From the NCBI GenBank assembly GCA_022868165.1, contig JALHYA010000004.1, positions 149,432 to 210,112 on the forward strand: DNA of 60,681 nt, in the 5' to 3' direction. The notes beneath the pieces are model-generated. The model saw nothing but the letters and a program-made list of their open reading frames with translations, was not told the origin of the DNA and made no database searches. This stretch comes from Patescibacteria group bacterium. GTDB lineage: Bacteria > Patescibacteriota > Microgenomatia > UBA8517. How positions within the stretch are numbered: position 1 is the stretch's first letter; each line of letters opens with the position of its first letter. Below, one piece after another: positions 1 through 60,681 of the stretch. The translations under genes and the position numbers were made by a program.

Positions 1-1146
1 CTTACTTCCCGTCTTGAGAAGGTTTCCAATATGACCAGCGACGAAGCTCAAAAAATCCTCTTGGATGAAATCCAAAAAAAGCTTACCCCCGAAATCGCAA
101 AGAAAATTAGGGCTTCAGAAGAAAAAGTAAAAGAGGAAGCCAACGAAAAAGCACAGGAAATTCTGGTCGATGCGATGAAGCATGGTGTGACTTCTTATGT
201 TGCCGAGTATACGGTTTCAACAGTTACGGTTCCAGACGAGGATGTTAAAGGCAGAATTATTGGGGCAGGCGGAAGAAACATAAGGACTTTCGAAAAAGAA
301 ACCGGGGTAGAAATCGAACTCGACGAAACCAACGAAATTAGACTTTCCTCTTTCGATTCCATTAGGCGCGAAATTGCCAAAAGAGCGCTCGAAAACCTAA
401 TCCGCGACGCCAGAATTCAGCCATCAAGAATTGAGGAAGTCGTTAAGCAAACCAAATCCCAAATGGAAGATGTGCTTTTGGAGGAAGGAAGAAAGATTGC
501 ACAGGAATGTGGAGTGTTTAATCTTCCGGTCGAACTATTAAAACTTATCGGAAGATTTAAGTTTAGAACTTCATATGGTCAGAACTTGGGAATTCATACA
601 ATCGAGGAAACAAAAATCGGCGTTGCAATTTCCAATGAGGTTGGTGCAAACACGGACATTGTGCGTTTGGGTTGTCTCCTTCATGACATCGGTAAAGTTG
701 TAACAGAACAGGAAGGAACACATGTTGAAGTTGGGGTATCGGCGTTGAAGAAATACGGACTTCCCAAAGAAGTAATTGCAACTGTTGCCGAGCACCATGA
801 AGATAAGCCGTTTTCTTCGGTTGAATCTTCGATAGTTTGGATTGCCGATGCAATTTCCGGCTCCCGTCCGGGTGCCCGATATGAACCCCACGAAGAATAC
901 ATCAAAAGGATGACGAAGATCGAGGAGATTGCCCAGGGATTTCCCGGGGTCGAATCCGTAATGGCATTTCAAGCCGGAAGAGACGTAAGGGTTGTGGTTA
1001 AGCCGGACGAAGTTGACGATGACAAATTAACAGTATTGGCCCATGATATTGCCCAAAGACTTGAAAAAGAAGCAGAATATGCGGGACAAATTAAAGTGAC
1101 CGCGATACGCGAGGTTAGGGCATCCGATACCACAAAAGCAAAGTAG
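1..1146 (+). CDS. rny: Ribonuclease Y, 5' end cut by window edge
   Basis: KH-domain signature GRIIGAGGRNIRTFE followed by HD domain (LLHDIGK ... EHHE). Frame 1 is open from nt 1, upstream of the first Met at 31. Confidence 0.9.
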   Translation, partial: LTSRLEKVSNMTSDEAQKILLDEIQKKLTPEIAKKIRASEEKVKEEANEKAQEILVDAMKHGVTSYVAEYTVSTVTVPDEDVKGRIIGAGGRNIRTFEKETGVEIELDETNEIRLSSFDSIRREIAKRALENLIRDARIQPSRIEEVVKQTKSQMEDVLLEEGRKIAQECGVFNLPVELLKLIGRFKFRTSYGQNLGIHTIEETKIGVAISNEVGANTDIVRLGCLLHDIGKVVTEQEGTHVEVGVSALKKYGLPKEVIATVAEHHEDKPFSSVESSIVWIADAISGSRPGARYEPHEEYIKRMTKIEEIAQGFPGVESVMAFQAGRDVRVVVKPDEVDDDKLTVLAHDIAQRLEKEAEYAGQIKVTAIREVRASDTTKAK

Positions 1147-1150
1147 TTTA

Positions 1151-2002
1151 ATGAAAATATTACTTCCTGTCATCCTAACTCTCATAGGAATAGTAGTAAT
1201 TATTAATACTTTCGCTACACTTATCGGCAAGTTTCAGGCACCATCAAAAATCACCAAACATTTTTCTCCATCTCCTAGACCGACACCAACTTCCACCCCC
1301 AGGCCATTAACTTTTGCCGAAATGAACGCCCTATATGGTCCATGCGTTTTCTTGCCAACCCTTTTTTATCACCACATCCAAAGTCCGGAAGCCGCAAAAC
1401 AAAATAAACAAACGGCTCTTACGATTGACACGGATTTCTTTCGAAATCAAATGAAGTACTTAAAGGAAAAGGGTTATCATACGGTTTCTATGAATGACTT
1501 GACCAGCTTTTTTGACAACGGAATACCTATTTCATCCGGAAGCATACTTTTGACCTTTGACGATGCGTACGCGGATTTCGCCTCGGATGCTGTTCCAATC
1601 TTAAGAGAGTTTGGTTTCAAAGCAACTCTTTTCGTTCCAACCGGCCTAGTCAACAACCCAGGCTATTTAACGTGGGATACAATTTCCTCTTTGATGCCGG
1701 GGGGAGATATTCTTTTTGCCAATCACACCTGGTCTCATCATAACTTGCTCGCGGCGGAAAACGTTATAGAAAAAGAAATTTCCACAGCAGACACGCAACT
1801 GGCGGAAAAAGGACTAAACAGTCCTAAAGTTTTCGCATATCCTTATGGTCTCTCAAGCGCACCGGCTGAAACATTTCTTACAAAATTGGGTTATAAATTG
1901 GCGTTTACTACGGTCCCGGGTTCTACTCTTTGCAAAAAATTAAGGTTTGATTTGCCAAGAGTAAGAATAGGAAATGCCGATTTGTCCGCCTATGGTTTTT
2001 GA
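1151..2002 (+). CDS. Membrane-anchored polysaccharide deacetylase (NodB homology domain)
   Basis: N-terminal TM helix, Pro/Thr linker, NodB-type motifs LLTFDDAYADF and HTWSHH. Confidence 0.8.
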   Translation: MKILLPVILTLIGIVVIINTFATLIGKFQAPSKITKHFSPSPRPTPTSTPRPLTFAEMNALYGPCVFLPTLFYHHIQSPEAAKQNKQTALTIDTDFFRNQMKYLKEKGYHTVSMNDLTSFFDNGIPISSGSILLTFDDAYADFASDAVPILREFGFKATLFVPTGLVNNPGYLTWDTISSLMPGGDILFANHTWSHHNLLAAENVIEKEISTADTQLAEKGLNSPKVFAYPYGLSSAPAETFLTKLGYKLAFTTVPGSTLCKKLRFDLPRVRIGNADLSAYGF

Positions 2003-2010
2003 CCAAAAAC

Positions 2011-2039
2011 TTGACATTTTTGACTGGTTACACTATTCT
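2011..2039 (+). promoter_or_regulatory. Sigma70-like promoter for hup (TTGACA-N17-TATTCT)
   Basis: TTGACA at 2011-2016, 17-nt spacer, TATTCT at 2034-2039, 11 nt before the hup ATG region. Confidence 0.45.
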
Positions 2040-2050
2040 TTTGGGCTAGA

Positions 2051-2326
2051 ATGACTAAGCGAGAACTTTTGGAACAAGTTGCACGAAAAGCTCACCTCAC
2101 AAAGAGGGCAGCAAAAGAAGCAGTAGAGGTATTTTTAGCAGAGATTGGCAGGACTCTTTCAAAAGGCGAAAAGGTTGTTCTTTCGGGATTCGGCACGTTT
2201 AGGGTTATTTCAATGAAAGGCAAGACCGTTAAGATCCCCGGAACGGAAAAGTTGGTTACAATCAAAGCGCATCGCTCCCCCCGTTTTACTCCAGGAAAGA
2301 AGTTCAAAAGACAAGTAGTGAGATAA
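2051..2326 (+). CDS. hup: HU family DNA-binding protein
   Basis: 91 aa. Typical HU pattern: MTKRELLEQVA..., GFGTF, and the beta-arm RSPRFTPGKKFK. Confidence 0.9.
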   Translation: MTKRELLEQVARKAHLTKRAAKEAVEVFLAEIGRTLSKGEKVVLSGFGTFRVISMKGKTVKIPGTEKLVTIKAHRSPRFTPGKKFKRQVVR

Positions 2327-2356
2327 TTTTCAATTCCTGAATGTTATACTTGGCTT

Positions 2357-3334
2357 GTGGATAAGGCCATAATAGTAAATCATTTGGTGAAAAACTTCGA
2401 AGTAACCGAGAAGAAACCTGGTCTTTTTGGCTCCTTCAAAAGTTTGATTTCTCCTTCCAGAAAAACGGTTCGTGCACTTAAAAATATTTCTTTTATGGTT
2501 CAACCCGGAGAGTTGGTTGGATTTATCGGTCCCAATGGGGCAGGAAAAACGACTACTCTAAAAATTCTTTCCGGTCTTCTTTATCCGACGAGCGGTTTTA
2601 CCCAAGTTTTAGACTTCGATCCATGGGAGAAAAATCCGGAATTTTTAAAACAAATTTCCTTAGTGATGGGCCAAAAAAATCAGCTATGGTGGGATCTTCC
2701 CGCAATCGAAACATTCGAATTAAACCGCGCAATCTATGATATTCCAAAAAAGGAATATGAAGATTCTATTAATGAACTGGTTGAACTTCTGGACGTGGGC
2801 AAAATTCTTAATATTCAGGTCAGAAGACTTTCTCTAGGTCAAAGAATGAGGTTGGAGCTTGTTGCGGCTCTACTTCATAAACCCAAAATACTTTTTCTTG
2901 ACGAACCGACGATTGGACTCGACCTTATCGGACAACAAAAAGTTCGAGACTTTATTTATGAATACAACAGAAAAAATGAGGCAACGATTCTTCTTTCTTC
3001 TCATAACATGGATGACCTTATCGACTTGGCAAGAAGGGTAATAGTGATTAACGAGGGAAAAATTATTTTCGACGGCGCACTGGAAGAACTGGTCAAAAGA
3101 TTCGCGAAGGAAAAAATTATCAAAGTTTCGTTGTCTCACGAAATTGATATCAAACTTCTCGAGAAAATCGGCTCTATTAAGAAAATTTCTTTCCCGCAGG
3201 TTACCTTTTCTGTTCCAAGGGCAACTGCAGCGGTCGCGGCGGCGGAAGTTTTGCAGAATTTTCCGATAGAAGATTTGACGATAGAAGAGGTTCCGATTGA
3301 AGAGGTAATAAGAAGAGTTTTCGGTTCTAAATGA
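2357..3334 (+). CDS. ABC transporter ATP-binding protein (ABC-2 type system)
   Basis: GTG start. Walker A GPNGAGKTT, signature LSLGQRMR, Walker B ILFLDEPT. Confidence 0.9.
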   Translation: MDKAIIVNHLVKNFEVTEKKPGLFGSFKSLISPSRKTVRALKNISFMVQPGELVGFIGPNGAGKTTTLKILSGLLYPTSGFTQVLDFDPWEKNPEFLKQISLVMGQKNQLWWDLPAIETFELNRAIYDIPKKEYEDSINELVELLDVGKILNIQVRRLSLGQRMRLELVAALLHKPKILFLDEPTIGLDLIGQQKVRDFIYEYNRKNEATILLSSHNMDDLIDLARRVIVINEGKIIFDGALEELVKRFAKEKIIKVSLSHEIDIKLLEKIGSIKKISFPQVTFSVPRATAAVAAAEVLQNFPIEDLTIEEVPIEEVIRRVFGSK

Positions 3335-4134
3335 AAAAATACCTCTCCGTTTTTAAAATTTCCTTCCAGCAGGAATTTGTCTACCGCCTGAATTTTATAA
3401 TGTGGCGAGTGAGAAATGTTCTTCAAATTTTTCTTATTTTTTTCCTTTGGAATGCCGTTTTTAGTCAGCCGGGGGCGATTGTCTTTGGTTATGACAGAGC
3501 AAAAATTCTTACATACGTGTTTGGAATTCTGGTTCTGCGGGCAATAGTTTTTTCGGCAAGAACGGTTGATGTTTCCGGAGAAATATCCAGCGGCGATCTG
3601 ACCAATTATCTCTTAAAACCCGTAAGCTATTTCAAATACTGGTTTACCAGAGACCTTTCAAGTAAAGTGCTTAATTTGGGATTTGCGACAGTGGAGACAA
3701 CCATACTTTTTTTGATACTTAAGCCTGTTTTCTTTTTACAAACTAACCCCACCCTAGTACTGGCGTTTGTGATTTCGATTTTTCTGGCGGTTTTTTTGTA
3801 TTTCCACATTCTTTTTGTTGTTAATCTTGTAGCATTTTGGACGCCCGAGTCCGGTTGGGCTTTCCAGTTTCTCTTCATGGTAATAATTGCCGAGTTTCTT
3901 TCTGGAGGAATATTCCCCTTGGATATCTTGCCGTTGGCCTTTCAAAAAGCAATTTATCTTTTGCCTTTTCCTTATGTGTTGTTTTTTCCTTTACAGGTCT
4001 ATTTGGGTAAGATTGCAACCAGCGCGATTCTCGTGGGATTAATTACCTCAGGCCTTTGGCTTGTTATCTTGAACTTGATACTTAGGTACTTATGGAATAA
4101 GGGATTGCGCCGCTATGAGGCCGTAGGAAGGTGA
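3331..4134 (+). CDS. ABC-2 family transporter permease
   Basis: Polytopic hydrophobic protein. ATGA overlap with the upstream ATPase gene. Confidence 0.7.
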   Translation: MKKYLSVFKISFQQEFVYRLNFIMWRVRNVLQIFLIFFLWNAVFSQPGAIVFGYDRAKILTYVFGILVLRAIVFSARTVDVSGEISSGDLTNYLLKPVSYFKYWFTRDLSSKVLNLGFATVETTILFLILKPVFFLQTNPTLVLAFVISIFLAVFLYFHILFVVNLVAFWTPESGWAFQFLFMVIIAEFLSGGIFPLDILPLAFQKAIYLLPFPYVLFFPLQVYLGKIATSAILVGLITSGLWLVILNLILRYLWNKGLRRYEAVGR

Positions 4135-4919
4135 AAAAACTAATAAAATATTTCAGGATTTGGTGGTTGATGAGCCGCAATTCCTTTATGAATGTTTTGT
4201 TTCAAAGGATGGCGTTTATGATTTTTTTGGTAGGAAAAGTTTTAAGGTTTTTGATGTTTTTCGGATTTCTCTTTTTTCTTTTGAAAGGCACAAAAAATCT
4301 TGCCGGCTACAATTTAAACCAGACAATATTTTTCTTCCTTACTTTCAATTTTGTCGATGTGGTTGCCCAATTTCTTTTCCGAGAGGTTTACAGGTTTCGC
4401 CCGCTGGTAGTCAATGGCGGGTTTGATTTGGTTCTTACAAAACCGATGAGTGCGCTTTTTAGGGTTCTTATGGGGGGAGCGGACGTAATTGACCTTGCTA
4501 CAATTCCTCCGCTTATTTTTGCAATTTATTGGGTCGGAAACTTACTTCATCCGACACCCTTGCAGCTGGTATTATTTTTATTCCTACTGGTTAACGGACT
4601 TCTTATAGCAACAGCCTTCCATATCGCAGTATTGGGGTTCGGAATAATTACTCTAGAAATAGACCATACAATTATGATTTACAGAGATTTAAGCTCCTTG
4701 GGCCGCTTGCCCATTGATATCTATAAGGAACCCCTTAAGTCCGTCCTTACCTTTTTGGTTCCTGTTGGGATTATGGTAACTTTACCTGCCAAAGCCTTAA
4801 TGGGTTTAGTAAGCCCCTTGGGGGCTTTAGCCTCTTCGCTTATCGGAATTTTGGGAATAATTCTCGCTGTTAGATTTTGGAAGTTTGCTTTAACAAAATA
4901 TGCCAGTGCTTCCAGCTAA
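4131..4919 (+). CDS. ABC-2 family transporter permease (second subunit)
   Basis: Polytopic hydrophobic protein, 4-nt overlap with the previous permease. Confidence 0.7.
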   Translation: MKKLIKYFRIWWLMSRNSFMNVLFQRMAFMIFLVGKVLRFLMFFGFLFFLLKGTKNLAGYNLNQTIFFFLTFNFVDVVAQFLFREVYRFRPLVVNGGFDLVLTKPMSALFRVLMGGADVIDLATIPPLIFAIYWVGNLLHPTPLQLVLFLFLLVNGLLIATAFHIAVLGFGIITLEIDHTIMIYRDLSSLGRLPIDIYKEPLKSVLTFLVPVGIMVTLPAKALMGLVSPLGALASSLIGILGIILAVRFWKFALTKYASASS

Positions 4920-5838
4920 AAAAATTAAAAGTCTTCTCGTAATCTGCGGGCCGACCGCCACGGGTAAAACTTCTCTGGCTCTAAAACTGGTCCGGAAATT
5001 CAACGGCGAGATAATATCGGCAGATTCAAGACAGATATATAAGGGTTTTGACATAGGGACGGGTAAAGATTTGCCTCAGATACCGAAATCGGCAAAGGTA
5101 TGGGGCTATGATCTGGTTGGGTCAAAGGAGGAATTCAGTGTTTCAAAATATATAGCCTTCGCCCAAAAAGTACTGGCCGGTATTTGGTTAAAAGGAAAAT
5201 TACCAATTTTGGTTGGGGGAACGGGCCTTTATATTAAAGCTGTCGTAGACGGGATTCCGACGGCCTTTATCCCCAAAAACTTCGAGCTTAGGGAAAACCT
5301 GAAGGATAAAAGCACGGACGAGCTTTTTGAAAGTCTGGCTCAGCTCGACTCGGTGAGGGCAGCCTCAATGAATGCATCGGATAAAAAAAATCCCCGAAGG
5401 TTGGTTCGTGCGATAGAGATTGCCCAATGGAGGCTTTCCGGCGTTGAGCCGAAAAGAAAGGTTGTAAAGCCGGATTCCGTGCTTTTCATTGGTCTTAATG
5501 CTCCGCGCGAGAAGCTTTTTAAGGTTATAAGAGAAAGAGTCGAAAAACGTCTTAGGGAAGGCTTGGTAGGGGAAGTCAAGAATTTGCTCAAATCTGGAGT
5601 TTCTTGGGAGGACCAGGCGATGACCTCGCTGGGTTATAGGCAATGGAGAGGTTATTTTGAAGGAAAAGAAACCCTTCCCGAAGCCACTAAAAACTGGTTG
5701 CGCGAGGAGCAAAAATATGCCAAAAGACAGATGGCCTGGTTTAAAAGGGACAAAAGAATAACTTGGTTTGACATCACGGATAAGGCATTTGACGAAAAGG
5801 TGGAAAAATTGGTCAAAAGATGGTATAACATTCGGTAA
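4900..5838 (+). CDS. miaA: tRNA dimethylallyltransferase
   Basis: P-loop ICGPTATGKTSLAL, then SADSRQIYKGFDIGTGK and LVGGTGLY motifs. Confidence 0.9.
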   Translation: MPVLPAKKIKSLLVICGPTATGKTSLALKLVRKFNGEIISADSRQIYKGFDIGTGKDLPQIPKSAKVWGYDLVGSKEEFSVSKYIAFAQKVLAGIWLKGKLPILVGGTGLYIKAVVDGIPTAFIPKNFELRENLKDKSTDELFESLAQLDSVRAASMNASDKKNPRRLVRAIEIAQWRLSGVEPKRKVVKPDSVLFIGLNAPREKLFKVIRERVEKRLREGLVGEVKNLLKSGVSWEDQAMTSLGYRQWRGYFEGKETLPEATKNWLREEQKYAKRQMAWFKRDKRITWFDITDKAFDEKVEKLVKRWYNIR

Positions 5839-5843
5839 GGAAT

Positions 5844-6827
5844 ATGATTCAGAAAGTTGAAATTTCCCACAAAACCGTTATCTTTACGGTTCTATTTTTG
5901 CTTTTGTTGTGGTTTCTCTATTTCATCAGGGACATAATCTTGGGGCTTTTCGTCGCTCTTTTGATTATGGCAATCCTAAATCCGATTGTTTCAAAACTCT
6001 ACAAATTTAAGATTCCAAGAGGTTTTTCCGTATTGGTTGTATATATAGCCGTTTTGGGAATATTTGGGCTTGTAATAGCAGCCGTAGTTCCCCCGCTTGT
6101 TGAGCAAACATCAAGCTTGGTCTCAAAACTACCGATATATATTTCCACATTGGGAATTGATAGGGTAGTGAGCAGGGAAATATCCGCCCAGTTTCTTTCG
6201 CAAATAGGAAGTCTGCCCGGGCAGGCGGTTAAAATCGGATTTTCAATTTTCTCCAATATTTTAGGCGTTATAACCGTATTAATTTTCGCTTTCTACCTTC
6301 TTTTGGTTAGGGATAAGATAGATGACCAGCTAGTTTTTCTTTTCGGCGAGAATAAAAAAGAGAAAGTCGGAAAGACGATAGATATGTTGGAAAGCCGCCT
6401 TGGAGGCTGGGCAAGGGCTGAGTTGGCCCTGATGTTGGTTATTGGTGTAGCCAGTTTTCTGGGACTTACTATCTTGGGTATTCCTTACGCGCTCCCTTTG
6501 GCAATCTTGGCCGGGCTTTTAGAGATTGTTCCTTATTTTGGCCCGATAATTTCGGCAATACCGGCAGTTATTATCGGACTCAGCATTTCGCCCTTAATGG
6601 GATTGGCAACCGTAGCTTTAGCTTTGCTTATTCACCAGAGTGAAAATTATCTTTTTACTCCAAAAATAATGGAGAAGTCTGTTGGTGTAAATCCGATTAT
6701 TACGCTTCTTGCACTTTCCATAGGATTTAGATTGGCAGGTATGGCGGGAGCTGTAATTTCCGTTCCGGTAGTCCTTACTATACACGTTCTCGCAAGCCAG
6801 TACATTCCTTCTAAGACAACTTCCTAA
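5844..6827 (+). CDS. AI-2E family transporter (PerM/UPF0118)
   Basis: About 8 TM segments. Conserved C-terminal LLEIVPYFGPIISAIP-type motif. Confidence 0.85.
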   Translation: MIQKVEISHKTVIFTVLFLLLLWFLYFIRDIILGLFVALLIMAILNPIVSKLYKFKIPRGFSVLVVYIAVLGIFGLVIAAVVPPLVEQTSSLVSKLPIYISTLGIDRVVSREISAQFLSQIGSLPGQAVKIGFSIFSNILGVITVLIFAFYLLLVRDKIDDQLVFLFGENKKEKVGKTIDMLESRLGGWARAELALMLVIGVASFLGLTILGIPYALPLAILAGLLEIVPYFGPIISAIPAVIIGLSISPLMGLATVALALLIHQSENYLFTPKIMEKSVGVNPIITLLALSIGFRLAGMAGAVISVPVVLTIHVLASQYIPSKTTS

Positions 6828-6833
6828 ACCATC

Positions 6834-6860
6834 AAAAAACCCCTCCGTGCGGGGTTTTTT
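6834..6860. terminator. Rho-independent terminator (A-run / CCCC-loop-GGGG / T-run), potentially bidirectional
   Basis: aaaaaaCCCCtccgtgcGGGGtttttt, 7 nt after the transporter stop codon. Confidence 0.7.
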
Positions 6861-6908
6861 GTACTCTGGAGGCTAGTAGTCGCTTCGCTTCTAGCTCCCC
6901 TCCATCAC

Positions 6909-6935
6909 AAAAAATACCCGTTTTTCAACGGGTAC
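6909..6935 (-). terminator. Rho-independent terminator of RNase P RNA
   Basis: Minus strand reads TACCCG-ttgaaaaa-CGGGTA followed by TTTTTT, directly after the rnpB 3' end. Confidence 0.7.
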
Positions 6936-6941
6936 TTTTTG

Positions 6942-7237
6942 CTCTGGAGGCTAGTAAGCCAGGTTCTGTTATTAGACGATAATCTATCTTTGCCCTCAAA
7001 CCTTGGGGCTCGGGAAAGCTACCTCAAACGCCCCTTTCGGAGGTTGCAGCGGGGAGGATTGCCCCTTTTCACTCGTTTCCCTTGACCTTTAAAGTCTCGG
7101 GACCGACATAGTCTCTGTGGCTCTGTACTAGCGCTTGCGCGTACCGCCTTACGGCGGCCACCCTGCTTTCTGCTGCCTGGACTTTCCTCCCGCCTAAATA
7201 TGAAATTTTTGGCGGGTAATCGTCCTTCCTCCAGAGT
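6942..7237 (-). ncRNA. rnpB: RNase P RNA, bacterial type A-like, compact (about 296 nt)
   Basis: Minus strand has the universally conserved P4 strands GGAGGAAAGTCCAGGC (5') and AACAGAACCTGGCTTAC (3'). P1 is formed by CTCTGGAGG / CCTCCAGAG. Confidence 0.85.
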
Positions 7238-7243
7238 GAGGGT

Positions 7244-7272
7244 AGTATAGCAAAAAAGGCGTCTTTTTTCAA
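7244..7272 (-). promoter_or_regulatory. Consensus-like promoter of rnpB (TTGAAA-N17-TATACT)
   Basis: -35 at 7272-7267 and -10 at 7249-7244 on the minus strand. P1 begins about 7 nt downstream. Confidence 0.6.
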
Positions 7273-7326
7273 TTTACCGAAGGTAATTGACTTGATAATA
7301 AATTAAAGGCAAAATGGGGGAGATAT

Positions 7327-7770
7327 ATGGCTAAAGGTTTGGGATTTGCCCTCATTGGTTTTCTAATCGTAATAGTTGGAATAGGAGCTTTTTTGGCGGG
7401 GAAAAAAGGAATCTCTATAAAAGTTTCAACTCCTTCGACCTCAAGCCCGTCTGGCACCCTTTCTACCCCGACACTGGAAGATGAAACAGAGTTTATTAAA
7501 CAGGCGGTATACAAAAAATTGAATTCCGATGAAACAAAATTGGTAGTCACTATCAGTAAAATACAAGGCAACTATGCAAAAGGGGGAGTTACTGACGTGG
7601 GTTCGGAGGTCGGAGGGGGATATTTTTTGGCAGCCAAGACCCAAACTGGCTGGGTAGAGGTTTATGACGGTCAGTCCAATCCCACGTGTTCAGAGATAGC
7701 TCCCTATAATTTCCCCACAGACGTAGTTCCGGAGTGTATGGATGCCAATAATAATTTAACAACCAGATAA
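7327..7770 (+). CDS. Hypothetical membrane-anchored protein
   Basis: GGGGGAG RBS upstream, N-terminal TM helix, Ser/Thr/Pro linker. No recognisable domain. Confidence 0.6.
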   Translation: MAKGLGFALIGFLIVIVGIGAFLAGKKGISIKVSTPSTSSPSGTLSTPTLEDETEFIKQAVYKKLNSDETKLVVTISKIQGNYAKGGVTDVGSEVGGGYFLAAKTQTGWVEVYDGQSNPTCSEIAPYNFPTDVVPECMDANNNLTTR

Positions 7771-7774
7771 TCAA

Positions 7775-8164
7775 ATGACAGGATACGTTGGAAAAATTGA
7801 AGAGCTGACTTTAAATAATGCCTATTTTAGGCAGATACTCTTTACCGCTCCACATTCCCAGCTTGTTCTTATGAGCTTAAAACCCGGCGAGGAAATAGGC
7901 TCGGAAGTTCACCCTAATGTTGACCAGTTTTTCAGGTTTGAAAAGGGTCAGGGCAAAGTTGTGCTGAATGGGGAAGAAAGTGCTGTTTCGGACGGGTATG
8001 CGGTGGTTGTTCCTGCAGGAACGGAACACAATGTTGTTAATACGTCACAGACCGAAGAACTAAAACTCTACACTATTTATTCTCCGCCAAACCATCCCGA
8101 CGGAACTATCCATAAAACCAAAGAGGAAGCAGAGGCAGCAGAAGCAGCAAAGACTGCCCACTAA
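7775..8164 (+). CDS. Cupin domain protein
   Basis: 129 aa. Cupin motifs GSEVHPNVDQFF and VVVPAGTEHNVVN. Confidence 0.8.
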   Translation: MTGYVGKIEELTLNNAYFRQILFTAPHSQLVLMSLKPGEEIGSEVHPNVDQFFRFEKGQGKVVLNGEESAVSDGYAVVVPAGTEHNVVNTSQTEELKLYTIYSPPNHPDGTIHKTKEEAEAAEAAKTAH

Positions 8165-8166
8165 AT

Positions 8167-8195
8167 TTGAATTTGAGGTCTTCTTGTAATACAAT
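8167..8195 (+). promoter_or_regulatory. Promoter TTGAAT-N17-TACAAT for the GC-rich orphan ORF
   Basis: Hexamers at 8167-8172 and 8190-8195. The -10 overlaps the inverted repeat CTTGTAAT (8183-8190) / ATTACAGG (8205-8212). Confidence 0.5.
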
Positions 8196-8245
8196 CCATT
8201 CGCCATTACAGGACTAATCGTTCTTACTCATAGAGGAGGAGGAAT

Positions 8246-8539
8246 ATGACCAGCCTAATGGAACTTGTCCGATCTGCCTCAATCAGCGCTCGTGAGCTCA
8301 TTGAGGTCCTGGGAAGCCTTGCTTTCGGTGGCCGAGACTTCGGCTTTGTGGAAGCAAGCCAGGTGATTGCGCTCTTTGACCGTTGCAGTCCGGCCATGAC
8401 AAAGGAGGACTACATCCAAGTCAGAGACAAATGTCGCGAAGGCTCGAGAGGGCTCCAGGGATCCGGCAAGGCCAATGCGGCCAGAGAATATGCCCAAGTG
8501 GCGGATGCCGCGGAGGCCAAGGCCGCAAGAATGCCTTAG
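8246..8539 (+). CDS. Hypothetical 97-aa protein with atypically high GC
   Basis: Strong RBS AGAGGAGGAGG 4 nt upstream of the ATG. Longest ORF in the region. No recognisable domain. Hand-counted GC about 57% versus about 43% next door. Confidence 0.55.
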   Translation: MTSLMELVRSASISARELIEVLGSLAFGGRDFGFVEASQVIALFDRCSPAMTKEDYIQVRDKCREGSRGLQGSGKANAAREYAQVADAAEAKAARMP

Positions 8540-8572
8540 GGCAGAAAAAAAAGGACAGAGCCCACCCGGGGT

Positions 8573-8608
8573 GACTGGTAGACCAGTCTTAAATCTGTCG
8601 TGTTTTTT
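8573..8608 (+). terminator. Terminator-like hairpin GACTGG-taga-CCAGTC with a distal T7 run
   Basis: Stem at 8573-8578 / 8583-8588. The T-run at 8602-8608 is not adjacent to the stem, so this is weak. Confidence 0.35.
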
Positions 8609-8639
8609 TGGCTTGGAAATATGTTAGGCTAAAATTGCC

Positions 8640-10172
8640 GTGCTTGCCAAAATCTCTTCGGGTGCAGCCGTTGGCCTTGATGCTACCCTGGTTGATGTTG
8701 AAGTTGATATCGCAGAGGCCGGTTTACCTTCATTTACCATAGTCGGGCTTCCCGATAAAGCGGTTGAAGAGTCGAAGGAAAGGGTGCGTTCGGCTATTAA
8801 AAACAGCGGTGCGGATTTCCCCATAAGTAGAATTACCGTGAATTTGGCTCCCGCCGATTTGCCAAAGGCTGGGCCTGCCTACGACCTGCCCATAGCCTTA
8901 GGGATATTAATAGCTTCGGGCCAGATTAGTCCGGATCTAGCCTTAAGTCTGTTTCTGGGCGAGCTTTCCTTGGATGGAAGCCTTAGGCACACAAATGCGA
9001 TTTTACCCATGGCCTTTTTGGCCAAAGAAAAGAGATTTAAAAAAGTTTTTGTGCCTAAAATTAACGAAAAAGAGGCCAGTGTAGTGTCCGGCATAGATGT
9101 TTATCCTGTCGAATCCCTGCTGGAGCTTGTGCGCTTCTTTGCCAAAACTTTGGAAATCGAGCCTGCCCCCAAAATAAAATTAACCTCATTGTTGGTCAAA
9201 AGCGAAGCTGAATTCGACTTTTCCGAAATAATCGGCCAGGAAGCTGCCAAAAGGGCAATGGAAATAGCAGCAGCAGGTGGACACAACATCTTTATGAAAG
9301 GAAGTCCGGGCTCGGGAAAAACCATGCTGGCCAGAGCTCTGCCCGGAATTCTGCCCACAATGACGGAGGATGAGGCTTTGGAGGTAACCAAAATCTACTC
9401 AATAACCGGAAATCTTCCGCAGGGAGAATCAATTGTTTCAGCCAGGCCTTTTAGAAGTCCCCATCATACAACCAGTAGAATTGGTCTTATTGGAGGAGGC
9501 TCGAATCCTTCTCCTGGGGAGATTTCTCTTGCTCACAGAGGAGTGCTTTTTTGCGATGAATTTCCCGAGTATCCCAGGAACGTCTTGGAATCTTTGCGCC
9601 AGCCAATGGAGGATGGGGTAATCACAATATCACGTGCCAAAGGCTCCGTAACCTATCCGGCGACCTTTATTCTCGTTGCAGCTTCGAATCCCTGCCCCTG
9701 CGGCTATTATGGCGACCCGAAGCGTGCCTGTACCTGTCTGCCGGGGCAGATTGCCAGGTATGAAAAAAGAGTTTCAGGGCCCATCCTGGACAGAATCGAT
9801 ATTCATATTGATGTGCCGTCGGTGGAAGCCCAGAAATTGGTAGGGAAGTCGGATGTTAAAAGCGAGGCTTCAAGATTAATCCAAAAAAGGGTGCAGAAGG
9901 CTAGGGAAGTACAGAATAAACGTTTTAAAAACACAAAGATAAAGTCAAACAGCGAAATGAATACAAAAGAGGTTAAAAAATTCTGCGAGCTTTCGGATGA
10001 GTGTCGTACAATGTTGACAAGTGCCGTTGCGACAATGAATTTAACAGCAAGGAGTTATTTCAAGGTAATTAAGATTGCCCGGACAATTGCGGATTTGGCT
10101 GGAGAAGCCAAAATAAGTACTCTCCATATCGCCGAGGCTCTCCAATATCGTCCCAAAGATATATTATATTAA
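8640..10172 (+). CDS. comM: YifB/ComM family Mg-chelatase-like ATPase
   Basis: GTG start giving MLAKISSGAAVGLDATLVDVEVDI as in homologues. Walker A GSPGSGKT. C-terminal MCM/ChlI-like region. Confidence 0.9.
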   Translation: MLAKISSGAAVGLDATLVDVEVDIAEAGLPSFTIVGLPDKAVEESKERVRSAIKNSGADFPISRITVNLAPADLPKAGPAYDLPIALGILIASGQISPDLALSLFLGELSLDGSLRHTNAILPMAFLAKEKRFKKVFVPKINEKEASVVSGIDVYPVESLLELVRFFAKTLEIEPAPKIKLTSLLVKSEAEFDFSEIIGQEAAKRAMEIAAAGGHNIFMKGSPGSGKTMLARALPGILPTMTEDEALEVTKIYSITGNLPQGESIVSARPFRSPHHTTSRIGLIGGGSNPSPGEISLAHRGVLFCDEFPEYPRNVLESLRQPMEDGVITISRAKGSVTYPATFILVAASNPCPCGYYGDPKRACTCLPGQIARYEKRVSGPILDRIDIHIDVPSVEAQKLVGKSDVKSEASRLIQKRVQKAREVQNKRFKNTKIKSNSEMNTKEVKKFCELSDECRTMLTSAVATMNLTARSYFKVIKIARTIADLAGEAKISTLHIAEALQYRPKDILY

Positions 10173-10192
10173 CAGTCTGATAAAATGCGCAT

Positions 10193-10660
10193 ATGCGTTT
10201 AGTAATTCAGAGGGTAAGAAAAGCCAAGGTTACCGTTCCGGGAAACGGCAAGGTTGTGGGGCAAATAGGTCCTGGCCTTTTTGTTCTGGTTGGTGTTAAA
10301 AAAGGAGATACACTTGCGGACGCAGAAGTTTTGGCCGAAAAGCTTTTAAAATTGCGAGTAATGGCAGACAAAGAAAAAAAAATGAATCTCTCTGTAGGTG
10401 ATATTGGGGGAGAATTCCTGGTTGTTTCCCAATTTACTTTATACGCCGATACATCCGGCGGAAACAGGCCGTCTTTTATCAATGCTGCAGAGCCGGAAGA
10501 AGCAAAAAAAGTTTATGAACATTTAGTCTCTCGACTCAAAGAAAAGGGTGCAAAAGTCGAAACCGGTAGTTTTGGAGATTATATGGAAATTGAAACGGAG
10601 CTGGATGGTCCTGTAACTATTGTCTTTACCACAAAAGGCCCCGAGCATTTGCTTGGGTGA
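10193..10660 (+). CDS. dtd: D-aminoacyl-tRNA deacylase
   Basis: MRLVIQRV start and SQFTLYADTSGGNRPSF motif. Confidence 0.9.
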   Translation: MRLVIQRVRKAKVTVPGNGKVVGQIGPGLFVLVGVKKGDTLADAEVLAEKLLKLRVMADKEKKMNLSVGDIGGEFLVVSQFTLYADTSGGNRPSFINAAEPEEAKKVYEHLVSRLKEKGAKVETGSFGDYMEIETELDGPVTIVFTTKGPEHLLG

Positions 10661-10687
10661 CCTTTTGTACACTAGAAAGTTCAAAGA

Positions 10688-10825
10688 TTAGTTTCCACCA
10701 ATTTTGAACATTGTTGTGCCGCAAACTTCACAAACAGCCTTTGTGGCTTTCTTTCCGTTTTTCATTGTTACGGATTGAGCGTTCTTTCCTTCTCTCTTTG
10801 CTCGACACTTTACACAGTACATCAT
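10688..10825 (-). CDS. Small zinc-ribbon protein, DUF5679-like (45 aa), absent from the ORF track
   Basis: My translation is MMYCVKCRAKREGKNAQSVTMKNGKKATKAVCEVCGTTMFKIGGN, with two CxxC pairs. GGGGGTG RBS upstream. Confidence 0.75.
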   Translation of the reverse strand: MMYCVKCRAKREGKNAQSVTMKNGKKATKAVCEVCGTTMFKIGGN

Positions 10826-10866
10826 TTAACATTCACCCCCTTTCCTGGGCAGATATCTGCTTGGCT

Positions 10867-11148
10867 TTAATGCCAGGCTAAGTATATCACTAGCTCCAAG
10901 GCTAGAATGAAGCTAACGAGAAGTAGGCTTCTTAGTATCGCACGCTTGGCCAACCTTAAATCGTCTTGTTTGGCCAATGTCACGGCACTTTTTTGAACGT
11001 GAGAAGCTCCAGATTCAGCCTCAGAGCCTCTAGTAATTTGCCCCTTGACACCCGAGGCTAAACTCTCTTTTTTAGCCTCAGGAGACCAAGAGACGGTAAA
11101 GTGGTGATGAGGTGCAACCTTCTGGTCCCTTGTCCTTCTTTTGCCCAT
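10867..11148 (-). CDS. Hypothetical protein with basic N-terminus and C-terminal TM helix
   Basis: 93-aa ORF co-oriented with and 41 nt upstream of the DUF5679 gene. No domain recognised. Confidence 0.45.
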   Translation of the reverse strand: MGKRRTRDQKVAPHHHFTVSWSPEAKKESLASGVKGQITRGSEAESGASHVQKSAVTLAKQDDLRLAKRAILRSLLLVSFILALELVIYLAWH

Positions 11149-11201
11149 TTGGCTATATCAAACATCCTTGACAGGGTATTTGCAAGATGTAAAAATGTCG
11201 G

Positions 11202-11654
11202 ATGAATGTCATTTACGTTATCCTCGCGGTTTTGGCCATTTGGCTTTTGGCACTAACGGTTTTCTTTATTATTTTTCGGCTTTTTTTTGCCCGGTTGGTC
11301 AAAGGAACCAAGCAAGAAGACTTAAAAAAGACCTTGGAGGCAATTTTAGCCCTTGAGGATAAAAATGCTAGTGATTTAATTAAAGTAGACAGAGAAATTA
11401 AAAGGCTTGAAGATGATGGCAAATTCCATGTTCAAAAGATGGGGTTGGTCCGCTTTAATCCCTTTAAAGAAACAGGAGGAGATCACAGCTTCTCCTTAGT
11501 TCTTTTAGACGCTAAAGATACCGGTGTAGTAATAACGGGATTGCACACACGGGAGCGTACAAGAGTTTATCTTAAATCGGTTAAAGAAGGCCGGCCCGAG
11601 TTTGAGCTTTCGGAGGAAGAGAAGAAAGCTCTTTTTAGAGCCCAAAGAGGCTAA
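11202..11654 (+). CDS. DUF4446 family protein
   Basis: N-terminal TM helix and RFNPFKETGGDHSFSLVLLDAKDTGVVITGLHTRERTRVY motif. Confidence 0.75.
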   Translation: MNVIYVILAVLAIWLLALTVFFIIFRLFFARLVKGTKQEDLKKTLEAILALEDKNASDLIKVDREIKRLEDDGKFHVQKMGLVRFNPFKETGGDHSFSLVLLDAKDTGVVITGLHTRERTRVYLKSVKEGRPEFELSEEEKKALFRAQRG

Positions 11655-11655
11655 A

Positions 11656-12876
11656 ATGAAAGAATATTTAGACAAAATTTCAAAGTTTATTTCGTCAAAG
11701 GTATTTATGACCTTCCTGACGTTTTTCGGAATATACCTTTTTTCAACAGGAATTTCTTACGCCGTGTTTTCGTACTTGGTAGCAAAACCGTCGGTTCCGA
11801 CATCTACGGGAACTGGAATTGGAGCTACCCGGTCAAAAATAAGTGCCGATCTTCCAAAAACGGAGGTGTGTCCAATAAACGGCGGAAAGTTCACAAAAAT
11901 TGAAAAAGGTATTTGGGAAACCCGACGCCCGATTGCCGCAATGATTGAAAATCACCAAGAAGCCCGTCCGCAATCCGGCCTTTCCCATGCGGATGTAATT
12001 TATGAGGCGGTGGCCGAAGGAGGGATAACCAGATTTTTGGGGATATTCTACTGCGGAGCAGCTTCGGAGGATGTAAAAATTGCTCCCGTTAGAAGTGCAA
12101 GAATTTACTTTGTTAACTATGCCGCGGAGTACGGAAACTTCCCGATATTTATGCATGTGGGAGGTGCCAATGACTATTCGGGTTTCGGAGACACAGTACC
12201 TTCGGTTCGCGCCCTTGAAGCTTTGGAAACAATGGGATGGAGAGTCCCGGGTGGAAATGATTTCGATACGACCTATGATTCGGGATTTCCCGTTTTCTGG
12301 CGCAATTATGACAGACTAGACCATCCGGTTGCTACAGAGCATACGATGGTAGCTTCTTTGGATGCAGCATATGCCCAGGCAGCAAAAAGAGGATTTGGGG
12401 CCAAGGATGAAAAAGGTGTGTCGTGGGATAAGAACTTTGTTTCTTGGAAGTTTGCGGACGACAAGCCTGTGGGTTCTGCGGACGCAAAGGATATTAGTTT
12501 CAATTTTTGGGATAGCATGTCGGGCTACACGGTGGAATGGAAATATGATTCTGGGAAAAACGGCTACTTGAGATTTAACGACGGTAAGCCGAATACGGAT
12601 TTGGAAAACAACCAACAACTTTTTGCGAAAAACGTTGCAATTGTCTTTGCTATAGAAACAGGTCCCGTTGACAGAAACCTTCATATGTTCTATACAACCA
12701 TAGGAGCAGGGAAGGCCCTTGTTTTTCAAAACGGAACTGTTATAAAAGGAACTTGGGAGAAGGATTCTCGAACTGCTCGAACGGTTTTCTTTGACGGGAA
12801 CGGAAAAGAAATATCTTTTGTTCGAGGAACTATCTGGATTGAAGTTGTTCCTGCCTTAAACAAGGTGACTTACTAG
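11656..12876 (+). CDS. DUF3048 domain protein (YerB-like)
   Basis: ENHQEARPQSGLSHADVIYEAVAEGGITRF motif. I chose the ATG at 11656 (MKEYL) rather than the track start at 11602, which overlaps the previous gene. Confidence 0.8.
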   Translation: MKEYLDKISKFISSKVFMTFLTFFGIYLFSTGISYAVFSYLVAKPSVPTSTGTGIGATRSKISADLPKTEVCPINGGKFTKIEKGIWETRRPIAAMIENHQEARPQSGLSHADVIYEAVAEGGITRFLGIFYCGAASEDVKIAPVRSARIYFVNYAAEYGNFPIFMHVGGANDYSGFGDTVPSVRALEALETMGWRVPGGNDFDTTYDSGFPVFWRNYDRLDHPVATEHTMVASLDAAYAQAAKRGFGAKDEKGVSWDKNFVSWKFADDKPVGSADAKDISFNFWDSMSGYTVEWKYDSGKNGYLRFNDGKPNTDLENNQQLFAKNVAIVFAIETGPVDRNLHMFYTTIGAGKALVFQNGTVIKGTWEKDSRTARTVFFDGNGKEISFVRGTIWIEVVPALNKVTY

Positions 12877-12897
12877 TCAAGGCCTGCCCCAAGCAAA

Positions 12898-13482
12898 ATG
12901 GCCGAGCTATCAGACATCATTACCTCAAAAGTTAGGATTAAGATTTTGGAGTTATTTTTCTCCAATCCGAAAGAAATGTATCATGTGCGCGGAATTGTCA
13001 GGGAAATAAAAGAAGAAATAAATGCCGTTAGGCGTGAACTTTCTCATCTTGAGGCAAATGGGATATTAAAGAAAGAGCAAAGAGGAAATAGAGTTTATTA
13101 TTGGGTAAGGAGCGACCACCCGCTTTACGGAGACTTTGTCGGCATGGTTTCAAAGACAACCGGTTTGGGCAAAACGATTGTCGATAATAAAAACAAAATC
13201 GGAAAAGTTCTTTATGTGATGTTTTCGGGCAAATTTGCCAGAAGAAAAGACAGAAAAACAGACGACCAAGTGGATATTTTGGTTGTAGGCGATGTTGTTT
13301 TGCCGGAACTTGCAACCTTGATACGTCTTGAAGAGTCAAAAAGGGGGAAGGAAATAAACTATACGGTTATGAGCAAAGACGAGTTTGATTTCAGAAAAAA
13401 GAGGCGCGATCCTTTCCTTTTGGGCATTCTTTCGGGTAGTCGCACAATGATTATCGGGGACGAGGAGGAGTTGGTAGGCTAA
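12898..13482 (+). CDS. Winged-helix (ArsR-like) transcriptional regulator with C-terminal domain
   Basis: N-terminal wHTH pattern KVRIKILELF ... VRGIVREIKEEINAVRRELSHLEANGIL. Confidence 0.65.
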   Translation: MAELSDIITSKVRIKILELFFSNPKEMYHVRGIVREIKEEINAVRRELSHLEANGILKKEQRGNRVYYWVRSDHPLYGDFVGMVSKTTGLGKTIVDNKNKIGKVLYVMFSGKFARRKDRKTDDQVDILVVGDVVLPELATLIRLEESKRGKEINYTVMSKDEFDFRKKRRDPFLLGILSGSRTMIIGDEEELVG

Positions 13483-13487
13483 CTTCA

Positions 13488-14810
13488 ATGGGATTATCCG
13501 GCCCACTTAAGAAAGTTATTGTTATTTTTTTGCTGACGCTTGTTTGTGTATATGTTAGTTTGTCGCCGGGTTTCAATTTTCTGGGAAAAAGCTTTAAATT
13601 GCCGGGACTTGATGTAAAAATCGGCAACCTGGAAATAAAGAGGAACTTCAATTTGGTCTTGGGATTGGACTTGGCCGGAGGAAGCCATCTGGTTTTTGAA
13701 GCCGACACATCGCAACTCAGCTCCGGAGATAAAAAAGATGCTCTAGAATCAGTAAAGAGCATTTTTGAGCAACGGGTAAACTTCATGGGAGTTTCTGAGC
13801 CCAATATTCAGCTCTCGTCCTTTGAAGGAAAAGATAGAATAATCGTTGAACTTCCGGGAATAAAAGATACCCAAGCTGCAGTTTCTTTGATAGGAAGGAC
13901 GGCAAGATTAGATTTTCGTGAGTTTATAGACGAGAAGGATGCAACCCAAGGCGCGACTCTTCTAAATACAAGACCCACTGGGTTTACGGGTGCGGATTTT
14001 AAAAAGGCGACACCCGATTTTGATCAGCAGCTGTCAAGGCCAATTATTTCTTTTGAAACAAAACAGGAATCTGCCCAAAAATTTGGGGAGATTACTACGA
14101 AATTAGTAGGAAAATATCTGATTGTTTTTTTAGATGACGCCGTTCTTTCAATTGCAACGGTGCAAGAGCCGATTACACAAGGAAAGGGACAGATTAGCGG
14201 GGCTTTTACGGTAGAACAAACCAAACTTTTATCAAAATTAATGAACGCCGGTGCTTTGCCTGTTCCGGTAATGCTTGTTCAGGAGCAGACAGTTGGAGCA
14301 ACTTTGGGGGCAGAGTCCGTATCAAGAAGCGTCCGCGCCGGACTGGTGGGACTTGGAATGGTGCTTTTATTTATGTTTTTGGCATACGGAAAACTGGGTC
14401 TATTTGCCGATTTAGCGCTTATCATCTACGGAATCCTGACCCTGGCGCTTTATAAATTCATTCCCGTTGTTCTGACACTTCCCGGCATCGCAGGATTTTT
14501 GCTTTCGGTTGGAATGGCAGTTGACTCCAACATTTTGATATTCGAGAGATTCAAGGAAGAAAAACCCAGAAGACCATTGGCGGATGCTTTGGAGGTTTCT
14601 TTCGGAAGAGCTTGGGATTCAATCAGAGATGCAAATATTGCAACACTTGTAACCGCATTTGTTTTGGCAAATCCTCTTGATTGGAGTTTTCTTAATACCT
14701 CGGGACCTGTCCGGGGATTTGCCATTACCCTGGCGTTGGGAATAGGACTTAGCTTATTTACCGGAATCGTCGTGGTTAGGAATTTGTTAAGAGTATTTAT
14801 ACGCAAATGA
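13488..14810 (+). CDS. secD: Protein translocase subunit SecD
   Basis: LGLDLAGG motif, periplasmic domain, and C-terminal 6-TM region with GIAGFLLSVGMAVDSNILIFER. Confidence 0.9.
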   Translation: MGLSGPLKKVIVIFLLTLVCVYVSLSPGFNFLGKSFKLPGLDVKIGNLEIKRNFNLVLGLDLAGGSHLVFEADTSQLSSGDKKDALESVKSIFEQRVNFMGVSEPNIQLSSFEGKDRIIVELPGIKDTQAAVSLIGRTARLDFREFIDEKDATQGATLLNTRPTGFTGADFKKATPDFDQQLSRPIISFETKQESAQKFGEITTKLVGKYLIVFLDDAVLSIATVQEPITQGKGQISGAFTVEQTKLLSKLMNAGALPVPVMLVQEQTVGATLGAESVSRSVRAGLVGLGMVLLFMFLAYGKLGLFADLALIIYGILTLALYKFIPVVLTLPGIAGFLLSVGMAVDSNILIFERFKEEKPRRPLADALEVSFGRAWDSIRDANIATLVTAFVLANPLDWSFLNTSGPVRGFAITLALGIGLSLFTGIVVVRNLLRVFIRK

Positions 14811-15676
14811 TTAGGTGGATGCACTATCGGCTTTTATACGCTGCCATTTCCGGAATTGTTATTGCCGTGGGAATTTTTAGTCTATTTAAGTGGGGCTTAA
14901 ACATTGGCATTGATTTTAAAGGAGGGGCTATTTTGGAATATAAATTTGCCAAGCAGGTTTCGGAAGAGCAGATATCCTCAATTGTAAAAAATGCTGGTGG
15001 GGTAGCCTCAATACAAAAAACAGGAGACGGTTCGTATTCGATTAGGTTTGCTCCAATCGATTCCAATCAGAAAACCGTAATTACCGCCCTTCTGCAAAAG
15101 AATTTCGATGCCGAGGAGTTAAGATTTGAAAATGTGGGCCCCACAATTGGTCCGGAACTTGTCAAGAAAACAGTCTATGCTCTTTTAATTTCGGCCAGTG
15201 CAATTCTTCTTTGGGTTGCATACCAATTCAAAAGCATTAAGTTTGGAACAAGTGCGGTTTTGGCGATGTTTCATGACTCGATTGTTCTTATTGGAATGTA
15301 TTCTTTATTGGGACACTTCTTCGGGGCAGAGGTCGATTTTCTTTTTGTAACAGCACTTCTTACAATTCTTTCTTTCTCTGTGCACGACACAATTATTGTT
15401 TACGACAGAATTCGAGAGGCTCATCGCAAAACAGGAGGCGATGTCGCGGAACTGGCAGATAAAGCTATGACCGAAACAATGGTTAGGTCTTTAAATAATT
15501 CTTTTACGATAATATTTATGCTTGTAGCACTTATTCTTTTGGGTGGAACGACAGTCAAGTGGTTTGCTGCAGCTTTATTAATAGGAACCATTTCCGGAAC
15601 TTATTCTTCTCCTTTTGTTGCGGTCCCGATTCTTGTTACCTGGGACGAGATAGAAAAGAAAATTAAGAGGCGCTAA
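14807..15676 (+). CDS. secF: Protein translocase subunit SecF
   Basis: GIDFKGG motif and HDTIIVYDRIRE. ATGA overlap with secD. Confidence 0.9.
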   Translation: MIRWMHYRLLYAAISGIVIAVGIFSLFKWGLNIGIDFKGGAILEYKFAKQVSEEQISSIVKNAGGVASIQKTGDGSYSIRFAPIDSNQKTVITALLQKNFDAEELRFENVGPTIGPELVKKTVYALLISASAILLWVAYQFKSIKFGTSAVLAMFHDSIVLIGMYSLLGHFFGAEVDFLFVTALLTILSFSVHDTIIVYDRIREAHRKTGGDVAELADKAMTETMVRSLNNSFTIIFMLVALILLGGTTVKWFAAALLIGTISGTYSSPFVAVPILVTWDEIEKKIKRR

Positions 15677-17036
15677 TTTCCTTTAGTCTTTCTAAGAGAG
15701 CTTCTTTTGTATTATCGAGTTTTTTCTCGACAACTTCTTCGAATAGTTTATTTAGTATTTCGCCTACCCTAGGTCCTGAGCCAAGTCGAAGGACTTTCAT
15801 TACATCATTCCCGTCGATTTTAAGGTCGCGGACACTAAACGGCTCTTTTTGAACTTCAATCAAGCGTTTTTTAAATTCTTCGAGTCTCCATGAGGTTTCT
15901 GCTGCTCCTCCGCCAAGCCTGTCTGCAACTCTCAAGGCCAGCATATCTTCAAGATTTTCCTTACTGACGTTTCTAATGAATCGGCGAATTGCCGAATCGG
16001 TTTGCCTCTCGTCGACGGTAAATTGATGCCAGCGGACGAGAGTAATAAGTCTTTCTCTTTCTTTGTTCGGAAACTTAAGCCGGTCGGAAATGTTTTCCGC
16101 AATTTTTGTTGAAATTACCTCGTGGTTGTAAAAAGTGATGGTTCCGTTTGTCAGTTTTTTGTAGGTTGCCGGCTTTCCGATGTCGTGAATTAGTGTTGCG
16201 AACCGGACCAAAGGGTCGGGGGATTTACAATTTTTTAGCGATATCAATAAATGTTCTCCAACATCATAAATATGATGCCTGCCCGGAGATTTTTGCTCGA
16301 CTCCAAAAGCCTTTTCCATTTCCGGAAGTATTTCTGCCATCAACCCAGAATTTTTGAAAACAAGAACTCCATCGTAAGGGTGCGGGGACTTAAGAAGCTT
16401 AAAGAGCTCCTCTTTGACTCTTTCTTTGGCAATTCGATTTATTAAAGCGGCATTTTTCTTTATTGCTTCGAGAGTTTTTTCTTCGATGGTAAATCCCAAT
16501 TCTGCCGCAATCCTTATTGCCCTCATCATTCGCAAAGCATCTTCGGAAAACCGCTCGTCCGGATTTCCGACCGCCCTGATAATTTTTCTTTTTAAATCCT
16601 TCTGACCTTCGTAATAATCAATCAACTCACTTTTTGCAGTCAGGGCCATAGCATTTATGGTGAAATCTCTTCGGGCCACGTCGTCTTTAAGTGTTTTACC
16701 CCATTCAATTTTGTCGGGGCGACGCGAGTCCGAATATCCAAATTCCTTTCTGAATGTTGTTATCTCATAAGGATTCGGGGATGACGGGTGTGATATCCCT
16801 ACGGTGCCGAAAGTGTTGTCATAAAACCCTTCGGGGAAAACCTTAAGAATCTGTTCGGGCGTTGCATTTGTGGTGAAATCCCAATCGTAAACTTCCTTGC
16901 CCATTAGGATGTCGCGGACAGCACCGCCGACAATATATGCCTCAAAATCGGCACCTTCGAGTTTTTTTAGAATATCCAAAACATAGTCTGGAAGATGGAC
17001 CAGCATTGCGATACCATTATACTTCAAGAAAGTCAC
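15663..17036 (-). CDS. cca: CCA-adding tRNA nucleotidyltransferase with HD domain
   Basis: YIVGGAVRDILMG head-domain motif, RDFTINA, HD motif LIHDIGK. The start could also be the internal ATG at 17006. Confidence 0.85.
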   Translation of the reverse strand: MTFLKYNGIAMLVHLPDYVLDILKKLEGADFEAYIVGGAVRDILMGKEVYDWDFTTNATPEQILKVFPEGFYDNTFGTVGISHPSSPNPYEITTFRKEFGYSDSRRPDKIEWGKTLKDDVARRDFTINAMALTAKSELIDYYEGQKDLKRKIIRAVGNPDERFSEDALRMMRAIRIAAELGFTIEEKTLEAIKKNAALINRIAKERVKEELFKLLKSPHPYDGVLVFKNSGLMAEILPEMEKAFGVEQKSPGRHHIYDVGEHLLISLKNCKSPDPLVRFATLIHDIGKPATYKKLTNGTITFYNHEVISTKIAENISDRLKFPNKERERLITLVRWHQFTVDERQTDSAIRRFIRNVSKENLEDMLALRVADRLGGGAAETSWRLEEFKKRLIEVQKEPFSVRDLKIDGNDVMKVLRLGSGPRVGEILNKLFEEVVEKKLDNTKEALLERLKEISAS

Positions 17037-17050
17037 TTCGAGGAAATAAA

Positions 17051-18724
17051 ATGGTCCACAAAAAAAGATGGGAAATTCTTGGTAAAGGGGCTGCGATTAT
17101 TGATATTCTTCTGAAAAACCGGGGAATTAAAACCGAAGGTCAAAGGCGGGAATTTTTTCATCCGATTCATCCCAAAGATTTAACTCTAAAAGAAGTTGAA
17201 ATTAAAAAGAGCGAAGTTGAAAAAGCTCTTAATAGAATTGAAAAAGCCAAAAAAAGCGGTGAGAAAGTTATTATTTACGGAGATTATGATGCCGACGGAA
17301 TTACTGCAACCGCCATTTTGTGGGAAACTTTATCTGCGGCGGGGTTGGATGTATCCCCATATATTCCGGAAAGATTTACGGAAGGATACGGATTCAATAT
17401 CGAAACGGTTAAAAAACTGAAAAGAGAGAATTCCGGTTTGGGTCTAATAGTCACAGTCGATCATGGAATAACTGCCAAGAGTCAGGTTGCATTTGCCGAA
17501 AAAATCGGCATAGATGTAATAATTTGTGACCATCATCAGCTGCAGAAATCAAAACCGAAAGCCTTCTCGGTTTTGCATACAACCAAAATAGGTGGAGCGG
17601 AAATTTCTTGGATTTTATCGAGAGAAATAAGAAAGAGATTTAAAGTTCCTTCAAACAAGCTCCCTCTTGGAGACGGATTGGATTTGGCTGCAATCGGAAC
17701 AATTACCGATGTCTTGCCGCTTTTGGGCCCTAACCGCTGTTTTGCAAAGCATGGATTGGAAGCCTTAAATGATACAAAAAGACCGGGTCTTAAAAACCTT
17801 TATGAGGAGGCAGGAATAAAGCCTGGCACCGTGGGTTCTTTTCAGGTTGGGTACTTTATCGGTCCAAGAATTAATGCAATGGGGAGACTCAAACACGGAA
17901 TTGAATCCTTAAGACTTCTTTGTTATCGAACCAACGAAAAGGCCAAAATACAATCGTATTTATTAGGGAAAACAAACCAAGAGCGTCAAAAAATCGAGGA
18001 AGATGTGATTTTGCACGCAAAAAAAATAATTGAGGGGAGAGATGTGCAGAGAATTGTTGTAGTTGCCCACGAAAGCTATCACGAAGGGGTTATCGGGCTT
18101 GCCGCCAGCCGGATAGTTGAAACTTATCATAGACCCGCCATTGTAATTTCCAAAAAAGATAAAATCTCAAAAGGTTCTGCCCGTTCCATTGCCGGATTCG
18201 ATATTTTTAGGGCGATTATGAGTCTCAAAGAGGAATTTGGTATCGATGGCGGAGGCCATACAATGGCTGCAGGTTTTTCCATTGCTACGGAAAAAATTAA
18301 TGAATTTACAAAAAGAATTAATGAGTACGCACAGGAATTTTTAAACGAAGAGACTCTTTCCAAAAGGATAAAAATTGACACGGAAATTCACTTTAATCGA
18401 ATAAACTTGAAACTTCTTCAAACATTAAAGTCCTTCGAACCAACGGGTTTCGGAAATCCAACCCCGGTTTTTGCTACAAGCGGCGCTATGGTGGTTGATG
18501 CAAGAGGGGTCGGTGCGGATGCAAAACACTTGAAATTGACGGTTCAGGAAGCGGGAGTAAAAATTAATGGAATAGCATTCAGGAAAGGTGATATATTACC
18601 CGAACTGTCTCCAAAAATTCCGGTCGATATTGCATACAATATCAGCGAGGATAATTGGAATGGACGCAGGGGTTTGCAGTTGGAAGTGAAAGATATTAAA
18701 TGGAAAAAGAATTCAAAAATTTAA
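17051..18724 (+). CDS. recJ: Single-stranded-DNA-specific exonuclease RecJ
   Basis: DHH motifs (GDYDADGITA, VDHGI, CDHHQ) and GGHTMAAG. I chose the start at MVHKKRW, because the longer track ORF overlaps cca on the opposite strand. Confidence 0.9.
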   Translation: MVHKKRWEILGKGAAIIDILLKNRGIKTEGQRREFFHPIHPKDLTLKEVEIKKSEVEKALNRIEKAKKSGEKVIIYGDYDADGITATAILWETLSAAGLDVSPYIPERFTEGYGFNIETVKKLKRENSGLGLIVTVDHGITAKSQVAFAEKIGIDVIICDHHQLQKSKPKAFSVLHTTKIGGAEISWILSREIRKRFKVPSNKLPLGDGLDLAAIGTITDVLPLLGPNRCFAKHGLEALNDTKRPGLKNLYEEAGIKPGTVGSFQVGYFIGPRINAMGRLKHGIESLRLLCYRTNEKAKIQSYLLGKTNQERQKIEEDVILHAKKIIEGRDVQRIVVVAHESYHEGVIGLAASRIVETYHRPAIVISKKDKISKGSARSIAGFDIFRAIMSLKEEFGIDGGGHTMAAGFSIATEKINEFTKRINEYAQEFLNEETLSKRIKIDTEIHFNRINLKLLQTLKSFEPTGFGNPTPVFATSGAMVVDARGVGADAKHLKLTVQEAGVKINGIAFRKGDILPELSPKIPVDIAYNISEDNWNGRRGLQLEVKDIKWKKNSKI

Positions 18725-20196
18725 CAGTTTTAATTGTCGGTTATAACCCGGACGCAGACCTCAATCTTATTAAGAAAGCTTGGAAGTTTGTGAAGCTCGC
18801 TCATACCGGGCAAAAAAGATTAAGCGGTGAACCCTTTGCCTCTCATCCTTTGGAAGTTGCCAAAAGACTTGCGGGGTGGCATATGGATACAACAACAATT
18901 GTCGCCGCACTTCTTCACGACACCATTGAAGACGGAGGAGCCAAGAGAGAAGACATTGTGCAGGAGTTCGGAGATGATGTCGCAAGGCTTGTTGACGGAG
19001 TTACAAAAGTAACGGAATTAAGACTTATCGGTACCCACAAGCAGGCGTCTGTGGAAAATCTTAGAAAAATGATTTTGGCTATGGCTAAAGATTTGCGCGT
19101 GGTTTTTCTAAAGCTTGCCGACCGCTTGCATAATATGGAAACATTGTCGTATCTCTCTCCCGAGAAACAAAAAGAAAATGCCATAGAAACCTTAGAAGTA
19201 TATGTTCCGCTTGCCGAAAGATTGGGAATGGGAAGGGTAAAAGCTCAATTGGACGATTTGGCGTTTCCTTATGTTTACCCGGATGATTATAAGAAATTGG
19301 TTAACCTTTCAAAACCTTATTTTAAAAGAGCCGAGGAGCATATAAAGAAAATGAAAAGAAAGATATTGGTTGCCCTTTCGAAAGAAAACGTAAAAGCTGA
19401 AGTTCATGGAAGAAAGAAACATCTTTATTCTTTATGGATAAAATTGCAAAGGCCGGACATAGACTGGGATTTTGATAAGATTTATGACATTGTTGCTTTA
19501 AGAATCATTGTGGGAACCGTTTCGCAGTGTCATACGGCTTTGGGGACGGTGCACGGTCTTTATAAACCCGTACCGCATGTAGGTCTTTCCGATTTCATAG
19601 CTCAACCCAAGCCCAATGGATATAGATCAATTCATACAAAAGTTTTTGGACCGGGCGGAAGAATAGTTGAAGTGCAGATAAGAACATTTCTGATGCACGA
19701 AGAGGCTGAATACGGCGCTGCCGCACACTGGGCATATTCCGAATCAAAATCATTGGGCGCAAGCAGCGAGGTTTTGGAAAAGGGAAGAGGAACCACCTCA
19801 AAGGTGAGCAAACTTCCATGGGTGAAGCAACTTTTGGAATGGCAGAAGGAGATTTCGGATTCGGAAGAGTTTCTGAAAGCAGTCAAATTTGACGCTCTAA
19901 GGCACAGAAACTTTATCTTCTCGCCATTGGGAGACGTTTATGATTTGCCGGTAGGGGCCACACCTGTGGATTTCGCCTATGCAGTGCATACAGACTTGGG
20001 AAAGAGCATTTCCGGAGCAAAAGTGGACGGGAAGATGGTTCCATTGGACTACAAGCTTAAGAGTGGACAAGTAGTCGAAATTATAAAATCCAAGAATGAA
20101 AAAGGACCAAGCGTTAAATGGCTTAACTTCGCCGCCACAAGGCAAGCGGCAAGCGAGATAAATAAGTATTTGAGAAAGAGGGAGAAAACAAGGTAA
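18700..20196 (+). CDS. rel: RelA/SpoT homologue (HD hydrolase + synthetase + TGS, no ACT region)
   Basis: HD motif LLHDTIEDGG, synthetase motifs YRSIHT and EVQIRT, TGS segment, then the ORF ends. Confidence 0.9.
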   Translation: MEKEFKNLTVLIVGYNPDADLNLIKKAWKFVKLAHTGQKRLSGEPFASHPLEVAKRLAGWHMDTTTIVAALLHDTIEDGGAKREDIVQEFGDDVARLVDGVTKVTELRLIGTHKQASVENLRKMILAMAKDLRVVFLKLADRLHNMETLSYLSPEKQKENAIETLEVYVPLAERLGMGRVKAQLDDLAFPYVYPDDYKKLVNLSKPYFKRAEEHIKKMKRKILVALSKENVKAEVHGRKKHLYSLWIKLQRPDIDWDFDKIYDIVALRIIVGTVSQCHTALGTVHGLYKPVPHVGLSDFIAQPKPNGYRSIHTKVFGPGGRIVEVQIRTFLMHEEAEYGAAAHWAYSESKSLGASSEVLEKGRGTTSKVSKLPWVKQLLEWQKEISDSEEFLKAVKFDALRHRNFIFSPLGDVYDLPVGATPVDFAYAVHTDLGKSISGAKVDGKMVPLDYKLKSGQVVEIIKSKNEKGPSVKWLNFAATRQAASEINKYLRKREKTR

Positions 20197-20197
20197 A

Positions 20198-21526
20198 ATG
20201 GGCATAATGAAACGAACATTGATTTGCGAAACCCCCAAGGCTGTCGGAAAAGAAGTTCTTCTTAAGGGTTGGGTAAATACCAAAAGAGACCACGGAAAAA
20301 TAACTTTTGTCGATTTGAGGGACAGGTCGGGAATAGTTCAAGTGGTCGGAAGCGGTGAGGAATTATCTTCTCTGAAACCGGAATATGTTATCGAAATTGT
20401 CGGAGAAGTTAAAAAAAGACCGGAAAATCTGGTCAACCCCAAGCTCAAGACAGGTGAGATAGAAGTCGAAGTAAAGAAAGTAACCGTTCTTTCAAAGGCA
20501 GAAGAACTGCCGTTTGATATGGGCAAAGAGGTACTCGATCTTACCTTGCCGGTTCTTCTCGATAATCGAGCAATAACCTTAAGGCATCCGACACAAAAAG
20601 CGATATTAAAAGTTCAAGAGGTTATCATTGATGCTTTTAGAAAGGCTCTCAAAGAAAAGGACTTTGTAGAATTTCAGGCACCTTCGATTATCCCCGAGAT
20701 TCCGGAAGGAGGAGCCGACGTATTCGAGGTTAAGTATTTTGACCATAAAGCTTATCTTGCTCAGAGTCCACAATTATATAAGCAAATAATGACAGGTGTT
20801 TTTGAGAGAGTTTTTAGCATAAATAAGATATTTAGAGCCGAGCCTTCGGTTACCACAAGACATTTGGCGGAAGTTGTAAGCCTTGATGCCGAATTTGGTT
20901 TTATAGATTCTTGGTTGGATGTGGTGGAAATGGCCGAATATACAATCCGCTACATACTCAAAGAAGTCAGCGAAAAGTGCGAAAAGAAACTGGCGATGTT
21001 TAATGCAACAATTCCCCAAATTAAAGACAAAATCCCGGTTGTTAAACTTCGAGAGGCCCAAGAAATTATTTTTAAGAGAACAAAAATTGATAACAGAAAA
21101 GAAAAAGATTTATCTCCGGAAGATGAAAGGGCGATTTGTGAGTGGGCTTTGGAGGAAAAGGGAAGCGAGCTTGTCTTTGTTTCCCACTATCCTACCAAAT
21201 CAAGACCCTTTTATACCTATCCGGATCCCGATGACCCCGAGTTTAATCAGGGCTTCGACCTTATCGGAAGAGGTTTCGAATGGATGACTGGAGGAAGAAG
21301 AATTGAGAATTATGAACTTTTAGTTGAACATGCCAAGGAGTGGGGAGTGAATATCGAAAAAATTGGTCTGTATCTCCAGGCATTTAAATATGGCATGCCG
21401 CCTGAAGGAGGTTTCGCATTTGGAGCGGAAAGAATAACCCAGGGCATTTTAGGGCTTAAAAACATTCGTGAAGGAACTGCTTTCCCTCGGGATATGGAGA
21501 GAGTGGATTTTAGGCTTTCAAAATAA
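20198..21526 (+). CDS. aspS: Aspartate--tRNA ligase, archaeal/type-2 form
   Basis: QSPQLYKQ flipping loop, FRAEPSVTTRHLAE (motif 2), GGFAFGAERI (motif 3), about 440 aa. Confidence 0.85.
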   Translation: MGIMKRTLICETPKAVGKEVLLKGWVNTKRDHGKITFVDLRDRSGIVQVVGSGEELSSLKPEYVIEIVGEVKKRPENLVNPKLKTGEIEVEVKKVTVLSKAEELPFDMGKEVLDLTLPVLLDNRAITLRHPTQKAILKVQEVIIDAFRKALKEKDFVEFQAPSIIPEIPEGGADVFEVKYFDHKAYLAQSPQLYKQIMTGVFERVFSINKIFRAEPSVTTRHLAEVVSLDAEFGFIDSWLDVVEMAEYTIRYILKEVSEKCEKKLAMFNATIPQIKDKIPVVKLREAQEIIFKRTKIDNRKEKDLSPEDERAICEWALEEKGSELVFVSHYPTKSRPFYTYPDPDDPEFNQGFDLIGRGFEWMTGGRRIENYELLVEHAKEWGVNIEKIGLYLQAFKYGMPPEGGFAFGAERITQGILGLKNIREGTAFPRDMERVDFRLSK

Positions 21527-21532
21527 TTTCAA

Positions 21533-22462
21533 ATGAAACTATTATATTTGGCTTTGTTGTCTTTTTTGCTGATTTCCACATCAGCGTTGTCGTTGACTAA
21601 AATTTCCTCGCCTCCTCAAAAACTTAGCGGGGTTGATGAGTTTATCCGCCAAAATTCGGGAAAAGAGTTTCCTCCAATTCCGGTTTTGAATTCATCAAAT
21701 TCTTCCTTTCCGATGCTCTCTGCCGAAGCCGCACTCGCGGTTGATTTGGATTCGGGAATGCGTCTTTATGAGAAAAATCCGGACAGTCCCCTTCTTCCCG
21801 CTTCAACAACAAAAATTGTCACTGCCCTTGTTGCAATGGATTATTATCCTGAAGGTTTGGTTTTGAAGGTAGGCAATGTATCGGTCGACGGTCAAAAAAT
21901 GGGATTGGTTCCCGGCGAAGAAATAACGGTAAACAATCTTCTTTATGGACTTTTGGTTTTTTCGGGAAACGATGCGGCAGAAGTTTTGGCCCAAAATTAC
22001 CCCGGCGGACGCGACGGTTTTGTTACGGCGATGAACCTCAAAGCAAAGCAGTTAAGTCTAACCGATTCTTATTTTACAAATCCTTCGGGGCTTGACGGAA
22101 ACGGATTAATAACTTCCGCGAGGGATATGGTTAGAGTTTCTGTTGTTGCTATGAAAAACCCAAGGTTTGCTCAAATTGTCGGCACCAAAGAAAAGGTTGT
22201 TACTTCACTCGACGGGAAAATTGTTCATAGGCTGGAGAATATAAACCAACTGTTGGGTAAGATTGCCGGAGTGATGGGAGTCAAAACAGGCTGGACCGAA
22301 GACGCCAGAGAAAATTTGGTGACTTATGTTACCAGGGATAACCATCCTGTGGTGATTGCGCTTCTTGGAAGCCAGGATAGGTTTGGTGAAACAAAAGAGT
22401 TAATCGAATGGATTTTTGGAAACTACGATTGGAAAGAAGTTAAACCTCTTCACTCGCCGTAG
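21533..22462 (+). CDS. D-alanyl-D-alanine carboxypeptidase (peptidase S11)
   Basis: Signal peptide. SxxK (ASTTK), SxN (SGND), KTG (KTGWT). Confidence 0.85.
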   Translation: MKLLYLALLSFLLISTSALSLTKISSPPQKLSGVDEFIRQNSGKEFPPIPVLNSSNSSFPMLSAEAALAVDLDSGMRLYEKNPDSPLLPASTTKIVTALVAMDYYPEGLVLKVGNVSVDGQKMGLVPGEEITVNNLLYGLLVFSGNDAAEVLAQNYPGGRDGFVTAMNLKAKQLSLTDSYFTNPSGLDGNGLITSARDMVRVSVVAMKNPRFAQIVGTKEKVVTSLDGKIVHRLENINQLLGKIAGVMGVKTGWTEDARENLVTYVTRDNHPVVIALLGSQDRFGETKELIEWIFGNYDWKEVKPLHSP

Positions 22463-23496
22463 TAATCCGAAGTTACGGCCGGATCGTAAGCCACAAATCC
22501 ATTGTCTCCTTCAAAAACAATTATTGGCTGGAAAAATTGTGCTTGGGTATTGGAATCGTAGTAGGCCAAATAAACCCTACGGATTTTAACCGAATCTCCA
22601 TTTTTATTTATGCCGTAGGTAGCAACAAAAACTTTGCCTCCTGTTAGCTCATCCCAAGCAGTTTGTGCGGTTTTTATCGGGTAGGTCGAAAATTGTGTTT
22701 CGTCAACCGGGAAGTAGTGTAACTCGGCCGCGATGATTTGTTTTTCTTTTACCAGTGCACCGCTTACCATAAACCAGACATTTGCTTGGTTCGGGTCGGG
22801 CGGGAGACTGGGAAGATTATCATAGGATTTTCTATAGAGGTGTATTTTTACAATGTCCGATTCGGCCAAAGACAAGGCGCCATCAAACTTATCCCCGTTA
22901 ATTTTAAGAAATTCATGGGTAGTAGGACCGCTCAAATCATCGGGAAGTAGGCTGGCCGAGGATAAATAAGAGCGTGCAATAGATGCTGCAATTTCGGGAG
23001 CCGGAGGTTTTTTTTCTATCGGCGAGGAATCTTTCTTTAAATCATAACTAATCGAAAAAATTCCGGTAACGATGTTCATTTCCAAAGTTGCCTCGGAATT
23101 TTTGTTTTTGAATTTATATATGGTCGAAGAGATGCTTTGCTCGGAAGGGTCAAAACCCAAAGAGGCGGCCTTCTCTTTAGCCATATCCAAAGAAAGAAGA
23201 TTGGGTGAGAGTTTTGGTTGGGAAAAAACCTTTGCCTGTGTCGGAAGGGTAGGAAGACCACCCTCCGGCGTTTCCAAACTGAAATTCAGGTTAATTTTTG
23301 CCCTGTCGGGAAAGGGCAGCTTCGGAAGCTTTCCGTAAGAAACGGTAGGCGCAGGCGGAGGCTTAGGGTAAAAATGCCTGTAAACTGCCGTGCCTAGAGT
23401 TAAACCTATCCTTCCTATTATTAGAAAAATCAGAAAGAATATTCCGTACCTAACTATCTTGCGGGTGGTTACTGCCACGCGGGAAAGAGTGGTCAT
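22450..23496 (-). CDS. Hypothetical membrane-anchored protein
   Basis: 348-aa ORF with an N-terminal TM helix, convergent with the carboxypeptidase gene. No domain recognised. Confidence 0.55.
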   Translation of the reverse strand: MTTLSRVAVTTRKIVRYGIFFLIFLIIGRIGLTLGTAVYRHFYPKPPPAPTVSYGKLPKLPFPDRAKINLNFSLETPEGGLPTLPTQAKVFSQPKLSPNLLSLDMAKEKAASLGFDPSEQSISSTIYKFKNKNSEATLEMNIVTGIFSISYDLKKDSSPIEKKPPAPEIAASIARSYLSSASLLPDDLSGPTTHEFLKINGDKFDGALSLAESDIVKIHLYRKSYDNLPSLPPDPNQANVWFMVSGALVKEKQIIAAELHYFPVDETQFSTYPIKTAQTAWDELTGGKVFVATYGINKNGDSVKIRRVYLAYYDSNTQAQFFQPIIVFEGDNGFVAYDPAVTSDYYGE

Positions 23497-23541
23497 TTCT
23501 CTTTTGAGTATAGCCTTGATTCATTGTAGAATTCAATTGGA

Positions 23542-24876
23542 ATGGCTAAAATCAGGACTCGTTTTGCTCCTTCGCCAACCGGCGCACTTCATATCGGGGG
23601 ACTGCGAACGGCACTTTATGCTTACGCGATGGCAAAGCATTCATCCGGTGATTTTATTCTTCGGATTGAGGATACGGACAAAAAGCGTGAAGTTCCCGGC
23701 TCAAAAGAAAAAATCAAAGAGCTTTTGACATTAGAAGGCCTCAAGTGGGATGAATATTATGAACAGTCAAAGAGAGTTGAAGAAGGAATTTACAAAAAAG
23801 CAGCCGAAAAACTGGTCGCAGAAGAACACGCTTTTTATTGTCAGCACAAAGGTCGAAATGCCAAAGAAGAAGGATATTCAAAGGAGCTTCGCGACTCTTG
23901 CCGGGATTTGGGACTTAAAGAAGGCGCAATAAAGCTCAAAGTTTCCGACGGAGAAAAAATTTCCTTTACGGATTTTGTTTTGGGCAAAGAAGTTTCTTGG
24001 GACACGTCAACCGTTGCAGATACTACACTTCTTAAGTCCGATGGTTTTCCGACTTATCACTTGGCGGTCGTTGTCGACGATACAGACATGAATGTTACAC
24101 ATGTTTTAAGGGGACATGATTGGATGCCTTCAACGCCCGTTCATCTTCTTGTTTATAAATATCTTGGTTATAAAGTTCCGGAAATAGGGCATTTAACGGA
24201 TATACTTGACCCCGAAGGCGGAAAGCTTTCAAAGAGAAAGGGCAGCACATCTTTAGATGGACTTTTATCGGAAGGCTATCTTCCCGAAGCGATTCTGAAT
24301 TTTGTGATGCTTTTGGGTTGGGCCCCCAAGGATAACCGCGAGCAATTTAGCCTTGCAGAATTTGTCAAAACTTTCGACCCATCAGGTTTCCAAAAATCAA
24401 ATCCGATATTTAATAAAGAGAAACTGGACTGGTTTAGCGGCGAATATATTCGCCGAACTCAAAACTCAAATCTTAAATCTCAAATCTGGGAATTTCTCGG
24501 CAAGAAATATCCGGCCGAGTTAATAGAGCAAACTATCCCATTAGTTAAAGAAAGGATGAAAAAACTTTCAGATTATTGGTCTATGGCCGGATTTTTCTTC
24601 GAAGAAAAAAGACCGGATATGGCTTTATTCGGGTCGGACTACAAAAAGCATTTAACTTCTGCCCACGAGGCGCTATTAAGGATAGATACATGGAACAAGG
24701 CTTCGATCGACGATGCCCTTATGAATGAAGTCAAAGATAATTTATTCAACACGGGAGACTTTTTCATGGACTTGAGGGTCGCAATTACCGGAGGTAAATT
24801 TACTCCGCCAATCAATGATTCAATTGTCATTTTAGGAAAAGAAGAAACGCTTTCCCGGATAAAGAAAATTATATGA
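23542..24876 (+). CDS. gltX: Glutamate--tRNA ligase
   Basis: RFAPSPTGALHIGG (HIGH) and KLSKRKG (KMSKS). Confidence 0.92.
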   Translation: MAKIRTRFAPSPTGALHIGGLRTALYAYAMAKHSSGDFILRIEDTDKKREVPGSKEKIKELLTLEGLKWDEYYEQSKRVEEGIYKKAAEKLVAEEHAFYCQHKGRNAKEEGYSKELRDSCRDLGLKEGAIKLKVSDGEKISFTDFVLGKEVSWDTSTVADTTLLKSDGFPTYHLAVVVDDTDMNVTHVLRGHDWMPSTPVHLLVYKYLGYKVPEIGHLTDILDPEGGKLSKRKGSTSLDGLLSEGYLPEAILNFVMLLGWAPKDNREQFSLAEFVKTFDPSGFQKSNPIFNKEKLDWFSGEYIRRTQNSNLKSQIWEFLGKKYPAELIEQTIPLVKERMKKLSDYWSMAGFFFEEKRPDMALFGSDYKKHLTSAHEALLRIDTWNKASIDDALMNEVKDNLFNTGDFFMDLRVAITGGKFTPPINDSIVILGKEETLSRIKKII

Positions 24877-25850
24877 AGAGATCTCCTACCCAGACATATC
24901 AAGACATAGCGAAAGACAGGATTGGTTTTGAATTTCTCCGCAACAAACTTAAGCTAAAGCATCTTCAAGAAAAAGATAAGTTTTCAAAGAAGTTCCCACA
25001 TGCGGCAAAGTTTTTCGAAAGCCGGAAAGTTGACCTTGGAAAAATCCGACAGCATTCGGCGGCGATTTTGGGAGCCGGGGCATTAACGGGAACTCTTCTT
25101 TTGGCTCCTTCCACGGGTTTTGGAAGTTTATCTGTACCCAAAGAAATTTTACAAAGTGCCAAAAATTTGTCCCAAGCAAAAGGTTCGGAGTTTCCCCAGA
25201 AGCTTTTGCTTGATTCAATCTCACAAGTTCTTCCTAAAAAACCGCAGCCGCTAAATCGAAGCCAGGAAAAAACCTTGGAACAGCTGTTCAAAAATATAAT
25301 CGGTGTAACCGCCAAAGGAACTTTGGAAGGGGAACACTTAAATACTACCTATGGTTTAATCGGTGCCGAACAGCATCTTTACCGCTATCCCGGCGACAAT
25401 ATTACTCAGCATGGTACTGGTCAAATTTTAAAAGAGGGAATAGCGCCTGGTTTGGGAGCCTGGGGTTATTTCGCGCCGTCCGCAGATAAACTTTCGCCTC
25501 AACTGGCAGAAGACGAAAAATGGTATGCGGTCGTGCAAACTTTATATTTGCCCGACTGGAATAAGCGCCTGCCATACCTTCGGGACTGGTATAAATACAG
25601 AAAGGTCTTGATAGTAAATACCGACAACGGAAATGCGGTCGTTGCGGCCATTGCCGACTCGGGACCTGCAGCCTGGACCGGAAAACACTTTGGAGGAAGC
25701 CCTGAAGTAATGGAATACCTAGGGGGCCCGCGTTATAAAAAAGGACCGGTAGTTCTTTTTTTTGTGGACGACCCGGAAAATAAGGTTCCGTTAGGTCCGG
25801 TCGAATATAATAAGATTAACCTGCCGCAGTTGGCACTGAGTCAAGTCTGA
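24873..25850 (+). CDS. Hypothetical membrane-anchored protein, possible RlpA-like double-psi beta-barrel at C-terminus
   Basis: ATGA overlap with gltX. C-terminal KVLIVNTDNGNAVVAAIADSGP resembles RlpA/DPBB, but this is a weak call. Confidence 0.5.
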   Translation: MKRSPTQTYQDIAKDRIGFEFLRNKLKLKHLQEKDKFSKKFPHAAKFFESRKVDLGKIRQHSAAILGAGALTGTLLLAPSTGFGSLSVPKEILQSAKNLSQAKGSEFPQKLLLDSISQVLPKKPQPLNRSQEKTLEQLFKNIIGVTAKGTLEGEHLNTTYGLIGAEQHLYRYPGDNITQHGTGQILKEGIAPGLGAWGYFAPSADKLSPQLAEDEKWYAVVQTLYLPDWNKRLPYLRDWYKYRKVLIVNTDNGNAVVAAIADSGPAAWTGKHFGGSPEVMEYLGGPRYKKGPVVLFFVDDPENKVPLGPVEYNKINLPQLALSQV

Positions 25851-25854
25851 AAAT

Positions 25855-26208
25855 ATGAGTAAACTTTTCTACGATCATTTAATTGTTTTTGAAGAAATAG
25901 AAAGCGAAATCGATAAAAGCGCCAAGTCTCCCGAAGAGCGTGAAGAATTGTGGGGAATCGTTGATGAAATAGTCAACCATAGAGTAATGGCGGCCATATT
26001 GGATAAGCTTCCAAAAAAGCACCACGAAGAGTTTTTGGATATGTTCCACAAAGCTCCTCATGATGAGGCGCTTTTTGACTATCTCAAAGAAAAAGTCGGC
26101 GAGAATGTCGAGGAGTTAATTAAAGGCGAAATCGGCGATTTGGCCTACGAACTTTTGGAAGAAATCAGAGGAAAGGAAGGTCAGAAGGTTAGCGGCGAGA
26201 AGAAATAA
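25855..26208 (+). CDS. Hypothetical acidic 117-aa protein
   Basis: Glu/Asp-rich helical ORF. Its stop overlaps the start of the next gene (TAATG). Confidence 0.5.
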   Translation: MSKLFYDHLIVFEEIESEIDKSAKSPEEREELWGIVDEIVNHRVMAAILDKLPKKHHEEFLDMFHKAPHDEALFDYLKEKVGENVEELIKGEIGDLAYELLEEIRGKEGQKVSGEKK

Positions 26209-26519
26209 TGGACAAAAACTATCGCGGGCTGGGCTGGACAGACCATGCATTAAAGCGCATGGCTGACAGGAAAATTAGCCAAGGGGATGCCTGGGCAACA
26301 TGGAACCGTCCGGACCAAAGCAGAAAAGCCACCATAAAAGGAGCTTGGATTTACTACAAAACTTTTGGCAAAAACAAAATTGAGGTTGTGGCCAAAAAGG
26401 AGAACGGAAAGTGGGTTATTCTTTCGGTTTGGTCACGCACGATTTGGGGAAGACCCAAAAAGGCAGAGCCCTTTTTAAGCTTCTTGTGGAAGAGGATTTT
26501 GGCTTCGATCAAAAAGTAG
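26208..26519 (+). CDS. DUF4258-like small basic protein (toxin-like)
   Basis: WTDHALKRMADRKIS motif, similar to the DUF4258 HAxxRMxxR signature. 103 aa. Confidence 0.5.
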   Translation: MDKNYRGLGWTDHALKRMADRKISQGDAWATWNRPDQSRKATIKGAWIYYKTFGKNKIEVVAKKENGKWVILSVWSRTIWGRPKKAEPFLSFLWKRILASIKK

Positions 26520-26581
26520 CGGGAGACAGGTGTCAGGCCTTTTTCTTGGCTTTGTGCTACAATTAGCCTCGAAAGATTCAT

Positions 26582-26652
26582 TGGGAGATCGTCTAATGGT
26601 AGGACACGTCCCTCTGGAGGATGTAATCTAGGTTCGAATCCTAGTCTCCCAG
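26582..26652 (+). tRNA. tRNA-Gln (anticodon CUG)
   Basis: A 71-nt cloverleaf folded by hand. U1-A72 and G73 as in bacterial tRNA-Gln. Anticodon loop CUCUGGA. T-loop GGTTCGAATCC. CCA not encoded. Confidence 0.9.
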
Positions 26653-26666
26653 CACAATTTTAATGC

Positions 26667-27320
26667 ATGAATAAATCTACTACTTCAGACAATAATTTGG
26701 TCGAAATACAAAAAGTTAATCGTGCCACATACGATAATCTTGCCAATGAGTATGAGCAAAGAAACAAAACACTTAAAAATGTGACTGAGTATGCTTTATC
26801 ACTGTTTATAAAACACCTAAGTTCGGGGAAAGAAATTTTGGAAACTGGGTGTGCAGTTGGTTTAGCAATAAACATAATGGAGAGAAAAGGACTCAATGTA
26901 ACTGGAATTGATATTTCACCAAAGATGGTTAAATATGCAAAGAAAAGAAATCCTAAAAGCGATATTGTTTTAGGAGACTTTTTAACATATAAATTTGGTA
27001 AAAAATATGACGGCATTTTCTCGTTTGCATTCATTCATCTTTTTCCTAAAAATATTGCGTTAAAGATCCTAAAGAAAATGTATGAACTTCTTAAATCCGG
27101 AGGCGTGCTTTATTTAGGAACCAGCAGATCTAAACAAAGTTATGAATCTTGGGAAGTGAAAAAGGACTATCAGAATAAAAAGAGACGCTTCAGAAAACAT
27201 TGGACCCAGAAAGAGCTCGAAAACGCGCTTATTGAAACAGGTTTCAAAAAATTAGATTTATATATTATCGAGGATCCATTCAAAAAAGTATGGATGGATT
27301 TTGTAGTCCAGAAACCGTAG
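26667..27320 (+). CDS. Class I SAM-dependent methyltransferase
   Basis: Motif I ILETGCAVGLAI, followed by VTGIDISPKMV. Confidence 0.85.
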   Translation: MNKSTTSDNNLVEIQKVNRATYDNLANEYEQRNKTLKNVTEYALSLFIKHLSSGKEILETGCAVGLAINIMERKGLNVTGIDISPKMVKYAKKRNPKSDIVLGDFLTYKFGKKYDGIFSFAFIHLFPKNIALKILKKMYELLKSGGVLYLGTSRSKQSYESWEVKKDYQNKKRRFRKHWTQKELENALIETGFKKLDLYIIEDPFKKVWMDFVVQKP

Positions 27321-27327
27321 TATTTAT

Positions 27328-27437
27328 GGGCTCGAATGGTTCGAGACCCTACTGCTCAGCTCGGAGCAAGCAAAGCTTGCGGAGATCCTGAGTGAGCGAA
27401 GTGAATCGAAGGGCAAGTATATGCACCCCTAGTGACC
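27328..27437. repeat. Mosaic intergenic repeat, B-type copy 1 (with extra internal module)
   Basis: 38-nt core tgctcagctcggagcaagcaaagcttgcggagatcctg at 27353-27390 is identical to 28856-28893. The flanks ggctcg..gg(t)tc.agacc and cacccc(t)agtgac are also shared. Confidence 0.85.
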
Positions 27438-27492
27438 ATGATGCCTCAAAAAGCCCGAAATTTACCACTTAATGATATAATAACGGCCAATT

Positions 27493-28146
27493 ATGTCAGT
27501 TGAGTCTAATAAATCTCAGGAACCAACCTCAACTTTAAAACAAGTAGTAGAAGCCTACGGACGTGATCGATGTAACCCCGAGCTTCTAACCCAATTTATG
27601 TATGCTTTTTGGGCAGAAGCAGGCCAAAGAATTGGGAAAGAGTATGTTGTTTCTGAATTTCCCTTGAAATCTCAAGAGATTAAGGAGAGGATAAAAAACG
27701 GCCAAATGGCTATTTTTGTTCCAGCAGAAGTAAGTAGGATTGATTTAGGAAAAATGTTTCCTAAAATGGGAGGCTGGGTGGTTCAAGAAGAAAATTCAGT
27801 TGTTGACGGAGTCAATAATTTCGGTTGGCTTTGGATTGAGGATTCAGTTGATTCTCCAAATAGAAATACTACCCAAAGACAATTGGAAAAGAAATTCAAG
27901 AAAGAAAAAAGACAAGGACAATCATTAAGAAGTTATATTGTCGGAAGCCAAATTAATAAATTGTTAAATGATAAATATTTTGATGGAGGACAAATCTGGT
28001 CAAGGCTGCTGGGTTCTTGTCGTGGAGATGGGGTTCTTATCTCCGGCTTCGGTTCCCGTGGCGACCTGTCTGTCCATTCGTTTCTGTATCCTGAGGATCG
28101 CGATGAGTTCGTAGGTGGTCGTTCCGAGGAAGTGGTTAAACCTTAA
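27493..28146 (+). CDS. Hypothetical protein (217 aa), orphan
   Basis: Long ORF bracketed by repeat-bearing spacers. No motif recognised. Confidence 0.55.
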   Translation: MSVESNKSQEPTSTLKQVVEAYGRDRCNPELLTQFMYAFWAEAGQRIGKEYVVSEFPLKSQEIKERIKNGQMAIFVPAEVSRIDLGKMFPKMGGWVVQEENSVVDGVNNFGWLWIEDSVDSPNRNTTQRQLEKKFKKEKRQGQSLRSYIVGSQINKLLNDKYFDGGQIWSRLLGSCRGDGVLISGFGSRGDLSVHSFLYPEDRDEFVGGRSEEVVKP

Positions 28147-28195
28147 TTTTTGGAGTTTTTGTTCTTTTTAACCCTTTGAACTTTTTATACTGTCT

Positions 28196-28219
28196 CATTT
28201 AGCCTGGGTGTGAGACAAT
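28196..28219. repeat. Mosaic intergenic repeat, C-type copy 1
   Basis: catttagcctgggtgtgagacaat matches 33505-33528 with one mismatch. Confidence 0.8.
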
Positions 28220-28263
28220 CAGTTATAAGCGAAGCTTGAAACATTTTGTGTTATAAGGGTTGA

Positions 28264-28311
28264 AAGGTTCTAGACCGGCCATTCGATAAGCTTATGGCCT
28301 TCGGCCCGCTC
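28264..28311. repeat. Mosaic intergenic repeat, A-type copy 1
   Basis: aaggttctagaccGGCCATtcgataagcttATGGCCttcggcccgctc. Same architecture at 29812 and 34955. Confidence 0.85.
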
Positions 28312-28364
28312 AGCAATTACTCAGTGATAGAAATTTTACTCCACCTCGTTATATACTTTTAGGA

Positions 28365-28769
28365 ATGAAACAGTCAATTGTTTATGTAGCTTTGGTAGTT
28401 CGAGAGTACGACGAAGCAATTGAATTTTATACAAAAAAACTTCACTTTACCCTGATTGAAGATACATATCAGCCAGAACAAGATAAACGCTGGGTAGTCG
28501 TTGCCCCACCAGGTTCATCGGAAACAAAATTGCTTCTTGCAAGAGCTTCTAAACCTAAACAAAAATCGTTCATAGGTAATCAAACTGGTGGGCGAGTATT
28601 TCTTTTTCTCAACAGCGATGACTTCTGGAGAGACTACAATGAGATGGTTTCATTGGGTATAAAATTTGTAAGAAAGCCAAAAGTTGAATCATACGGTACG
28701 GTAGCAGTTTTTGAAGATTTATATGGAAATCTATGGGATTTAGTAGAGTTGAAAAAGAAGGAGAAATAG
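28365..28769 (+). CDS. VOC family protein (glyoxalase/bleomycin-resistance fold)
   Basis: 134 aa. Pattern YVALVVREYDEAIEFYTKKL ... FEDLYGNLWDL is typical of the VOC family. Confidence 0.85.
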   Translation: MKQSIVYVALVVREYDEAIEFYTKKLHFTLIEDTYQPEQDKRWVVVAPPGSSETKLLLARASKPKQKSFIGNQTGGRVFLFLNSDDFWRDYNEMVSLGIKFVRKPKVESYGTVAVFEDLYGNLWDLVELKKKEK

Positions 28770-28830
28770 AAATTTACTATAAATTGTTAAAGAAGCTGGG
28801 TTATAAATAAAAATCACCCTAACCAATTAT

Positions 28831-28905
28831 AGGCTCGTAAGGTCCTAGACCGACATGCTCAGCTCGGAGCAAGCAAAGCTTGCGGAGATCCTGCACCCCA
28901 GTGAC
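28831..28905. repeat. Mosaic intergenic repeat, B-type copy 2
   Basis: Contains the ggtcctagacc anchor plus the identical 38-nt core (28856-28893). Confidence 0.85.
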
Positions 28906-28967
28906 AGATTGTTAATTAATTTAATTTATTTGATTTGTAAGCTACAACCAATATATTATTAATTAGA

Positions 28968-29795
28968 GTGAATATTAAAAAGATATTGTTGTTGGTGTTA
29001 TTTTTCTTCTCTATTAGTTTTCTTATTCCAAAAACTTCAAAAGCAGTTGATTTACGGGAGGTGTTTACTTCAGAGGACTCGATTGTGGTAAAAATACAGG
29101 AGGGAATTGAATATTTCTTTGCCTTCAGGGTTGAAAATAAAGTAGCGGTGTTGGAAAAACAGGCTGAAAAAAGGTTGGTCATGGCACAAACTTATGCGGA
29201 TGAGGGTAATAATGAGAGGGTGCAAAATCTTTTGCAAAATTACCTTCAAATAAAAGAAAGACAGAATAATTTATTGGAAAAAACAAATAACAGTGAAGTT
29301 TTGGGGGCTGTTGAAGAAAGAACAATAGAACAGCAAAAAATGATGGAGGTAATAAAAACAAGGATAGATGAAGGCACAAAACAGAATGTTATTCAGGTTC
29401 AGGAACAAGTAGTAAATCAGGTAGCGAAACGAGTGATTGATGTAAATGGATCGGAAGGGGCAACTGGATTTTTAAATGAGGTTGTGCATGTCTGGGCACC
29501 CGGAACGGGGCCAGGAGGAGGGGAAGCGGGAGTAGTATATGCTGGTGGTGGAAAGTTAATATATGCCCCCGGAACAGGGACCGGAGGACAGGGTGGAATT
29601 GTAATCGAGGGCGGAGAAATGAAGTTTGCGCCGGGAACCTCTGAGGGTGGATCCAGCGGGGCCAATGTTCAGAATACGGTAATTGAAGGCGGGGGAAGCG
29701 GAGGTGGAGGAGGAACAACGATGGAGGGTGGAAATCAAAATATAGCTCCGGGCACTTCTTCTGGTGGTGAAGGAACGACAGTTGTTGGAGAGTAA
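28968..29795 (+). CDS. Secreted protein, DUF5667-like N-terminal domain plus Gly-rich APGT(G/S)xGG repeats
   Basis: GTG start, signal/TM segment, helical region EKQAEKRLVMAQTYADEGN, C-terminal four-fold APGTG / APGTS repeats. Confidence 0.65.
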   Translation: MNIKKILLLVLFFFSISFLIPKTSKAVDLREVFTSEDSIVVKIQEGIEYFFAFRVENKVAVLEKQAEKRLVMAQTYADEGNNERVQNLLQNYLQIKERQNNLLEKTNNSEVLGAVEERTIEQQKMMEVIKTRIDEGTKQNVIQVQEQVVNQVAKRVIDVNGSEGATGFLNEVVHVWAPGTGPGGGEAGVVYAGGGKLIYAPGTGTGGQGGIVIEGGEMKFAPGTSEGGSSGANVQNTVIEGGGSGGGGGTTMEGGNQNIAPGTSSGGEGTTVVGE

Positions 29796-29811
29796 GCGTT
29801 ATTGGGATAAA

Positions 29812-29875
29812 AAGGTCCTAGGCCGGCCATTCGACAAGCTCATGGCCTCCGGCCCGCTTCTTCGACTTCGCTCAG
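29812..29875. repeat. Mosaic intergenic repeat, A-type copy 2 fused to D-type copy 1
   Basis: A unit at 29812-29858. cttcgacttcgctcag at 29860-29875 is identical to 33482-33497. Confidence 0.85.
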
Positions 29876-29915
29876 AACTATAGTCAGCCAAGACGGGCAA
29901 GAAGGGTATATACTT

Positions 29916-31061
29916 TTGATGCAAATGAAATACTGGTCGATGGTGTTACACTTTTACCAGCCTCCAACACAGGAACTTCAAATAACCGAGACTGTCTTGA
30001 AATCAAGCTATCTACCACTTCTCAGAATCCTTTCGGAAAAGTCTGGATTCGGGTTGACGCTTAATATCGGTGGAGGTTTGATTTTACAGCTCAAAAAGCT
30101 TGGTGTAAATGAATTTTTTGATCTAGTAAAAAAACTTATTAGCGATGGGAAAATCGAAATCGTTAATAGTGTGATGTACCACCCTCTGATACCCATTATT
30201 CCAAAAGACGTTGTAGTTAGACAGATCAAAAAAAACAGTCAGACCTTGAAAAGTTTGTTGGGGGTAGAAACCACAAACGGTTTTTTTCCTCCCGAATTGG
30301 CAATAGACAATGAAAGCCTCAATTTAATAGACAGCAATTACATATTCATAGATGAAAGTTCACTGGAAACTCGCCTCGTTGCTAAGCGGGCAAAAGATTC
30401 AATAACTAAATATGGCGAAAAATATTTGTTAATAAATAACCGCGAGGTTTGCAACCTCTTACGGGCATACCCCAAAGAACTTCCTGCAAAAACTGTAATT
30501 GATTTGGTGCAGAAAAATTGCGATGAAGACGGTCTGATCGTGACGGCAAACGACGCAGAACTGTTTGGCCATCATTATTCGGAAAGACTGCAGGTGCTTT
30601 CCGATTTACTGAACGAACGGGAAATCAAATTTATCAAAGCTTCCGAGGCTGTAGTCAAGTTTGGTAGCCAAGCACTTGTAGTTTCTAAAGTTTTGCCATC
30701 CACCTGGCAGGACTGTAAGGGTTTCAGTCTATGGAGTAAAAATGCTTTGCAAAAGAAATATTTAGAACTATTAAAGATAATTTACGAGTTGACCTTGGGC
30801 GACTTGAGTACAACAACTCAGGATCTATTTGACCAGGGAAGTTCATCTTGTTATTTGTACTGGTTGTCGAATTGGCCGTGGTGGCATCCTGATTTGGTAC
30901 GGAAAGGTGCCGAGAACTTGATCAAATGTACAAAAAACGCCGAGGCTGAAGCGGTTTATCGCGATTTTTTGGATAAAATGTGGGAATATCACCGGTCGGG
31001 TAAAGTAGAAATTAAATATAAAGAGTACGATGAGAAGTTGTTAGCAACAAGAAGTAAATAA
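29916..31061 (+). CDS. Glycoside hydrolase family 57 protein
   Basis: LHFYQPPTQ N-terminal motif, FFPPELAID, and ANDAELFGHH (GH57 catalytic region pattern). The start may be the ATG at 29919 or 29925. Confidence 0.75.
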   Translation: MMQMKYWSMVLHFYQPPTQELQITETVLKSSYLPLLRILSEKSGFGLTLNIGGGLILQLKKLGVNEFFDLVKKLISDGKIEIVNSVMYHPLIPIIPKDVVVRQIKKNSQTLKSLLGVETTNGFFPPELAIDNESLNLIDSNYIFIDESSLETRLVAKRAKDSITKYGEKYLLINNREVCNLLRAYPKELPAKTVIDLVQKNCDEDGLIVTANDAELFGHHYSERLQVLSDLLNEREIKFIKASEAVVKFGSQALVVSKVLPSTWQDCKGFSLWSKNALQKKYLELLKIIYELTLGDLSTTTQDLFDQGSSSCYLYWLSNWPWWHPDLVRKGAENLIKCTKNAEAEAVYRDFLDKMWEYHRSGKVEIKYKEYDEKLLATRSK

Positions 31062-31062
31062 T

Positions 31063-31842
31063 ATGTACAAAGTTGCCGTTATCACCCCCTGCTATAATAG
31101 GGCCCAATTCATATCCGAATGCATTCAGTCAGTATCCCTTTCCAACACGTTTGGTATTTGTGAAATAGAACATATTATCATTGATGACGCTTCAACCGAT
31201 AATACATGGAACATTATACGTCAATCAAAAGTTCCAAACCTTACAGTCTTTAGACTAACTGAAAATAAGGGACCTGCCTTTGCACGAAATTATGCGATCA
31301 ATCAATGTGATGCTGATTTTATTTTTTGTCTTGATTCTGATGACGTGCTATTTCAAAATAGCCTATATTCTCTTCTAACCTTTGCACTCGAGAAAAAAGC
31401 AGACTGGGTGTACGGAGACATTATCCGAGGTGATAACCAGTTACGTTATCAAATAGGAAAAGACTTTTTTGGATGGAATTTTAAAACAATTGAAGATGTT
31501 CTAACTGCCATGTTTAAAAATGAGCATTTCTTTCAACACAGCAGTTTATTTTCTAAGACCGCTTTTGATAAAGCAGGTCGATATGATGATTCGCTACACC
31601 TTGCAGAAGACTTTGATCTCTTCACCCGCATGCTCCTGCGTGGATACTTTCCCTATTACTTGTCGGCACCACTCTATATCTATCGCGTCCATGATAATAA
31701 TCTTTCTAAGCCATATTTTATAAACTTAAAGAAACATAAAGAAGATATTCGCGAGTTATACGCAAAATATAAAGATGAATTTCAAGCTATACTTTCTAAA
31801 GATTCAATTGTCGCCATTGAACAGGCTCATTCAACATGGTGA
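31063..31842 (+). CDS. Glycosyltransferase family 2
   Basis: VITPCYNRAQFI ... IIIDDASTDNT ... DSDD motifs. Confidence 0.85.
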   Translation: MYKVAVITPCYNRAQFISECIQSVSLSNTFGICEIEHIIIDDASTDNTWNIIRQSKVPNLTVFRLTENKGPAFARNYAINQCDADFIFCLDSDDVLFQNSLYSLLTFALEKKADWVYGDIIRGDNQLRYQIGKDFFGWNFKTIEDVLTAMFKNEHFFQHSSLFSKTAFDKAGRYDDSLHLAEDFDLFTRMLLRGYFPYYLSAPLYIYRVHDNNLSKPYFINLKKHKEDIRELYAKYKDEFQAILSKDSIVAIEQAHSTW

Positions 31843-31856
31843 GGATTTAGATTAAG

Positions 31857-33443
31857 TTAGGAATATAGTGGTCTGTCTGTGGACGTGTTCGGAGATAGAT
31901 TGTTGGTGTGTAGTTCCTGTGCTTTTTGATACAGGTCAATATATTTTTGGGCAGACTTTCTCCAGGAGAAATCGGCCACCATTGCCCGCCTAATCATCTT
32001 TTTCCATGATGGAAGATTTTTATAAGTTTCAATTGCACGAACTACCGCAGTAAGTAACCCTTCAGGAACAAAGCTTTTGAACGTAAAACCATAACCAGTA
32101 CCTGACTTCGGATCATAATCAATAACAGAATCGGCCAATCCACCTGTTGCATGGGCTATCGGAATACAACCGTAACGCAAAGCTTCTATAGCAATTATGC
32201 CGCCAGGTTCGTATTTACTCGGAATTAAAATCATGTCAGACCCGGCAAGGACCTTCCTTGGCAGAGAGAAGTCACGTATGAGATGGGTTCCAACCTGACC
32301 CGGGTATTTTTTCTCCATTTTGGAAAAAAATTCTACAAAGTTTTGTTCACCTGAACCCGCAATGATAAACTGAACTCCCAAGTCTTGCACAATATACTCA
32401 AATTCCTTAACAAGGAGGTCTAACCCTTTTTGCAAATCTAATCGCCCAACATAACAAATAAGAGGCACCTCAGGGTCATTTTTTAAATTGAATCTTTTTT
32501 GCAAATCGAGTTTATTTGCGGTTCTAAGATTTAACGAATTTGAAGAGAATTTTTGTTTAATCATCTCATCTGCCGTTGGATTAAAATCAGTGGTGTCGAG
32601 ACCATTTAAAACACCATATAATTTTCCTCTTAATTCACGGAATAGATTTTCCAATCCACCGCCATACTCGGCATTTAGAAGTTCCTGGACATAAGTTTGT
32701 GAAACCGTATTGACAATATCTGCGTACATAACGCCGCGTTTTAAGGAATTTTGTTTGATGAGTTTGTCCGAAAAAATAGGCGCCAATTGGCTTTTGCCAT
32801 CATCGAAGTCCATCTCGTTAGCGTTCGCGAAATCAAACGTGCCTTGATATATATTGTGAATTGATAAAAGGGTGGAAATTTTTTTCAAAGTAGGATCCTT
32901 TTTATAATTGTCATCATTTTTTAAGAAATCAATTAAATATCCTGTGTGCCAATCATTCGCATGAATAAGGTCGGGTATAAAATCTCCCGTTTTAATAAAT
33001 TCCAAGGCAGCTTTGGAGAGAAGGCTGAAACGGATGTGGTCATCGTTATAGTTGTAGACATTGGCTCTTTTTTGGTAATACTCTTCATTGACCAGGAAAT
33101 AAACCGGAGCATCGCCTTTTGTCGGTTGGTAAAGCTCTACCGCACAATCAATATTAGTACCCTCTCCAGTTGGTATTTTTAAACTTGAAATAATTGTCTT
33201 GGTTGGGTATTTGCTAGGATCAACAAGACCATATTTTGGAGTGAATATTCTGACATCGACCCCCAGTTTCTTAAGCGAACGGGTCAAAAAGTGGGCAACC
33301 TGAGATAATCCGCCTACAGAAGAAAACGGTGCGACTTCGGCACAAACAAATAATACCTTCAATTTTTTTGACAACACTCTCCGTATTATACATCTTTTGA
33401 GCGTATAAACAGTGCTTTTGAGATATTCCCTTTTTACAAACAT
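31857..33443 (-). CDS. glgA: Glycogen/starch synthase (GT5)
   Basis: KVLFVCAEVAPFSSVGGLSQV N-terminal motif. C-terminal GT-B motifs PSKYEPGGIIAIEALRYG. The start is uncertain (33443 ATG or 33362 TTG). The track start at 33527 lies inside repeat modules. Confidence 0.85.
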   Translation of the reverse strand: MFVKREYLKSTVYTLKRCIIRRVLSKKLKVLFVCAEVAPFSSVGGLSQVAHFLTRSLKKLGVDVRIFTPKYGLVDPSKYPTKTIISSLKIPTGEGTNIDCAVELYQPTKGDAPVYFLVNEEYYQKRANVYNYNDDHIRFSLLSKAALEFIKTGDFIPDLIHANDWHTGYLIDFLKNDDNYKKDPTLKKISTLLSIHNIYQGTFDFANANEMDFDDGKSQLAPIFSDKLIKQNSLKRGVMYADIVNTVSQTYVQELLNAEYGGGLENLFRELRGKLYGVLNGLDTTDFNPTADEMIKQKFSSNSLNLRTANKLDLQKRFNLKNDPEVPLICYVGRLDLQKGLDLLVKEFEYIVQDLGVQFIIAGSGEQNFVEFFSKMEKKYPGQVGTHLIRDFSLPRKVLAGSDMILIPSKYEPGGIIAIEALRYGCIPIAHATGGLADSVIDYDPKSGTGYGFTFKSFVPEGLLTAVVRAIETYKNLPSWKKMIRRAMVADFSWRKSAQKYIDLYQKAQELHTNNLSPNTSTDRPLYS

Positions 33444-33481
33444 AGTTTGCAAGCTCTGCTTATAGTGTCTTATTTGTCTTA

Positions 33482-33528
33482 CTTCGACTTCGCTCAGTAC
33501 TTCGCATTTAGCCTTGGTGTGAGACAAT
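33482..33528. repeat. Mosaic intergenic repeat, D-type copy 2 plus C-type copy 2
   Basis: cttcgacttcgctcag (33482-33497) and catttagccttggtgtgagacaat (33505-33528). Confidence 0.8.
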
Positions 33529-33817
33529 GGTTACAAGATTTATAAGGAGTATGCCTTACTTTGTCTACATTCTCCGTACCTCTTCAAACACTCTTTATAT
33601 CGGCCAAACAAACAACCTTGAAAGGCGGCTTCTGGAACACAAAAAGAAAAGCGGAAAATCAGCAAAATATATTCGCTATTTTTCTTCTTTTACCCTGGTT
33701 TATTCCGAAAAATATCAAACCAGAAAAGAAGCAATGAGTAGGGAAATTCAATTAAAAAGTTGGAGTAAAGCGAAGAAAGAAGCTTTGATTAAATCTAGAC
33801 CGGCCCGCTCTGTTTAA
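33527..33817 (+). CDS. GIY-YIG nuclease family protein (UPF0213-like)
   Basis: YFVYILRTSSNTLYIGQTNNLERRLLEHKKK (GIY...YIG...R...E). The start could be 33551. The last codons run into a repeat fragment. Confidence 0.8.
   Translation: MVTRFIRSMPYFVYILRTSSNTLYIGQTNNLERRLLEHKKKSGKSAKYIRYFSSFTLVYSEKYQTRKEAMSREIQLKSWSKAKKEALIKSRPARSV
33794..33810. repeat. Short form of the A-type repeat (anchor and tail without the hairpin core)
   Basis: tctagaccggcccgctc equals the A unit minus ccattcga...ttcgg. Confidence 0.6.
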
Positions 33818-34832
33818 AAATCTTAGTTATTTCGTCTTTGGCTGAAAAATCCAGATCTTCAATCTTTCCCGCAGTCACTATTTTAAGCCCCTGATTTTTC
33901 TCCTTAATCTCTCCTATGGTGGTAGCTAAAATCTTGTGTTTTCCTAAGACCGAAGTGATCGAATCTACGCTTTCTGGAGGTGCAATGATTAATAAGGCTC
34001 CCGAAGCTATTGTTTTTAACGGATCTAAACCATATTCTCCGCAAAGGATGCTTGATTCTTCTAGAATTGGAATTTTTTCTTTGTCAACCAGCAAACCAAC
34101 CCGCGAGGCCTGGGCTACTTCATAAAGTCCGGCGGAGAGTCCTCCCTCTGTCGGATCGTGCATTGCATGAACTTCAAACTGGTTTGCCAAAAGTGCATCT
34201 CTAACTACTGAAAGGCCGGGTTTATGAAGAAAGTTTTGACATTTTCGGATAAACTCTTCGCTGTATCCTCTCTGTCTTAATTCTTCCCGTTTTTCTCTAG
34301 CAATAATCGTTGTGCCTTCGACAGCTACCCCTTTTGTTAAGATAATTGCGTCTCCGGGTTTAGCGCCCGAGGTTGAAACCAATTTTTCCCTAGCTACCTC
34401 GCCCAACATCGTACCAACAACAATTGGTCTGTCCAAATTGTAGGTAACTTCGGTATGTCCTCCAACCACTGATACGCCCAGTGTTTTGGCAGCTTCGGAA
34501 ATTTGAGCAAAAATCCTTTCAGCTTCTTCCTCGGTAGTTTTTCCTTCTGGAAGAAGTATGGTTGCTTGAAACCATTTTGGAACAGCGCCAGTTGTAGCGA
34601 TATCATTAGCATTAACCTGAACTGCATACCAGCCGATTTCTTCTGTCGCAAACGTGATGGGGTCGGTTTTTACTACGAGATAGCGGTCGGGAAAATCAAT
34701 TACCGCCGCGTCCTCGCCTAATTTTGGCCCCAGCACTACCCGAGGATCAAGTATGGTCTCATATTTTTTAAGTAGTCTTGACAAAATAGGAAAATCCAAT
34801 TTCCCGAGAGGTAAAATTTTTTTCGTCTTCAC
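33795..34832 (-). CDS. AIR synthase-related protein (PurM/ThiL/HypE superfamily)
   Basis: GEDAAVIDF ... VVKTDPITF ... NDIATTGAVP N-domain pattern and a PurM-like C-domain. Confidence 0.75.
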   Translation of the reverse strand: MKTKKILPLGKLDFPILSRLLKKYETILDPRVVLGPKLGEDAAVIDFPDRYLVVKTDPITFATEEIGWYAVQVNANDIATTGAVPKWFQATILLPEGKTTEEEAERIFAQISEAAKTLGVSVVGGHTEVTYNLDRPIVVGTMLGEVAREKLVSTSGAKPGDAIILTKGVAVEGTTIIAREKREELRQRGYSEEFIRKCQNFLHKPGLSVVRDALLANQFEVHAMHDPTEGGLSAGLYEVAQASRVGLLVDKEKIPILEESSILCGEYGLDPLKTIASGALLIIAPPESVDSITSVLGKHKILATTIGEIKEKNQGLKIVTAGKIEDLDFSAKDEITKIFKQSGPV

Positions 34833-34954
34833 TCTTTCTCCTTCAAGAGCAATAGCTTAGCAAGTTAAATAGCTAATAATCAAGCTAAAGAGCCTCTTAA
34901 TACACTCCGACTTTGATATAATTGGCTGATCTTGAAGATCCATCCGTAAACAGA

Positions 34955-35002
34955 AAGGTCCTAGACCGGCCATTCGACTGGTTCATGGCCTTCGGCCCGC
35001 TC
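34955..35002. repeat. Mosaic intergenic repeat, A-type copy 3
   Basis: aaggtcctagaccGGCCATtcgactggttcATGGCCttcggcccgctc. Confidence 0.85.
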
Positions 35003-35021
35003 GGCAAGATGAGGTAAAAAT

Positions 35022-35465
35022 TTGAAAATGAAAAAACAATCATCAGTTATAATATTTATTGACTGTGAAGGAAACTTACTTCTTCAAGAAAGGGGCAGTT
35101 ATTCTAAGGGGGGAGAGAAACACGGTTATTTTGGAGGTAATATTAAAAAAGGAGAAAAACCAAAAGATGCCTTAATAAGGGAATTAAAAGAAGAATTAAA
35201 CTATGTCCCTAAAAAAATTAAATTCTGGAAAAAGGTTAGCTTTTTATGCACCGCAGAAGGAAAATATAATAATTTTAAGGTTACTGTCTATATTTTTGTT
35301 AGTCCTTTGACCAAAAGAGTGGAGAAAGCTAAGGTATACGAGGGTGAAGGGTTAATAAAGACCACTCTCGACGAGGAATTAGAAAGCGAAAATTTTACAG
35401 GAGGATACGAAATCATACTCAAAGAGATTAAAAACCACTTTGCTGAAGTGTTGGAGTTGCTTTAG
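35022..35465 (+). CDS. NUDIX hydrolase
   Basis: Nudix box GGNIKKGEKPKDALIRELKEELNY. TTG at 35022 or ATG at 35028. Confidence 0.8.
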   Translation: MKMKKQSSVIIFIDCEGNLLLQERGSYSKGGEKHGYFGGNIKKGEKPKDALIRELKEELNYVPKKIKFWKKVSFLCTAEGKYNNFKVTVYIFVSPLTKRVEKAKVYEGEGLIKTTLDEELESENFTGGYEIILKEIKNHFAEVLELL

Positions 35466-35513
35466 GATAATTGATAAGGACTGAAATGTTCTAGACTGTC
35501 CCGCCCAGCTGGA

Positions 35514-35854
35514 ATGAAAAAGAAATATTACCACCAAAAACTCATCGGGATAAAATCCCGGAAAAGATTAAATCTACGGGTGACGACTATAAAGCCAGAG
35601 TTTTGGGTAAGGCGGAATTTGAAAAGGAATTAAAAAAGAAACTGGTTGAAGAGTCCAAAGAACTTGCCCAAGCTCCAAAAGAAGAACTTCTTAATGAACT
35701 CGCCGACGTATTGGAACTAACCAAATCTATTGCGTCCCATTACAAAATTCCATTTTCAAAAGTCGAAAAGTTTCAGGAAGAAAAAAGAAAGAAAAGGGGA
35801 GGGTTTAAAAAGAAATTATTTCTTGTCTGGTCGACCGGCAAGGCCGGAAAATGA
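35514..35854 (+). pseudogene. MazG-like all-alpha NTP pyrophosphohydrolase (KLxRDKIPE family), apparent 1-nt frameshift near 35546
   Basis: The ATG frame gives MKKKYYHQKLIG. The -1 frame continues RDKIPEKIKSTGDDYKARVL...EKRKKRGGFKKKLFL. Together they restore the family N-terminus KLIRDKIPE. Confidence 0.6.
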
Positions 35855-35882
35855 TAGGATTGTCTAAAGTCTGGCCGGCCAG

Positions 35883-36683
35883 CTAGTGGTATTTGCCTCT
35901 CTCGTCGTGGCACTGGTTTTTCTTATCCCAGCAGACATTTTGGCAGGTTGGATCATCGGGGTAGACATCGGGACAACCGCTTCTTTTTGGATCAAAAAAG
36001 GGTAAACAAACTCCGCTCGGCGGAGCGCATACGTATTGCAGGGGTGCTGGCGGAGGAGCGGCAGTTGGCGTTGGTACTCCCGGCTCTTCGGTAGGAGAAG
36101 TAGGGCTTGGTGTTGGGGTAAACGTAGGAGTGGGTAATCCTCCTTGACCGGTGGGAGTTGGAGTAGGAGTAGGCAGCGGAGGTGGAGTTGAGCCTTCTGC
36201 AACACAGTAATTGTTTAAATTTTTATTTGTGCTTGCGACTCCATAGTTGAATTTACAATCCGGGCCGCAGCCGTTCCGCCGACAATCAACGCGGTCAATT
36301 ATTGTGTCGGCAGTAAATTCCAAATCTGCGTAGAGCTGATACCATTTGCTGCAGGCGCCGCCTTCGTTGACATAAACATATGAGCTTTTGGGTTTCGGGT
36401 CGCAAGGAATATTAGCAAGAACATTTAAATCGTCAATTTTCAATGGATTGCCGCAAACGGGAATGGCAACAGGATAGCAGCCTTTATCCTGGTAATACTC
36501 CTCGATACCTTTTGAGATTCTAAGAAGGTCTGCTTTTCTTCTTGCATCCCTTGCTCTTTGGAATTGGGGTGCTGCAGAGACGTAAGTTGTGCCCGAAACT
36601 ATTCCTAAAATTGCGGTAACGATGAGGATTTCAACTAAAGTGAATGAACGTAGGGGCCAGATTTTTCTTTGGCGTTTAGTCAC
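35883..36683 (-). CDS. Type IV pilin-like protein, Cys-rich with Pro/Thr-rich linker
   Basis: Prepilin-type N-terminus RSFTLVEILIVTAILGIV (Glu at +5), about 14 Cys, PT-rich segment PTPTPTPTGQGGLPTPTFTPTPSPT. Confidence 0.75.
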   Translation of the reverse strand: MTKRQRKIWPLRSFTLVEILIVTAILGIVSGTTYVSAAPQFQRARDARRKADLLRISKGIEEYYQDKGCYPVAIPVCGNPLKIDDLNVLANIPCDPKPKSSYVYVNEGGACSKWYQLYADLEFTADTIIDRVDCRRNGCGPDCKFNYGVASTNKNLNNYCVAEGSTPPPLPTPTPTPTGQGGLPTPTFTPTPSPTSPTEEPGVPTPTAAPPPAPLQYVCAPPSGVCLPFFDPKRSGCPDVYPDDPTCQNVCWDKKNQCHDERGKYH

Positions 36684-36704
36684 AACTAGAGTATAGCACC
36701 AAAA

Positions 36705-37889
36705 CTATTCGTAGCGGATAGCCTCTATTGGGGAAAGCTTAGCAGCTTTGTTTGCGGGAAATACTCCGAACACGATTCCGATTAACGAAGAAACACCTAA
36801 TGCCAACAAAACGGTGGTGAAATTGATGTATGCGGGAAACAATCGCTGTATGGCAATAACGACTAGGTAGGAAATTCCAAGGCCCAAAAGACCACCCAAC
36901 ACAGATAAAAGAACGGCCTCGGTTGTGAATTGCCAGAGGATATTTCTCTGGGTTGCCCCTATTGCGCGCCTTATTCCTATTTCCCTGGTTCTTTCGGTTA
37001 CGGATGCATACATAATATTCATAATTCCTATTCCGCCGACAACCAAAGAGATTGCTGCAATTGCCACCAAAACACTATTAAGAATTGTAAATATCGAGTT
37101 TATGGTGTTGAGAAACTCCGTCTGCTCCGTGACATCGAAATCTTCGGGTTTATATCTTTTGGCCAGAGCTTTTTTTGCGTCGATCTTAACTTGAGAGATG
37201 TTTTCGGAACTGTTTGCCTTAAGATAAATTCCAAAGAATTTTTTGTTTGGATTAAAACTTAGCGTTGCCGTATAGGGCATATACATTCTGTCGTCGATGC
37301 TTGGAGTGCCCACCCCGCCGCCCCCTTTTACTTTGGCAACTCCTATGACCTTAAAACCCTGGTCTTCAATTTTTAAAATTTTATTCAAGGCGCCGTCTAC
37401 ACTTCCGAATATTTTTTGCGCTGCGGAAGGCCCCAAAACAACAACCTTGTTTCCTTTTTCAAAATCGCTTTTTGTATATGCTCTCCCCCTGTCAATTTCC
37501 AAATTCAAAAGAGTGAAGATGTCGGCAGTGGAGCTTATAAACTCATAAGTTTCTGTCTTATTTGTACCCTTAATCCGAGTCATTTTTGCATAAATGGGAG
37601 CCGCAAGCTCGACGTTTTGGATTTTTCTCACACTGGCCGCGTCCCTCTCGTCAAACTGAATTCCTCCCACAACACCACCACTCAATGCCCCTCCCGGTAG
37701 TATAAAAATCAGGTTGCTCCCTAGGCTTTGGAATTGACGCTCGATATACCTTTTTAGACCGAGCCCAAAGGCCATAAGAAGGACAACGGAAGCGACTCCA
37801 ATAAGAATTCCTAAGGATGTAAGAAAAACCCTGCCCTTGTTTCTCTTGAAATCATCGATTGCCGAACGAATTAAAAATGGAATTTGCAT
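36705..37889 (-). CDS. ABC transporter permease, FtsX/MacB type
   Basis: MacB-like periplasmic domain between TM1 and TM2, and a C-terminal FtsX 3-TM bundle. I chose the start MQIPFLIRSAI abutting the ATPase stop. Confidence 0.85.
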   Translation of the reverse strand: MQIPFLIRSAIDDFKRNKGRVFLTSLGILIGVASVVLLMAFGLGLKRYIERQFQSLGSNLIFILPGGALSGGVVGGIQFDERDAASVRKIQNVELAAPIYAKMTRIKGTNKTETYEFISSTADIFTLLNLEIDRGRAYTKSDFEKGNKVVVLGPSAAQKIFGSVDGALNKILKIEDQGFKVIGVAKVKGGGGVGTPSIDDRMYMPYTATLSFNPNKKFFGIYLKANSSENISQVKIDAKKALAKRYKPEDFDVTEQTEFLNTINSIFTILNSVLVAIAAISLVVGGIGIMNIMYASVTERTREIGIRRAIGATQRNILWQFTTEAVLLSVLGGLLGLGISYLVVIAIQRLFPAYINFTTVLLALGVSSLIGIVFGVFPANKAAKLSPIEAIRYE

Positions 37890-37890
37890 T

Positions 37891-38568
37891 TTACAAATAT
37901 TTTTGGACAATTTTGCCGTCCTTAATAAATATTCTTCTTTTGGTTTTTGAGACCACGTTTTGGTCATGGGTTACAACAATTACCGTTACCCCAAATTTCG
38001 AGTTCAGACTTGCCAGAGTCACCATAATTTCTTTGCCGGTTTTCGAGTCCAAATTTCCCGTTGGCTCGTCGGCCAGGACCAACCCCGGTTTCATTACAAG
38101 TGCCCTTGCAATGGCTGCCCTTTGCTGCTGACCGCCTGAAATTTTATTGGGGAAAAATTTTGCTCTCTCGGTAAGACCAAGTTCCTCAAGAAGTTCGTCG
38201 GCCCTTTGTTTGGTATCAAATTCCAATTTTTTCTTTGCGTAGTGCGTGGGAAGAAGAATGTTTTCTTCAACGGTTAAGTTGTTTATTAGATTGAATTGCT
38301 GGAAGACGAAACCCACATATTCATTCCGCAGTTGAGAAATTTTGTTGTCGGAAAGTTTTGAAGTATCTTTTCCGTCAACGATTACTTTGCCGTAGGAAGG
38401 TTTATCCAATAGCCCCAAAATATGCATAAGCGTCGATTTTCCGCTTCCCGAGGAGCCCAAGATACCAACAAATTCTCCGTCCTTTATCGAGAGATTTATA
38501 TGAGAGAGTGCAGAGAATTTTTCACTGCCGACATCGTAAACTTTTCCGACATCCTCAAGCTTAATCAT
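37891..38568 (-). CDS. ABC transporter ATP-binding protein (MacB/LolD type)
   Basis: Walker A GSSGSGKST, signature LSGGQQQR, Walker B LVLADEPT. Confidence 0.9.
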   Translation of the reverse strand: MIKLEDVGKVYDVGSEKFSALSHINLSIKDGEFVGILGSSGSGKSTLMHILGLLDKPSYGKVIVDGKDTSKLSDNKISQLRNEYVGFVFQQFNLINNLTVEENILLPTHYAKKKLEFDTKQRADELLEELGLTERAKFFPNKISGGQQQRAAIARALVMKPGLVLADEPTGNLDSKTGKEIMVTLASLNSKFGVTVIVVTHDQNVVSKTKRRIFIKDGKIVQKYL

Positions 38569-39601
38569 AGACGACTTCGCCCTCGCTTAGACCCTTTGTA
38601 ACTTCGGCATCGGTATCGGTTTCCATACCCGTTTCAATATAAGTTTTCTTTTTCTCTTTTCCGACCAAAACATAATTTCCCTTATTGTCCGATTTTAGGA
38701 ATTTAAGCGGAATTTGAAGAACATTTTCCTTTTCTCCCGTAACAAAAGTTGCATCTCCTGTCATATCTATTCGATAGATAATATTTTTGGTTTGGAAATT
38801 GGAAATATCAATTTCGACTTTATAAGTGGTGCTGGTTTCTCCCTCTTTGGGCACAAACGACATGTTTTCAACACTGCCTTCAAACTCGCTTTGAGGAAAA
38901 GCATCCAACACAATTTTGACTTTCATGCCCTCGGTAATTTGTGCCACCTCTGTTTGATCGGCGGTTACTTCAAAGTAAAGGCTATAAGGGTTGACCACTT
39001 CGATTGCGCTTTGGAACGGAGCAATGTTTACTCCGGCAAAAGGGGGGTTAACTTTTGTCACGATTCCGGAGATTGGAGTTGAAATGCTGGCGAGGCTTAT
39101 GCCGATATTTTGGCTCTCCACATCCAATACGGAGTTATTCAAGTCAATCTGTGCTTTAGTCAACGTCCTTGCGGTTTTATTTCGGAAGTCCTGGTCCGGA
39201 TTTTCAAGATAGTTACGGTTATCGTAAGTGATTTGGTCGAAGTCCAAGCGTGTTTTTTGATAGATATTTAGTGTTTTCTGCAGAGCATTTTGGGCCAGAC
39301 GAGAGTCAAGTGAGGCCACGGTTTGATATTTATTAACCCAATCTCCTTCTTTAACTCCCAGCCAGGAAAGAAGCCCCCCGCTGGCAAATTGTAGGGTCGC
39401 ATGCTCGCTGGCTTCAACTTTTCCGGAAAGGGTAAGCTCTTGTTTTAGACTACCCCGGGTTACCGCTATGGATTCGACGGCAGGCTTGGGATGAAAGATT
39501 AAGGGGCGGACTATAAGAATAAGGACAATTAATCCGGCCGCTATCAAAAGCAACTTTTTTCTGGACATTATAAATTTGCTCAATTTTTTGACTAATTTCA
39601 T
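38561..39601 (-). CDS. HlyD/MacA family periplasmic adaptor-like protein
   Basis: N-terminal TM helix, coiled-coil region, beta-barrel C-terminus. 8-nt overlap with the ATPase gene. Confidence 0.8.
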   Translation of the reverse strand: MKLVKKLSKFIMSRKKLLLIAAGLIVLILIVRPLIFHPKPAVESIAVTRGSLKQELTLSGKVEASEHATLQFASGGLLSWLGVKEGDWVNKYQTVASLDSRLAQNALQKTLNIYQKTRLDFDQITYDNRNYLENPDQDFRNKTARTLTKAQIDLNNSVLDVESQNIGISLASISTPISGIVTKVNPPFAGVNIAPFQSAIEVVNPYSLYFEVTADQTEVAQITEGMKVKIVLDAFPQSEFEGSVENMSFVPKEGETSTTYKVEIDISNFQTKNIIYRIDMTGDATFVTGEKENVLQIPLKFLKSDNKGNYVLVGKEKKKTYIETGMETDTDAEVTKGLSEGEVVYD

Positions 39602-39611
39602 ATGGCGAAGA

Positions 39612-39640
39612 AGTATAACTTAAAGACGGAGTAATTTCAA
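39612..39640 (-). promoter_or_regulatory. Consensus-like promoter TTGAAA-N17-TATACT, only 10 nt from the adaptor-gene ATG
   Basis: -35 at 39640-39635 and -10 at 39617-39612 on the minus strand. No Shine-Dalgarno between the -10 and the ATG. Confidence 0.55.
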
Positions 39641-39664
39641 AAATTGTGAGGTAGGAAAGAAAGA

Positions 39665-39706
39665 GAGAGTGGAGGCTCACAGGTAGTGTGAGTGGTCTCC
39701 ACTCTC
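39665..39706 (-). terminator. Long hairpin (10-bp outer stem plus 6-bp inner stem) downstream of the 88-aa ORF
   Basis: GAGAGTGGAG / CTCCACTCTC is perfect. Inner stem CTCACA / TGTGAG. Followed on the minus strand by CTCTCTTTCTTTCC. Confidence 0.5.
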
Positions 39707-39723
39707 GGCGTCAGCTAGCCAGA

Positions 39724-39990
39724 TTATTCACGAACCAGAGGTTCGGCGTATTTCACCAGCACAGTTCCTCGGCGAACTTTCGCACGCGAATGCACTGGTA
39801 CCCTGTCAACACAGTCGGGCGTATGGCATGGTTTGCCATTGACGAAAAGGGCAATTGGTTTCCACGATTTGCTTAAGCAGTATGCAATTACCCGCTTAAG
39901 CTCCGAAACCATCCGTCCATTTCCGTCGATAGGGAATGTTTCCGTTCTGATGACGACTTGTTGCTTGCGCTTTGCCTTACGAGAAGACAT
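39724..39990 (-). CDS. Hypothetical basic 88-aa protein
   Basis: RBS AGGAGGGAG 4 nt upstream of the ATG. Isolated between two hairpin terminators. No domain recognised. Confidence 0.5.
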   Translation of the reverse strand: MSSRKAKRKQQVVIRTETFPIDGNGRMVSELKRVIAYCLSKSWKPIALFVNGKPCHTPDCVDRVPVHSRAKVRRGTVLVKYAEPLVRE

Positions 39991-40064
39991 TTCTCCCTCC
40001 TAAGGGTGTGTGATGAGAATGCCCGGCTCGGCAAAGAATCGGTCTGGTTTGTTTAAGAGCGATT

Positions 40065-40087
40065 AAAAAACAACCCTTGAGTTGTTT
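40065..40087 (-). terminator. Rho-independent terminator of dgkA
   Basis: Minus strand reads AAACAAC-tcaagg-GTTGTTT followed by TTTT. Confidence 0.6.
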
Positions 40088-40108
40088 GGCGATAATAGCC
40101 GTCTGGCC

Positions 40109-40486
40109 TTACTTTGTCAAGGCTAGAATGATCAGTATTTTAGGCAAAAATATAATTAGGCCGACAATAACTGCAGAAATTGAGGCTAGAAGAACGGAGG
40201 CTGCAGCGACATCTTTCGCAATTTTTGCTTTCTCGTGTATTTCTGGACTGACTATATCCACCAAAACTTCCAAGGATGTATTCATAAGCTCAAGAATTAA
40301 TACCATTGCGACCGTGAGAGTAAGAACTAGCCATTCGATTGGAGCCAGTTTGAGGAAAAAGCCCAAAATTGCGGCCAGAATGGCAATCAGAATATGAATC
40401 TTGAAGTTTGGTTCTTCGCGCAAAGCCGTTCTCACTCCCGAGAAAGCAAACCGAAAACTTTTAGGCAGGGGATGCTCGTATCCCAT
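40109..40486 (-). CDS. dgkA: Diacylglycerol/undecaprenol kinase
   Basis: Three TM helices. LELMNTSLE motif (E..NT.IE). I chose the start MGYEH, because the track start at 40519 would overlap the divergent PAP2 gene. Confidence 0.85.
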   Translation of the reverse strand: MGYEHPLPKSFRFAFSGVRTALREEPNFKIHILIAILAAILGFFLKLAPIEWLVLTLTVAMVLILELMNTSLEVLVDIVSPEIHEKAKIAKDVAAASVLLASISAVIVGLIIFLPKILIILALTK

Positions 40487-40512
40487 TTCTAGGATTAGTA
40501 TACATTTGCCTA

Positions 40513-41046
40513 ATGTCAAAGCAAAGTGCTAGGATAATCTTTACTATGTTAGTGAAAGCAGAGGACATTACAATCACCTTTTTTGCCAGCTTTCTTATCT
40601 GGCTCATGTTCGCAGGAGTTTTGGTTCTTTGGCTTATCGATGGCAGAATAACAAAAGAGGAGGTCTTGCATGCTTTGCTGGCTTCATTCACCGCTTGGGT
40701 TTTAGCCGAAATAATCAAAAGGCTATTTCCGACACTTCGGCCTTTCCAAACGGACGGACAAGGAGTTTTGACTTTGACAACCCCGACCGACGGCGCTTTT
40801 CCTTCGGGGCACGCCGCGGCTTCTTTTGCTCTGGCACTTACGATATGGCTTCACGACAGAAAACTGGGCTGGGCTTTTCTTATAGCGGCATTAACCATCG
40901 GAATTGCCCGGGTACTTGGTAATGTTCATTATCCTGTGGATATTTTGGGGGGAGCCCTTTTGGGTATTTTTGTTGCTCTAACAGTTGAAAAGGCGCATGT
41001 ATTTAAACTCTTTTCCTTCATACTCAAAAGAAACCCCAAAGAATGA
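40513..41046 (+). CDS. PAP2 family phosphatase (undecaprenyl-diphosphatase-like)
   Basis: PAP2 motifs KRLFPTLRP, PSGH, ARVLGNVHYPVD. Confidence 0.85.
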   Translation: MSKQSARIIFTMLVKAEDITITFFASFLIWLMFAGVLVLWLIDGRITKEEVLHALLASFTAWVLAEIIKRLFPTLRPFQTDGQGVLTLTTPTDGAFPSGHAAASFALALTIWLHDRKLGWAFLIAALTIGIARVLGNVHYPVDILGGALLGIFVALTVEKAHVFKLFSFILKRNPKE

Positions 41047-41054
41047 AATTCCAA

Positions 41055-41088
41055 TTGACAGTTAGCAGTTTAATTGTTAGACTGCTAA
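41055..41088 (+). promoter_or_regulatory. lon promoter TTGACA-N17-TAGACT overlapped by CIRCE-like inverted repeat TTAGCAGTT-N9-GACTGCTAA
   Basis: -35 at 41055-41060 and -10 at 41078-41083. The palindrome spans 41062-41088. Confidence 0.55.
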
Positions 41089-41140
41089 ATACTTTTATTC
41101 AAACTCCCGTAAAGGGAGGAGTGAACAAACTCTCGTTTAT

Positions 41141-43555
41141 ATGAAACAGCAAGCAAAAGTTTTAAGAAAAGTTCCAATAGTGGCAATTCGGGGTTCGGTT
41201 CTTTTTCCCCATTCCGACACGCTCCTTTCTTTTGGGCGACCGAAGTCAATTTTCGCCGTAAATTCGGCATTTCAAGAAGATAGGGTTATTGCGGTTTTTA
41301 CCCAAAAAGACCCGAAAACTTCCGACCCCGGCAAAGAAGATTTATTCAAAGTTGGCACTATTGCCACCATTACCCAAATGATGTCCACCGAGGGTGAAAT
41401 TCATTCAATGGTCAGAGGCCAGGCAAGAATTGAATTGGAAAATATAATTTCGAATGAACCCTATTTGGTCGGCGAGGTAGCGGAAATTGCCGAAGAAAAT
41501 GATAATGTTCCCGAAGTTAAGGCCCTGGCCAAAAAATTGGCGGAACTTTTTAAAAGGTCGGTAAATCTCGGCAAGCAGGCGGAAATAACGGCCGTAATGA
41601 GGCTAATTTCGGATACCGTTGCTCCGGTTGAGCTGGTTGACCAGGTTGCCGGACTTCTTGAAGTTGATGTTGACGAGCGCCAGAAACTTCTTGAGACGTA
41701 TGACCTCAAAAAGCGTTTTGAGAAGGTTATGGAGCTTTTGGCCAATGAAGTAAATGTTTTAGACATCGAGCGCACAATAAACGTCAAAACCCAGCGCAGG
41801 TTCGAAGACCAAATGAGAAAAGCCATGCTTCGGGAGCGCAAAAGAACCATCGAAGAGGAGCTTGGCGAAGGCGAGGGAGAGCTTTCGGGTGAAGAGATTG
41901 GGGATTACAAGAGAAAAATCAGACTTGCCGGAATGCCCAAAGAAGTACACGAAAAGGCCCAAAAAGAGCTCAAAAGACTTGCGCAGATGTCTCCGAATAA
42001 CCCCGAGGGAGGCTATATCAGAAACTACTTGGATTGGTTGGTTGATATGCCCTGGAGCAAAGCATCCCCAAATAATGTTTCCATCCAGAAAGCGGCCAAG
42101 ATTTTGGAAGATAGGCACTATGGAATGAAAAAGGCCAAGGACAGAATTTTGGAATTTATGGCCGTAATGAAGCTAAAAGAAAAGAGCAAAAAAGCACAGG
42201 AAAATCAGCCCACAATCTTGTGTTTTATCGGGCCGCCTGGTGTGGGCAAGACCTCTATAGGCCGCTCGATTGCGGAAGCTTTAAGCCGCAAGTTTGTCAG
42301 AGTTTCGCTTGGAGGAATCAGAGACGAGGCTGAAATTCGTGGCCACAGGCGGACCTATGTTGGGGCGCTTCCTGGTAGGATTATTCAGGGAATAAAAAAT
42401 GCCGGCACCAAAAATCCGGTATTCATGCTTGATGAAATCGATAAAATCGGAATCGATTTCAGGGGAGACCCATCAAGCGCTCTTTTGGAGGCCCTCGATC
42501 CCGAACAGAACAAGGAATTTTCCGACCACTATCTGGAAGTTCCCTTTGACCTTTCACAAGTAATGTTCATTCTTACAGGAAATATGCTTGATACTATTCC
42601 CGCACCCTTGCGGGATAGGATGGAGATAATTGGGTTTCCAGGCTACACCGAGGATGAAAAACTAAACATTGCCAAGGAATTTTTGTGGCCAAAACAGCGC
42701 AGACTGCATGGCCTTGAGGCAAGGAAAATTAAAATCGCCGAAGCCGCAATCAAAAAGATAACCAATCGCTATACCCGAGAAGCAGGGGTAAGGGAACTGG
42801 AAAGGAATTTAGCCTCGCTTTGTCGCAAAATAGCCAGAATGGTTGCCGAAGGCAAGAAGTACCCAAAGAGTATTACGGCCAAGGATATAGAAAAGTTTTT
42901 GGGACCAAGGAGATTTTCTTCGATGATTGCCGAAAAACAAGATGAGGTGGGTATGTCCACGGGTCTTTCTGTAACTCCCACGGGAGGAGAGATTTTATTT
43001 ATCGAAGTAGCTCTTATGCCGGGCAAGGGCAGGCTTACCCTTACGGGCCAGTTGGGCGAGGTTATGCAGGAAAGTGCTAAAGCCGCCTTTACCTGGGCAA
43101 AATCCCATTATTCGCTTTTGGGGCTCAAGCCGGATTTTGCGTCGGGCATTGATGTCCATGTTCATGTTCCCGAAGGAGCTGTTCCTAAAGACGGTCCTTC
43201 GGCCGGAGATGCGCTGGCAACAGCCTTGGTTTCGGCCTTGACGGGAATACCGGTCAAAAGGGAAGTCGGAATGACAGGAGAAATAACTTTAAGAGGCAGA
43301 GTTATGGAAATCGGCGGAGTTAAAGAGAAGGTTATTGCCGGCCATCGGGCGGGGCTTAAGACTATAGTTATGCCAAAGGACAACAAAAAGGACCTTTTAG
43401 AGGATGTGCCCGAAAAGGTCAGGAAAGACGTAAAATTCGTGTTCGTTAACGATATTTTGGAGGTTTTGGAGGTTGCCCTGAAGACTTGGCCTCCAAAAAC
43501 TGTGATAAAAAGCCCAAAAATTACCCCTCTTCCGACTCTTCTTGCGGCAAACTAA
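41141..43555 (+). CDS. lon: ATP-dependent Lon protease
   Basis: LON N-domain, Walker A GPPGVGKTS, protease active-site region PKDGPSAG. Confidence 0.95.
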   Translation: MKQQAKVLRKVPIVAIRGSVLFPHSDTLLSFGRPKSIFAVNSAFQEDRVIAVFTQKDPKTSDPGKEDLFKVGTIATITQMMSTEGEIHSMVRGQARIELENIISNEPYLVGEVAEIAEENDNVPEVKALAKKLAELFKRSVNLGKQAEITAVMRLISDTVAPVELVDQVAGLLEVDVDERQKLLETYDLKKRFEKVMELLANEVNVLDIERTINVKTQRRFEDQMRKAMLRERKRTIEEELGEGEGELSGEEIGDYKRKIRLAGMPKEVHEKAQKELKRLAQMSPNNPEGGYIRNYLDWLVDMPWSKASPNNVSIQKAAKILEDRHYGMKKAKDRILEFMAVMKLKEKSKKAQENQPTILCFIGPPGVGKTSIGRSIAEALSRKFVRVSLGGIRDEAEIRGHRRTYVGALPGRIIQGIKNAGTKNPVFMLDEIDKIGIDFRGDPSSALLEALDPEQNKEFSDHYLEVPFDLSQVMFILTGNMLDTIPAPLRDRMEIIGFPGYTEDEKLNIAKEFLWPKQRRLHGLEARKIKIAEAAIKKITNRYTREAGVRELERNLASLCRKIARMVAEGKKYPKSITAKDIEKFLGPRRFSSMIAEKQDEVGMSTGLSVTPTGGEILFIEVALMPGKGRLTLTGQLGEVMQESAKAAFTWAKSHYSLLGLKPDFASGIDVHVHVPEGAVPKDGPSAGDALATALVSALTGIPVKREVGMTGEITLRGRVMEIGGVKEKVIAGHRAGLKTIVMPKDNKKDLLEDVPEKVRKDVKFVFVNDILEVLEVALKTWPPKTVIKSPKITPLPTLLAAN

Positions 43556-43563
43556 ATTCAGCT

Positions 43564-44205
43564 TTAGCTGGCCTCAAAAATACCCACGCTTAGCACGCTG
43601 TTTTTGTAATCAAAAACAAAACGAATGGGATTTTCCCTATTGTTTGTAATGTATAGATTTTGCAAAGCGCTTCCGGTCGGGTCATCCGGCCTGACATAGA
43701 TTGAAACTCCATATTCTCTAGGCACGCCCGGAATATTGGCAAAATCATGGTTTGCTGGAGCCACAGCCGTTAGTCCCGCTTCTTTAGCAACCCAATAAAT
43801 AAGAGAGGCCAAATGGCAAACTCCGTCTCCGGTTAAATAACCGTCGGACTTAAAACCATCCTGAAAATTGAAATGGGCATTGGTTGTTTTTACAACGCGT
43901 CCGGAATATTCGGGCAGCAATTTGTCATGGAAAGCGAATCCCTCCCCGGGTTTAAGGGTAAATTCGTAACGGAAAGGTTTTTTCACTTCAGACCAAGAGA
44001 TGTCTTTGGGTGACTCTATGGCCCCATCCAAATAGTTAAGGGTTAAAAGAATGTTGTCCTTAAAAACGTCGTTTACAAAGGCATTGCCATACCTCTCGTT
44101 TAGAGAGATTTCGTGCGTAGCTAACGGCACGGGGAGAGACCCCATGGCCTTAAGGCTGGCTGGGGTGGAAAGTAGGAATACAAGGTAAAGTAGTTCGGTT
44201 AACAT
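43564..44205 (-). CDS. VanW-like secreted protein
   Basis: Signal peptide. GDGVCHLASLIYWVAKEAGL resembles the VanW core (GGGVCQ.ST.L...AL.AGL). Confidence 0.6.
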   Translation of the reverse strand: MLTELLYLVFLLSTPASLKAMGSLPVPLATHEISLNERYGNAFVNDVFKDNILLTLNYLDGAIESPKDISWSEVKKPFRYEFTLKPGEGFAFHDKLLPEYSGRVVKTTNAHFNFQDGFKSDGYLTGDGVCHLASLIYWVAKEAGLTAVAPANHDFANIPGVPREYGVSIYVRPDDPTGSALQNLYITNNRENPIRFVFDYKNSVLSVGIFEAS

Positions 44206-44235
44206 GGTTTGTCAGGCTCGTGCCTGCCAAAAAAA

Positions 44236-44295
44236 AAGGTTCTCTCGGGAGAACCTTAAGGAGCGCAGTATATCAAACTATGAGATATAAGTCAA
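44236..44295 (-). promoter_or_regulatory. Promoter TTGACT-N17-TATACT followed immediately by hairpin plus U9 in the leader of the VanW-like gene
   Basis: -35 at 44295-44290 and -10 at 44272-44267. Hairpin AAGGTTCTC-ccga-GAGAACCTT at 44257-44236, then a T9 run on the minus strand. Confidence 0.5.
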
Positions 44296-44318
44296 GATAC
44301 TAGAGGGTATTTACATAT

Positions 44319-45044
44319 ATGGCCCGATTGAGTAATCTGGATTATATGCGCAAAAAGAAAGCCAAAAAATCGTTTTTGAGGCTCGGTATTGGTGCGGCAG
44401 TTGTTGTACTTGTAGGTAGCCTATTTTTTCTTCTCAAGTCTTTCATGCCGCCTTGTGCCAATTCCATAAGCTGCATTAAAGACTTGTCGGGTAAATACGA
44501 GCCTCAGAAAGAAGGGGTGTTTTTGGGTCAAAAAGTTGCAGTGCCGGCATATGTGGCCGATGTAATGCCGAAATCGGTACTCGGGGAATCTATAGGGAGC
44601 AATAAACGTATTGAGGTTAACCTTAGCACACAGACGCTGTATGCCTACCAAAATAACAAGCTTGTTTATACATTTCCCGTTTCAACAGGAAAATGGTATC
44701 CCACGCCGACAGGGGAATTCCATATATGGGTTAAGCTTCGCTATACGCTCATGACAGGCGGTAATCAGGCATGGGGAACATATTATTACCTTCCCAACGT
44801 TCCTTTTGTGATGTTTTATTACAACGACCAAATTATTAAATACAGAGGTTTTAGCCTCCACGGCACCTATTGGCACCATAATTTTGGCCACCCCATGAGC
44901 CATGGATGCATAAATATGCGGACGGAAGATGCCCAAACCTTGTTTTATTGGACTAATCCGGTGACAACCGGAAATCTTACTTATGCTACCAAGGACGATC
45001 CCGGTACTCTAATTGTTATATACGGTACCACCCCAGCCGAATAG
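44319..45044 (+). CDS. L,D-transpeptidase (YkuD domain)
   Basis: Catalytic motif LHGTYWHHNFGHPMSHGCINM. N-terminal TM anchor. Confidence 0.9.
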   Translation: MARLSNLDYMRKKKAKKSFLRLGIGAAVVVLVGSLFFLLKSFMPPCANSISCIKDLSGKYEPQKEGVFLGQKVAVPAYVADVMPKSVLGESIGSNKRIEVNLSTQTLYAYQNNKLVYTFPVSTGKWYPTPTGEFHIWVKLRYTLMTGGNQAWGTYYYLPNVPFVMFYYNDQIIKYRGFSLHGTYWHHNFGHPMSHGCINMRTEDAQTLFYWTNPVTTGNLTYATKDDPGTLIVIYGTTPAE

Positions 45045-45083
45045 TGGCCTTTCAGCTTTGATTTTGCTACAATTGTGCCGCAC

Positions 45084-45156
45084 GGCGCCATCGTCTAGTG
45101 GCCCAGGACACCAGGTTCTCATCCTGGTAACCCCGGTTCAAATCCGGGTGGCGTCA
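45084..45156 (+). tRNA. tRNA-Glu (anticodon CUC)
   Basis: A 73-nt cloverleaf folded by hand. Anticodon loop UUCUCAU. D-arm GTCTAGTGGCCCAGGAC. T-loop GGTTCAAATCC. Confidence 0.9.
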
Positions 45157-45160
45157 CAAA

Positions 45161-45186
45161 ATGCCGAGCTAACGGCATAATCTTTT
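45161..45186 (+). terminator. Hairpin ATGCCG-agctaa-CGGCAT plus T-rich tail after tRNA-Glu
   Basis: 6-bp stem followed by aaTCTTTT. Confidence 0.5.
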
Positions 45187-45193
45187 AGCTTCC

Positions 45194-45222
45194 TTGACAA
45201 AGCTGGGAAATACATTTAAAAT
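45194..45222 (+). promoter_or_regulatory. greA promoter TTGACA-N17-TAAAAT
   Basis: Hexamers at 45194-45199 and 45217-45222. Confidence 0.55.
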
Positions 45223-45243
45223 TCCCTCTTGTAACATATTTTT

Positions 45244-45279
45244 CCCTCCCACCTATTACGAAAGGGGGGGATATTTTTT
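45244..45279 (+). promoter_or_regulatory. Terminator-like hairpin in the greA leader (CCCTCCC-N13-GGGGGGG, then ATATTTTTT)
   Basis: Lies between the predicted -10 and the greA ATG at 45285. Confidence 0.45.
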
Positions 45280-45284
45280 GAGAT

Positions 45285-45746
45285 ATGCCAAATCAAGTGC
45301 AACTTACAAAAGAAGGTTTTCAAGAACTCAAAGTCGAGCTCGAAAAGCTGGTGGAGGTAAAACGCCCCAGGCTTGTCGAGCGTATTTCCAATGCCAGACA
45401 ACAGGGAGACCTTTCCGAAAACAGCGATTATGCCAACGCCAAGGAGGAATTGGAATTTCTTGATGGCAGAATTGACGAGCTTGAGGGTGTAATAAAAAAC
45501 GCTCAAATTGTTCACGGCAACGGCAAAAAAGAAGGCATCGGTATAGGCACAAAAGTTACGCTTAAAGCCAACGGCAAGTCTAATGTTTTCGAAATAGTAG
45601 GCGATTGGGAAGCAGACCCCATAAATAAAAAGATTTCTCCCGATTCTCCTTTGGGCATGGCCCTGGTAGGCAAGAAGATTGGAGAAAAAGTTTCAGTAGA
45701 GGCTCCGGCCGGCAAGGTTACATACGAAATCCTCGCAATAGAGTAA
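45285..45746 (+). CDS. greA: Transcription elongation factor GreA
   Basis: Coiled-coil N-domain with DLSENSDYANAKEE. C-terminal FKBP-like domain ISPDSPLGMALVGKKIGE. Confidence 0.92.
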   Translation: MPNQVQLTKEGFQELKVELEKLVEVKRPRLVERISNARQQGDLSENSDYANAKEELEFLDGRIDELEGVIKNAQIVHGNGKKEGIGIGTKVTLKANGKSNVFEIVGDWEADPINKKISPDSPLGMALVGKKIGEKVSVEAPAGKVTYEILAIE

Positions 45747-45770
45747 CTCCTTTGCTACAATAGCCTCAAT

Positions 45771-47336
45771 ATGCACTGGGCCGACAAAATTGCCCAAGAG
45801 ATAGTTTCTTCAGGGAAATATAAGCCTTATTGGGTGGATGATATGAAGACCCCATCCGGGTTTGCCCACGTAGGCTCTTTAAGGGGCCCCCTTATACATA
45901 GCTTAATATTTAGAGCTCTTAAAGATGTAGGAGTCGAAGCCAGATTTACTTTCGTTATCAATGATTTTGATACTGTGGACGAGCTTCCGTCCGACCTTAA
46001 AGAAAGCTTCGCCAAGTATATGGGATTTCCTCTCAGGGCGACTCCATCTCCAAAAGATGGATATAAAAGCTACGCTGAATACTTTGCTCAAGACTTCAAA
46101 AACAACTTTAAGGATTTGGGGGTAGAGGCGCAGTTTCTTTCCTCTTGGGATATGTACCACGAGGGGAAATTTGACGAAGTTATCAAGATGGCTTTGGATA
46201 GCAGCGAAAAGATTCAGGATATCTACCAAAAAATTTCAGGCAGCAGAAAAAAGGAAAAAGGCTGGCTTCCTTTCCAGGTAATTTGCGAGAATTGCGGCAA
46301 GCTTGGAACTACCAGAGTCTATGCCTGGGACGGCAAAGAAGTCTCGTATAAATGCGAGCCCAATATGGTAGCTTGGGCCAAAGGTTGTGGGCACGAAGGG
46401 AAAATTTCCCCTTTCGGTGGAAAGGGGAAATTGCCTTGGAAAGTCGATTGGGCTGCACACTGGAAGGTAATGGGGGTAACAATCGAGGCTGCCGGAAAAG
46501 ACCACGCATCCAAAGGGGGTTCATACGATATTGCTTTAACTCTTTGCGATGAGGTTTTTGGCTATCCACGACCTTTTAATTTCGGTTATGAATTCTTTCT
46601 TATTGGGGGGAAGAAAATGTCTTCTTCGAAGGGGTTGGGACTGAAGGCCCATGACTTGGTCAAAATAATGCCGGCTGAGCTCGGAAGGTTTGTCTTTACA
46701 AGAACAAACTACAAAGAGCAAATCGAATTCGACCTAATGGGGACTATGGCAATTCCCGATTTGTTTGACGAGTACGATGAGGCTTGGCAGGCATATGTAG
46801 CGGGTACCGATGAAAATTTGGCGAGAACTTTTATCCTGTCGCAAATTTCCGAAGTTCCTGCAAAAAATCCTATCTTCTTACCTCGCTTTAGAGATATTGC
46901 CAATTACTTACAGCTTCCCGATGTTGATCTTCTTAAAAAATTTGAGGAAGGAAAGGGTTCTCCACTTTCGGAGAAAGAGAAAGAAATTCTAAAAGAGAGA
47001 GAAAAATATGCCAAAGTTTGGCTGGAAAACTATGCACCGGAGGAATTCAGAGAACAAATGTCGGGAAAATTGCCTGTGGAAGCCAAGAAATTGAGCTCCG
47101 AGCAAAAATCATATCTTGGCAAAATTATTAAACTGGTCGATAAAGCTTCGAATCCTGACGATTTACAAAAGGATTTATACGAGCTGTCGAAAGAAACGGG
47201 AATAAAAACCAAAGAAGCATTCTCTGCCATATATTTGGCATTTATCGGCAAGGACCACGGCCCGCGCGCGGCTTGGTTTTTACTCCAGTATCCTAAAGGA
47301 AAAGTTTTGGCTCGGCTTAAGGAAGCTTCCAAATGA
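45771..47336 (+). CDS. lysS: Lysine--tRNA ligase, class I
   Basis: Class-I architecture: HVGSLRG (HIGH-like), KMSSSKG (KMSKS), about 520 aa. No class-II motifs. Confidence 0.9.
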   Translation: MHWADKIAQEIVSSGKYKPYWVDDMKTPSGFAHVGSLRGPLIHSLIFRALKDVGVEARFTFVINDFDTVDELPSDLKESFAKYMGFPLRATPSPKDGYKSYAEYFAQDFKNNFKDLGVEAQFLSSWDMYHEGKFDEVIKMALDSSEKIQDIYQKISGSRKKEKGWLPFQVICENCGKLGTTRVYAWDGKEVSYKCEPNMVAWAKGCGHEGKISPFGGKGKLPWKVDWAAHWKVMGVTIEAAGKDHASKGGSYDIALTLCDEVFGYPRPFNFGYEFFLIGGKKMSSSKGLGLKAHDLVKIMPAELGRFVFTRTNYKEQIEFDLMGTMAIPDLFDEYDEAWQAYVAGTDENLARTFILSQISEVPAKNPIFLPRFRDIANYLQLPDVDLLKKFEEGKGSPLSEKEKEILKEREKYAKVWLENYAPEEFREQMSGKLPVEAKKLSSEQKSYLGKIIKLVDKASNPDDLQKDLYELSKETGIKTKEAFSAIYLAFIGKDHGPRAAWFLLQYPKGKVLARLKEASK

Positions 47337-47899
47337 TAAGCCGCGAACAGGCATTAAAACTACTCCACGATAATATGCAATCTCTTAATTTGAGAAGGCA
47401 TTGCTATGCGGTTGAGGCGGTAATGCTCGCTCTAGCTCACAAATTTCAAATACCAAATGATAAATGTCAAATTTGGGGTGTTGTCGGGCTAGTGCATGAT
47501 ATCGACTACGAGAAATATCCGGATACCCATCCTCTGGAGGGTATTAAGATTCTGAAGAAAGAAAACTATCCGCAAGAGATTATAGATGCTGTTGCGGCGC
47601 ACGGCTGGAGTTATAGAGAAGGTTTACCGATGCCAAAAAATAATTTACAGTGGTCGCTTTATTGTTGTGATGAGTTGACAGGTTTTATTGTAGCTTGTGC
47701 CTTGGTCCGGCCCGAAAAAAAGCTTAACCTAGTCAATGTTGCTTCTATTCAGAAGAAATGGAAGCAAAAGGCTTTCGCGGCAGGGGTTAAAAGAGAACAA
47801 ATCGAAGAATGCGAAAAGCGCCTTGGAATTCCCTTAAAAGAATTTATTGAAATTGCTTTGACAGCAATGCAAGGAAATTCAGACGATTTAGGGCTATGA
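47333..47899 (+). CDS. HD domain phosphohydrolase
   Basis: H...HD motif (RRHCYAVE ... LVHDIDYEKY). ATGA overlap with lysS. Confidence 0.8.
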   Translation: MISREQALKLLHDNMQSLNLRRHCYAVEAVMLALAHKFQIPNDKCQIWGVVGLVHDIDYEKYPDTHPLEGIKILKKENYPQEIIDAVAAHGWSYREGLPMPKNNLQWSLYCCDELTGFIVACALVRPEKKLNLVNVASIQKKWKQKAFAAGVKREQIEECEKRLGIPLKEFIEIALTAMQGNSDDLGL

Positions 47900-48504
47900 G
47901 AATTGAACGGTTAGTAATCGGTTCCACCAATCCTGCCAAAGTAGAGGAATGGGAACATTTTCTAGAGAGATTTAACGTAAAAGGGATTGGCGATTTGGGG
48001 AATTTTCCCGAACCACGCGAGGCCGGACGTACTTTTACCGAAAACGCCATAATTAAAGCCACACATTATGCAAAAATTACGGGAGAATTTGCTTTTAGCG
48101 AGGATGGTGGTTATGAAGTTGATGCCTTGGGCGGAGCACCGGGCGTCAGAAGCAGAAGAATCTTACCTGGAGACAAGGATGGAACCGATCAGGAGCTAAT
48201 AGATTATATTCTCGAAAAATTAAGGGGTTTGCCTCACGAAAAACGAGGAGTGAAACTTTCATTTGTTGCTGCGGTGTCGGACCCGGAGGGTAAGACTATT
48301 TTCTTAAAAGGCAATTCTTTAGCGGGCATTGTAGCCGAGAAGCCGGGACCGGTTAGAATTGAAGGCTATCCTTTTAGGACAATTCATTTGATTCCTGAAC
48401 TTGGTAAAACCTATGCGGAGCTAACAGCCGAAGAACACGAAAAATATAATCACAAGAGGCCGGTAGCCGAAAAACTGGTCAAGTTTTTGATAGAATACAG
48501 ATAA
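47896..48504 (+). CDS. rdgB: Non-canonical purine NTP pyrophosphatase (RdgB/HAM1 family)
   Basis: GSTNPAKVEEW, FSEDGGYEVDALGGAPGVRS, and the C-terminal NHKRPV region. Confidence 0.85.
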   Translation: MRIERLVIGSTNPAKVEEWEHFLERFNVKGIGDLGNFPEPREAGRTFTENAIIKATHYAKITGEFAFSEDGGYEVDALGGAPGVRSRRILPGDKDGTDQELIDYILEKLRGLPHEKRGVKLSFVAAVSDPEGKTIFLKGNSLAGIVAEKPGPVRIEGYPFRTIHLIPELGKTYAELTAEEHEKYNHKRPVAEKLVKFLIEYR

Positions 48505-49769
48505 TGCTGGATATCCAATTTATCCGAGATAATACGGATAAGGTTAAAAAAGGCCTAGAAAAGAGGCTTTTTCCCGACGTAGAGCTGGTGAATAAAGTAT
48601 TGGATCTCGATGAAAAGAAACGAAAACTAATCGTAGAAGTAGAAGATCTTCGCGCACAAAGGAATAAGGCCGCAGCAGAAAAAGATATAGAAACGGGTAA
48701 AAAGATAAAGGATAAACTTTCTTCTAGCGAGCCCGAGCTGGAGAAAATTGAAAAAGAACTTAAAGGAGTACTTCTTAATATTCCCAATGTTCCCCTCAGT
48801 GATGTACCCGAAGGTCCGGAAGAGAACAAAAAGATTCTTCGCAAGGTAGGAGAACCGAAACGATTCGATTTTACTCCGAAAGACCATCTTGAGCTGGGAA
48901 CCGCTCTTGGAATTATCGATGTCGAAAGGGCATCTAAAATTTCTGGTACGCGGTTTGCCTATCTTAAGGGTGGTGCGGCTCTTTTGGAGTTGGCTTTAAT
49001 CAATTTTGCGATGGAGAAGCTGATAAAAAATGGATTCACGCCGGTTTTTCCACCGATGCTTATTAAGAAAGAAATAACTGATCAACTGGGGTATTGGCAT
49101 GGAGGTGGAAATGCCAATTATTACTATGTACTTGATTTTATCGAGGAAGAAGGCGGAAAAGAATTACAGAACCCTCTCTATTTGGTTGGAACAGGTGAGC
49201 ATTCAGTTGTTCCAATGCACAGCGGCGAGGTTTTAAATGAAAGAGATCTTCCCAAAAAATATGTTGCTTTTTCGAGCTGTTTTAGAAGAGAGGCTGGGTC
49301 TTATGGAAAAGATACCAAGGGGATTTTGAGAGTTCACCAATTCGATAAAGTAGAAATGGTAGTTTATTCCAAACCAGAAGACGACAAAGAAATACACGAA
49401 AAAATGCTTTCGTATTCCGAAAGTTTAATGAAAGATTTGGGATTACCATATCAGGTTGTTGTGCTCGCGGCAGGGGATATTGGCTTCCCTACAGCAAAAA
49501 CAATAGACATAGAAACTTGGCTACCCGGACAGGGAAAATACAGAGAAACCCATTCAATTTCCACAACAACGGACTATCAAGCTAGGAGATTAAATATAAA
49601 GTACAAGTCAACCGAGGGAAATAAATTTGTGCATATCTTAAACGGAACAGCATTCGCTATTGGTCGCACAATTATTGCGATTTTGGAAAATTATCAACAA
49701 AAAGACGGTTCCGTCGAAGTTCCCGAAGTTCTTCGTAAATGGGTCGGCAAGGACAAAATTACCGCTTAG
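48504..49769 (+). CDS. serS: Serine--tRNA ligase
   Basis: N-terminal coiled coil. Class-II motifs FRREAGSYGKDTKGILRVHQF and LNGTAFAIGRTIIAILEN. Confidence 0.95.
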   Translation: MLDIQFIRDNTDKVKKGLEKRLFPDVELVNKVLDLDEKKRKLIVEVEDLRAQRNKAAAEKDIETGKKIKDKLSSSEPELEKIEKELKGVLLNIPNVPLSDVPEGPEENKKILRKVGEPKRFDFTPKDHLELGTALGIIDVERASKISGTRFAYLKGGAALLELALINFAMEKLIKNGFTPVFPPMLIKKEITDQLGYWHGGGNANYYYVLDFIEEEGGKELQNPLYLVGTGEHSVVPMHSGEVLNERDLPKKYVAFSSCFRREAGSYGKDTKGILRVHQFDKVEMVVYSKPEDDKEIHEKMLSYSESLMKDLGLPYQVVVLAAGDIGFPTAKTIDIETWLPGQGKYRETHSISTTTDYQARRLNIKYKSTEGNKFVHILNGTAFAIGRTIIAILENYQQKDGSVEVPEVLRKWVGKDKITA

Positions 49770-50919
49770 TATAGTATTTTTTGCCGCTTAATTTTTCCGG
49801 CAAATAGCTTTCTTTGTCGTATTTCTCATAGCCTTCGCCGTAGCCGATTTCTTTCATTAATTTTGTGACGGGGTTTCGGATTTTTAAAGGAACAGGGAGA
49901 TTGCCCAATTTACGGACATCGCTTAATGCTGACACATAAGCGTTATAAGCCGATCTGTCTTTCCTCGCCAAAGCCAAATAGACTACTCCGGCTGCCAAAT
50001 TTTCCTGACATTCGGGGTAACCAATAGTTTCACAAGCTCTGAAAACCTCATTGGCAACAACCAAAGCGGTAGGAGAAGCAACATCCTCTGAAGCAAAAAC
50101 AACCATTCGTCGTGCGATATATAAAGGGTCCTGCCCCGCCTCAACCATTCGGGCCAGATAGTAAAGTGCCGCGTCAACATCGCTAGCCCGCATGGATTTA
50201 ATAAATGCCGAAATTACGTTGTAATATTCCTCGCCTTTCTTATCAAAAGAAAGCTGTCTTTTTTGCAGCGCCTGTTCGATGATTTTAGTGGTCAATGGCC
50301 GACGGCCAATGGTTAAGTTCGAAGCGATTTCCAGTACATTGAGCATTACTCTGGCATCGCCGTTTGAGGATTGAAGTAAAAATTTCTTGGCTTCCGTGCC
50401 CAATTTAATTTTGAGTAACTTTACTCCTCGTTCAATTATTTTATTCAATTCCTTTTCCGATAGCTGATTTAGGATTAAAACTCTAGTTCTGGAAAGGAGC
50501 GGTCCGATTACTTCAAAAGACGGATTTTCGGTTGTCGAGCCAATAAGAGTTATGTCGCCCCGCTCAACAAAAGGGAGTAGTTTATCTTGCTGGGCTTTAT
50601 TAAATCTATGTATTTCATCAATTAGAATTACCGGCGGAAATAATGTCCCGGCCTTCATAATTTTTTGGATATCTTTTATCGAAACCGATACTGCGGAGAA
50701 TTCGAAATACTGTCTTTTCAATTCCAATGCAATAATTCGGGCCAAAGTAGTTTTCCCGGAACCAGGCGGACCCCAAAAAATAAGAGAAGGAAAGAACCCG
50801 TTTTCTTTTGCGGTCGAAAGAAGTCTTGTAATTACTCCGTCGGCGCCAACTAAATGTTTTTGCCCTACAAAGCCGGAGAGCTTTTTTGGCCGGAGTTTTT
50901 CGGGTAGCGGGATAGCCAT
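49759..50919 (-). CDS. rarA: Replication-associated recombination protein A (MgsA/RarA)
   Basis: Walker A GPPGSGKTTLA, Walker B ILIDEIHRFNK, C-terminal MgsA domain. Confidence 0.9.
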   Translation of the reverse strand: MAIPLPEKLRPKKLSGFVGQKHLVGADGVITRLLSTAKENGFFPSLIFWGPPGSGKTTLARIIALELKRQYFEFSAVSVSIKDIQKIMKAGTLFPPVILIDEIHRFNKAQQDKLLPFVERGDITLIGSTTENPSFEVIGPLLSRTRVLILNQLSEKELNKIIERGVKLLKIKLGTEAKKFLLQSSNGDARVMLNVLEIASNLTIGRRPLTTKIIEQALQKRQLSFDKKGEEYYNVISAFIKSMRASDVDAALYYLARMVEAGQDPLYIARRMVVFASEDVASPTALVVANEVFRACETIGYPECQENLAAGVVYLALARKDRSAYNAYVSALSDVRKLGNLPVPLKIRNPVTKLMKEIGYGEGYEKYDKESYLPEKLSGKKYYTKR

Positions 50920-50989
50920 GGCAAGGCCATTCTACACCCCCGCTTCCGCTAAAGCTACGTCGGGCAGGCAAAGAAGATTCCTATATAAT

Positions 50990-51640
50990 ATGGTTGTGGA
51001 AATTTTGCCTATAAACAAAGTTCTTGAGGAAACGACATCTCCAATAAACGGCAAAATTAGAGTTGTCAGAAGCTTAGGTCTGGGAACATATATCCAAGTT
51101 GAGAACCTAACCCAGTCTGGCGGAGTTGTGTACGAAGTGTGGCGAAGCACACTTCGGACTATTAACCATCAACAATTAACAATTAACAATTGCCTAATTC
51201 TCGGTTTGGGAGGAGGGTCGGCAGCAAAACTCGTTAAGAAATATTGGCCCCAGGCAGAAATTACGGGTGTTGACATCGACCCGACAATGGTAGAACTGGG
51301 GAAAAAATATCTGGGACTTCCGGATATAAAAACTGTTATCGATGATGCAGAAAATTTTTTATTAACCATTAGTCATCGGCCATCAGCCATTAAATATGAT
51401 TTGATTTTGATAGATACGTATCTGGGAGATAATTTTCCTAAAAAGTTCGAGAGAGACGATTTTTTGGTTCGGATAAAACATCTGCTTTCACCTAACGGAT
51501 TGGCAGTTTTTAATCGACTTTATTATGGGGATAAAAGAGGAGAAGCAATGAGGTTTGCATCAAAACTGGAGAAGGCTTTCTCTAAAGTGAAATATGTCTT
51601 CCCCGAGGCCAACGTAATGTTTGTCTGTTACAATAAATAG
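50990..51640 (+). CDS. Spermidine synthase-like methyltransferase
   Basis: ILGLGGGSAAK ... ITGVDIDPTMVELGKKYLG ... DLILIDTY. The start is at MVVEILP. The longer track ORF (50552) is antisense to rarA. Confidence 0.75.
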   Translation: MVVEILPINKVLEETTSPINGKIRVVRSLGLGTYIQVENLTQSGGVVYEVWRSTLRTINHQQLTINNCLILGLGGGSAAKLVKKYWPQAEITGVDIDPTMVELGKKYLGLPDIKTVIDDAENFLLTISHRPSAIKYDLILIDTYLGDNFPKKFERDDFLVRIKHLLSPNGLAVFNRLYYGDKRGEAMRFASKLEKAFSKVKYVFPEANVMFVCYNK

Positions 51641-51658
51641 GCGTAGTATTAAAACTTC

Positions 51659-54352
51659 ATGCTAAATATTTTTTCCAAAATTTTGGATTTGAATCAGCGG
51701 GAAGTCGAAAGACTTTCTAAAGTTGCAGAGAAAATTAATTTACACGAAGGCAGAATTAAAAAGCTCGAAGATAAAGACTTTGCCAAAAAAACCGAAGAAT
51801 TGAAACAAAGATTGGCAAAGGGCGAAGAACTCGAAGATATTCGTCCCGAAGCTTTTGCACTGGCCAGAGAAGCCTCTTGGCGCGCAATCGGATTAAGACC
51901 ATTTGATGTCCAAATGATGGCTGCAACGGCTCTTTTTGAAGGCAAAGTTGCCGAGCAGAAGACCGGAGAAGGAAAAACTCTTTCGGCTGTTCCCGCATTA
52001 TATCTCCGCGCACTTAAAGGCAAAGGTGCCCATCTTGTTACTGTTAATGATTATTTGGCCCGAAGGGATGCGGGATGGAACGGCCCGATTTTTCATATGT
52101 TGGGGCTTTCTGTCGGCTCCATAATTCAGGAGAATAAATCTTTCCGCTACGACCCCGAATATGTTGATAACAGTCATGGAGATGAACGATTGGCGCATCT
52201 TAAGCCGTCTTCACGCAAAGAAGCATACGAGGCGGACATTATTTACGGAACCAACAACGAGTTCGGTTTTGATTATCTTCGCGACAATATGGTTTCAACG
52301 CTCGAAGAGATGGTGCAAAGGGGACATTACTATGCTGTTGTTGATGAGGTTGACTCGGTTTTAATCGATGAAGCCCGCACCCCTTTGATTATTTCGGCTC
52401 CCGATACCGAACCTACGGATAAATACTATAAATTTGCGTCTTTAATCGAAAAACTCAATGCGGACACCGATTACACAATCGACGAGAAGGCAAAAAGCGC
52501 CTCGCTAACCGAGCGCGGAATCGAAAGAGTTGAAAAAGTTTTGGGGGTAGATAATCTTTACGAAAAGGATTTTGACTCGATTCATCACATCGAGAATGCC
52601 CTTCGTGCACGCACCCTTTATCTTCGCGATAGGGATTATGTAATCAAAGACAATCAAGTAATTATCGTCGATGAATTTACCGGAAGACTCATGATCGGGA
52701 GGCGCTGGAGCGACGGACTTCATCAAGCAGTAGAGGCAAAAGAACAGGTTACTATTCAGCAGGAATCAAAAACTCTGGCAACGATTTCTTTTCAGAATTA
52801 CTTCAGGATGTACGACCATCTTGCGGGAATGACCGGAACTGCGGCAACAGAGGCGGAAGAGTTTAGGAAAATTTATAAATTGGACGTTGTCGTAATTCCT
52901 ACGCACAAAGCGATGGTAAGAAAGGATAATGCGGATGTAATTTACAAAACTTTGCGTGGCAAATACGGCTCGATTGTTGCCGCGATTGAAGAGATGCACA
53001 AAAACGGGCAACCGGTTTTGGTCGGCACGACTTCTATCGATAAAAACGAAATAATTGCGGAGTATCTCAAGCGCAAGAAAATTCCCCACAACGTTCTTAA
53101 TGCCAAAAACCACGAACGTGAGGCCTCAATTATCGCCGATGCGGGAAAGTTGGGAGCAGTAACAGTTGCTACAAACATGGCAGGTCGAGGTGTCGATATT
53201 GTTTTGGGAGGCGCCGTACCCGATAGACCGGCAGGTGTAGGCCAGGAGAAATTTGAACAAAGTCTGGCTTACAAAAAATGGAGAGAACTTCACGAAAGAG
53301 TGGTAAAGGCCGGCGGACTTCATGTAATCGGAACCGAAAGACACGAATCACGAAGAATTGACAACCAGCTTCGCGGCCGTTCTGGACGCCAGGGAGACCC
53401 TGGTTCTTCACGCTTTTATCTTTCCTTGGAGGATGATTTGATGAGGATTTTCGGCGGAGAACAAATTAAAAATTTGATGGATAGATTGAGCCTTCCCGAA
53501 AACCAGCCGATTGAGAATGCCCTGGTTTCAAGAGCAATCGAACAGGCCCAAGTTAAAGTTGAGGGATTCCACTTTGATATCAGAAAGCGCTTGGTTGAGT
53601 TTGACGATGTAGCGAATCAGCAAAGGGAAATTATCTATAAACTTCGAAGACGTGTTCTGGATTCCACCGATATCAAAGAAGAGGTTCTTGAGAAAATTAA
53701 AAATCAGATAGACAGGATTTTGCTTCTTGCCTGGCCGGAAATGGGCAGCCCCGATTATGAAAAAATTGCTGTCGGACTACTGGAAATAGTTCCTTTCGAC
53801 GATGCTTCTTTTAAACAATTTGAAAAAGAGCTGGATAAATACAAAGGCAAAGAAGAGATAAAAGACTTTCTTCTCCATGTTATAGATAATATTCATAAAA
53901 CCCGCGAGGAGCAGGTACGACCGGAAGTTATGCGCCAGATAGAAAAATATGCTTATTTGGGTTCGATCGACCACTGGTGGATCGAACACATTGACCAGAT
54001 TGATGATTTAAGGGAAGGTGTAAGCCTTAGAGCCTATGGCCAAAGGGATCCTCTTATAGAGTTTAAAAACGAGGCTTACGATTTGTTTGAAAGTTTGATA
54101 GACAGAATTGATGCGGAGCTGTCTCGGAGGCTCTTTAGAATAGGTGTTGCTCCTGCCCCTGAAATTCCGCTGGCGCAGGCCAGAGAAAATATTGATACTT
54201 CGGATACGACCGGACTTGCGGGAAATGCCGACAAGACGGCAAAGACCGGAGAGCCGGCTTTTGCCAATAAGAAAAAAATCGGTAGAAATGACCCTTGCTG
54301 GTGTGGTAGCGGAAAGAAATGGAAACGTTGTCATTACCCACAGTTAGGGTAG
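51659..54352 (+). CDS. secA: Preprotein translocase ATPase SecA
   Basis: DEAD motor motifs (TGEGKT, DEVDS), and the C-terminal zinc-binding tail CWCGSGKKWKRCH. Confidence 0.97.
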   Translation: MLNIFSKILDLNQREVERLSKVAEKINLHEGRIKKLEDKDFAKKTEELKQRLAKGEELEDIRPEAFALAREASWRAIGLRPFDVQMMAATALFEGKVAEQKTGEGKTLSAVPALYLRALKGKGAHLVTVNDYLARRDAGWNGPIFHMLGLSVGSIIQENKSFRYDPEYVDNSHGDERLAHLKPSSRKEAYEADIIYGTNNEFGFDYLRDNMVSTLEEMVQRGHYYAVVDEVDSVLIDEARTPLIISAPDTEPTDKYYKFASLIEKLNADTDYTIDEKAKSASLTERGIERVEKVLGVDNLYEKDFDSIHHIENALRARTLYLRDRDYVIKDNQVIIVDEFTGRLMIGRRWSDGLHQAVEAKEQVTIQQESKTLATISFQNYFRMYDHLAGMTGTAATEAEEFRKIYKLDVVVIPTHKAMVRKDNADVIYKTLRGKYGSIVAAIEEMHKNGQPVLVGTTSIDKNEIIAEYLKRKKIPHNVLNAKNHEREASIIADAGKLGAVTVATNMAGRGVDIVLGGAVPDRPAGVGQEKFEQSLAYKKWRELHERVVKAGGLHVIGTERHESRRIDNQLRGRSGRQGDPGSSRFYLSLEDDLMRIFGGEQIKNLMDRLSLPENQPIENALVSRAIEQAQVKVEGFHFDIRKRLVEFDDVANQQREIIYKLRRRVLDSTDIKEEVLEKIKNQIDRILLLAWPEMGSPDYEKIAVGLLEIVPFDDASFKQFEKELDKYKGKEEIKDFLLHVIDNIHKTREEQVRPEVMRQIEKYAYLGSIDHWWIEHIDQIDDLREGVSLRAYGQRDPLIEFKNEAYDLFESLIDRIDAELSRRLFRIGVAPAPEIPLAQARENIDTSDTTGLAGNADKTAKTGEPAFANKKKIGRNDPCWCGSGKKWKRCHYPQLG

Positions 54353-54418
54353 AAACGTTGACATCCTGAGTGAAATCGAATGGATGGAAGAAATGTCACT
54401 ATCCCCAATTAGGTTAGA

Positions 54419-55603
54419 ATGTTAAAACAAAGTAAAGTTTTCTCCTTCTGGGTGCGGAAAGTAGACAAAGAGACACGGGCTAGGGCAGCGGTTATTTCTA
54501 CTCCTCATGGAGAAATAAAAACGCCGGCCTTCTCTCCGGTTGCAACCAGAGCTTCGGTCCGCGCACTTGACCCTGCGGATTTAAAAAAATGTAAAAGCCA
54601 GGTTGTTTTGGCCAATACCTATCATCTTTATCTAACTCCCGGGATAGAAATTATAAAAAAGTTTGGAGGTCTTGCCCCGTTCATGCAATGGAATGGCCCA
54701 ACAATAACCGATAGCGGGGGGTATCAGGTTTCCTTTTTGTGGGGACAAAATGAAGAAGAAAAAATCGGCAGAGTTGTAAGCATTACGGACAGGGGCGCAC
54801 TTTTCTCTTCGCATATCGACGGCTCTCGACATTTACTCACACCCGAAAAATCGATGGAAATTCAACATATTTTGGGAGCCGATATTATTATGGCTTTCGA
54901 CCAGCCATTGGGAAGGCAATACTCGGATAAGCAAAAAATAGAGGCATTTGAAAGAACTCTTAAATGGGAAGAAAGGTCGTTTGTCGCATGGAAAAAATTG
55001 GGGAACAAACAGGCCTTGTATGGAATTACTCAAGGAGATACGGATAAAAGACTTCGTAGAAAATCTCTGGAGTTTATTCTTCAAACCGGATTTCCGGGAA
55101 TTGCAATGGGAGGAGAATCTATTGGAAAAGATCCCAAAATCACCGCCGATACCTTAGATACGGTTGCCGACTTGTTGCCCGATGATAAACCCCTTCATGC
55201 TTTAGGGCTTGGCGGAGGTCCGGAAGGAATTTTCGTGGGGGTTGCCCGCGGAGTCGATACTTTCGATAATACTTCCATCACAAGATTGGCCAGAAACGGC
55301 TGGCTTTTTATTTATCCCGAAGACGGGGGAAATATAAAAAATAAATTTAGAATTGATTTAAATAAGAGAAAGTTTGCGGAAGATAAAAAATCTATTTCGC
55401 CGTATTGTGATTGTTATACCTGTCAAAATTTTTCGAGAGCATATCTCCATCATCTTTTTAATACAAAAGAGCTTTTGGTTTTTAGATTGGCTTCGATGCA
55501 CAATATATATTTTATTAATACTTTAATGGAACGAATTAGAAAATCTATTATTGCGGGGGAGCTAAAAGATTTGGCAAAAGTCTGGCTTGACAAAAAGTTA
55601 TAG
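54419..55603 (+). CDS. tgt: tRNA-guanine transglycosylase
   Basis: TDSGGYQV, zinc site CDCYTCQNFSRAYLHHL. Confidence 0.92.
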   Translation: MLKQSKVFSFWVRKVDKETRARAAVISTPHGEIKTPAFSPVATRASVRALDPADLKKCKSQVVLANTYHLYLTPGIEIIKKFGGLAPFMQWNGPTITDSGGYQVSFLWGQNEEEKIGRVVSITDRGALFSSHIDGSRHLLTPEKSMEIQHILGADIIMAFDQPLGRQYSDKQKIEAFERTLKWEERSFVAWKKLGNKQALYGITQGDTDKRLRRKSLEFILQTGFPGIAMGGESIGKDPKITADTLDTVADLLPDDKPLHALGLGGGPEGIFVGVARGVDTFDNTSITRLARNGWLFIYPEDGGNIKNKFRIDLNKRKFAEDKKSISPYCDCYTCQNFSRAYLHHLFNTKELLVFRLASMHNIYFINTLMERIRKSIIAGELKDLAKVWLDKKL

Positions 55604-55627
55604 TAGTGTTTATACTTGCGCACGAGC

Positions 55628-56242
55628 ATGGAAGAAACTCAAAACGAACAAGAGCAGACGATTAATCCCGTAACTCCTCTTGCGCCTCCGCCAATGGCTC
55701 CGCAAAAGCCAAAAAGAAATATGGCAGTTCTTATTTTGGGAGCGGTCTTGTTAATTATCATAATTATTGTCGGAATTTTTGTTGTAAGAAGCTCCGGCAC
55801 TCAAAGTACACCAACCCCTACTCCGGAAACACAGGGACTTTCGGCTCCATCGACACCTCTTCCCTCCGAGACACCGATAGATAAAAGTACGGTGACTATT
55901 CAGGTGCAAAACGGAACGGGTATAGGAGGCGAAGCGGCTTATCTTCAGGGAGTATTAAAAAGCATGGATTATTCGGAAATAACCGTTGGCAATGCGGATA
56001 CAACCGACAATTCCGAAACAACCGTTACTTTTTCTTCCACCGTCGATAAAAGTGTGTCAGACGAGATTACTCAAAAACTTACAGGTATTTATAAGGTCGT
56101 AAATACAAGCACTTCAAGTACACAGGCGAAAGATGTGGTTATAGTTACGGGACTTAGAAAAGGACAAACTCCACTTCCTTCAGCAACGCCTACACCAGAA
56201 GCAACGGCTACTCCGACCGAGACCCCCACACCTACTCCGTAA
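55628..56242 (+). CDS. LytR C-terminal domain protein, membrane anchored
   Basis: TM helix, PT linker, VTIQVQNGTGIGGEAAYLQGVLKS (LytR_C pattern). I chose the ATG at 55628 over the TTG at 55616. Confidence 0.7.
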   Translation: MEETQNEQEQTINPVTPLAPPPMAPQKPKRNMAVLILGAVLLIIIIIVGIFVVRSSGTQSTPTPTPETQGLSAPSTPLPSETPIDKSTVTIQVQNGTGIGGEAAYLQGVLKSMDYSEITVGNADTTDNSETTVTFSSTVDKSVSDEITQKLTGIYKVVNTSTSSTQAKDVVIVTGLRKGQTPLPSATPTPEATATPTETPTPTP

Positions 56243-56297
56243 TCCCGATATTCGGTATGACATCCCTTCGGGATGACATATCAGCGTTCAATTCATC

Positions 56298-56324
56298 CCC
56301 TCGACCAAGCTCGAGGGTTTTCTT
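56298..56324 (+). terminator. Rho-independent terminator CCCTCGA-ccaagc-TCGAGGG plus TTTTCTT
   Basis: 7-bp perfect stem followed by a T-rich run. Confidence 0.65.
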
Positions 56325-56347
56325 GAATGCTGTTATAATAAATCTAG

Positions 56348-56809
56348 ATGAATATTCCTGCCTTTCTTTCAGGACAGTTTAATTTTAATTTGGGGAAATT
56401 AAACATTTCCACTTCCTATTTTCAGGCGGGCGCAATAATACTTCTTCTCTTTCTTTTGGTTTTGCTTCTTGCGTCAATGAGAAGGCACTTTATGAGCTGG
56501 TCGTTTAAAGGAGCCCTTTTTGGAATTTTCTGGGGATTTCTTTTGGCACTTATCTTGGAGGGGTTTTTAATTATCGGGGGAAAGACCGCAATAATTGAGT
56601 TATTGGGATGGAAAAATGCCCCGAAGCCAATTTTGACTGCCTTGGATGCCGGAAGAAATAAATTGGTTAATGTGCTTGGAATTACCACAAATATCCCTTC
56701 AAGCCTGGCCGAGGAAAAACCTACACTGGACGATGCTGTAAGTCTATTTCAGAAGTTAAGCCCTTCGGATTCCCAGAAAATCAGAACACTCATTTGTGCT
56801 CCAAAGTAA
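56348..56809 (+). CDS. Hypothetical integral membrane protein
   Basis: 153 aa with 2-3 TM helices. Extended -10 (TGtTATAAT) upstream. Confidence 0.6.
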   Translation: MNIPAFLSGQFNFNLGKLNISTSYFQAGAIILLLFLLVLLLASMRRHFMSWSFKGALFGIFWGFLLALILEGFLIIGGKTAIIELLGWKNAPKPILTALDAGRNKLVNVLGITTNIPSSLAEEKPTLDDAVSLFQKLSPSDSQKIRTLICAPK

Positions 56810-56830
56810 AGTTCGTTAAACTTGTAGTCG

Positions 56831-57916
56831 ATGCACGAAGAAAAATCCCGAATCGAGGAGCTAATTTCCCGTCTCGAGAAGCTTAAAGAGGCCGTCGATT
56901 TGGCTAAAAAGCGAAAAGACGCCCAGATAATGGAGGCAGAAAGTGCCGATCCTGCGCTATGGAATGATCAAGACAAAGCAAGAAAGCTTATGCAGGAGCT
57001 GTACGATGCAAAAAAAGAAATTCAGGAATTTGAGGATTTAACGGAAGATCTCCAGACATTGAAAGGATTAGCACAAGAAGAGGCAATAACCGAAGATTTC
57101 GAAAAAGAGATTGCCAAATCACAAAAGACTTTGGATAAACTGGAGCTTTCGACTCTTCTTTCGGGCGAATATGACAAAAAAAATGCAATAGTTTCGATTC
57201 ATGCCGGGCAAGGCGGGATTGAGGCTATGGATTGGGCCAGCATGTTACTTCGGATGTATTTGAGATTTTGCGAAAGAAGAGGTTGGAAAACGGCTATTTT
57301 GGATTCAACGGCTGGGGAGGAAGCGGGAATAAAAAGCGTAACTTTTAAAGCCGAAGGCGCATATTCTTACGGGTACCTCAAAGGCGAGGCCGGAACACAC
57401 AGGCTGGTGCGCCAGTCTCCTTTTAATGCCGATAATTTAAGGCAAACTTCGTTTGCGCTTGTGGAGGTTTTGCCGGAATTGGAAGAAGTTGATTTGCCGG
57501 ATGTCAAAATCAAAGACGAGGATTTGGACTGGCAGTTTTTCCGTTCGTCTTCGCAAGGCGGACAAAATGTCCAAAAAGTTTCTACCGCCGTAAGGGTTAC
57601 ACACAAACCCACAGGCATTGTGGTCAGCGCTCAATCCGAGCGTTTTCAGGAACAGAACAGAAAAATTGCCATGAATCTTCTTCGTTCCAAGCTTTGGCTA
57701 TTAGAAAAAGAGAGGGCAAAAAGTACCAAAAAGGGATTGAAGGGTAACTATAAACCTGCTTCTTGGGGAAACCAAATCCGTTCATATGTTCTTCACCCCT
57801 ATAAAATGGTCAAAGACCTAAGAACCGAAATCGAAACCTCAAATACCGAGGCTGTACTGGGTGGGGATTTGGACGCATTTATCGAGGCGGAATTGAAACT
57901 TGCCCGTGGGGATTAA
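56831..57916 (+). CDS. prfB: Peptide chain release factor 2 (single uninterrupted ORF)
   Basis: SPF tripeptide (QSPFNA), GGQ motif. The N-terminus aligns through the region where many bacteria have the +1 frameshift site. Confidence 0.95.
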   Translation: MHEEKSRIEELISRLEKLKEAVDLAKKRKDAQIMEAESADPALWNDQDKARKLMQELYDAKKEIQEFEDLTEDLQTLKGLAQEEAITEDFEKEIAKSQKTLDKLELSTLLSGEYDKKNAIVSIHAGQGGIEAMDWASMLLRMYLRFCERRGWKTAILDSTAGEEAGIKSVTFKAEGAYSYGYLKGEAGTHRLVRQSPFNADNLRQTSFALVEVLPELEEVDLPDVKIKDEDLDWQFFRSSSQGGQNVQKVSTAVRVTHKPTGIVVSAQSERFQEQNRKIAMNLLRSKLWLLEKERAKSTKKGLKGNYKPASWGNQIRSYVLHPYKMVKDLRTEIETSNTEAVLGGDLDAFIEAELKLARGD

Positions 57917-57938
57917 GGATGCTATATTGGATTTTGTA

Positions 57939-58424
57939 ATGGAAACAACAACACCGCAAACTCCCGTTCAACAAGTTCAAACTGCTGTGACAAATGCCAC
58001 CCAAACTGTATTAAAACAGCTTCCTTTGAAAGATAGAAAACTTCCGATGTATATAGGAATTGCACTTTTGGTTGTACTTTTGGGAGTCGGGAGCGGATGG
58101 TTTTTATCAAACAGAACCTCGGGAGCTTCGGGTAGTCCTACCAAAAGCGCTCCGGGAGCAAAAACAAGCGCCACGGAGGCGGGAATCGGCGACGAAAAAA
58201 CATTCAAAGATACGGCAACGGGTGACTTGCAAGAAGGCGGAATTAATGGCGAAGGAACCCACCATTTGGTTCGCCCCGGTGGAGACACGCAAAATGTTTA
58301 TTTAACCTCGACGGTTATAGATTTGGGGAGCTTTGTTGGAAAGAAGGTTCAGGTTTGGGGACAAACTATCTCCGCACAGCAGGCAGGCTGGCTAATGGAT
58401 GTAGGAAAGATTAAGGCTATTTAG
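57939..58424 (+). CDS. Hypothetical membrane-anchored protein
   Basis: TM helix and a Ser/Gly-rich linker. I chose the start at METTTPQ, because the track start overlaps the prfB end. Confidence 0.5.
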   Translation: METTTPQTPVQQVQTAVTNATQTVLKQLPLKDRKLPMYIGIALLVVLLGVGSGWFLSNRTSGASGSPTKSAPGAKTSATEAGIGDEKTFKDTATGDLQEGGINGEGTHHLVRPGGDTQNVYLTSTVIDLGSFVGKKVQVWGQTISAQQAGWLMDVGKIKAI

Positions 58425-60172
58425 TTATGCTCCGAAATGAAGTTTAGAGGTTCAAAATAATGAGACTCAACAAATTGTCTCCCTGCTGTTGCCGGAACTA
58501 TATAAATTCTTCCCGATTCGTCTTCTAAATAAGGAGTGACGCTTTCTCCTTGATAGCTAAGTTGTAGATATAGATTTAGTTCCTTTTCCCTTTTAGCGGA
58601 TGCGGGGAACAAGGCAAAATGGAGGTGTGAATCCACTTGTCCTCCGGAGTTTCCCATAGAAGCGATATTCTCGTTTATTCTAACTACTTGTCCTTTGCTA
58701 ACTCCTATTTGGTCAAGATGTGCATATAAACTTAGGACTTTAGCTCCATCAGGAAGGATATGTTCTATAACTATGGTCTTTCCAAGCCCGGGTCTTCCGG
58801 GTATTTCACCGGCAAAAATAACTTTACCGTTGGCGGTAGAGGCAATTATGTGGCCCAAGTCTTCATCTATTAGCCTTCTTGAAGTTTGGAGATTTAAGTC
58901 TATTCCCTCGTGGGCTTCCGGTTCTGTGAAACGGTTTCCGTAAACAATTTCTTCTTGCCCTTGGGAAGAAACTGGAAGTGTAAAGTAGTCGGCGATTTGC
59001 GCAGGGACTTCCTCAAAAAGTGTTTTATAAATATTCCAGAAGCCAGTTCGGCTCTCCCATTCAAAGACCTTTTTGGAATTTCCCCAATAGGAAGAGACGA
59101 GATAGTCCCAATGAAAATCGAAGAATCTTTTGGTCGCTTCTTTTAAATTGCCGGATTCGGTCATAAAAGGCCCGAAAAAATTCTCCTTAAGAGTTTGATT
59201 TTCTCCCATTAAAACTTTTAGAGCCAAAAGAAGTTTTAATTCAGCTATAAACTGCTTCCCCGGGTCTGCCTTGTCAATTTGAATTTCAAAGTGGCCGTTT
59301 ATATTGGAAAACCTTATCTCGGGATATTTATTCATGTATGCAAAAATGACTCCAGCCGTATTTGCGATAAGTTGGGGATTGGGATGACCTTCCTGTGAGT
59401 CGAAATTCTGCCCCACAAGTTCCAAAGAAACCGTTCTTAAGTTCAAATCCTCTCTGGAACTTCGCAGTACGTTAGGTAAATAATTGTAGGTTCGGGAGAG
59501 ACCATAAAAAGGAAAAAGGACCTGCATGCTGTCAATCGGGTGAACGGCATTAATATATGCCTCATGTTCTGGTGCCAAATTGGACCTTAAGTGGGAAGAG
59601 ATAGTGAGAGCCCCTTGTCGGGGTGCTTGAGTTTGGAGTATTGAAATGTGGCTGTCTGGCTCGGAAGAAGCCTCTTGTTCTAGTGAGTAAGGACCTATTG
59701 TGGCATGGGCACTAGTAATGAATTCATAACTTCCGTCTCTCGAGGTTCTTTCCTCGTTATAGCCGTATAGAAGTACGCTGACAGTAGTCTCTTCGGGGTT
59801 TGGATGGGCGCTCCAGTGAACAACGAGGGCGTCGGGGTTTATTATTCTTCTGTTTTCTCTCGACCAATCGGTCTCGGCAAACGGGGCTCTTACTCCATTT
59901 GAAGTCAAATAGCCTTGGGAATTAATGAGAATATTGGGAATTCTACTCAAAACTTCTCTTATCTCTCCGGCAGGAAGCACTTCCGCTGTTAGGCGCGGCC
60001 AAAGATTCTCTCCGGGAGGGTTTTCCCCTTCGTCCGGGATTATACCTTTAGGTATTAATAAGCTTGCGCCCCCTAGTGAGAAAACCTTTAAAAATTCTCT
60101 TCTGGACATTTTTTCTGGCTGATTATCCATTAGTAATTCGAGCATATCATTTATATGAAATTTTATTAACAA
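58421..60172 (-). CDS. Secreted peptidoglycan hydrolase: amidase_2 (PGRP-like) domain plus M23 peptidase domain, Tat-type signal
   Basis: SRREFLKV twin-arginine motif. VVHWSAH ... SLELVG ... NGHFEIQIDKADPG is amidase_2-like. HEGIDL and GNSGGQVDSHLHF are the M23 HxxxD / HxH motifs. The start is probably an internal Met (60130 or 60109). Confidence 0.8.
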   Translation of the reverse strand: MLIKFHINDMLELLMDNQPEKMSRREFLKVFSLGGASLLIPKGIIPDEGENPPGENLWPRLTAEVLPAGEIREVLSRIPNILINSQGYLTSNGVRAPFAETDWSRENRRIINPDALVVHWSAHPNPEETTVSVLLYGYNEERTSRDGSYEFITSAHATIGPYSLEQEASSEPDSHISILQTQAPRQGALTISSHLRSNLAPEHEAYINAVHPIDSMQVLFPFYGLSRTYNYLPNVLRSSREDLNLRTVSLELVGQNFDSQEGHPNPQLIANTAGVIFAYMNKYPEIRFSNINGHFEIQIDKADPGKQFIAELKLLLALKVLMGENQTLKENFFGPFMTESGNLKEATKRFFDFHWDYLVSSYWGNSKKVFEWESRTGFWNIYKTLFEEVPAQIADYFTLPVSSQGQEEIVYGNRFTEPEAHEGIDLNLQTSRRLIDEDLGHIIASTANGKVIFAGEIPGRPGLGKTIVIEHILPDGAKVLSLYAHLDQIGVSKGQVVRINENIASMGNSGGQVDSHLHFALFPASAKREKELNLYLQLSYQGESVTPYLEDESGRIYIVPATAGRQFVESHYFEPLNFISEHN

Positions 60173-60191
60173 ATTTCGAAGTTAAGTACAT

Positions 60192-60254
60192 TGCTGGAGC
60201 AGGGAATATCCTTTGAGAGGATTTTGTTGTCTTGCGACAACCCCTGCTCCAGCA
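60192..60254. other. Perfect 13-bp inverted repeat enclosing two hairpins (three-way-junction-like element) at a GC-content boundary
   Basis: TGCTGGAGCAGGG (60192-60204) / CCCTGCTCCAGCA (60242-60254). Inner hairpins ATCCT-ttgag-AGGAT (60208-60222) and GTTGTC-ttgc-GACAAC (60226-60241). Confidence 0.7.
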
Positions 60255-60275
60255 TGGAACAACCTTGTTGCTCTA

Positions 60276-60681
60276 CTAGGAGCCCGAGCGCTGCTTCTCA
60301 TCCATGCGCTTGTAGTGTTCAAGCATCGACTCGTCGATTTCCATCTTGATCCCGAGAGCCGTCACATACTTGACAAGCTTCCCGGTAAGCCTCCTTTGAG
60401 GCTCCTGCTGATGCCTTCTTGAGGATGTTCCGGGTGGACGCTGGTCGGTGGAAGCAGCCAATGCGGCCAGCTTTCCCTGGAAGTCGTCCTCCTCAGAAGG
60501 CGCAGAGACGCCCGCTTCACGGTCGGCTTCAGTGAGCCGGTTGCTCACCTTGAACTGGTGCTGCCTCAGGGGAGTTTCCACGCCCTTAAGGTAGGTATCC
60601 AGTTCGTCAAACCGTGCTTCGGACCAGAGATTCAGAGCTTCCTTTTCGAAGTTTGCGACGGTTCTTTCCCAGTCGGGCGAT
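60276..60681 (-). CDS. Hypothetical protein, GC-rich, 5' end beyond window
   Basis: The frame is open from the window edge (SPDWERTVANFEKEAL...) to the stop at 60276. GC about 57% by hand count. No domain recognised. Confidence 0.5.
   Translation of the reverse strand, partial: SPDWERTVANFEKEALNLWSEARFDELDTYLKGVETPLRQHQFKVSNRLTEADREAGVSAPSEEDDFQGKLAALAASTDQRPPGTSSRRHQQEPQRRLTGKLVKYVTALGIKMEIDESMLEHYKRMDEKQRSGS

Follow-up and report, generated by a model that had tools for sequence, protein, structure and literature searches.

Patescibacteria (CPR) are bacteria with tiny genomes in which few mobile elements can be recognised, and for that reason the route by which they gain accessory genes is poorly understood. 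In Acinetobacter plasmids, pdif modules are Xer-dependent and carry 28-bp XerC/XerD sites in alternating orientation. tRNA-linked or 'additive' flexible genomic islands are known, for example, in Alteromonas (PMC3698932, PMC3458243). In T4-like phages, free-standing homing endonucleases of the GIY-YIG type are encoded by seg genes; one of them, SegB, lies in a tRNA gene region (PMC2988022, PMC13096335).

The locus described here lies in a window of 60,681 nt (the whole stretch of DNA that was analysed) from a Woesebacteria-like host of the CPR/Patescibacteria, and the 9 kb that are 3′ of its tRNA-Gln are supported as a true variable accessory island. It is probably a tRNA-Gln-anchored, hypervariable and polar array of cassettes, reshuffled by recombination at a repeat module through an enzyme acting in trans, with replacement of the whole island in addition. 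If true, a tRNA-anchored cassette array without a local integrase would represent a concrete way, open to testing, in which CPR gain and lose genes.

A hypervariable segment anchored at tRNA-Gln(CUG)

The segment at 26.58–35.88 kb (~9.2 kb) is hypervariable and anchored at tRNA-Gln(CUG). Core housekeeping content ends at this tRNA and accessory genes follow for ~9 kb, as a sequence-only reading of the window had claimed; both flanks are housekeeping, with genes of the CCA enzyme, RecJ, RelA, AspRS, DacA and GluRS on the left, those of pseudopilin, MacB/ABC/HlyD, DAGK, PAP2 and Lon on the right, and further ones flanking the island (RNase Y, MiaA, SecDF, SecA, TGT, RF and SerRS). Relatives (identity at most about 95%; strain data are assembled contigs) demonstrate both the variability and its boundaries, with the breakpoints at tRNA-Gln and 35.5–35.9 kb that the same reading had anticipated. 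The left flank is common to the loci L109 and L110 through window position 26641 (92.5% identity over 6.4 kb), the match is lost within or at tRNA-Gln (26641) and picked up again at 35849, and the right flank is shared from there (95.3% identity over 4 kb). Between these conserved flanks the middle is replaced: L109 and L110 hold ~10 kb whose gene content and order are mostly unlike those of the window (an ArsP/Trx/ArsR cluster, GT1 and several hypothetical proteins), and the only cassettes in common, in changed order, are the AIRS-like, GIY-YIG and DUF5667 ones. In more distant relatives just 3–5 kb of unrelated genes separate tRNA-Gln from the DAGK/PAP2/Lon block.

The tRNA gene belongs to the swapped segment, its allele being 49/72 identical to that of L109/L110, versus 92.5% identity in the flanks. 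The variable segment begins immediately 5′ of the tRNA, whereas the sequence-only reading had placed the island downstream of it. The windowed composition check suggested earlier assigns to the island the lowest GC of the window (0.390 versus 0.433), the maximal tetranucleotide distance and a shifted gene GC3 (0.34 versus 0.42; Mann–Whitney p = 9e-6). The features from the anchor to the right boundary are as follows.

26582..26653 (+): tRNA-Gln(CUG), array anchor
26667..27320 (+): SAM-dependent methyltransferase, first cassette; depth 0 (absent) in related strain X2
27493..28146 (+): 217-aa protein of an uncharacterised family
28188..28229 (+): GIY-YIG relic; upstream region and first codons left, open reading frame deleted
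28365..28769 (+): VOC/glyoxalase-fold protein; phrog_38088 match, 5e-69
28968..29795 (+): DUF5667 protein; Gly-rich tail, signal-like N-terminus
29916..31061 (+): GH57, gene 1 of 3 in a glycogen-type cassette
31063..31842 (+): GT2, gene 2 of 3 in this cassette
31857..33443 (−): GlgA, gene 3 of 3 in this cassette
33527..33817 (+): small GIY-YIG nuclease, UPF0213; catalytic domain alone, with module copy m5 as its 3′ end
33795..34832 (−): AIR-synthase-related protein (HypE/ThiL/SelD-like); cassette 95.4% identical in L110
35022..35465 (+): NUDIX hydrolase; cassette absent in X2
35515..35854 (+): MazG-like/PRA-PH-like pseudogene; one T missing after 35544
35849..35882 (+): right boundary; L110 homology restarts at 35849, and a degenerate module-like stretch GTCTGGCCGGCCAGC (35862–35882) abuts the pseudopilin stop codon

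Every gene that the sequence-only reading had assigned to the island was recovered in place, including the frameshifted MazG-like gene, whose T lost after 35544 is kept in contigs of X2 and X4 and which is intact in L033. The 217-aa protein, there called an orphan, belongs instead to a family with 347 cluster representatives. DUF5667 and AIRS-like genes are content that recurs in the islands of relatives: DUF5667 homologues were found in the variable region of L038, L053, L033, L048 and L110, in L038 directly 3′ of tRNA-Gln. The GH57/GT2/GlgA cassette (29916..33443) is found at ~97% identity in X2, X3 and X5, and the L110 island does not have it. The island is a mosaic of cassettes rather than a single integrase-borne element.

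A co-oriented repeat module between cassettes

The cassettes are separated by a ~40-nt module (TTATAAGG..GAAAGGTYCTAGACCGRCCCGCTCAGC) in seven co-oriented copies, all on the + strand, and each cassette of one to three genes terminates in a module copy. The copies and associated elements are listed below.

27322..27365 (+): m1 (..GGTTCGAGACCCTACTGCTCAGC), the window copy closest to the tRNA T-arm and 3′ end
27366..27457 (+): hairpin insert after m1 (GGAGCAAGCAAAGCTTGCGGAG..GAGCGAAG..TCGAAGG, then GCACCCCTAGTGACC..)
28250..28316 (+): m2; GACCGGCC is followed by an inserted hairpin of 26 nt
28827..28893 (+): m3 with hairpin insert; 38-nt exact repeat of 27353–27390
29798..29879 (+): m4 with hairpin insert, then CTTCGACTTCGCTCAGAACT
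33482..33526 (+): CTTCGACTTCGCTCAGTACT and the GIY-YIG upstream module; both recur, at 29860 and 28193
33780..33816 (+): m5, the 3′ end of the GIY-YIG gene
34941..35007 (+): m6 with a 26-nt hairpin; L110 has a counterpart without the hairpin
35472..35514 (+): m7, containing the stretch 35485–35511

The repeats had been taken as particular to the island, and they are indeed confined to 27.3–35.5 kb, with zero copies elsewhere in 60 kb; the spacers, also singled out before, measure 120–218 nt in the island versus mostly <50 nt elsewhere in the window. Logan contigs of the source run break off at the repeats, and the module thus causes assembly breaks. When the module is folded as DNA, five of the seven copies have z-scores of ~0, m2 has −1.25 and m1 with its hairpin insert −3.76. 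Modules have no terminator-like character. REP/BIME or MITE-type repeats would be palindromic or have terminal inverted repeats and be dispersed through the genome in both orientations, but the modules are confined to the island within the 60 kb, keep to a single strand and are weakly structured.

Over its final 23 nt the module mimics tRNA-Gln from the T-loop to the 3′ end (GGTTC, then 14 nt, then CAGC), with an ungapped match of 14/23 that is not significant by itself. The resemblance to the tRNA-Gln 3′ end that had been remarked at 35485–35511 is accordingly insignificant alone, but the stretch is part of one of seven module copies with attachment-site-like behaviour. The stretch that follows the m1 hairpin (GCACCCCTAGTGACC..) directly adjoins the 3′ side of tRNA-Gln in L110, L047 and L057.

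In relatives, 60 module hits were found in 28 non-redundant loci, at a median spacing of ~960 bp and on one strand per locus in 14/14 of the loci with several hits. For the core motif CTAGRCCGG[CA]C, 33 occurrences were counted in 1.4 Mb versus ~1.1 expected. Polarity of the module is demonstrated by the hits in loci that contain tRNA-Gln, 44/44 of which are located on the 3′ side of the tRNA and share its strand, inverted-tRNA loci included. Orientation tracks the tRNA and not the neighbouring genes: m6 precedes a minus-strand gene, and an L110 module sits upstream of a minus-strand ars operon. L120 has an array of 15 modules, with no tRNA found in the 20 kb retrieved.

Junctions, and the processes that may have shaped the array

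Junctions demonstrably coincide with modules. Homology blocks between relatives terminate at modules: the AIRS-like block shared with L110 spans 33813–34971, module to module, and the GIY-YIG and DUF5667 blocks run to 33805 and 29828, respectively. The NUDIX cassette is missing in X2 (a 95–97% identical strain), whose contig joins 34968, which falls within m6, to 35514, where m7 ends. This X2 junction is no simple recombinant of the window m6 and m7; the NUDIX event is thus not recent. Neither an excised circle nor a junction read appeared in the available data, which were assembled contigs. Copies of the NUDIX cassette, ~77–79% identical, occur in two other genomes, in L120 with modules on both sides and in L123 between the 3′ end of a real tRNA-Gln(UUG) and a module, 24 nt from that tRNA and with GGGTCCTAGACCGGCCCGCTCAGC following the cassette. 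Their similarity breaks off immediately after CAGC, and in L123 the module that accompanies the NUDIX gene is distinct from the local tRNA 3′ end.

We consider it most likely that cassettes are inserted site-specifically at the 3′ end of tRNA-Gln, in an integron-like manner, by a trans-acting enzyme; that the recombination is site-specific, and which enzyme performs it, is what we infer from these patterns. Cassettes would be gained, lost and reshuffled through recombination at the modules, the tRNA-Gln 3′ end being the putative primary insertion site (an attI counterpart) and the module the site borne by each cassette (an attC counterpart), while the enzyme would be encoded outside the island and supplied in trans. 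As a second process, homologous recombination in the conserved flanks probably replaces the whole island as well, because the tRNA allele itself has been swapped.

The sequence-only reading had seen no integrase or recombinase, and a Pfam scan of the ~50 window proteins likewise returned no integrase, recombinase or transposase. Integrases were absent from island and flank proteins in Pfam, NCBIfam and PHROG scans, no recombinase was present among the families matched by at least 2 of 121 ORFs in relatives' variable regions, and about 30 loci gave no integrase or integrase fragment. The UPF0213 GIY-YIG gene is a frequent cassette with a module at its 3′ end. Its domain (PF01541 at 3e-18) is homologous to 1zg2 and 1ywl, both UPF0213; the window protein has 96 aa, the family typically 90 aa, with the catalytic domain covering the whole length and no separate DNA-binding domain. 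We know of no cleavage by UPF0213 GIY-YIG proteins. Tentatively, the array may represent a new integron-like capture system of Woesebacteria and related CPR, which would combine the tRNA-Gln 3′ end with a ~40-nt mimic site and use a trans enzyme that is possibly UPF0213; if true, this would be the first functional lead for these widespread proteins.

That no recombinase was found is also in line with a replacement-type flexible island, whereby the whole block including the tRNA is exchanged via homologous recombination of the flanks after DNA uptake and the modules are passive REP-like or regulatory repeats, offering micro-homology for occasional deletions. The swapped tRNA-Gln allele points the same way, as do strain X2, in which an L110-type tRNA is joined with window-type right-hand cassettes, and the 38-nt exact repeat that brackets the 217-aa protein and VOC pair. 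However, this explanation, which we regard as unlikely, leaves unaccounted for the co-orientation and 3′ position of 44/44 modules at tRNA-Gln, the one-module-per-cassette spacing, and the NUDIX cassette with the same boundaries in unrelated contexts, once right at a tRNA-Gln(UUG) 3′ end.

Still less probable is that the small UPF0213 gene is itself a selfish, free-standing homing-type driver, cleaving the module or the 3′ end of tRNA-Gln, after which repair would copy the gene of the nuclease together with adjacent cassettes, in the manner of T4 seg genes. A module lies at the stop codon of the ORF in the window (33794), L085 (CTC TAG ACCGGCC) and L034, the gene is co-oriented with tRNA-Gln in every case, a deleted relic persists in spacer 2, and in L034 a 5′ fragment of tRNA-Gln stands ahead of a GIY-YIG gene beside an intact tRNA-Gln. 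Its identity of 75–89%, across >1,500 clusters and many CPR lineages, versus about 40–70% for housekeeping proteins, would suit such a driver, but is equally compatible with a housekeeping role. The ~90-aa catalytic domain without a DNA-binding domain argues against it, as do the retrieved DNA of L120 (15 modules), L042, L047, L053 and L062, which holds no GIY-YIG gene, and copies that are missing the module (L114). Decayed classical tRNA-integrating islands, formed by successive integrase-borne elements that inserted at tRNA-Gln, left att repeats and then lost their integrases and most genes, would fit the adjoining tRNA, the tRNA-3′-end-like repeats and the AT-shifted composition, but are the least plausible source given about 30 loci with neither integrase nor fragment, units of ~1 kb that are far below integrative-element size, and a module that moves with single genes and is unlike the local tRNA 3′ end (L123).

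Comparison with known systems

The module-based cassette array shares with integrons and CALINs (attC-site clusters without an integrase) a polar arrangement of mostly single-gene cassettes, each ended by one co-oriented site-like repeat, cassettes that vary among close strains and turn up again in other arrays, and first-position cassettes that begin ~13–24 nt from the anchor without promoter space (in the window, the first ATG is 13 nt downstream of the tRNA-Gln 3′ end); as in CALINs, the array has no adjoining integrase. It differs from integrons in that IntI was not found in the island, the flanks or the families shared by relatives' ORFs, and in that the 3′ end of a tRNA gene takes the place of attI as the anchor. 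By inspection, the module consensus is without the R′′/R′ boxes (RYYYAAC/GTTRRRY) of attC, and it is without an attC-type hairpin; several cassettes are multi-gene or reverse-oriented, with their own spacers.

As in the T4 seg case, a GIY-YIG gene is wedged among genes near a tRNA gene in a region that is mosaic between relatives, but here its product is a UPF0213 catalytic domain of 90 aa that lacks a DNA-binding domain, and the gene is missing from the retrieved DNA of some arrays. The array is similar to pdif modules in its small gene modules between short conserved sites, probably with a recombinase encoded elsewhere, yet its sites, which do not resemble dif, are all in direct orientation, and it is chromosomal and tRNA-anchored. 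The module could also be used as a searchable marker of accessory regions in CPR metagenome bins. With tRNA-linked and flexible islands the locus has in common the adjoining tRNA, conserved flanks, strain-variable content, atypical composition and repeats like the tRNA 3′ end; in contrast to them it has no integrase, its units are ~1 kb versus 10–100 kb, and its repeat matches the tRNA end at only ~60% and travels with the cassette.

Composition, flanks and gene content of the block

The block of accessory genes 3′ of tRNA-Gln(CUG) is an island, as the sequence-only reading had proposed: its composition supports this, and the comparative evidence is stronger. GC content of the 9.2-kb block is 0.390 versus 0.433 for the rest of the window, the tetranucleotide distance (sliding window of island size) peaks exactly at 26.5-35.7 kb (0.20 versus 0.10-0.15), and the GC3 of island genes is 0.34 versus 0.42 (P value=9e-6; Mann-Whitney test). 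A close relative, represented by the JGI contigs Ga0315284_10001764 and Ga0315295_10001323 (L109/L110), was found via its GIY-YIG homologue; it matches the window at 92.5% identity in the left flank (20276-26641) and 95.3% in the right flank (35849-39799), and both breakpoints fall within a few dozen bases of the positions given in the sequence-only reading. Between these flanks, L109/L110 carry ~10 kb with an ArsP/thioredoxin/ArsR cluster, GT1, a GIY-YIG gene, an AIRS-like gene, a DUF5667 gene, a 288-aa gene and several hypothetical proteins. Only the AIRS-like (95.4%), GIY-YIG (88%) and DUF5667 (82%) cassettes are common to both, and their order differs.

The data are assembled contigs, with relatives at most ~95% identical. 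Distant relatives keep the block of GluRS, 325-aa, 117-aa, (DUF4258) and tRNA-Gln genes, while the downstream content differs each time; in L035, L049, L039 and L080, the DAGK/PAP2/Lon block lies just 3-5 kb past the tRNA. A scan of GTDB genomes with GluRS returned closest relatives only 67% identical, in which synteny stops at the 117-aa or DUF4258 genes, tRNA-Gln not being seen in the four closest loci. A JGI scan with the 325-aa neighbour yielded 80 loci (≤72% identity), which were used for polarity statistics and are too distant for breakpoints. The HlyD/ABC/MacB block (window 36705-39601) directly follows DUF4258 with reversed orientation in L082, L087 and L095, and tRNA-Gln is inverted in eight loci; therefore, inversions are frequent around the site.

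The window GluRS shares 67% identity with its counterpart in Candidatus Woesebacteria GW2011_GWA1_39_21, and the surrounding gene order is that of many Woesebacteria-like metagenome contigs. Scanned proteins outside the island are housekeeping ones (RNase Y, MiaA, ComM-like, SecDF, CCA enzyme, RecJ, RelA/SpoT, AspRS, GluRS, Lon, LysRS, SerRS, SecA, TGT and RF). At the Rfam gathering score, the RNA genes of the window are RNase P RNA and two tRNAs, including:

6939-7235, minus strand: RNase P RNA of bacterial class A (116.8 bits), flanked by ORFs 5844-6827 and 7327-7770, which are 499 nt apart
26582-26653: tRNA-Gln(CUG)

At 24873-26519, the 325-aa, 117-aa and DUF4258 proteins form a conserved trio that is always 5′ of the tRNA; the 325-aa protein is without a Pfam match and carries the invariant motifs TLEGEHLNTT, GLGAWGYFA and DSGPAAWTGK.FGGSPEVM. 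Three short ORFs of high GC content, at 8246-8539 (0.575), 60276-60581 (0.585, GC3 0.71) and 39724-39990 (0.494; window mean ~0.43), show the worst codon-usage fit in the window and may be spurious, over non-coding or foreign sequence.

Within the island, each gene listed earlier is present and of the family stated, and the most likely GlgA start is 33443, as called on the source-run contig. The 217-aa protein, previously termed an orphan, belongs to an uncharacterised family, with 347 representatives in a library of 1.8 billion proteins. The reported frameshift of the MazG-like gene is due to one T missing after 35544, which is present in the contigs of two related strains (X2 and X4). The VOC/glyoxalase protein (28365-28769) matches PHROG family 38088, of unknown function, over its full length (5e-69), and the AIRS-like protein matches phrog_36592 (3.5e-37).

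A co-oriented repeat module in the spacers

Spacers measure 120-218 nt in the island versus mostly <50 nt elsewhere in the window, in line with the initial reading; the repeats noticed in them are real (61 nt in three copies, 67 nt in two and several shorter) and absent from the other 50 kb. They reduce to one module of ~40 nt, TTATAAGG..GAAAGGTYCTAGACCGRCCCGCTCAGC, with seven copies:

27322, plus strand: module copy m1
28250, plus strand: module copy m2
28827, plus strand: module copy m3
29798, plus strand: module copy m4
33780, plus strand: module copy m5, at the 3′ end of the GIY-YIG ORF
34950, plus strand: module copy m6
35472, plus strand: module copy m7

Small hairpin inserts are located within or after some copies: for example, a 26-nt insert after GACCGGCC in m6 is missing in the orthologous L110 module, and a GCAAGC..GCTTGC hairpin lies 3′ of m1 and m3. 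Spacer 2 harbours a GIY-YIG relic (upstream region plus first codons; alignment score 51.5 versus a shuffle maximum of 28.5), and in L033 a GIY-YIG gene terminates where the window has m7, with an intact MazG-like gene directly after it. The pair formed by the 217-aa protein and VOC lies between two copies of an exact 38-nt direct repeat (27353-27390 and 28856-28893). It is precisely at this repeat that the source-run Logan contigs end; the segment order thus depends on the repeat, and the locus may be subject to excision or be heterogeneous. Outside the island, weak matches to CTTCGACTTCGCTCAG were found at 15776-15791 and 54366-54381 (both minus strand; one and three mismatches, respectively), one being at the convergent SecF/CCA-enzyme junction and the other in the SecA-TGT spacer.

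A module profile built from 13 copies (E≤0.01) gave 60 matches in 28 non-redundant loci, with a median spacing of ~960 bp. All matches share a single strand in each of the 14 loci with more than one, and in the 22 loci with tRNA-Gln all 44 matches are 3′ of the tRNA and co-oriented with it, inverted-tRNA loci included. There are 33 instances of the core CTAGRCCGG[CA]C in 1.4 Mb, versus ~1.1 expected. Module orientation follows the tRNA, not the adjacent genes; the minus-strand AIRS-like gene has m6 on its upstream side, as a minus-strand ars operon in L110 has one of the modules there. The 350-kb contig L120 carries at least 15 co-oriented modules in 11 kb, and the 20 kb examined contain no tRNA; at 3450-3740, four modules stand in tandem (spacing 55-75 nt) without intervening genes, and the GIY-YIG upstream module comes before them.

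A terminator and promoter scan found the modules not terminator-like, with counts at shuffle level. Viral contigs give no hint of a phage attP: their nine core matches are without the rest of the module and have no tRNA nearby. At gathering score, none of the Rfam families extends over the modules, and folding revealed no attC-like structure.

Cassette boundaries and exchange at tRNA-Gln

Homology blocks between the window and L110 end at modules: the AIRS-like block (33813-34971) runs from the m5 end to the m6 core, the GIY-YIG block stops at GACCGGCC (33805) and the DUF5667 block stops at the m4 core (29828). In one X2 contig, 15 unrelated bases link 34968 to 35514, the joint lying in m6 and at the m7 end, and the NUDIX gene is therefore missing; contigs of X3 and X5 connect 33498 with 34950 and so leave out the GIY-YIG and AIRS-like genes.

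NUDIX homologues were found in two unrelated contexts, at 74-79% protein and 77-79% DNA identity. In L120 the gene has modules on both sides, and in L123-L125 its start is 24 nt past tRNA-Gln(UUG), with GGGTCCTAGACCGGCCCGCTCAGC behind the gene; the window methyltransferase likewise starts 13 nt after its tRNA. In all three NUDIX contexts, similarity sets in immediately 3′ of ..CAGC in the upstream site and ceases immediately 3′ of ..CAGC in the downstream module, the upstream boundary in one of them being a real tRNA 3′ end. On these alignments, the NUDIX gene behaves as a putative cassette with its own site, for which either the 3′ end of tRNA-Gln or another module serves as the place of insertion.

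Over their final 23 nt, module and tRNA-Gln agree at 14 of 23 positions ungapped, with the same spacing (GGTTC, 14 nt, CAGC), and some copies, such as m1 (GGTTCGAGACCC) and L120:3514 (GGTTCGAAACCC), are nearer to a true T-arm. A gapped tRNA-Gln resemblance had been remarked at 35485-35511; this stretch is module copy m7, but when the window was scanned with the 3′ halves of the two tRNA-Gln alleles, nothing in the island rose above background, and therefore the resemblance cannot stand alone. The similarity of module and tRNA, likewise not significant by itself, gains weight because of the polarity, the adjacency and the interchangeability of tRNA end and module as left cassette boundary. After m1 and its hairpin insert comes the sequence that directly follows tRNA-Gln in L110, L047 and L057. 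Spacer 1 plausibly holds a remnant of a former tRNA-Gln with its native downstream flank; a simpler and also possible reading is that this stretch is the methyltransferase cassette's own module.

The tRNA itself is exchanged as well. The tRNA-Gln(CUG) genes of the window and L110 are identical at 49 of 72 positions, with matching stem changes, and the 16 nt 5′ of them are identical. X2, at 95-97% identity to the window across 29.85-40.6 kb, yet has a tRNA allele of the L110 type, and no methyltransferase gene is seen in it, so homologous exchange in the flanks, or joint replacement of tRNA and first cassette, also occurs. Fragments of tRNA-Gln lie close to intact tRNA-Gln genes in L034, L039 and L062. 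At L034 15917-16320, a 5′ fragment (18 nt and 11 nt, separated by a hairpin insert of 31 nt) precedes a divergent GIY-YIG gene (37% identical), beyond which lie an intact tRNA-Gln of another allele and a second GIY-YIG gene (74%); the arrangement looks like a tRNA gene disrupted and then replaced. In L005-L014, L024 and L026 (Chloroflexota/Anaerolineales plus one Planctomycetia MAG), tRNA-Gln(CUG) lies about 0.02-2.1 kb after GluRS on the same strand; pairing in such distant phyla indicates that the linkage is old, and it is possibly functional.

Candidate mechanism and known systems

The best-supported reading of these sequence comparisons is an integron-like or additive-island process, in which a short conserved site would mediate recombination of cassettes, these entering at the 3′ end of tRNA-Gln, and the enzyme would be encoded elsewhere. 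Neither an integrase or recombinase, as remarked before, nor a transposase was found among the ~50 window proteins scanned, and no integrase is among the families common to 121 ORFs from the variable regions of relatives. The 96-aa GIY-YIG protein, a UPF0213 member (PDB 1zg2, 1ywl), may be the driver or else a highly successful cassette, and does not count as the established enzyme: its gene is intact, always co-oriented with the tRNA and has a module at its stop codon, and it retains 75-89% identity over >1,500 protein clusters in many CPR lineages, but the protein is without a DNA-binding domain and the gene is not seen in every array fragment. Alongside the integron-like or additive process, whole-block exchange by homologous recombination in the flanks clearly contributes too.

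Predicted islands have been reported in Patescibacteria, with GIY-YIG and glyoxalase among the transferred genes (PMC12455944); the arrangement was not found described in literature on GIY-YIG with tRNA-Gln or CPR, Patescibacteria integrons, or UPF0213/YhbQ. It differs from integrons in having no IntI and no attC structure, and from classical integrative islands in having no integrase and units of ~1 kb, yet it works like an integron/CALIN array (an attC cluster without integrase) or an additive tRNA-linked flexible island.

Follow-up and report, generated by a model that had tools for sequence, protein, structure and literature searches.

Intergenic repeat modules mark the borders of small, putatively swappable gene cassettes behind a tRNA-Gln gene in a Microgenomates bacterium

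CPR genomes are tiny, and the gain and exchange of accessory genes in these bacteria are poorly understood. We analyzed a window of 60,681 nucleotides from an ultra-small CPR bacterium of the Microgenomates, in which an array of genes sits 3' of a glutamine tRNA gene. The spacers of this island carry short repeats that an earlier note had divided into four hairpin-forming modules, A to D, raising the question of whether they represent a MITE-like element, recombination sites or a family of small structured RNAs. We found that the repeat modules mark the borders of small swappable gene cassettes behind tRNA-Gln, and that A to D are pieces of a larger repeat family spread across the Microgenomates. 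No published description of such a tRNA-linked cassette arrangement was found in the literature.

Anatomy of the array

All four modules exist where they had been located, far above chance expectation. The three copies of A (28262-28316, 29811-29858 and 34953-35007) are 87-90% identical, C is 93% identical between 28193-28219 and 33502-33528, and D is identical at 16/16 positions between 29860-29875 and 33482-33497. The B core matches at 38/38 positions between 27353-27390 and 28856-28893, and the B copies including their flanks are 87% identical across 67 nt. The segment described as additional in B1 and absent from B2 is real (32 nt) and corresponds to an R-type E hairpin, one of the palindromic mini-elements described below, at 27387-27412.

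The anchor of the family is a ~23-nt sequence, GGTCCTAGACCGnCnnGCTCAGC, whose long form, unit U, comprises 89 nt. Module C is the 5' half of U, module A is an anchor with an inserted E hairpin, module D is a minimal E, and module B is an anchor followed by a related hairpin and the former tRNA-downstream flank. Anchors are placed just past the stop codons of the cassettes, with median distances of 33 nt past the upstream stop codon and 94 nt ahead of the next start codon. From left to right, we found the following features:

26582..26653, + strand: tRNA-Gln(CTG) (ARAGORN, Rfam), the fixed left end of the array, with cassette 1 directly 3'
26667..27320, + strand: cassette 1, SAM-dependent methyltransferase (Pfam), missing in the sister genome L084 (blastn, gene list)
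27338..27360, + strand: B1 anchor GGTTCGAGACCCTACTGCTCAGC; nhmmer match to unit U at 27323-27360
27361..27412, + strand: B1 hairpin region, consisting of the remainder of the 38-nt B core and the R-type E hairpin CCTGAGTGAGCGAAGTGAATCGAAGG
27417..27437, + strand: F module GTATATGCACCCCTAGTGACC
27493..28146, + strand: cassette 2, hypothetical protein of 217 aa without Pfam match
28183..28229, + strand: module C1, 5' half of the 89-nt unit U (nhmmer)
28266..28314, + strand: module A1, with anchor 5' part 28266-28280 and E insertion (26 nt) 28281-28306
28307-28314, + strand: A1 anchor tail CGCTCAGC
28365..28769, + strand: cassette 3, glyoxalase-family protein (Pfam)
28841..28905, + strand: module B2, with anchor 28841-28863 and B hairpin 28864-28892
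28893-28905, + strand: F module of B2, GCACCCCAGTGAC
28913..29828, + strand: DUF5667 cassette, with ORF 28968-29795, its own upstream region and the start of an anchor
29814..29875, + strand: A2 + D, with anchor 5' part 29814-29828, E insertion (26 nt) 29829-29854, CGCT, minimal E insertion (14 nt) 29859-29872, and CAG
29916..33360: cargo genes GH57 (+), GT2 (+) and glycogen synthase (-), the start of the latter being approximate (~33360)
33460..33547, + strand: 5' half of unit U before the GIY-YIG gene, with D 33482-33497 and C2 33505-33528
33551..33817, + strand: UPF0213-type GIY-YIG nuclease gene, 88 aa, AGGAG before the start codon
33794..33812, + strand: empty (uninterrupted) anchor TCTAGACCGGCCCGCTCTG within the GIY-YIG 3' end
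33795..34832, - strand: AIR-synthase-related gene, a cassette common to L084 (95% DNA identity)
34957..35005, + strand: module A3, with anchor 5' part 34957-34971 and E insertion (26 nt) 34972-34997
34998-35005, + strand: A3 tail CGCTCGGC
35022..35465, + strand: cassette gene, NUDIX hydrolase; L084 has another ORF of 137 aa at the same place
35487..35509, + strand: additional anchor TGTTCTAGACTGTCCCGCCCAGC directly past the NUDIX stop codon; nhmmer match 35453-35509
35869..35883, + strand: degenerate terminal anchor GTCTGGCCGGCCAGC, adjoining the conserved right flank
54363..54385, + strand: solo R-type E hairpin ATCCTGAGTGAAATCGAATGGAT in the spacer 3' of the SecA gene

Synteny is conserved from the left flank through tRNA-Gln to the variable region. 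The B1 anchor begins 18 nt past the methyltransferase stop codon, and the hairpin region behind it is similar to the DNA immediately 5' of GIY-YIG genes at other loci, e.g. L007. The F module at 27417..27437 is identical to the sequence directly 3' of the CCA of the sister tRNA-Gln and thus represents a former tRNA-downstream flank. C1 contains a TATACT box and a GTCTCA…TGAGAC inverted repeat. The empty anchor within the GIY-YIG 3' end is a further family member that the earlier note did not list.

Modules occur in 6/6 island spacers compared to 1/19 of the other window spacers of at least 40 nt (Fisher P = 4e-5). The family is thus nearly confined to the island, as had been proposed, with the exception of the solo hairpin 3' of secA, the only member detected outside; dispersal in the host genome was judged on the 60 kb window. 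The interval originally delimited for the family, which ended at 35002, was too short, as the additional and the degenerate terminal anchor lie beyond it. In 1.2 Mb of related loci used for motif counts, the family motifs had 58, 72 and 24 occurrences, as opposed to 7, 2 and 0 after shuffling. Unit U gave 48 nhmmer matches in related loci, 47 of which were located on the strand of the GIY-YIG gene. The earlier note had not recognized that the modules are linked to tRNA-Gln and the GIY-YIG gene and belong to a Microgenomates-wide family.

Cassette turnover at anchors and tRNA ends

The sister genome L083/L084 served for orthologous comparison. Its flanks are common to the window at 87-95% identity (95% to L084 on the right, from ~35849 on), and the cargo between them differs. 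Homology blocks of the window and L084 stop at anchors, and the cassettes between anchors are reordered or different in the two genomes, which backs the earlier proposal of recombination sites as far as the ggtcctagacc anchor is concerned. The DUF5667 cassette as a block has its homolog at L084 9451-10294, at another position in the array.

Other Microgenomates have comparable arrays close to tRNA-Gln. These usually include a small UPF0213-type GIY-YIG gene, by which the 80 comparison loci were retrieved. Co-oriented units divide one- or two-gene blocks behind tRNA-Gln in L008, L031, L032, L044, L002 and L082. The last of these, the sole array found independently of GIY-YIG, has five anchors beside tRNA-Gln and lacks a GIY-YIG gene within 11 kb. 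The hot spot is present in Woese-, Davies-, Levy-, Collier-, Gottesman- and Beckwithbacteria, and its cargo includes NUDIX, glyoxalase, methyltransferase, TIR, Fic and GNAT proteins. A compact hot spot recurs across several named Microgenomates lineages with cargo that differs between close relatives.

Insertions at the tRNA 3' end were observed at tRNA-Gln (window, L065, L082, L084) and once at tRNA-Glu (L014). When L065 was compared with L039, and L014 with L079, the inserted block ran from the tRNA to an anchor, and this anchor adjoined the original tRNA-downstream flank. Anchors thus replace the tRNA-Gln 3' end at insertion junctions, and the two are clearly equivalent in position. The B1 anchor is identical to the sister-genome tRNA-Gln 3' end at 17/23 positions; across the family, the similarity of anchors to tRNA-Gln was not significant (P = 0.12). 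The motif TTCGAY was found within 10 nt 3' of 18/56 tRNA-Gln ends and 8/38 anchors, compared to 0/79 other tRNAs and 0.7% of random positions.

We give roughly even chances to the reading that the modules are junction sequences of a tRNA-Gln-anchored cassette array, in which anchors and E hairpins are two DNA elements. A cassette would comprise one to three genes between an upstream region and a terminal anchor, and its entry point would be the 3' end of tRNA-Gln or an anchor already present. Such entry would allow the array to gain, lose and reshuffle members, so that close relatives differ in cargo between identical flanks. We infer that cassettes move by site-specific recombination at the DNA level at anchors or tRNA ends, in the manner of integrons or of the tandem accretion of integrative elements; the recombination enzyme would be encoded outside the cassettes. 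If the anchor is an active recombination target, the locus would be an integron-like adaptive locus made from different parts, which would account for the assembly breaks of these genomes at this place and offer a means of following gene flow in CPR populations.

The array resembles those of integrons in its mostly co-oriented cassettes of one or few genes, in the conserved site just past the stop codon, and in a diverse cargo that varies between close relatives and can change its position. However, it lacks an adjacent IntI, attI and Pc, it is anchored at a tRNA-Gln 3' end, and its host belongs to the CPR. Unlike attC, an imperfect palindrome with R''-L''/L'-R' boxes, the anchor is not such a palindrome; neither anchor nor unit U is palindromic, and RNAalifold predicted 0 pairs for 11 full-length units.

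Exact insertion at the tRNA 3' end, units in tandem and a distal repeat replacing the tRNA end are features shared with tRNA-targeting integrative elements and CIME accretion. Anchors could be att sites of small integrase-less CIME-like elements served in trans by a recombinase of the tyrosine or serine type from another part of the genome or from a phage, with GIY-YIG as selfish cargo and E as unrelated REP-like elements. This explanation, which we regard as unlikely, accommodates the preference for tRNA-Gln with the single tRNA-Glu case, the tRNA-like B1 repeat, the direct orientation of the tandem units and the L082 array without GIY-YIG. A Pfam scan of the island ORFs revealed no recombinase, and among array-neighbour ORFs at other loci (n=48) there was one large serine recombinase, which fits the explanation; the 25 of 45 families listed did not include Phage_integrase. 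On the other hand, one array comprises at least 8 units of just 0.6-3.5 kb with no integrase remnant. The anchor does not copy the resident tRNA end but forms a family conserved between genera, and its core is absent from the tRNA-Gln end in the window, TCCTAGTCTCCCAGC.

The same genome differences might also arise passively. The modules would then be scars, namely decayed tRNA-Gln ends and GIY-YIG upstream regions. Cassette differences would stem from RecA-dependent allelic replacement after DNA uptake, for which the repeats would provide only short patches of homology. The differences between L065 and L039 and between the window and L084 can be drawn as replacement between homologous flanks, a recombinase is absent nearby, and L082 has its array without GIY-YIG. 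In addition, the modules form a mosaic of fragments: C and D are found 5' of the GIY-YIG gene, and the R-type arm of B1 stops at the expected place of a GIY-YIG start codon. We nevertheless rate this origin as rather improbable, since five independent comparisons place the breakpoints precisely at the ends of anchors and units are uniformly oriented (47/48). Anchors of ~23 nt are at or under the usual minimum length for efficient RecA recombination. The conservation of the repeats, described in the following, bears on the same point.

Palindromic E hairpins

E hairpins are palindromic mini-elements of 14-60 nt with TTCGAC…GCTCA boxes between short covarying stems. Their insertion site in the anchor is fixed (…CCGGCC^CGCTC…): 8/8 anchor insertions are found at this position, each with the 4-nt GGCC repeated, a candidate target-site duplication whose sequence is also complementary to the element's own stem. 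They also occur directly 3' of tRNA-Gln or anchor ends, and nested copies, one inside another, were observed. As an active element, E would insert at the fixed anchor position or 3' of tRNA-Gln and anchor ends, and copies would nest mutually.

Comparison with L084 revealed empty and filled orthologous sites in both directions. The anchor orthologous to that of A2 + D lacks both insertions, and the one orthologous to A3 is uninterrupted; conversely, the L084 site orthologous to the anchor in the GIY-YIG 3' end holds a nested double E hairpin where the window site is empty. Together with the constant position and the repeated GGCC, this insertion polymorphism supports the MITE-like option for the hairpin part of the modules. 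Filled and empty positions could also come from gene conversion between anchors instead of transposition, and the passive view, which invokes gene conversion or slippage between anchors, needs no active element. With their empty and filled sites, E hairpins offer a clean example of a very small element, mobile or convertible, that lends itself to testing.

The stems of 3-6 bp contain 442 Watson-Crick pairs in 198 family members compared to 298.8 ± 14.1 in permuted sets, and the long-range helix gives 36/56 compared to 22.2 ± 2.8. The earlier note had argued for selection on structure from an invariant GGCCAT/ATGGCC stem and a variable loop in the A copies. The stem is indeed invariant and the 11-nt loops all differ, but three copies do not permit this argument; it is the covariation across the family that backs the stem itself. 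A3 is 96% identical to its L082 copy, although the coding genes of the two genomes are ~70% identical. Taken together with the full identity of the B core, the covarying stems and the uniform orientation, this level of conservation is unexpected for neutral scars.

The covarying stems also speak for elements acting as RNA. The units would then regulate their neighbours as leaders within transcripts, small RNAs, processing sites or terminators of an unconventional kind, possibly with a tRNA-like end cut by RNase P or RNase Z. Unit orientation follows that of the flanking genes (33 to 11 upstream, 35 to 8 downstream), the TATACT box heads the long unit, and the stem adjoining tRNA-Gln takes in the last bases of the tRNA. 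Nonetheless, we consider this explanation very unlikely, and the option of small structured RNAs is not supported. At the gathering threshold and even at E ≤ 10, Rfam matched only tRNA and RNase P, unit U has no consensus fold, and the A copies fold no better than shuffled sequence (z = -1.95, -0.6, 0.03). No intrinsic terminator, defined as a GC-rich hairpin with a T-tract, was found at the modules, with counts equal to the shuffled expectation, and neither terminator-like nor promoter-like sites are enriched at the units. The modules are not terminators, and 18/19 spacers outside the island lack them. Moreover, units coincide with indel borders between genomes, and a TATAAT-like box lies 6-12 nt ahead of the ATG in many downstream genes, so that the hairpins may sit upstream of the transcription start.

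Among known elements, E hairpins are similar to REP/BIME and to MITEs such as Correia and Rickettsia palindromic elements, being short extragenic palindromes with conserved boxes, covarying stems, insertion polymorphism and nesting. As in REP/RAYT systems, a single nuclease gene often has adjoining copies in both orientations. The partner gene, however, is GIY-YIG (UPF0213) rather than an HUH/Y1 or DDE enzyme, and no Y1 (RAYT) transposase was found in the island. E hairpins further differ in their size of 14-60 nt and in their specific site in the anchor or tRNA-Gln end, and, as judged on 60 kb, in their presence in only 1/19 spacers outside the island, in contrast to the hundreds of dispersed copies of REPs. 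No transposase of a related autonomous element was found among the island ORFs and array-neighbour ORFs.

The UPF0213-type GIY-YIG gene

The sole recurrent gene partner of the hairpins is the UPF0213 GIY-YIG gene. Its product, a single-domain protein with about 1950 homologs, contains the GIY-YIG domain PF01541 (Pfam, E = 3e-18) and matches PDB entries 1ZG2 and 1YWL, both named UPF0213, with E = 7e-11 and 1e-8, respectively. The catalytic domain is shared with the Seg proteins of phage T4, I-TevI and CPR rRNA-insertion genes, which are likewise multi-copy and variably present, and CPR GIY-YIG genes inside non-intron insertions of rRNA genes have been reported already (PMC11270868). Like free-standing homing endonuclease genes, the array gene lies in intergenic DNA beside or inside stable-RNA genes. 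Unlike homing endonucleases, the array protein of ~88 aa is a bare catalytic domain of the UPF0213/YhbQ type with no DNA-binding domain.

That this small nuclease is the enzyme nicking or mobilising the hairpins is conceivable but doubtful in our view. We assign a low probability to the broader idea of an integrase-free cassette capture in Microgenomates, in which the UPF0213 GIY-YIG protein would cut or nick pseudo-tRNA-end anchors and hairpins while single-gene cassettes are inserted, shuffled and exchanged at tRNA-Gln. If true, cassette or integration machinery of a new class would be at work, and the widespread UPF0213/YhbQ family would receive its first function. The frequent partnership as such provides a concrete hypothesis for a protein family of no known function.

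Because the 80 comparison loci were retrieved through the GIY-YIG gene, the association within them is biased by design; an L-type E hairpin lies at most 300 nt upstream of 41/88 GIY-YIG genes, and 26/88 are found at most 450 nt downstream of tRNA-Gln. The E hairpins are located upstream of GIY-YIG and do not flank it on both sides, and an anchor follows just downstream of the gene in only 6/88 cases.

Anatomy of the island and its repeat family

The window belongs to a genome of low GC content (about 42%), whose homologs are found in Microgenomates (CPR). The island starts directly 3' of tRNA-Gln; the tRNA and the genes and modules of the island are listed below.

tRNA-Gln, 26582-26653
methyltransferase
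hypothetical protein
glyoxalase
DUF5667 protein
GH57
GT2
glycogen synthase, minus strand
GIY-YIG nuclease, ORF 33551-33817
AIR-synthase-like gene (AIRS), minus strand
NUDIX hydrolase
module A (A1-A3), 28262-28316, 29811-29858 and 34953-35007, identity 87-90%
module B (B1, B2), core 38/38 identical at 27353 and 28856, flanks 87% over 67 nt
module C, 28193 and 33502, identity 93%
module D, 29860 and 33482, 16/16 identical

The recurrence of modules A to D, which the earlier note had reported, was thus recovered copy by copy. Within the window, modules are present in all six island spacers but in only 1 of the 19 spacers of 40 nt or more elsewhere (P = 4e-5), so they are not generic terminators or promoters. 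A consensus scan gave no terminator or promoter at the modules, in agreement with the earlier view that they are unlike simple terminators. The proposed confinement to the island fits its six spacers, but not a solo E hairpin (E denotes small palindromic mini-elements of L or R type) at 54363-54385. This R-type copy, ATCCTGAGTGAAATCGAATGGAT, occupies the spacer following the SecA gene; no other member of the family was found outside the island. Among the 25 of 70 families listed in a Pfam census, the rest of the window shows housekeeping genes. We rejected an E-like sequence at 15773-15796, inside the ORF of the CCA-adding enzyme, as a chance match rather than an in-frame insertion, since the stretch aligns gap-free to its homolog.

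We assembled a comparison set of 80 genomic loci, all fetched via the window's GIY-YIG gene and hence selected through it. The encoded protein (88 aa) belongs to the UPF0213 type (Pfam E = 3e-18; PDB 1ZG2, 1YWL). Its homologs number about 1950, and those listed as the best 120 are 74-89% identical to it; exact-protein look-ups found no exact match. Across these loci, the window modules recur as pieces of two larger elements, a cassette-end unit U and the E hairpins.

Unit U measures 89 nt (TTTTTATACTGTCTCATTTGTCTCAtTTAGCCTtGatgTGAGACAATcAGTTATAAGGAtaGAAAGGTCCTAGACCGaCCTGCTCAGC) and had 48 nhmmer matches in the comparison loci, of which 47 share the strand of GIY-YIG. Its 5' half corresponds to module C and its 3' half to the ggtcctagacc anchor noted earlier. 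The anchor, a site of about 23 nt, lies at a median of 33 nt past the upstream stop codon and 94 nt ahead of the next start codon. Derivation of U from a degenerate tRNA-Gln was dismissed, as local alignment scores were at shuffled level and the Rfam tRNA model gave no match; likewise, the anchor pattern had no match in viral contigs, which speaks against a phage origin. In the 5' half of U, the heptamer TGTCTCA occurs twice directly and once inverted (TGTCTCAttTGTCTCA…TGAGACA; for example window 28190-28222 and L018:9823-9870). As compensatory changes are absent, these repeats look more like a protein-binding site than an RNA hairpin.

The E hairpins have the form TTCGAY…YRCTCA flanked by short complementary stretches (L orientation), and also occur as the reverse complement (R orientation). 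Regular expressions matched 58 L arms, 72 R arms and 24 anchors in the comparison loci versus 7, 2 and 0 in shuffled sequence, and about 75% of the matches lie at most 250 nt upstream of a GIY-YIG ORF. The module A hairpin is such a unit (GGCCA-TTCGAC..GCTCA-TGGCC), module D is a minimal one, and the "extra segment" of B1 is of R type. Covariation, which the earlier note had proposed to check, was found in the stem flanks: 198 distinct E candidates formed 442 Watson-Crick pairs compared to 298.8 ± 14.1 after permutation, with several pair types per position. The outer helix of s1-TTCGAC with GTCGAA-s1' also covaries (36/56 versus 22.2 ± 2.8). Between the left and right arms, this helix alone covaries, and the arms taken whole do not match each other in a locus-specific way; pairing of both arms as a cognate hairpin was discarded, with a duplex energy of -29.7 kcal/mol for cognate versus -32.3 kcal/mol for non-cognate arms.

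A less likely rival explanation holds that the modules work through an RNA-level function, and the earlier note had offered small structured RNAs. The E stems covary, and Rfam returned nothing but the tRNA, even at E ≤ 10. For unit U, RNAalifold predicted 0 pairs and no consensus fold, and we rejected U as a structured RNA.

Cassette polymorphism and empty and filled E sites

The closest GIY-YIG homolog (P0002, 89%) led us to two contigs of a sister genome, L083 and L084. Their flanks match the window at 87% on the left, including tRNA-Gln, and at 95% on the right, while the cargo between them differs. The sister genome carries ArsP/ArsR genes, a GT1 gene and several small ORFs, and the window a methyltransferase, a hypothetical protein, glyoxalase, GH57, GT2, glycogen synthase and NUDIX. 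Only the GIY-YIG, AIRS and DUF5667 genes are common to both, and the DUF5667 cassette (a cassette being an upstream region, one to few genes and an anchor) precedes GIY-YIG in the window and follows the AIRS gene in L084. The homology blocks between window and L084 end at anchors (window 34971 and 29828).

The same comparison revealed empty and filled E sites. L084 has GTCCTAGACCGACCCGCTCAGC at the anchor orthologous to A3, so A3 contains a clean 26-nt insertion, ATTCGACTGGTTCATGGCCTTCGGCC. At the anchor orthologous to A2 and D, L084 reads GGTCTTCGACCGGCCCGCTCAGC, and the window carries two nested insertions, one of 26 nt and one of 14 nt. The reverse holds for the anchor at the GIY-YIG 3' end (33794-33812), which is empty in the window and holds a nested double E in L084. 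All eight insertions inside anchors lie at …CCGGCC^, and GGCC recurs behind the insert. At 33795-33817, the 3'-terminal 23 nt of the GIY-YIG ORF are shared with the 3' end of the convergent AIRS-like ORF; as the empty anchor lies there, one stretch serves as two protein C-termini and a repeat.

The B1 tail GTATATGCACCCCTAGTGACC is identical to the stretch after the tRNA-Gln CCA in L084, and the B1 anchor matches the 3' end of the L084 tRNA-Gln at 17/23 positions. Read together, these matches show insertion of the methyltransferase cassette and its anchor at the tRNA end.

Anchors and the end of tRNA-Gln

A widespread gene order is homologs of window 20-26 kb, then tRNA-Gln, then GIY-YIG; in the window, 6.9 kb of additional genes separate the last two. 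Of 92 GIY-YIG ORFs, 28 are located 10-360 nt downstream of a tRNA-Gln, and the first E hairpin often begins exactly at the last bases of the tRNA (L016, L019, L058, L064). TTCGAY occurs at most 10 nt after the end of 18/56 tRNA-Gln genes and 8/38 anchors, compared to 0/79 other tRNAs and 0.7% of random positions. Across the whole family, sequence similarity between anchor and tRNA-Gln was not significant (P = 0.12).

In two pairs of related genomes, anchor and tRNA end are directly seen to be equivalent in position. In L065, compared with the 93% identical L039, a block of 1.16 kb has an anchor at its end, and this anchor borders on the same flank that follows the tRNA-Gln end in L039. In the pair L014 and L079, a 1.35-kb block is inserted at the 3' end of tRNA-Glu and terminates in a U unit, and the interval from tRNA-Gln to GIY-YIG holds unrelated genes in each. 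At L065:5261-5678, a 73-nt perfect-looking palindrome interrupts a tRNA-Gln of which a 5' fragment (positions 1-25) stands before it; a second, divergent GIY-YIG gene (MFYTYVLKSKKDGKLYIGWS…) comes directly behind, and then a complete tRNA-Gln. At this place, L039 has only a plain tRNA-Gln.

The best-supported interpretation is a cassette array tied to tRNA-Gln, whose anchors would be junction sites behaving like attachment sites and whose E hairpins would be small palindromic elements invading them. Two of the earlier suggestions survive in it, a MITE-like element in the hairpins with their empty and filled sites, and recombination sites in the anchors at which homology ends. The anatomy, the repeat family, the cassette polymorphism and the empty and filled sites are observed directly; we infer that cassettes move by site-specific recombination. 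Alternatively, the modules could be passive scars that homologous recombination or gene conversion makes use of, or could stem from classical accretion driven by an integrase acting in trans. Integrative elements accreted in tandem at tRNA genes have a similar architecture, but their integrase is missing here. Integron cassette arrays are likewise similar in architecture, whereas IntI and attC are missing, and the E hairpins resemble REP, MITE and RPE elements but come without an HUH or DDE transposase.

For a cassette array with attachment-like anchors, participation of the resident UPF0213 GIY-YIG nuclease is speculative; the comparison loci were selected through that gene, and the array of L082 has none within 11 kb. 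GIY-YIG genes have been reported in non-intron insertions of CPR rRNA genes (PMC11270868), which is compatible with mobility of these genes. Full-text literature searches yielded no description of the repeat family, or of cassette arrays linked to tRNA-Gln in CPR, nor did those on GIY-YIG in connection with repeats, CPR, MITEs or REP, on UPF0213/YhbQ, on Patescibacteria integrons and on repeat-derived peptide artefacts.

Spread of the arrays and their cargo

Co-oriented unit arrays dividing blocks of one to three genes behind tRNA-Gln are present in L002, L008, L031, L032 and L044. A search of JGI metagenomes with the A-type DNA pattern, independent of the GIY-YIG gene, gave one further locus only, L082, with five anchors on both sides of tRNA-Gln. 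At L082:1-3500, anchors flank the tRNA on opposite strands, so the cassette arrays run away from it both ways.

The cargo beside the units is heterogeneous (TIR, NUDIX, Fic, GNAT, HD, MerR, TspO and cation-efflux proteins), and one of the 48 ORFs adjoining units encodes a large serine recombinase. Among array neighbours in L008, L031 and others, two cassette proteins have a CAP12/Pycsar-effector TIR domain, and a third has a Fic/DOC domain, so defence or toxin genes may be among the cargo.

Many contigs with a Microgenomates-type GIY-YIG gene and the repeats (L003, L012, L018, L023 and others) are filed as "Gammaproteobacteria", "Rikenellaceae" or "Saccharibacteria" in public MAGs and are probably mis-binned or mislabelled CPR contigs. 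Logan contigs of SRR19116065 represent the same strain as the window, add no polymorphism and break at the repeats. Among the unitigs of this run (L001, L087, L088), L001 spans exactly B1 to B2 and L088 ends at B1; the repeat family therefore fragments short-read assemblies of these genomes.

In many array genes, a TATAAT or TATATA box precedes the start codon by only 6-12 nt (window 28350-28360 and 29907-29917; L014/L079 around 9985; L065 around 9985), as exemplified by TATATACTTTT, which precedes the glyoxalase and GH57 genes. Such proximity suggests leaderless or very short-leader mRNAs. Finally, a 27-nt direct repeat, with 85% identity between its copies at window 6852-6878 and 6930-6956 and a spacing of 78 nt, overlaps the gene for RNase P RNA (6939-7235, minus strand) at its 3' end.
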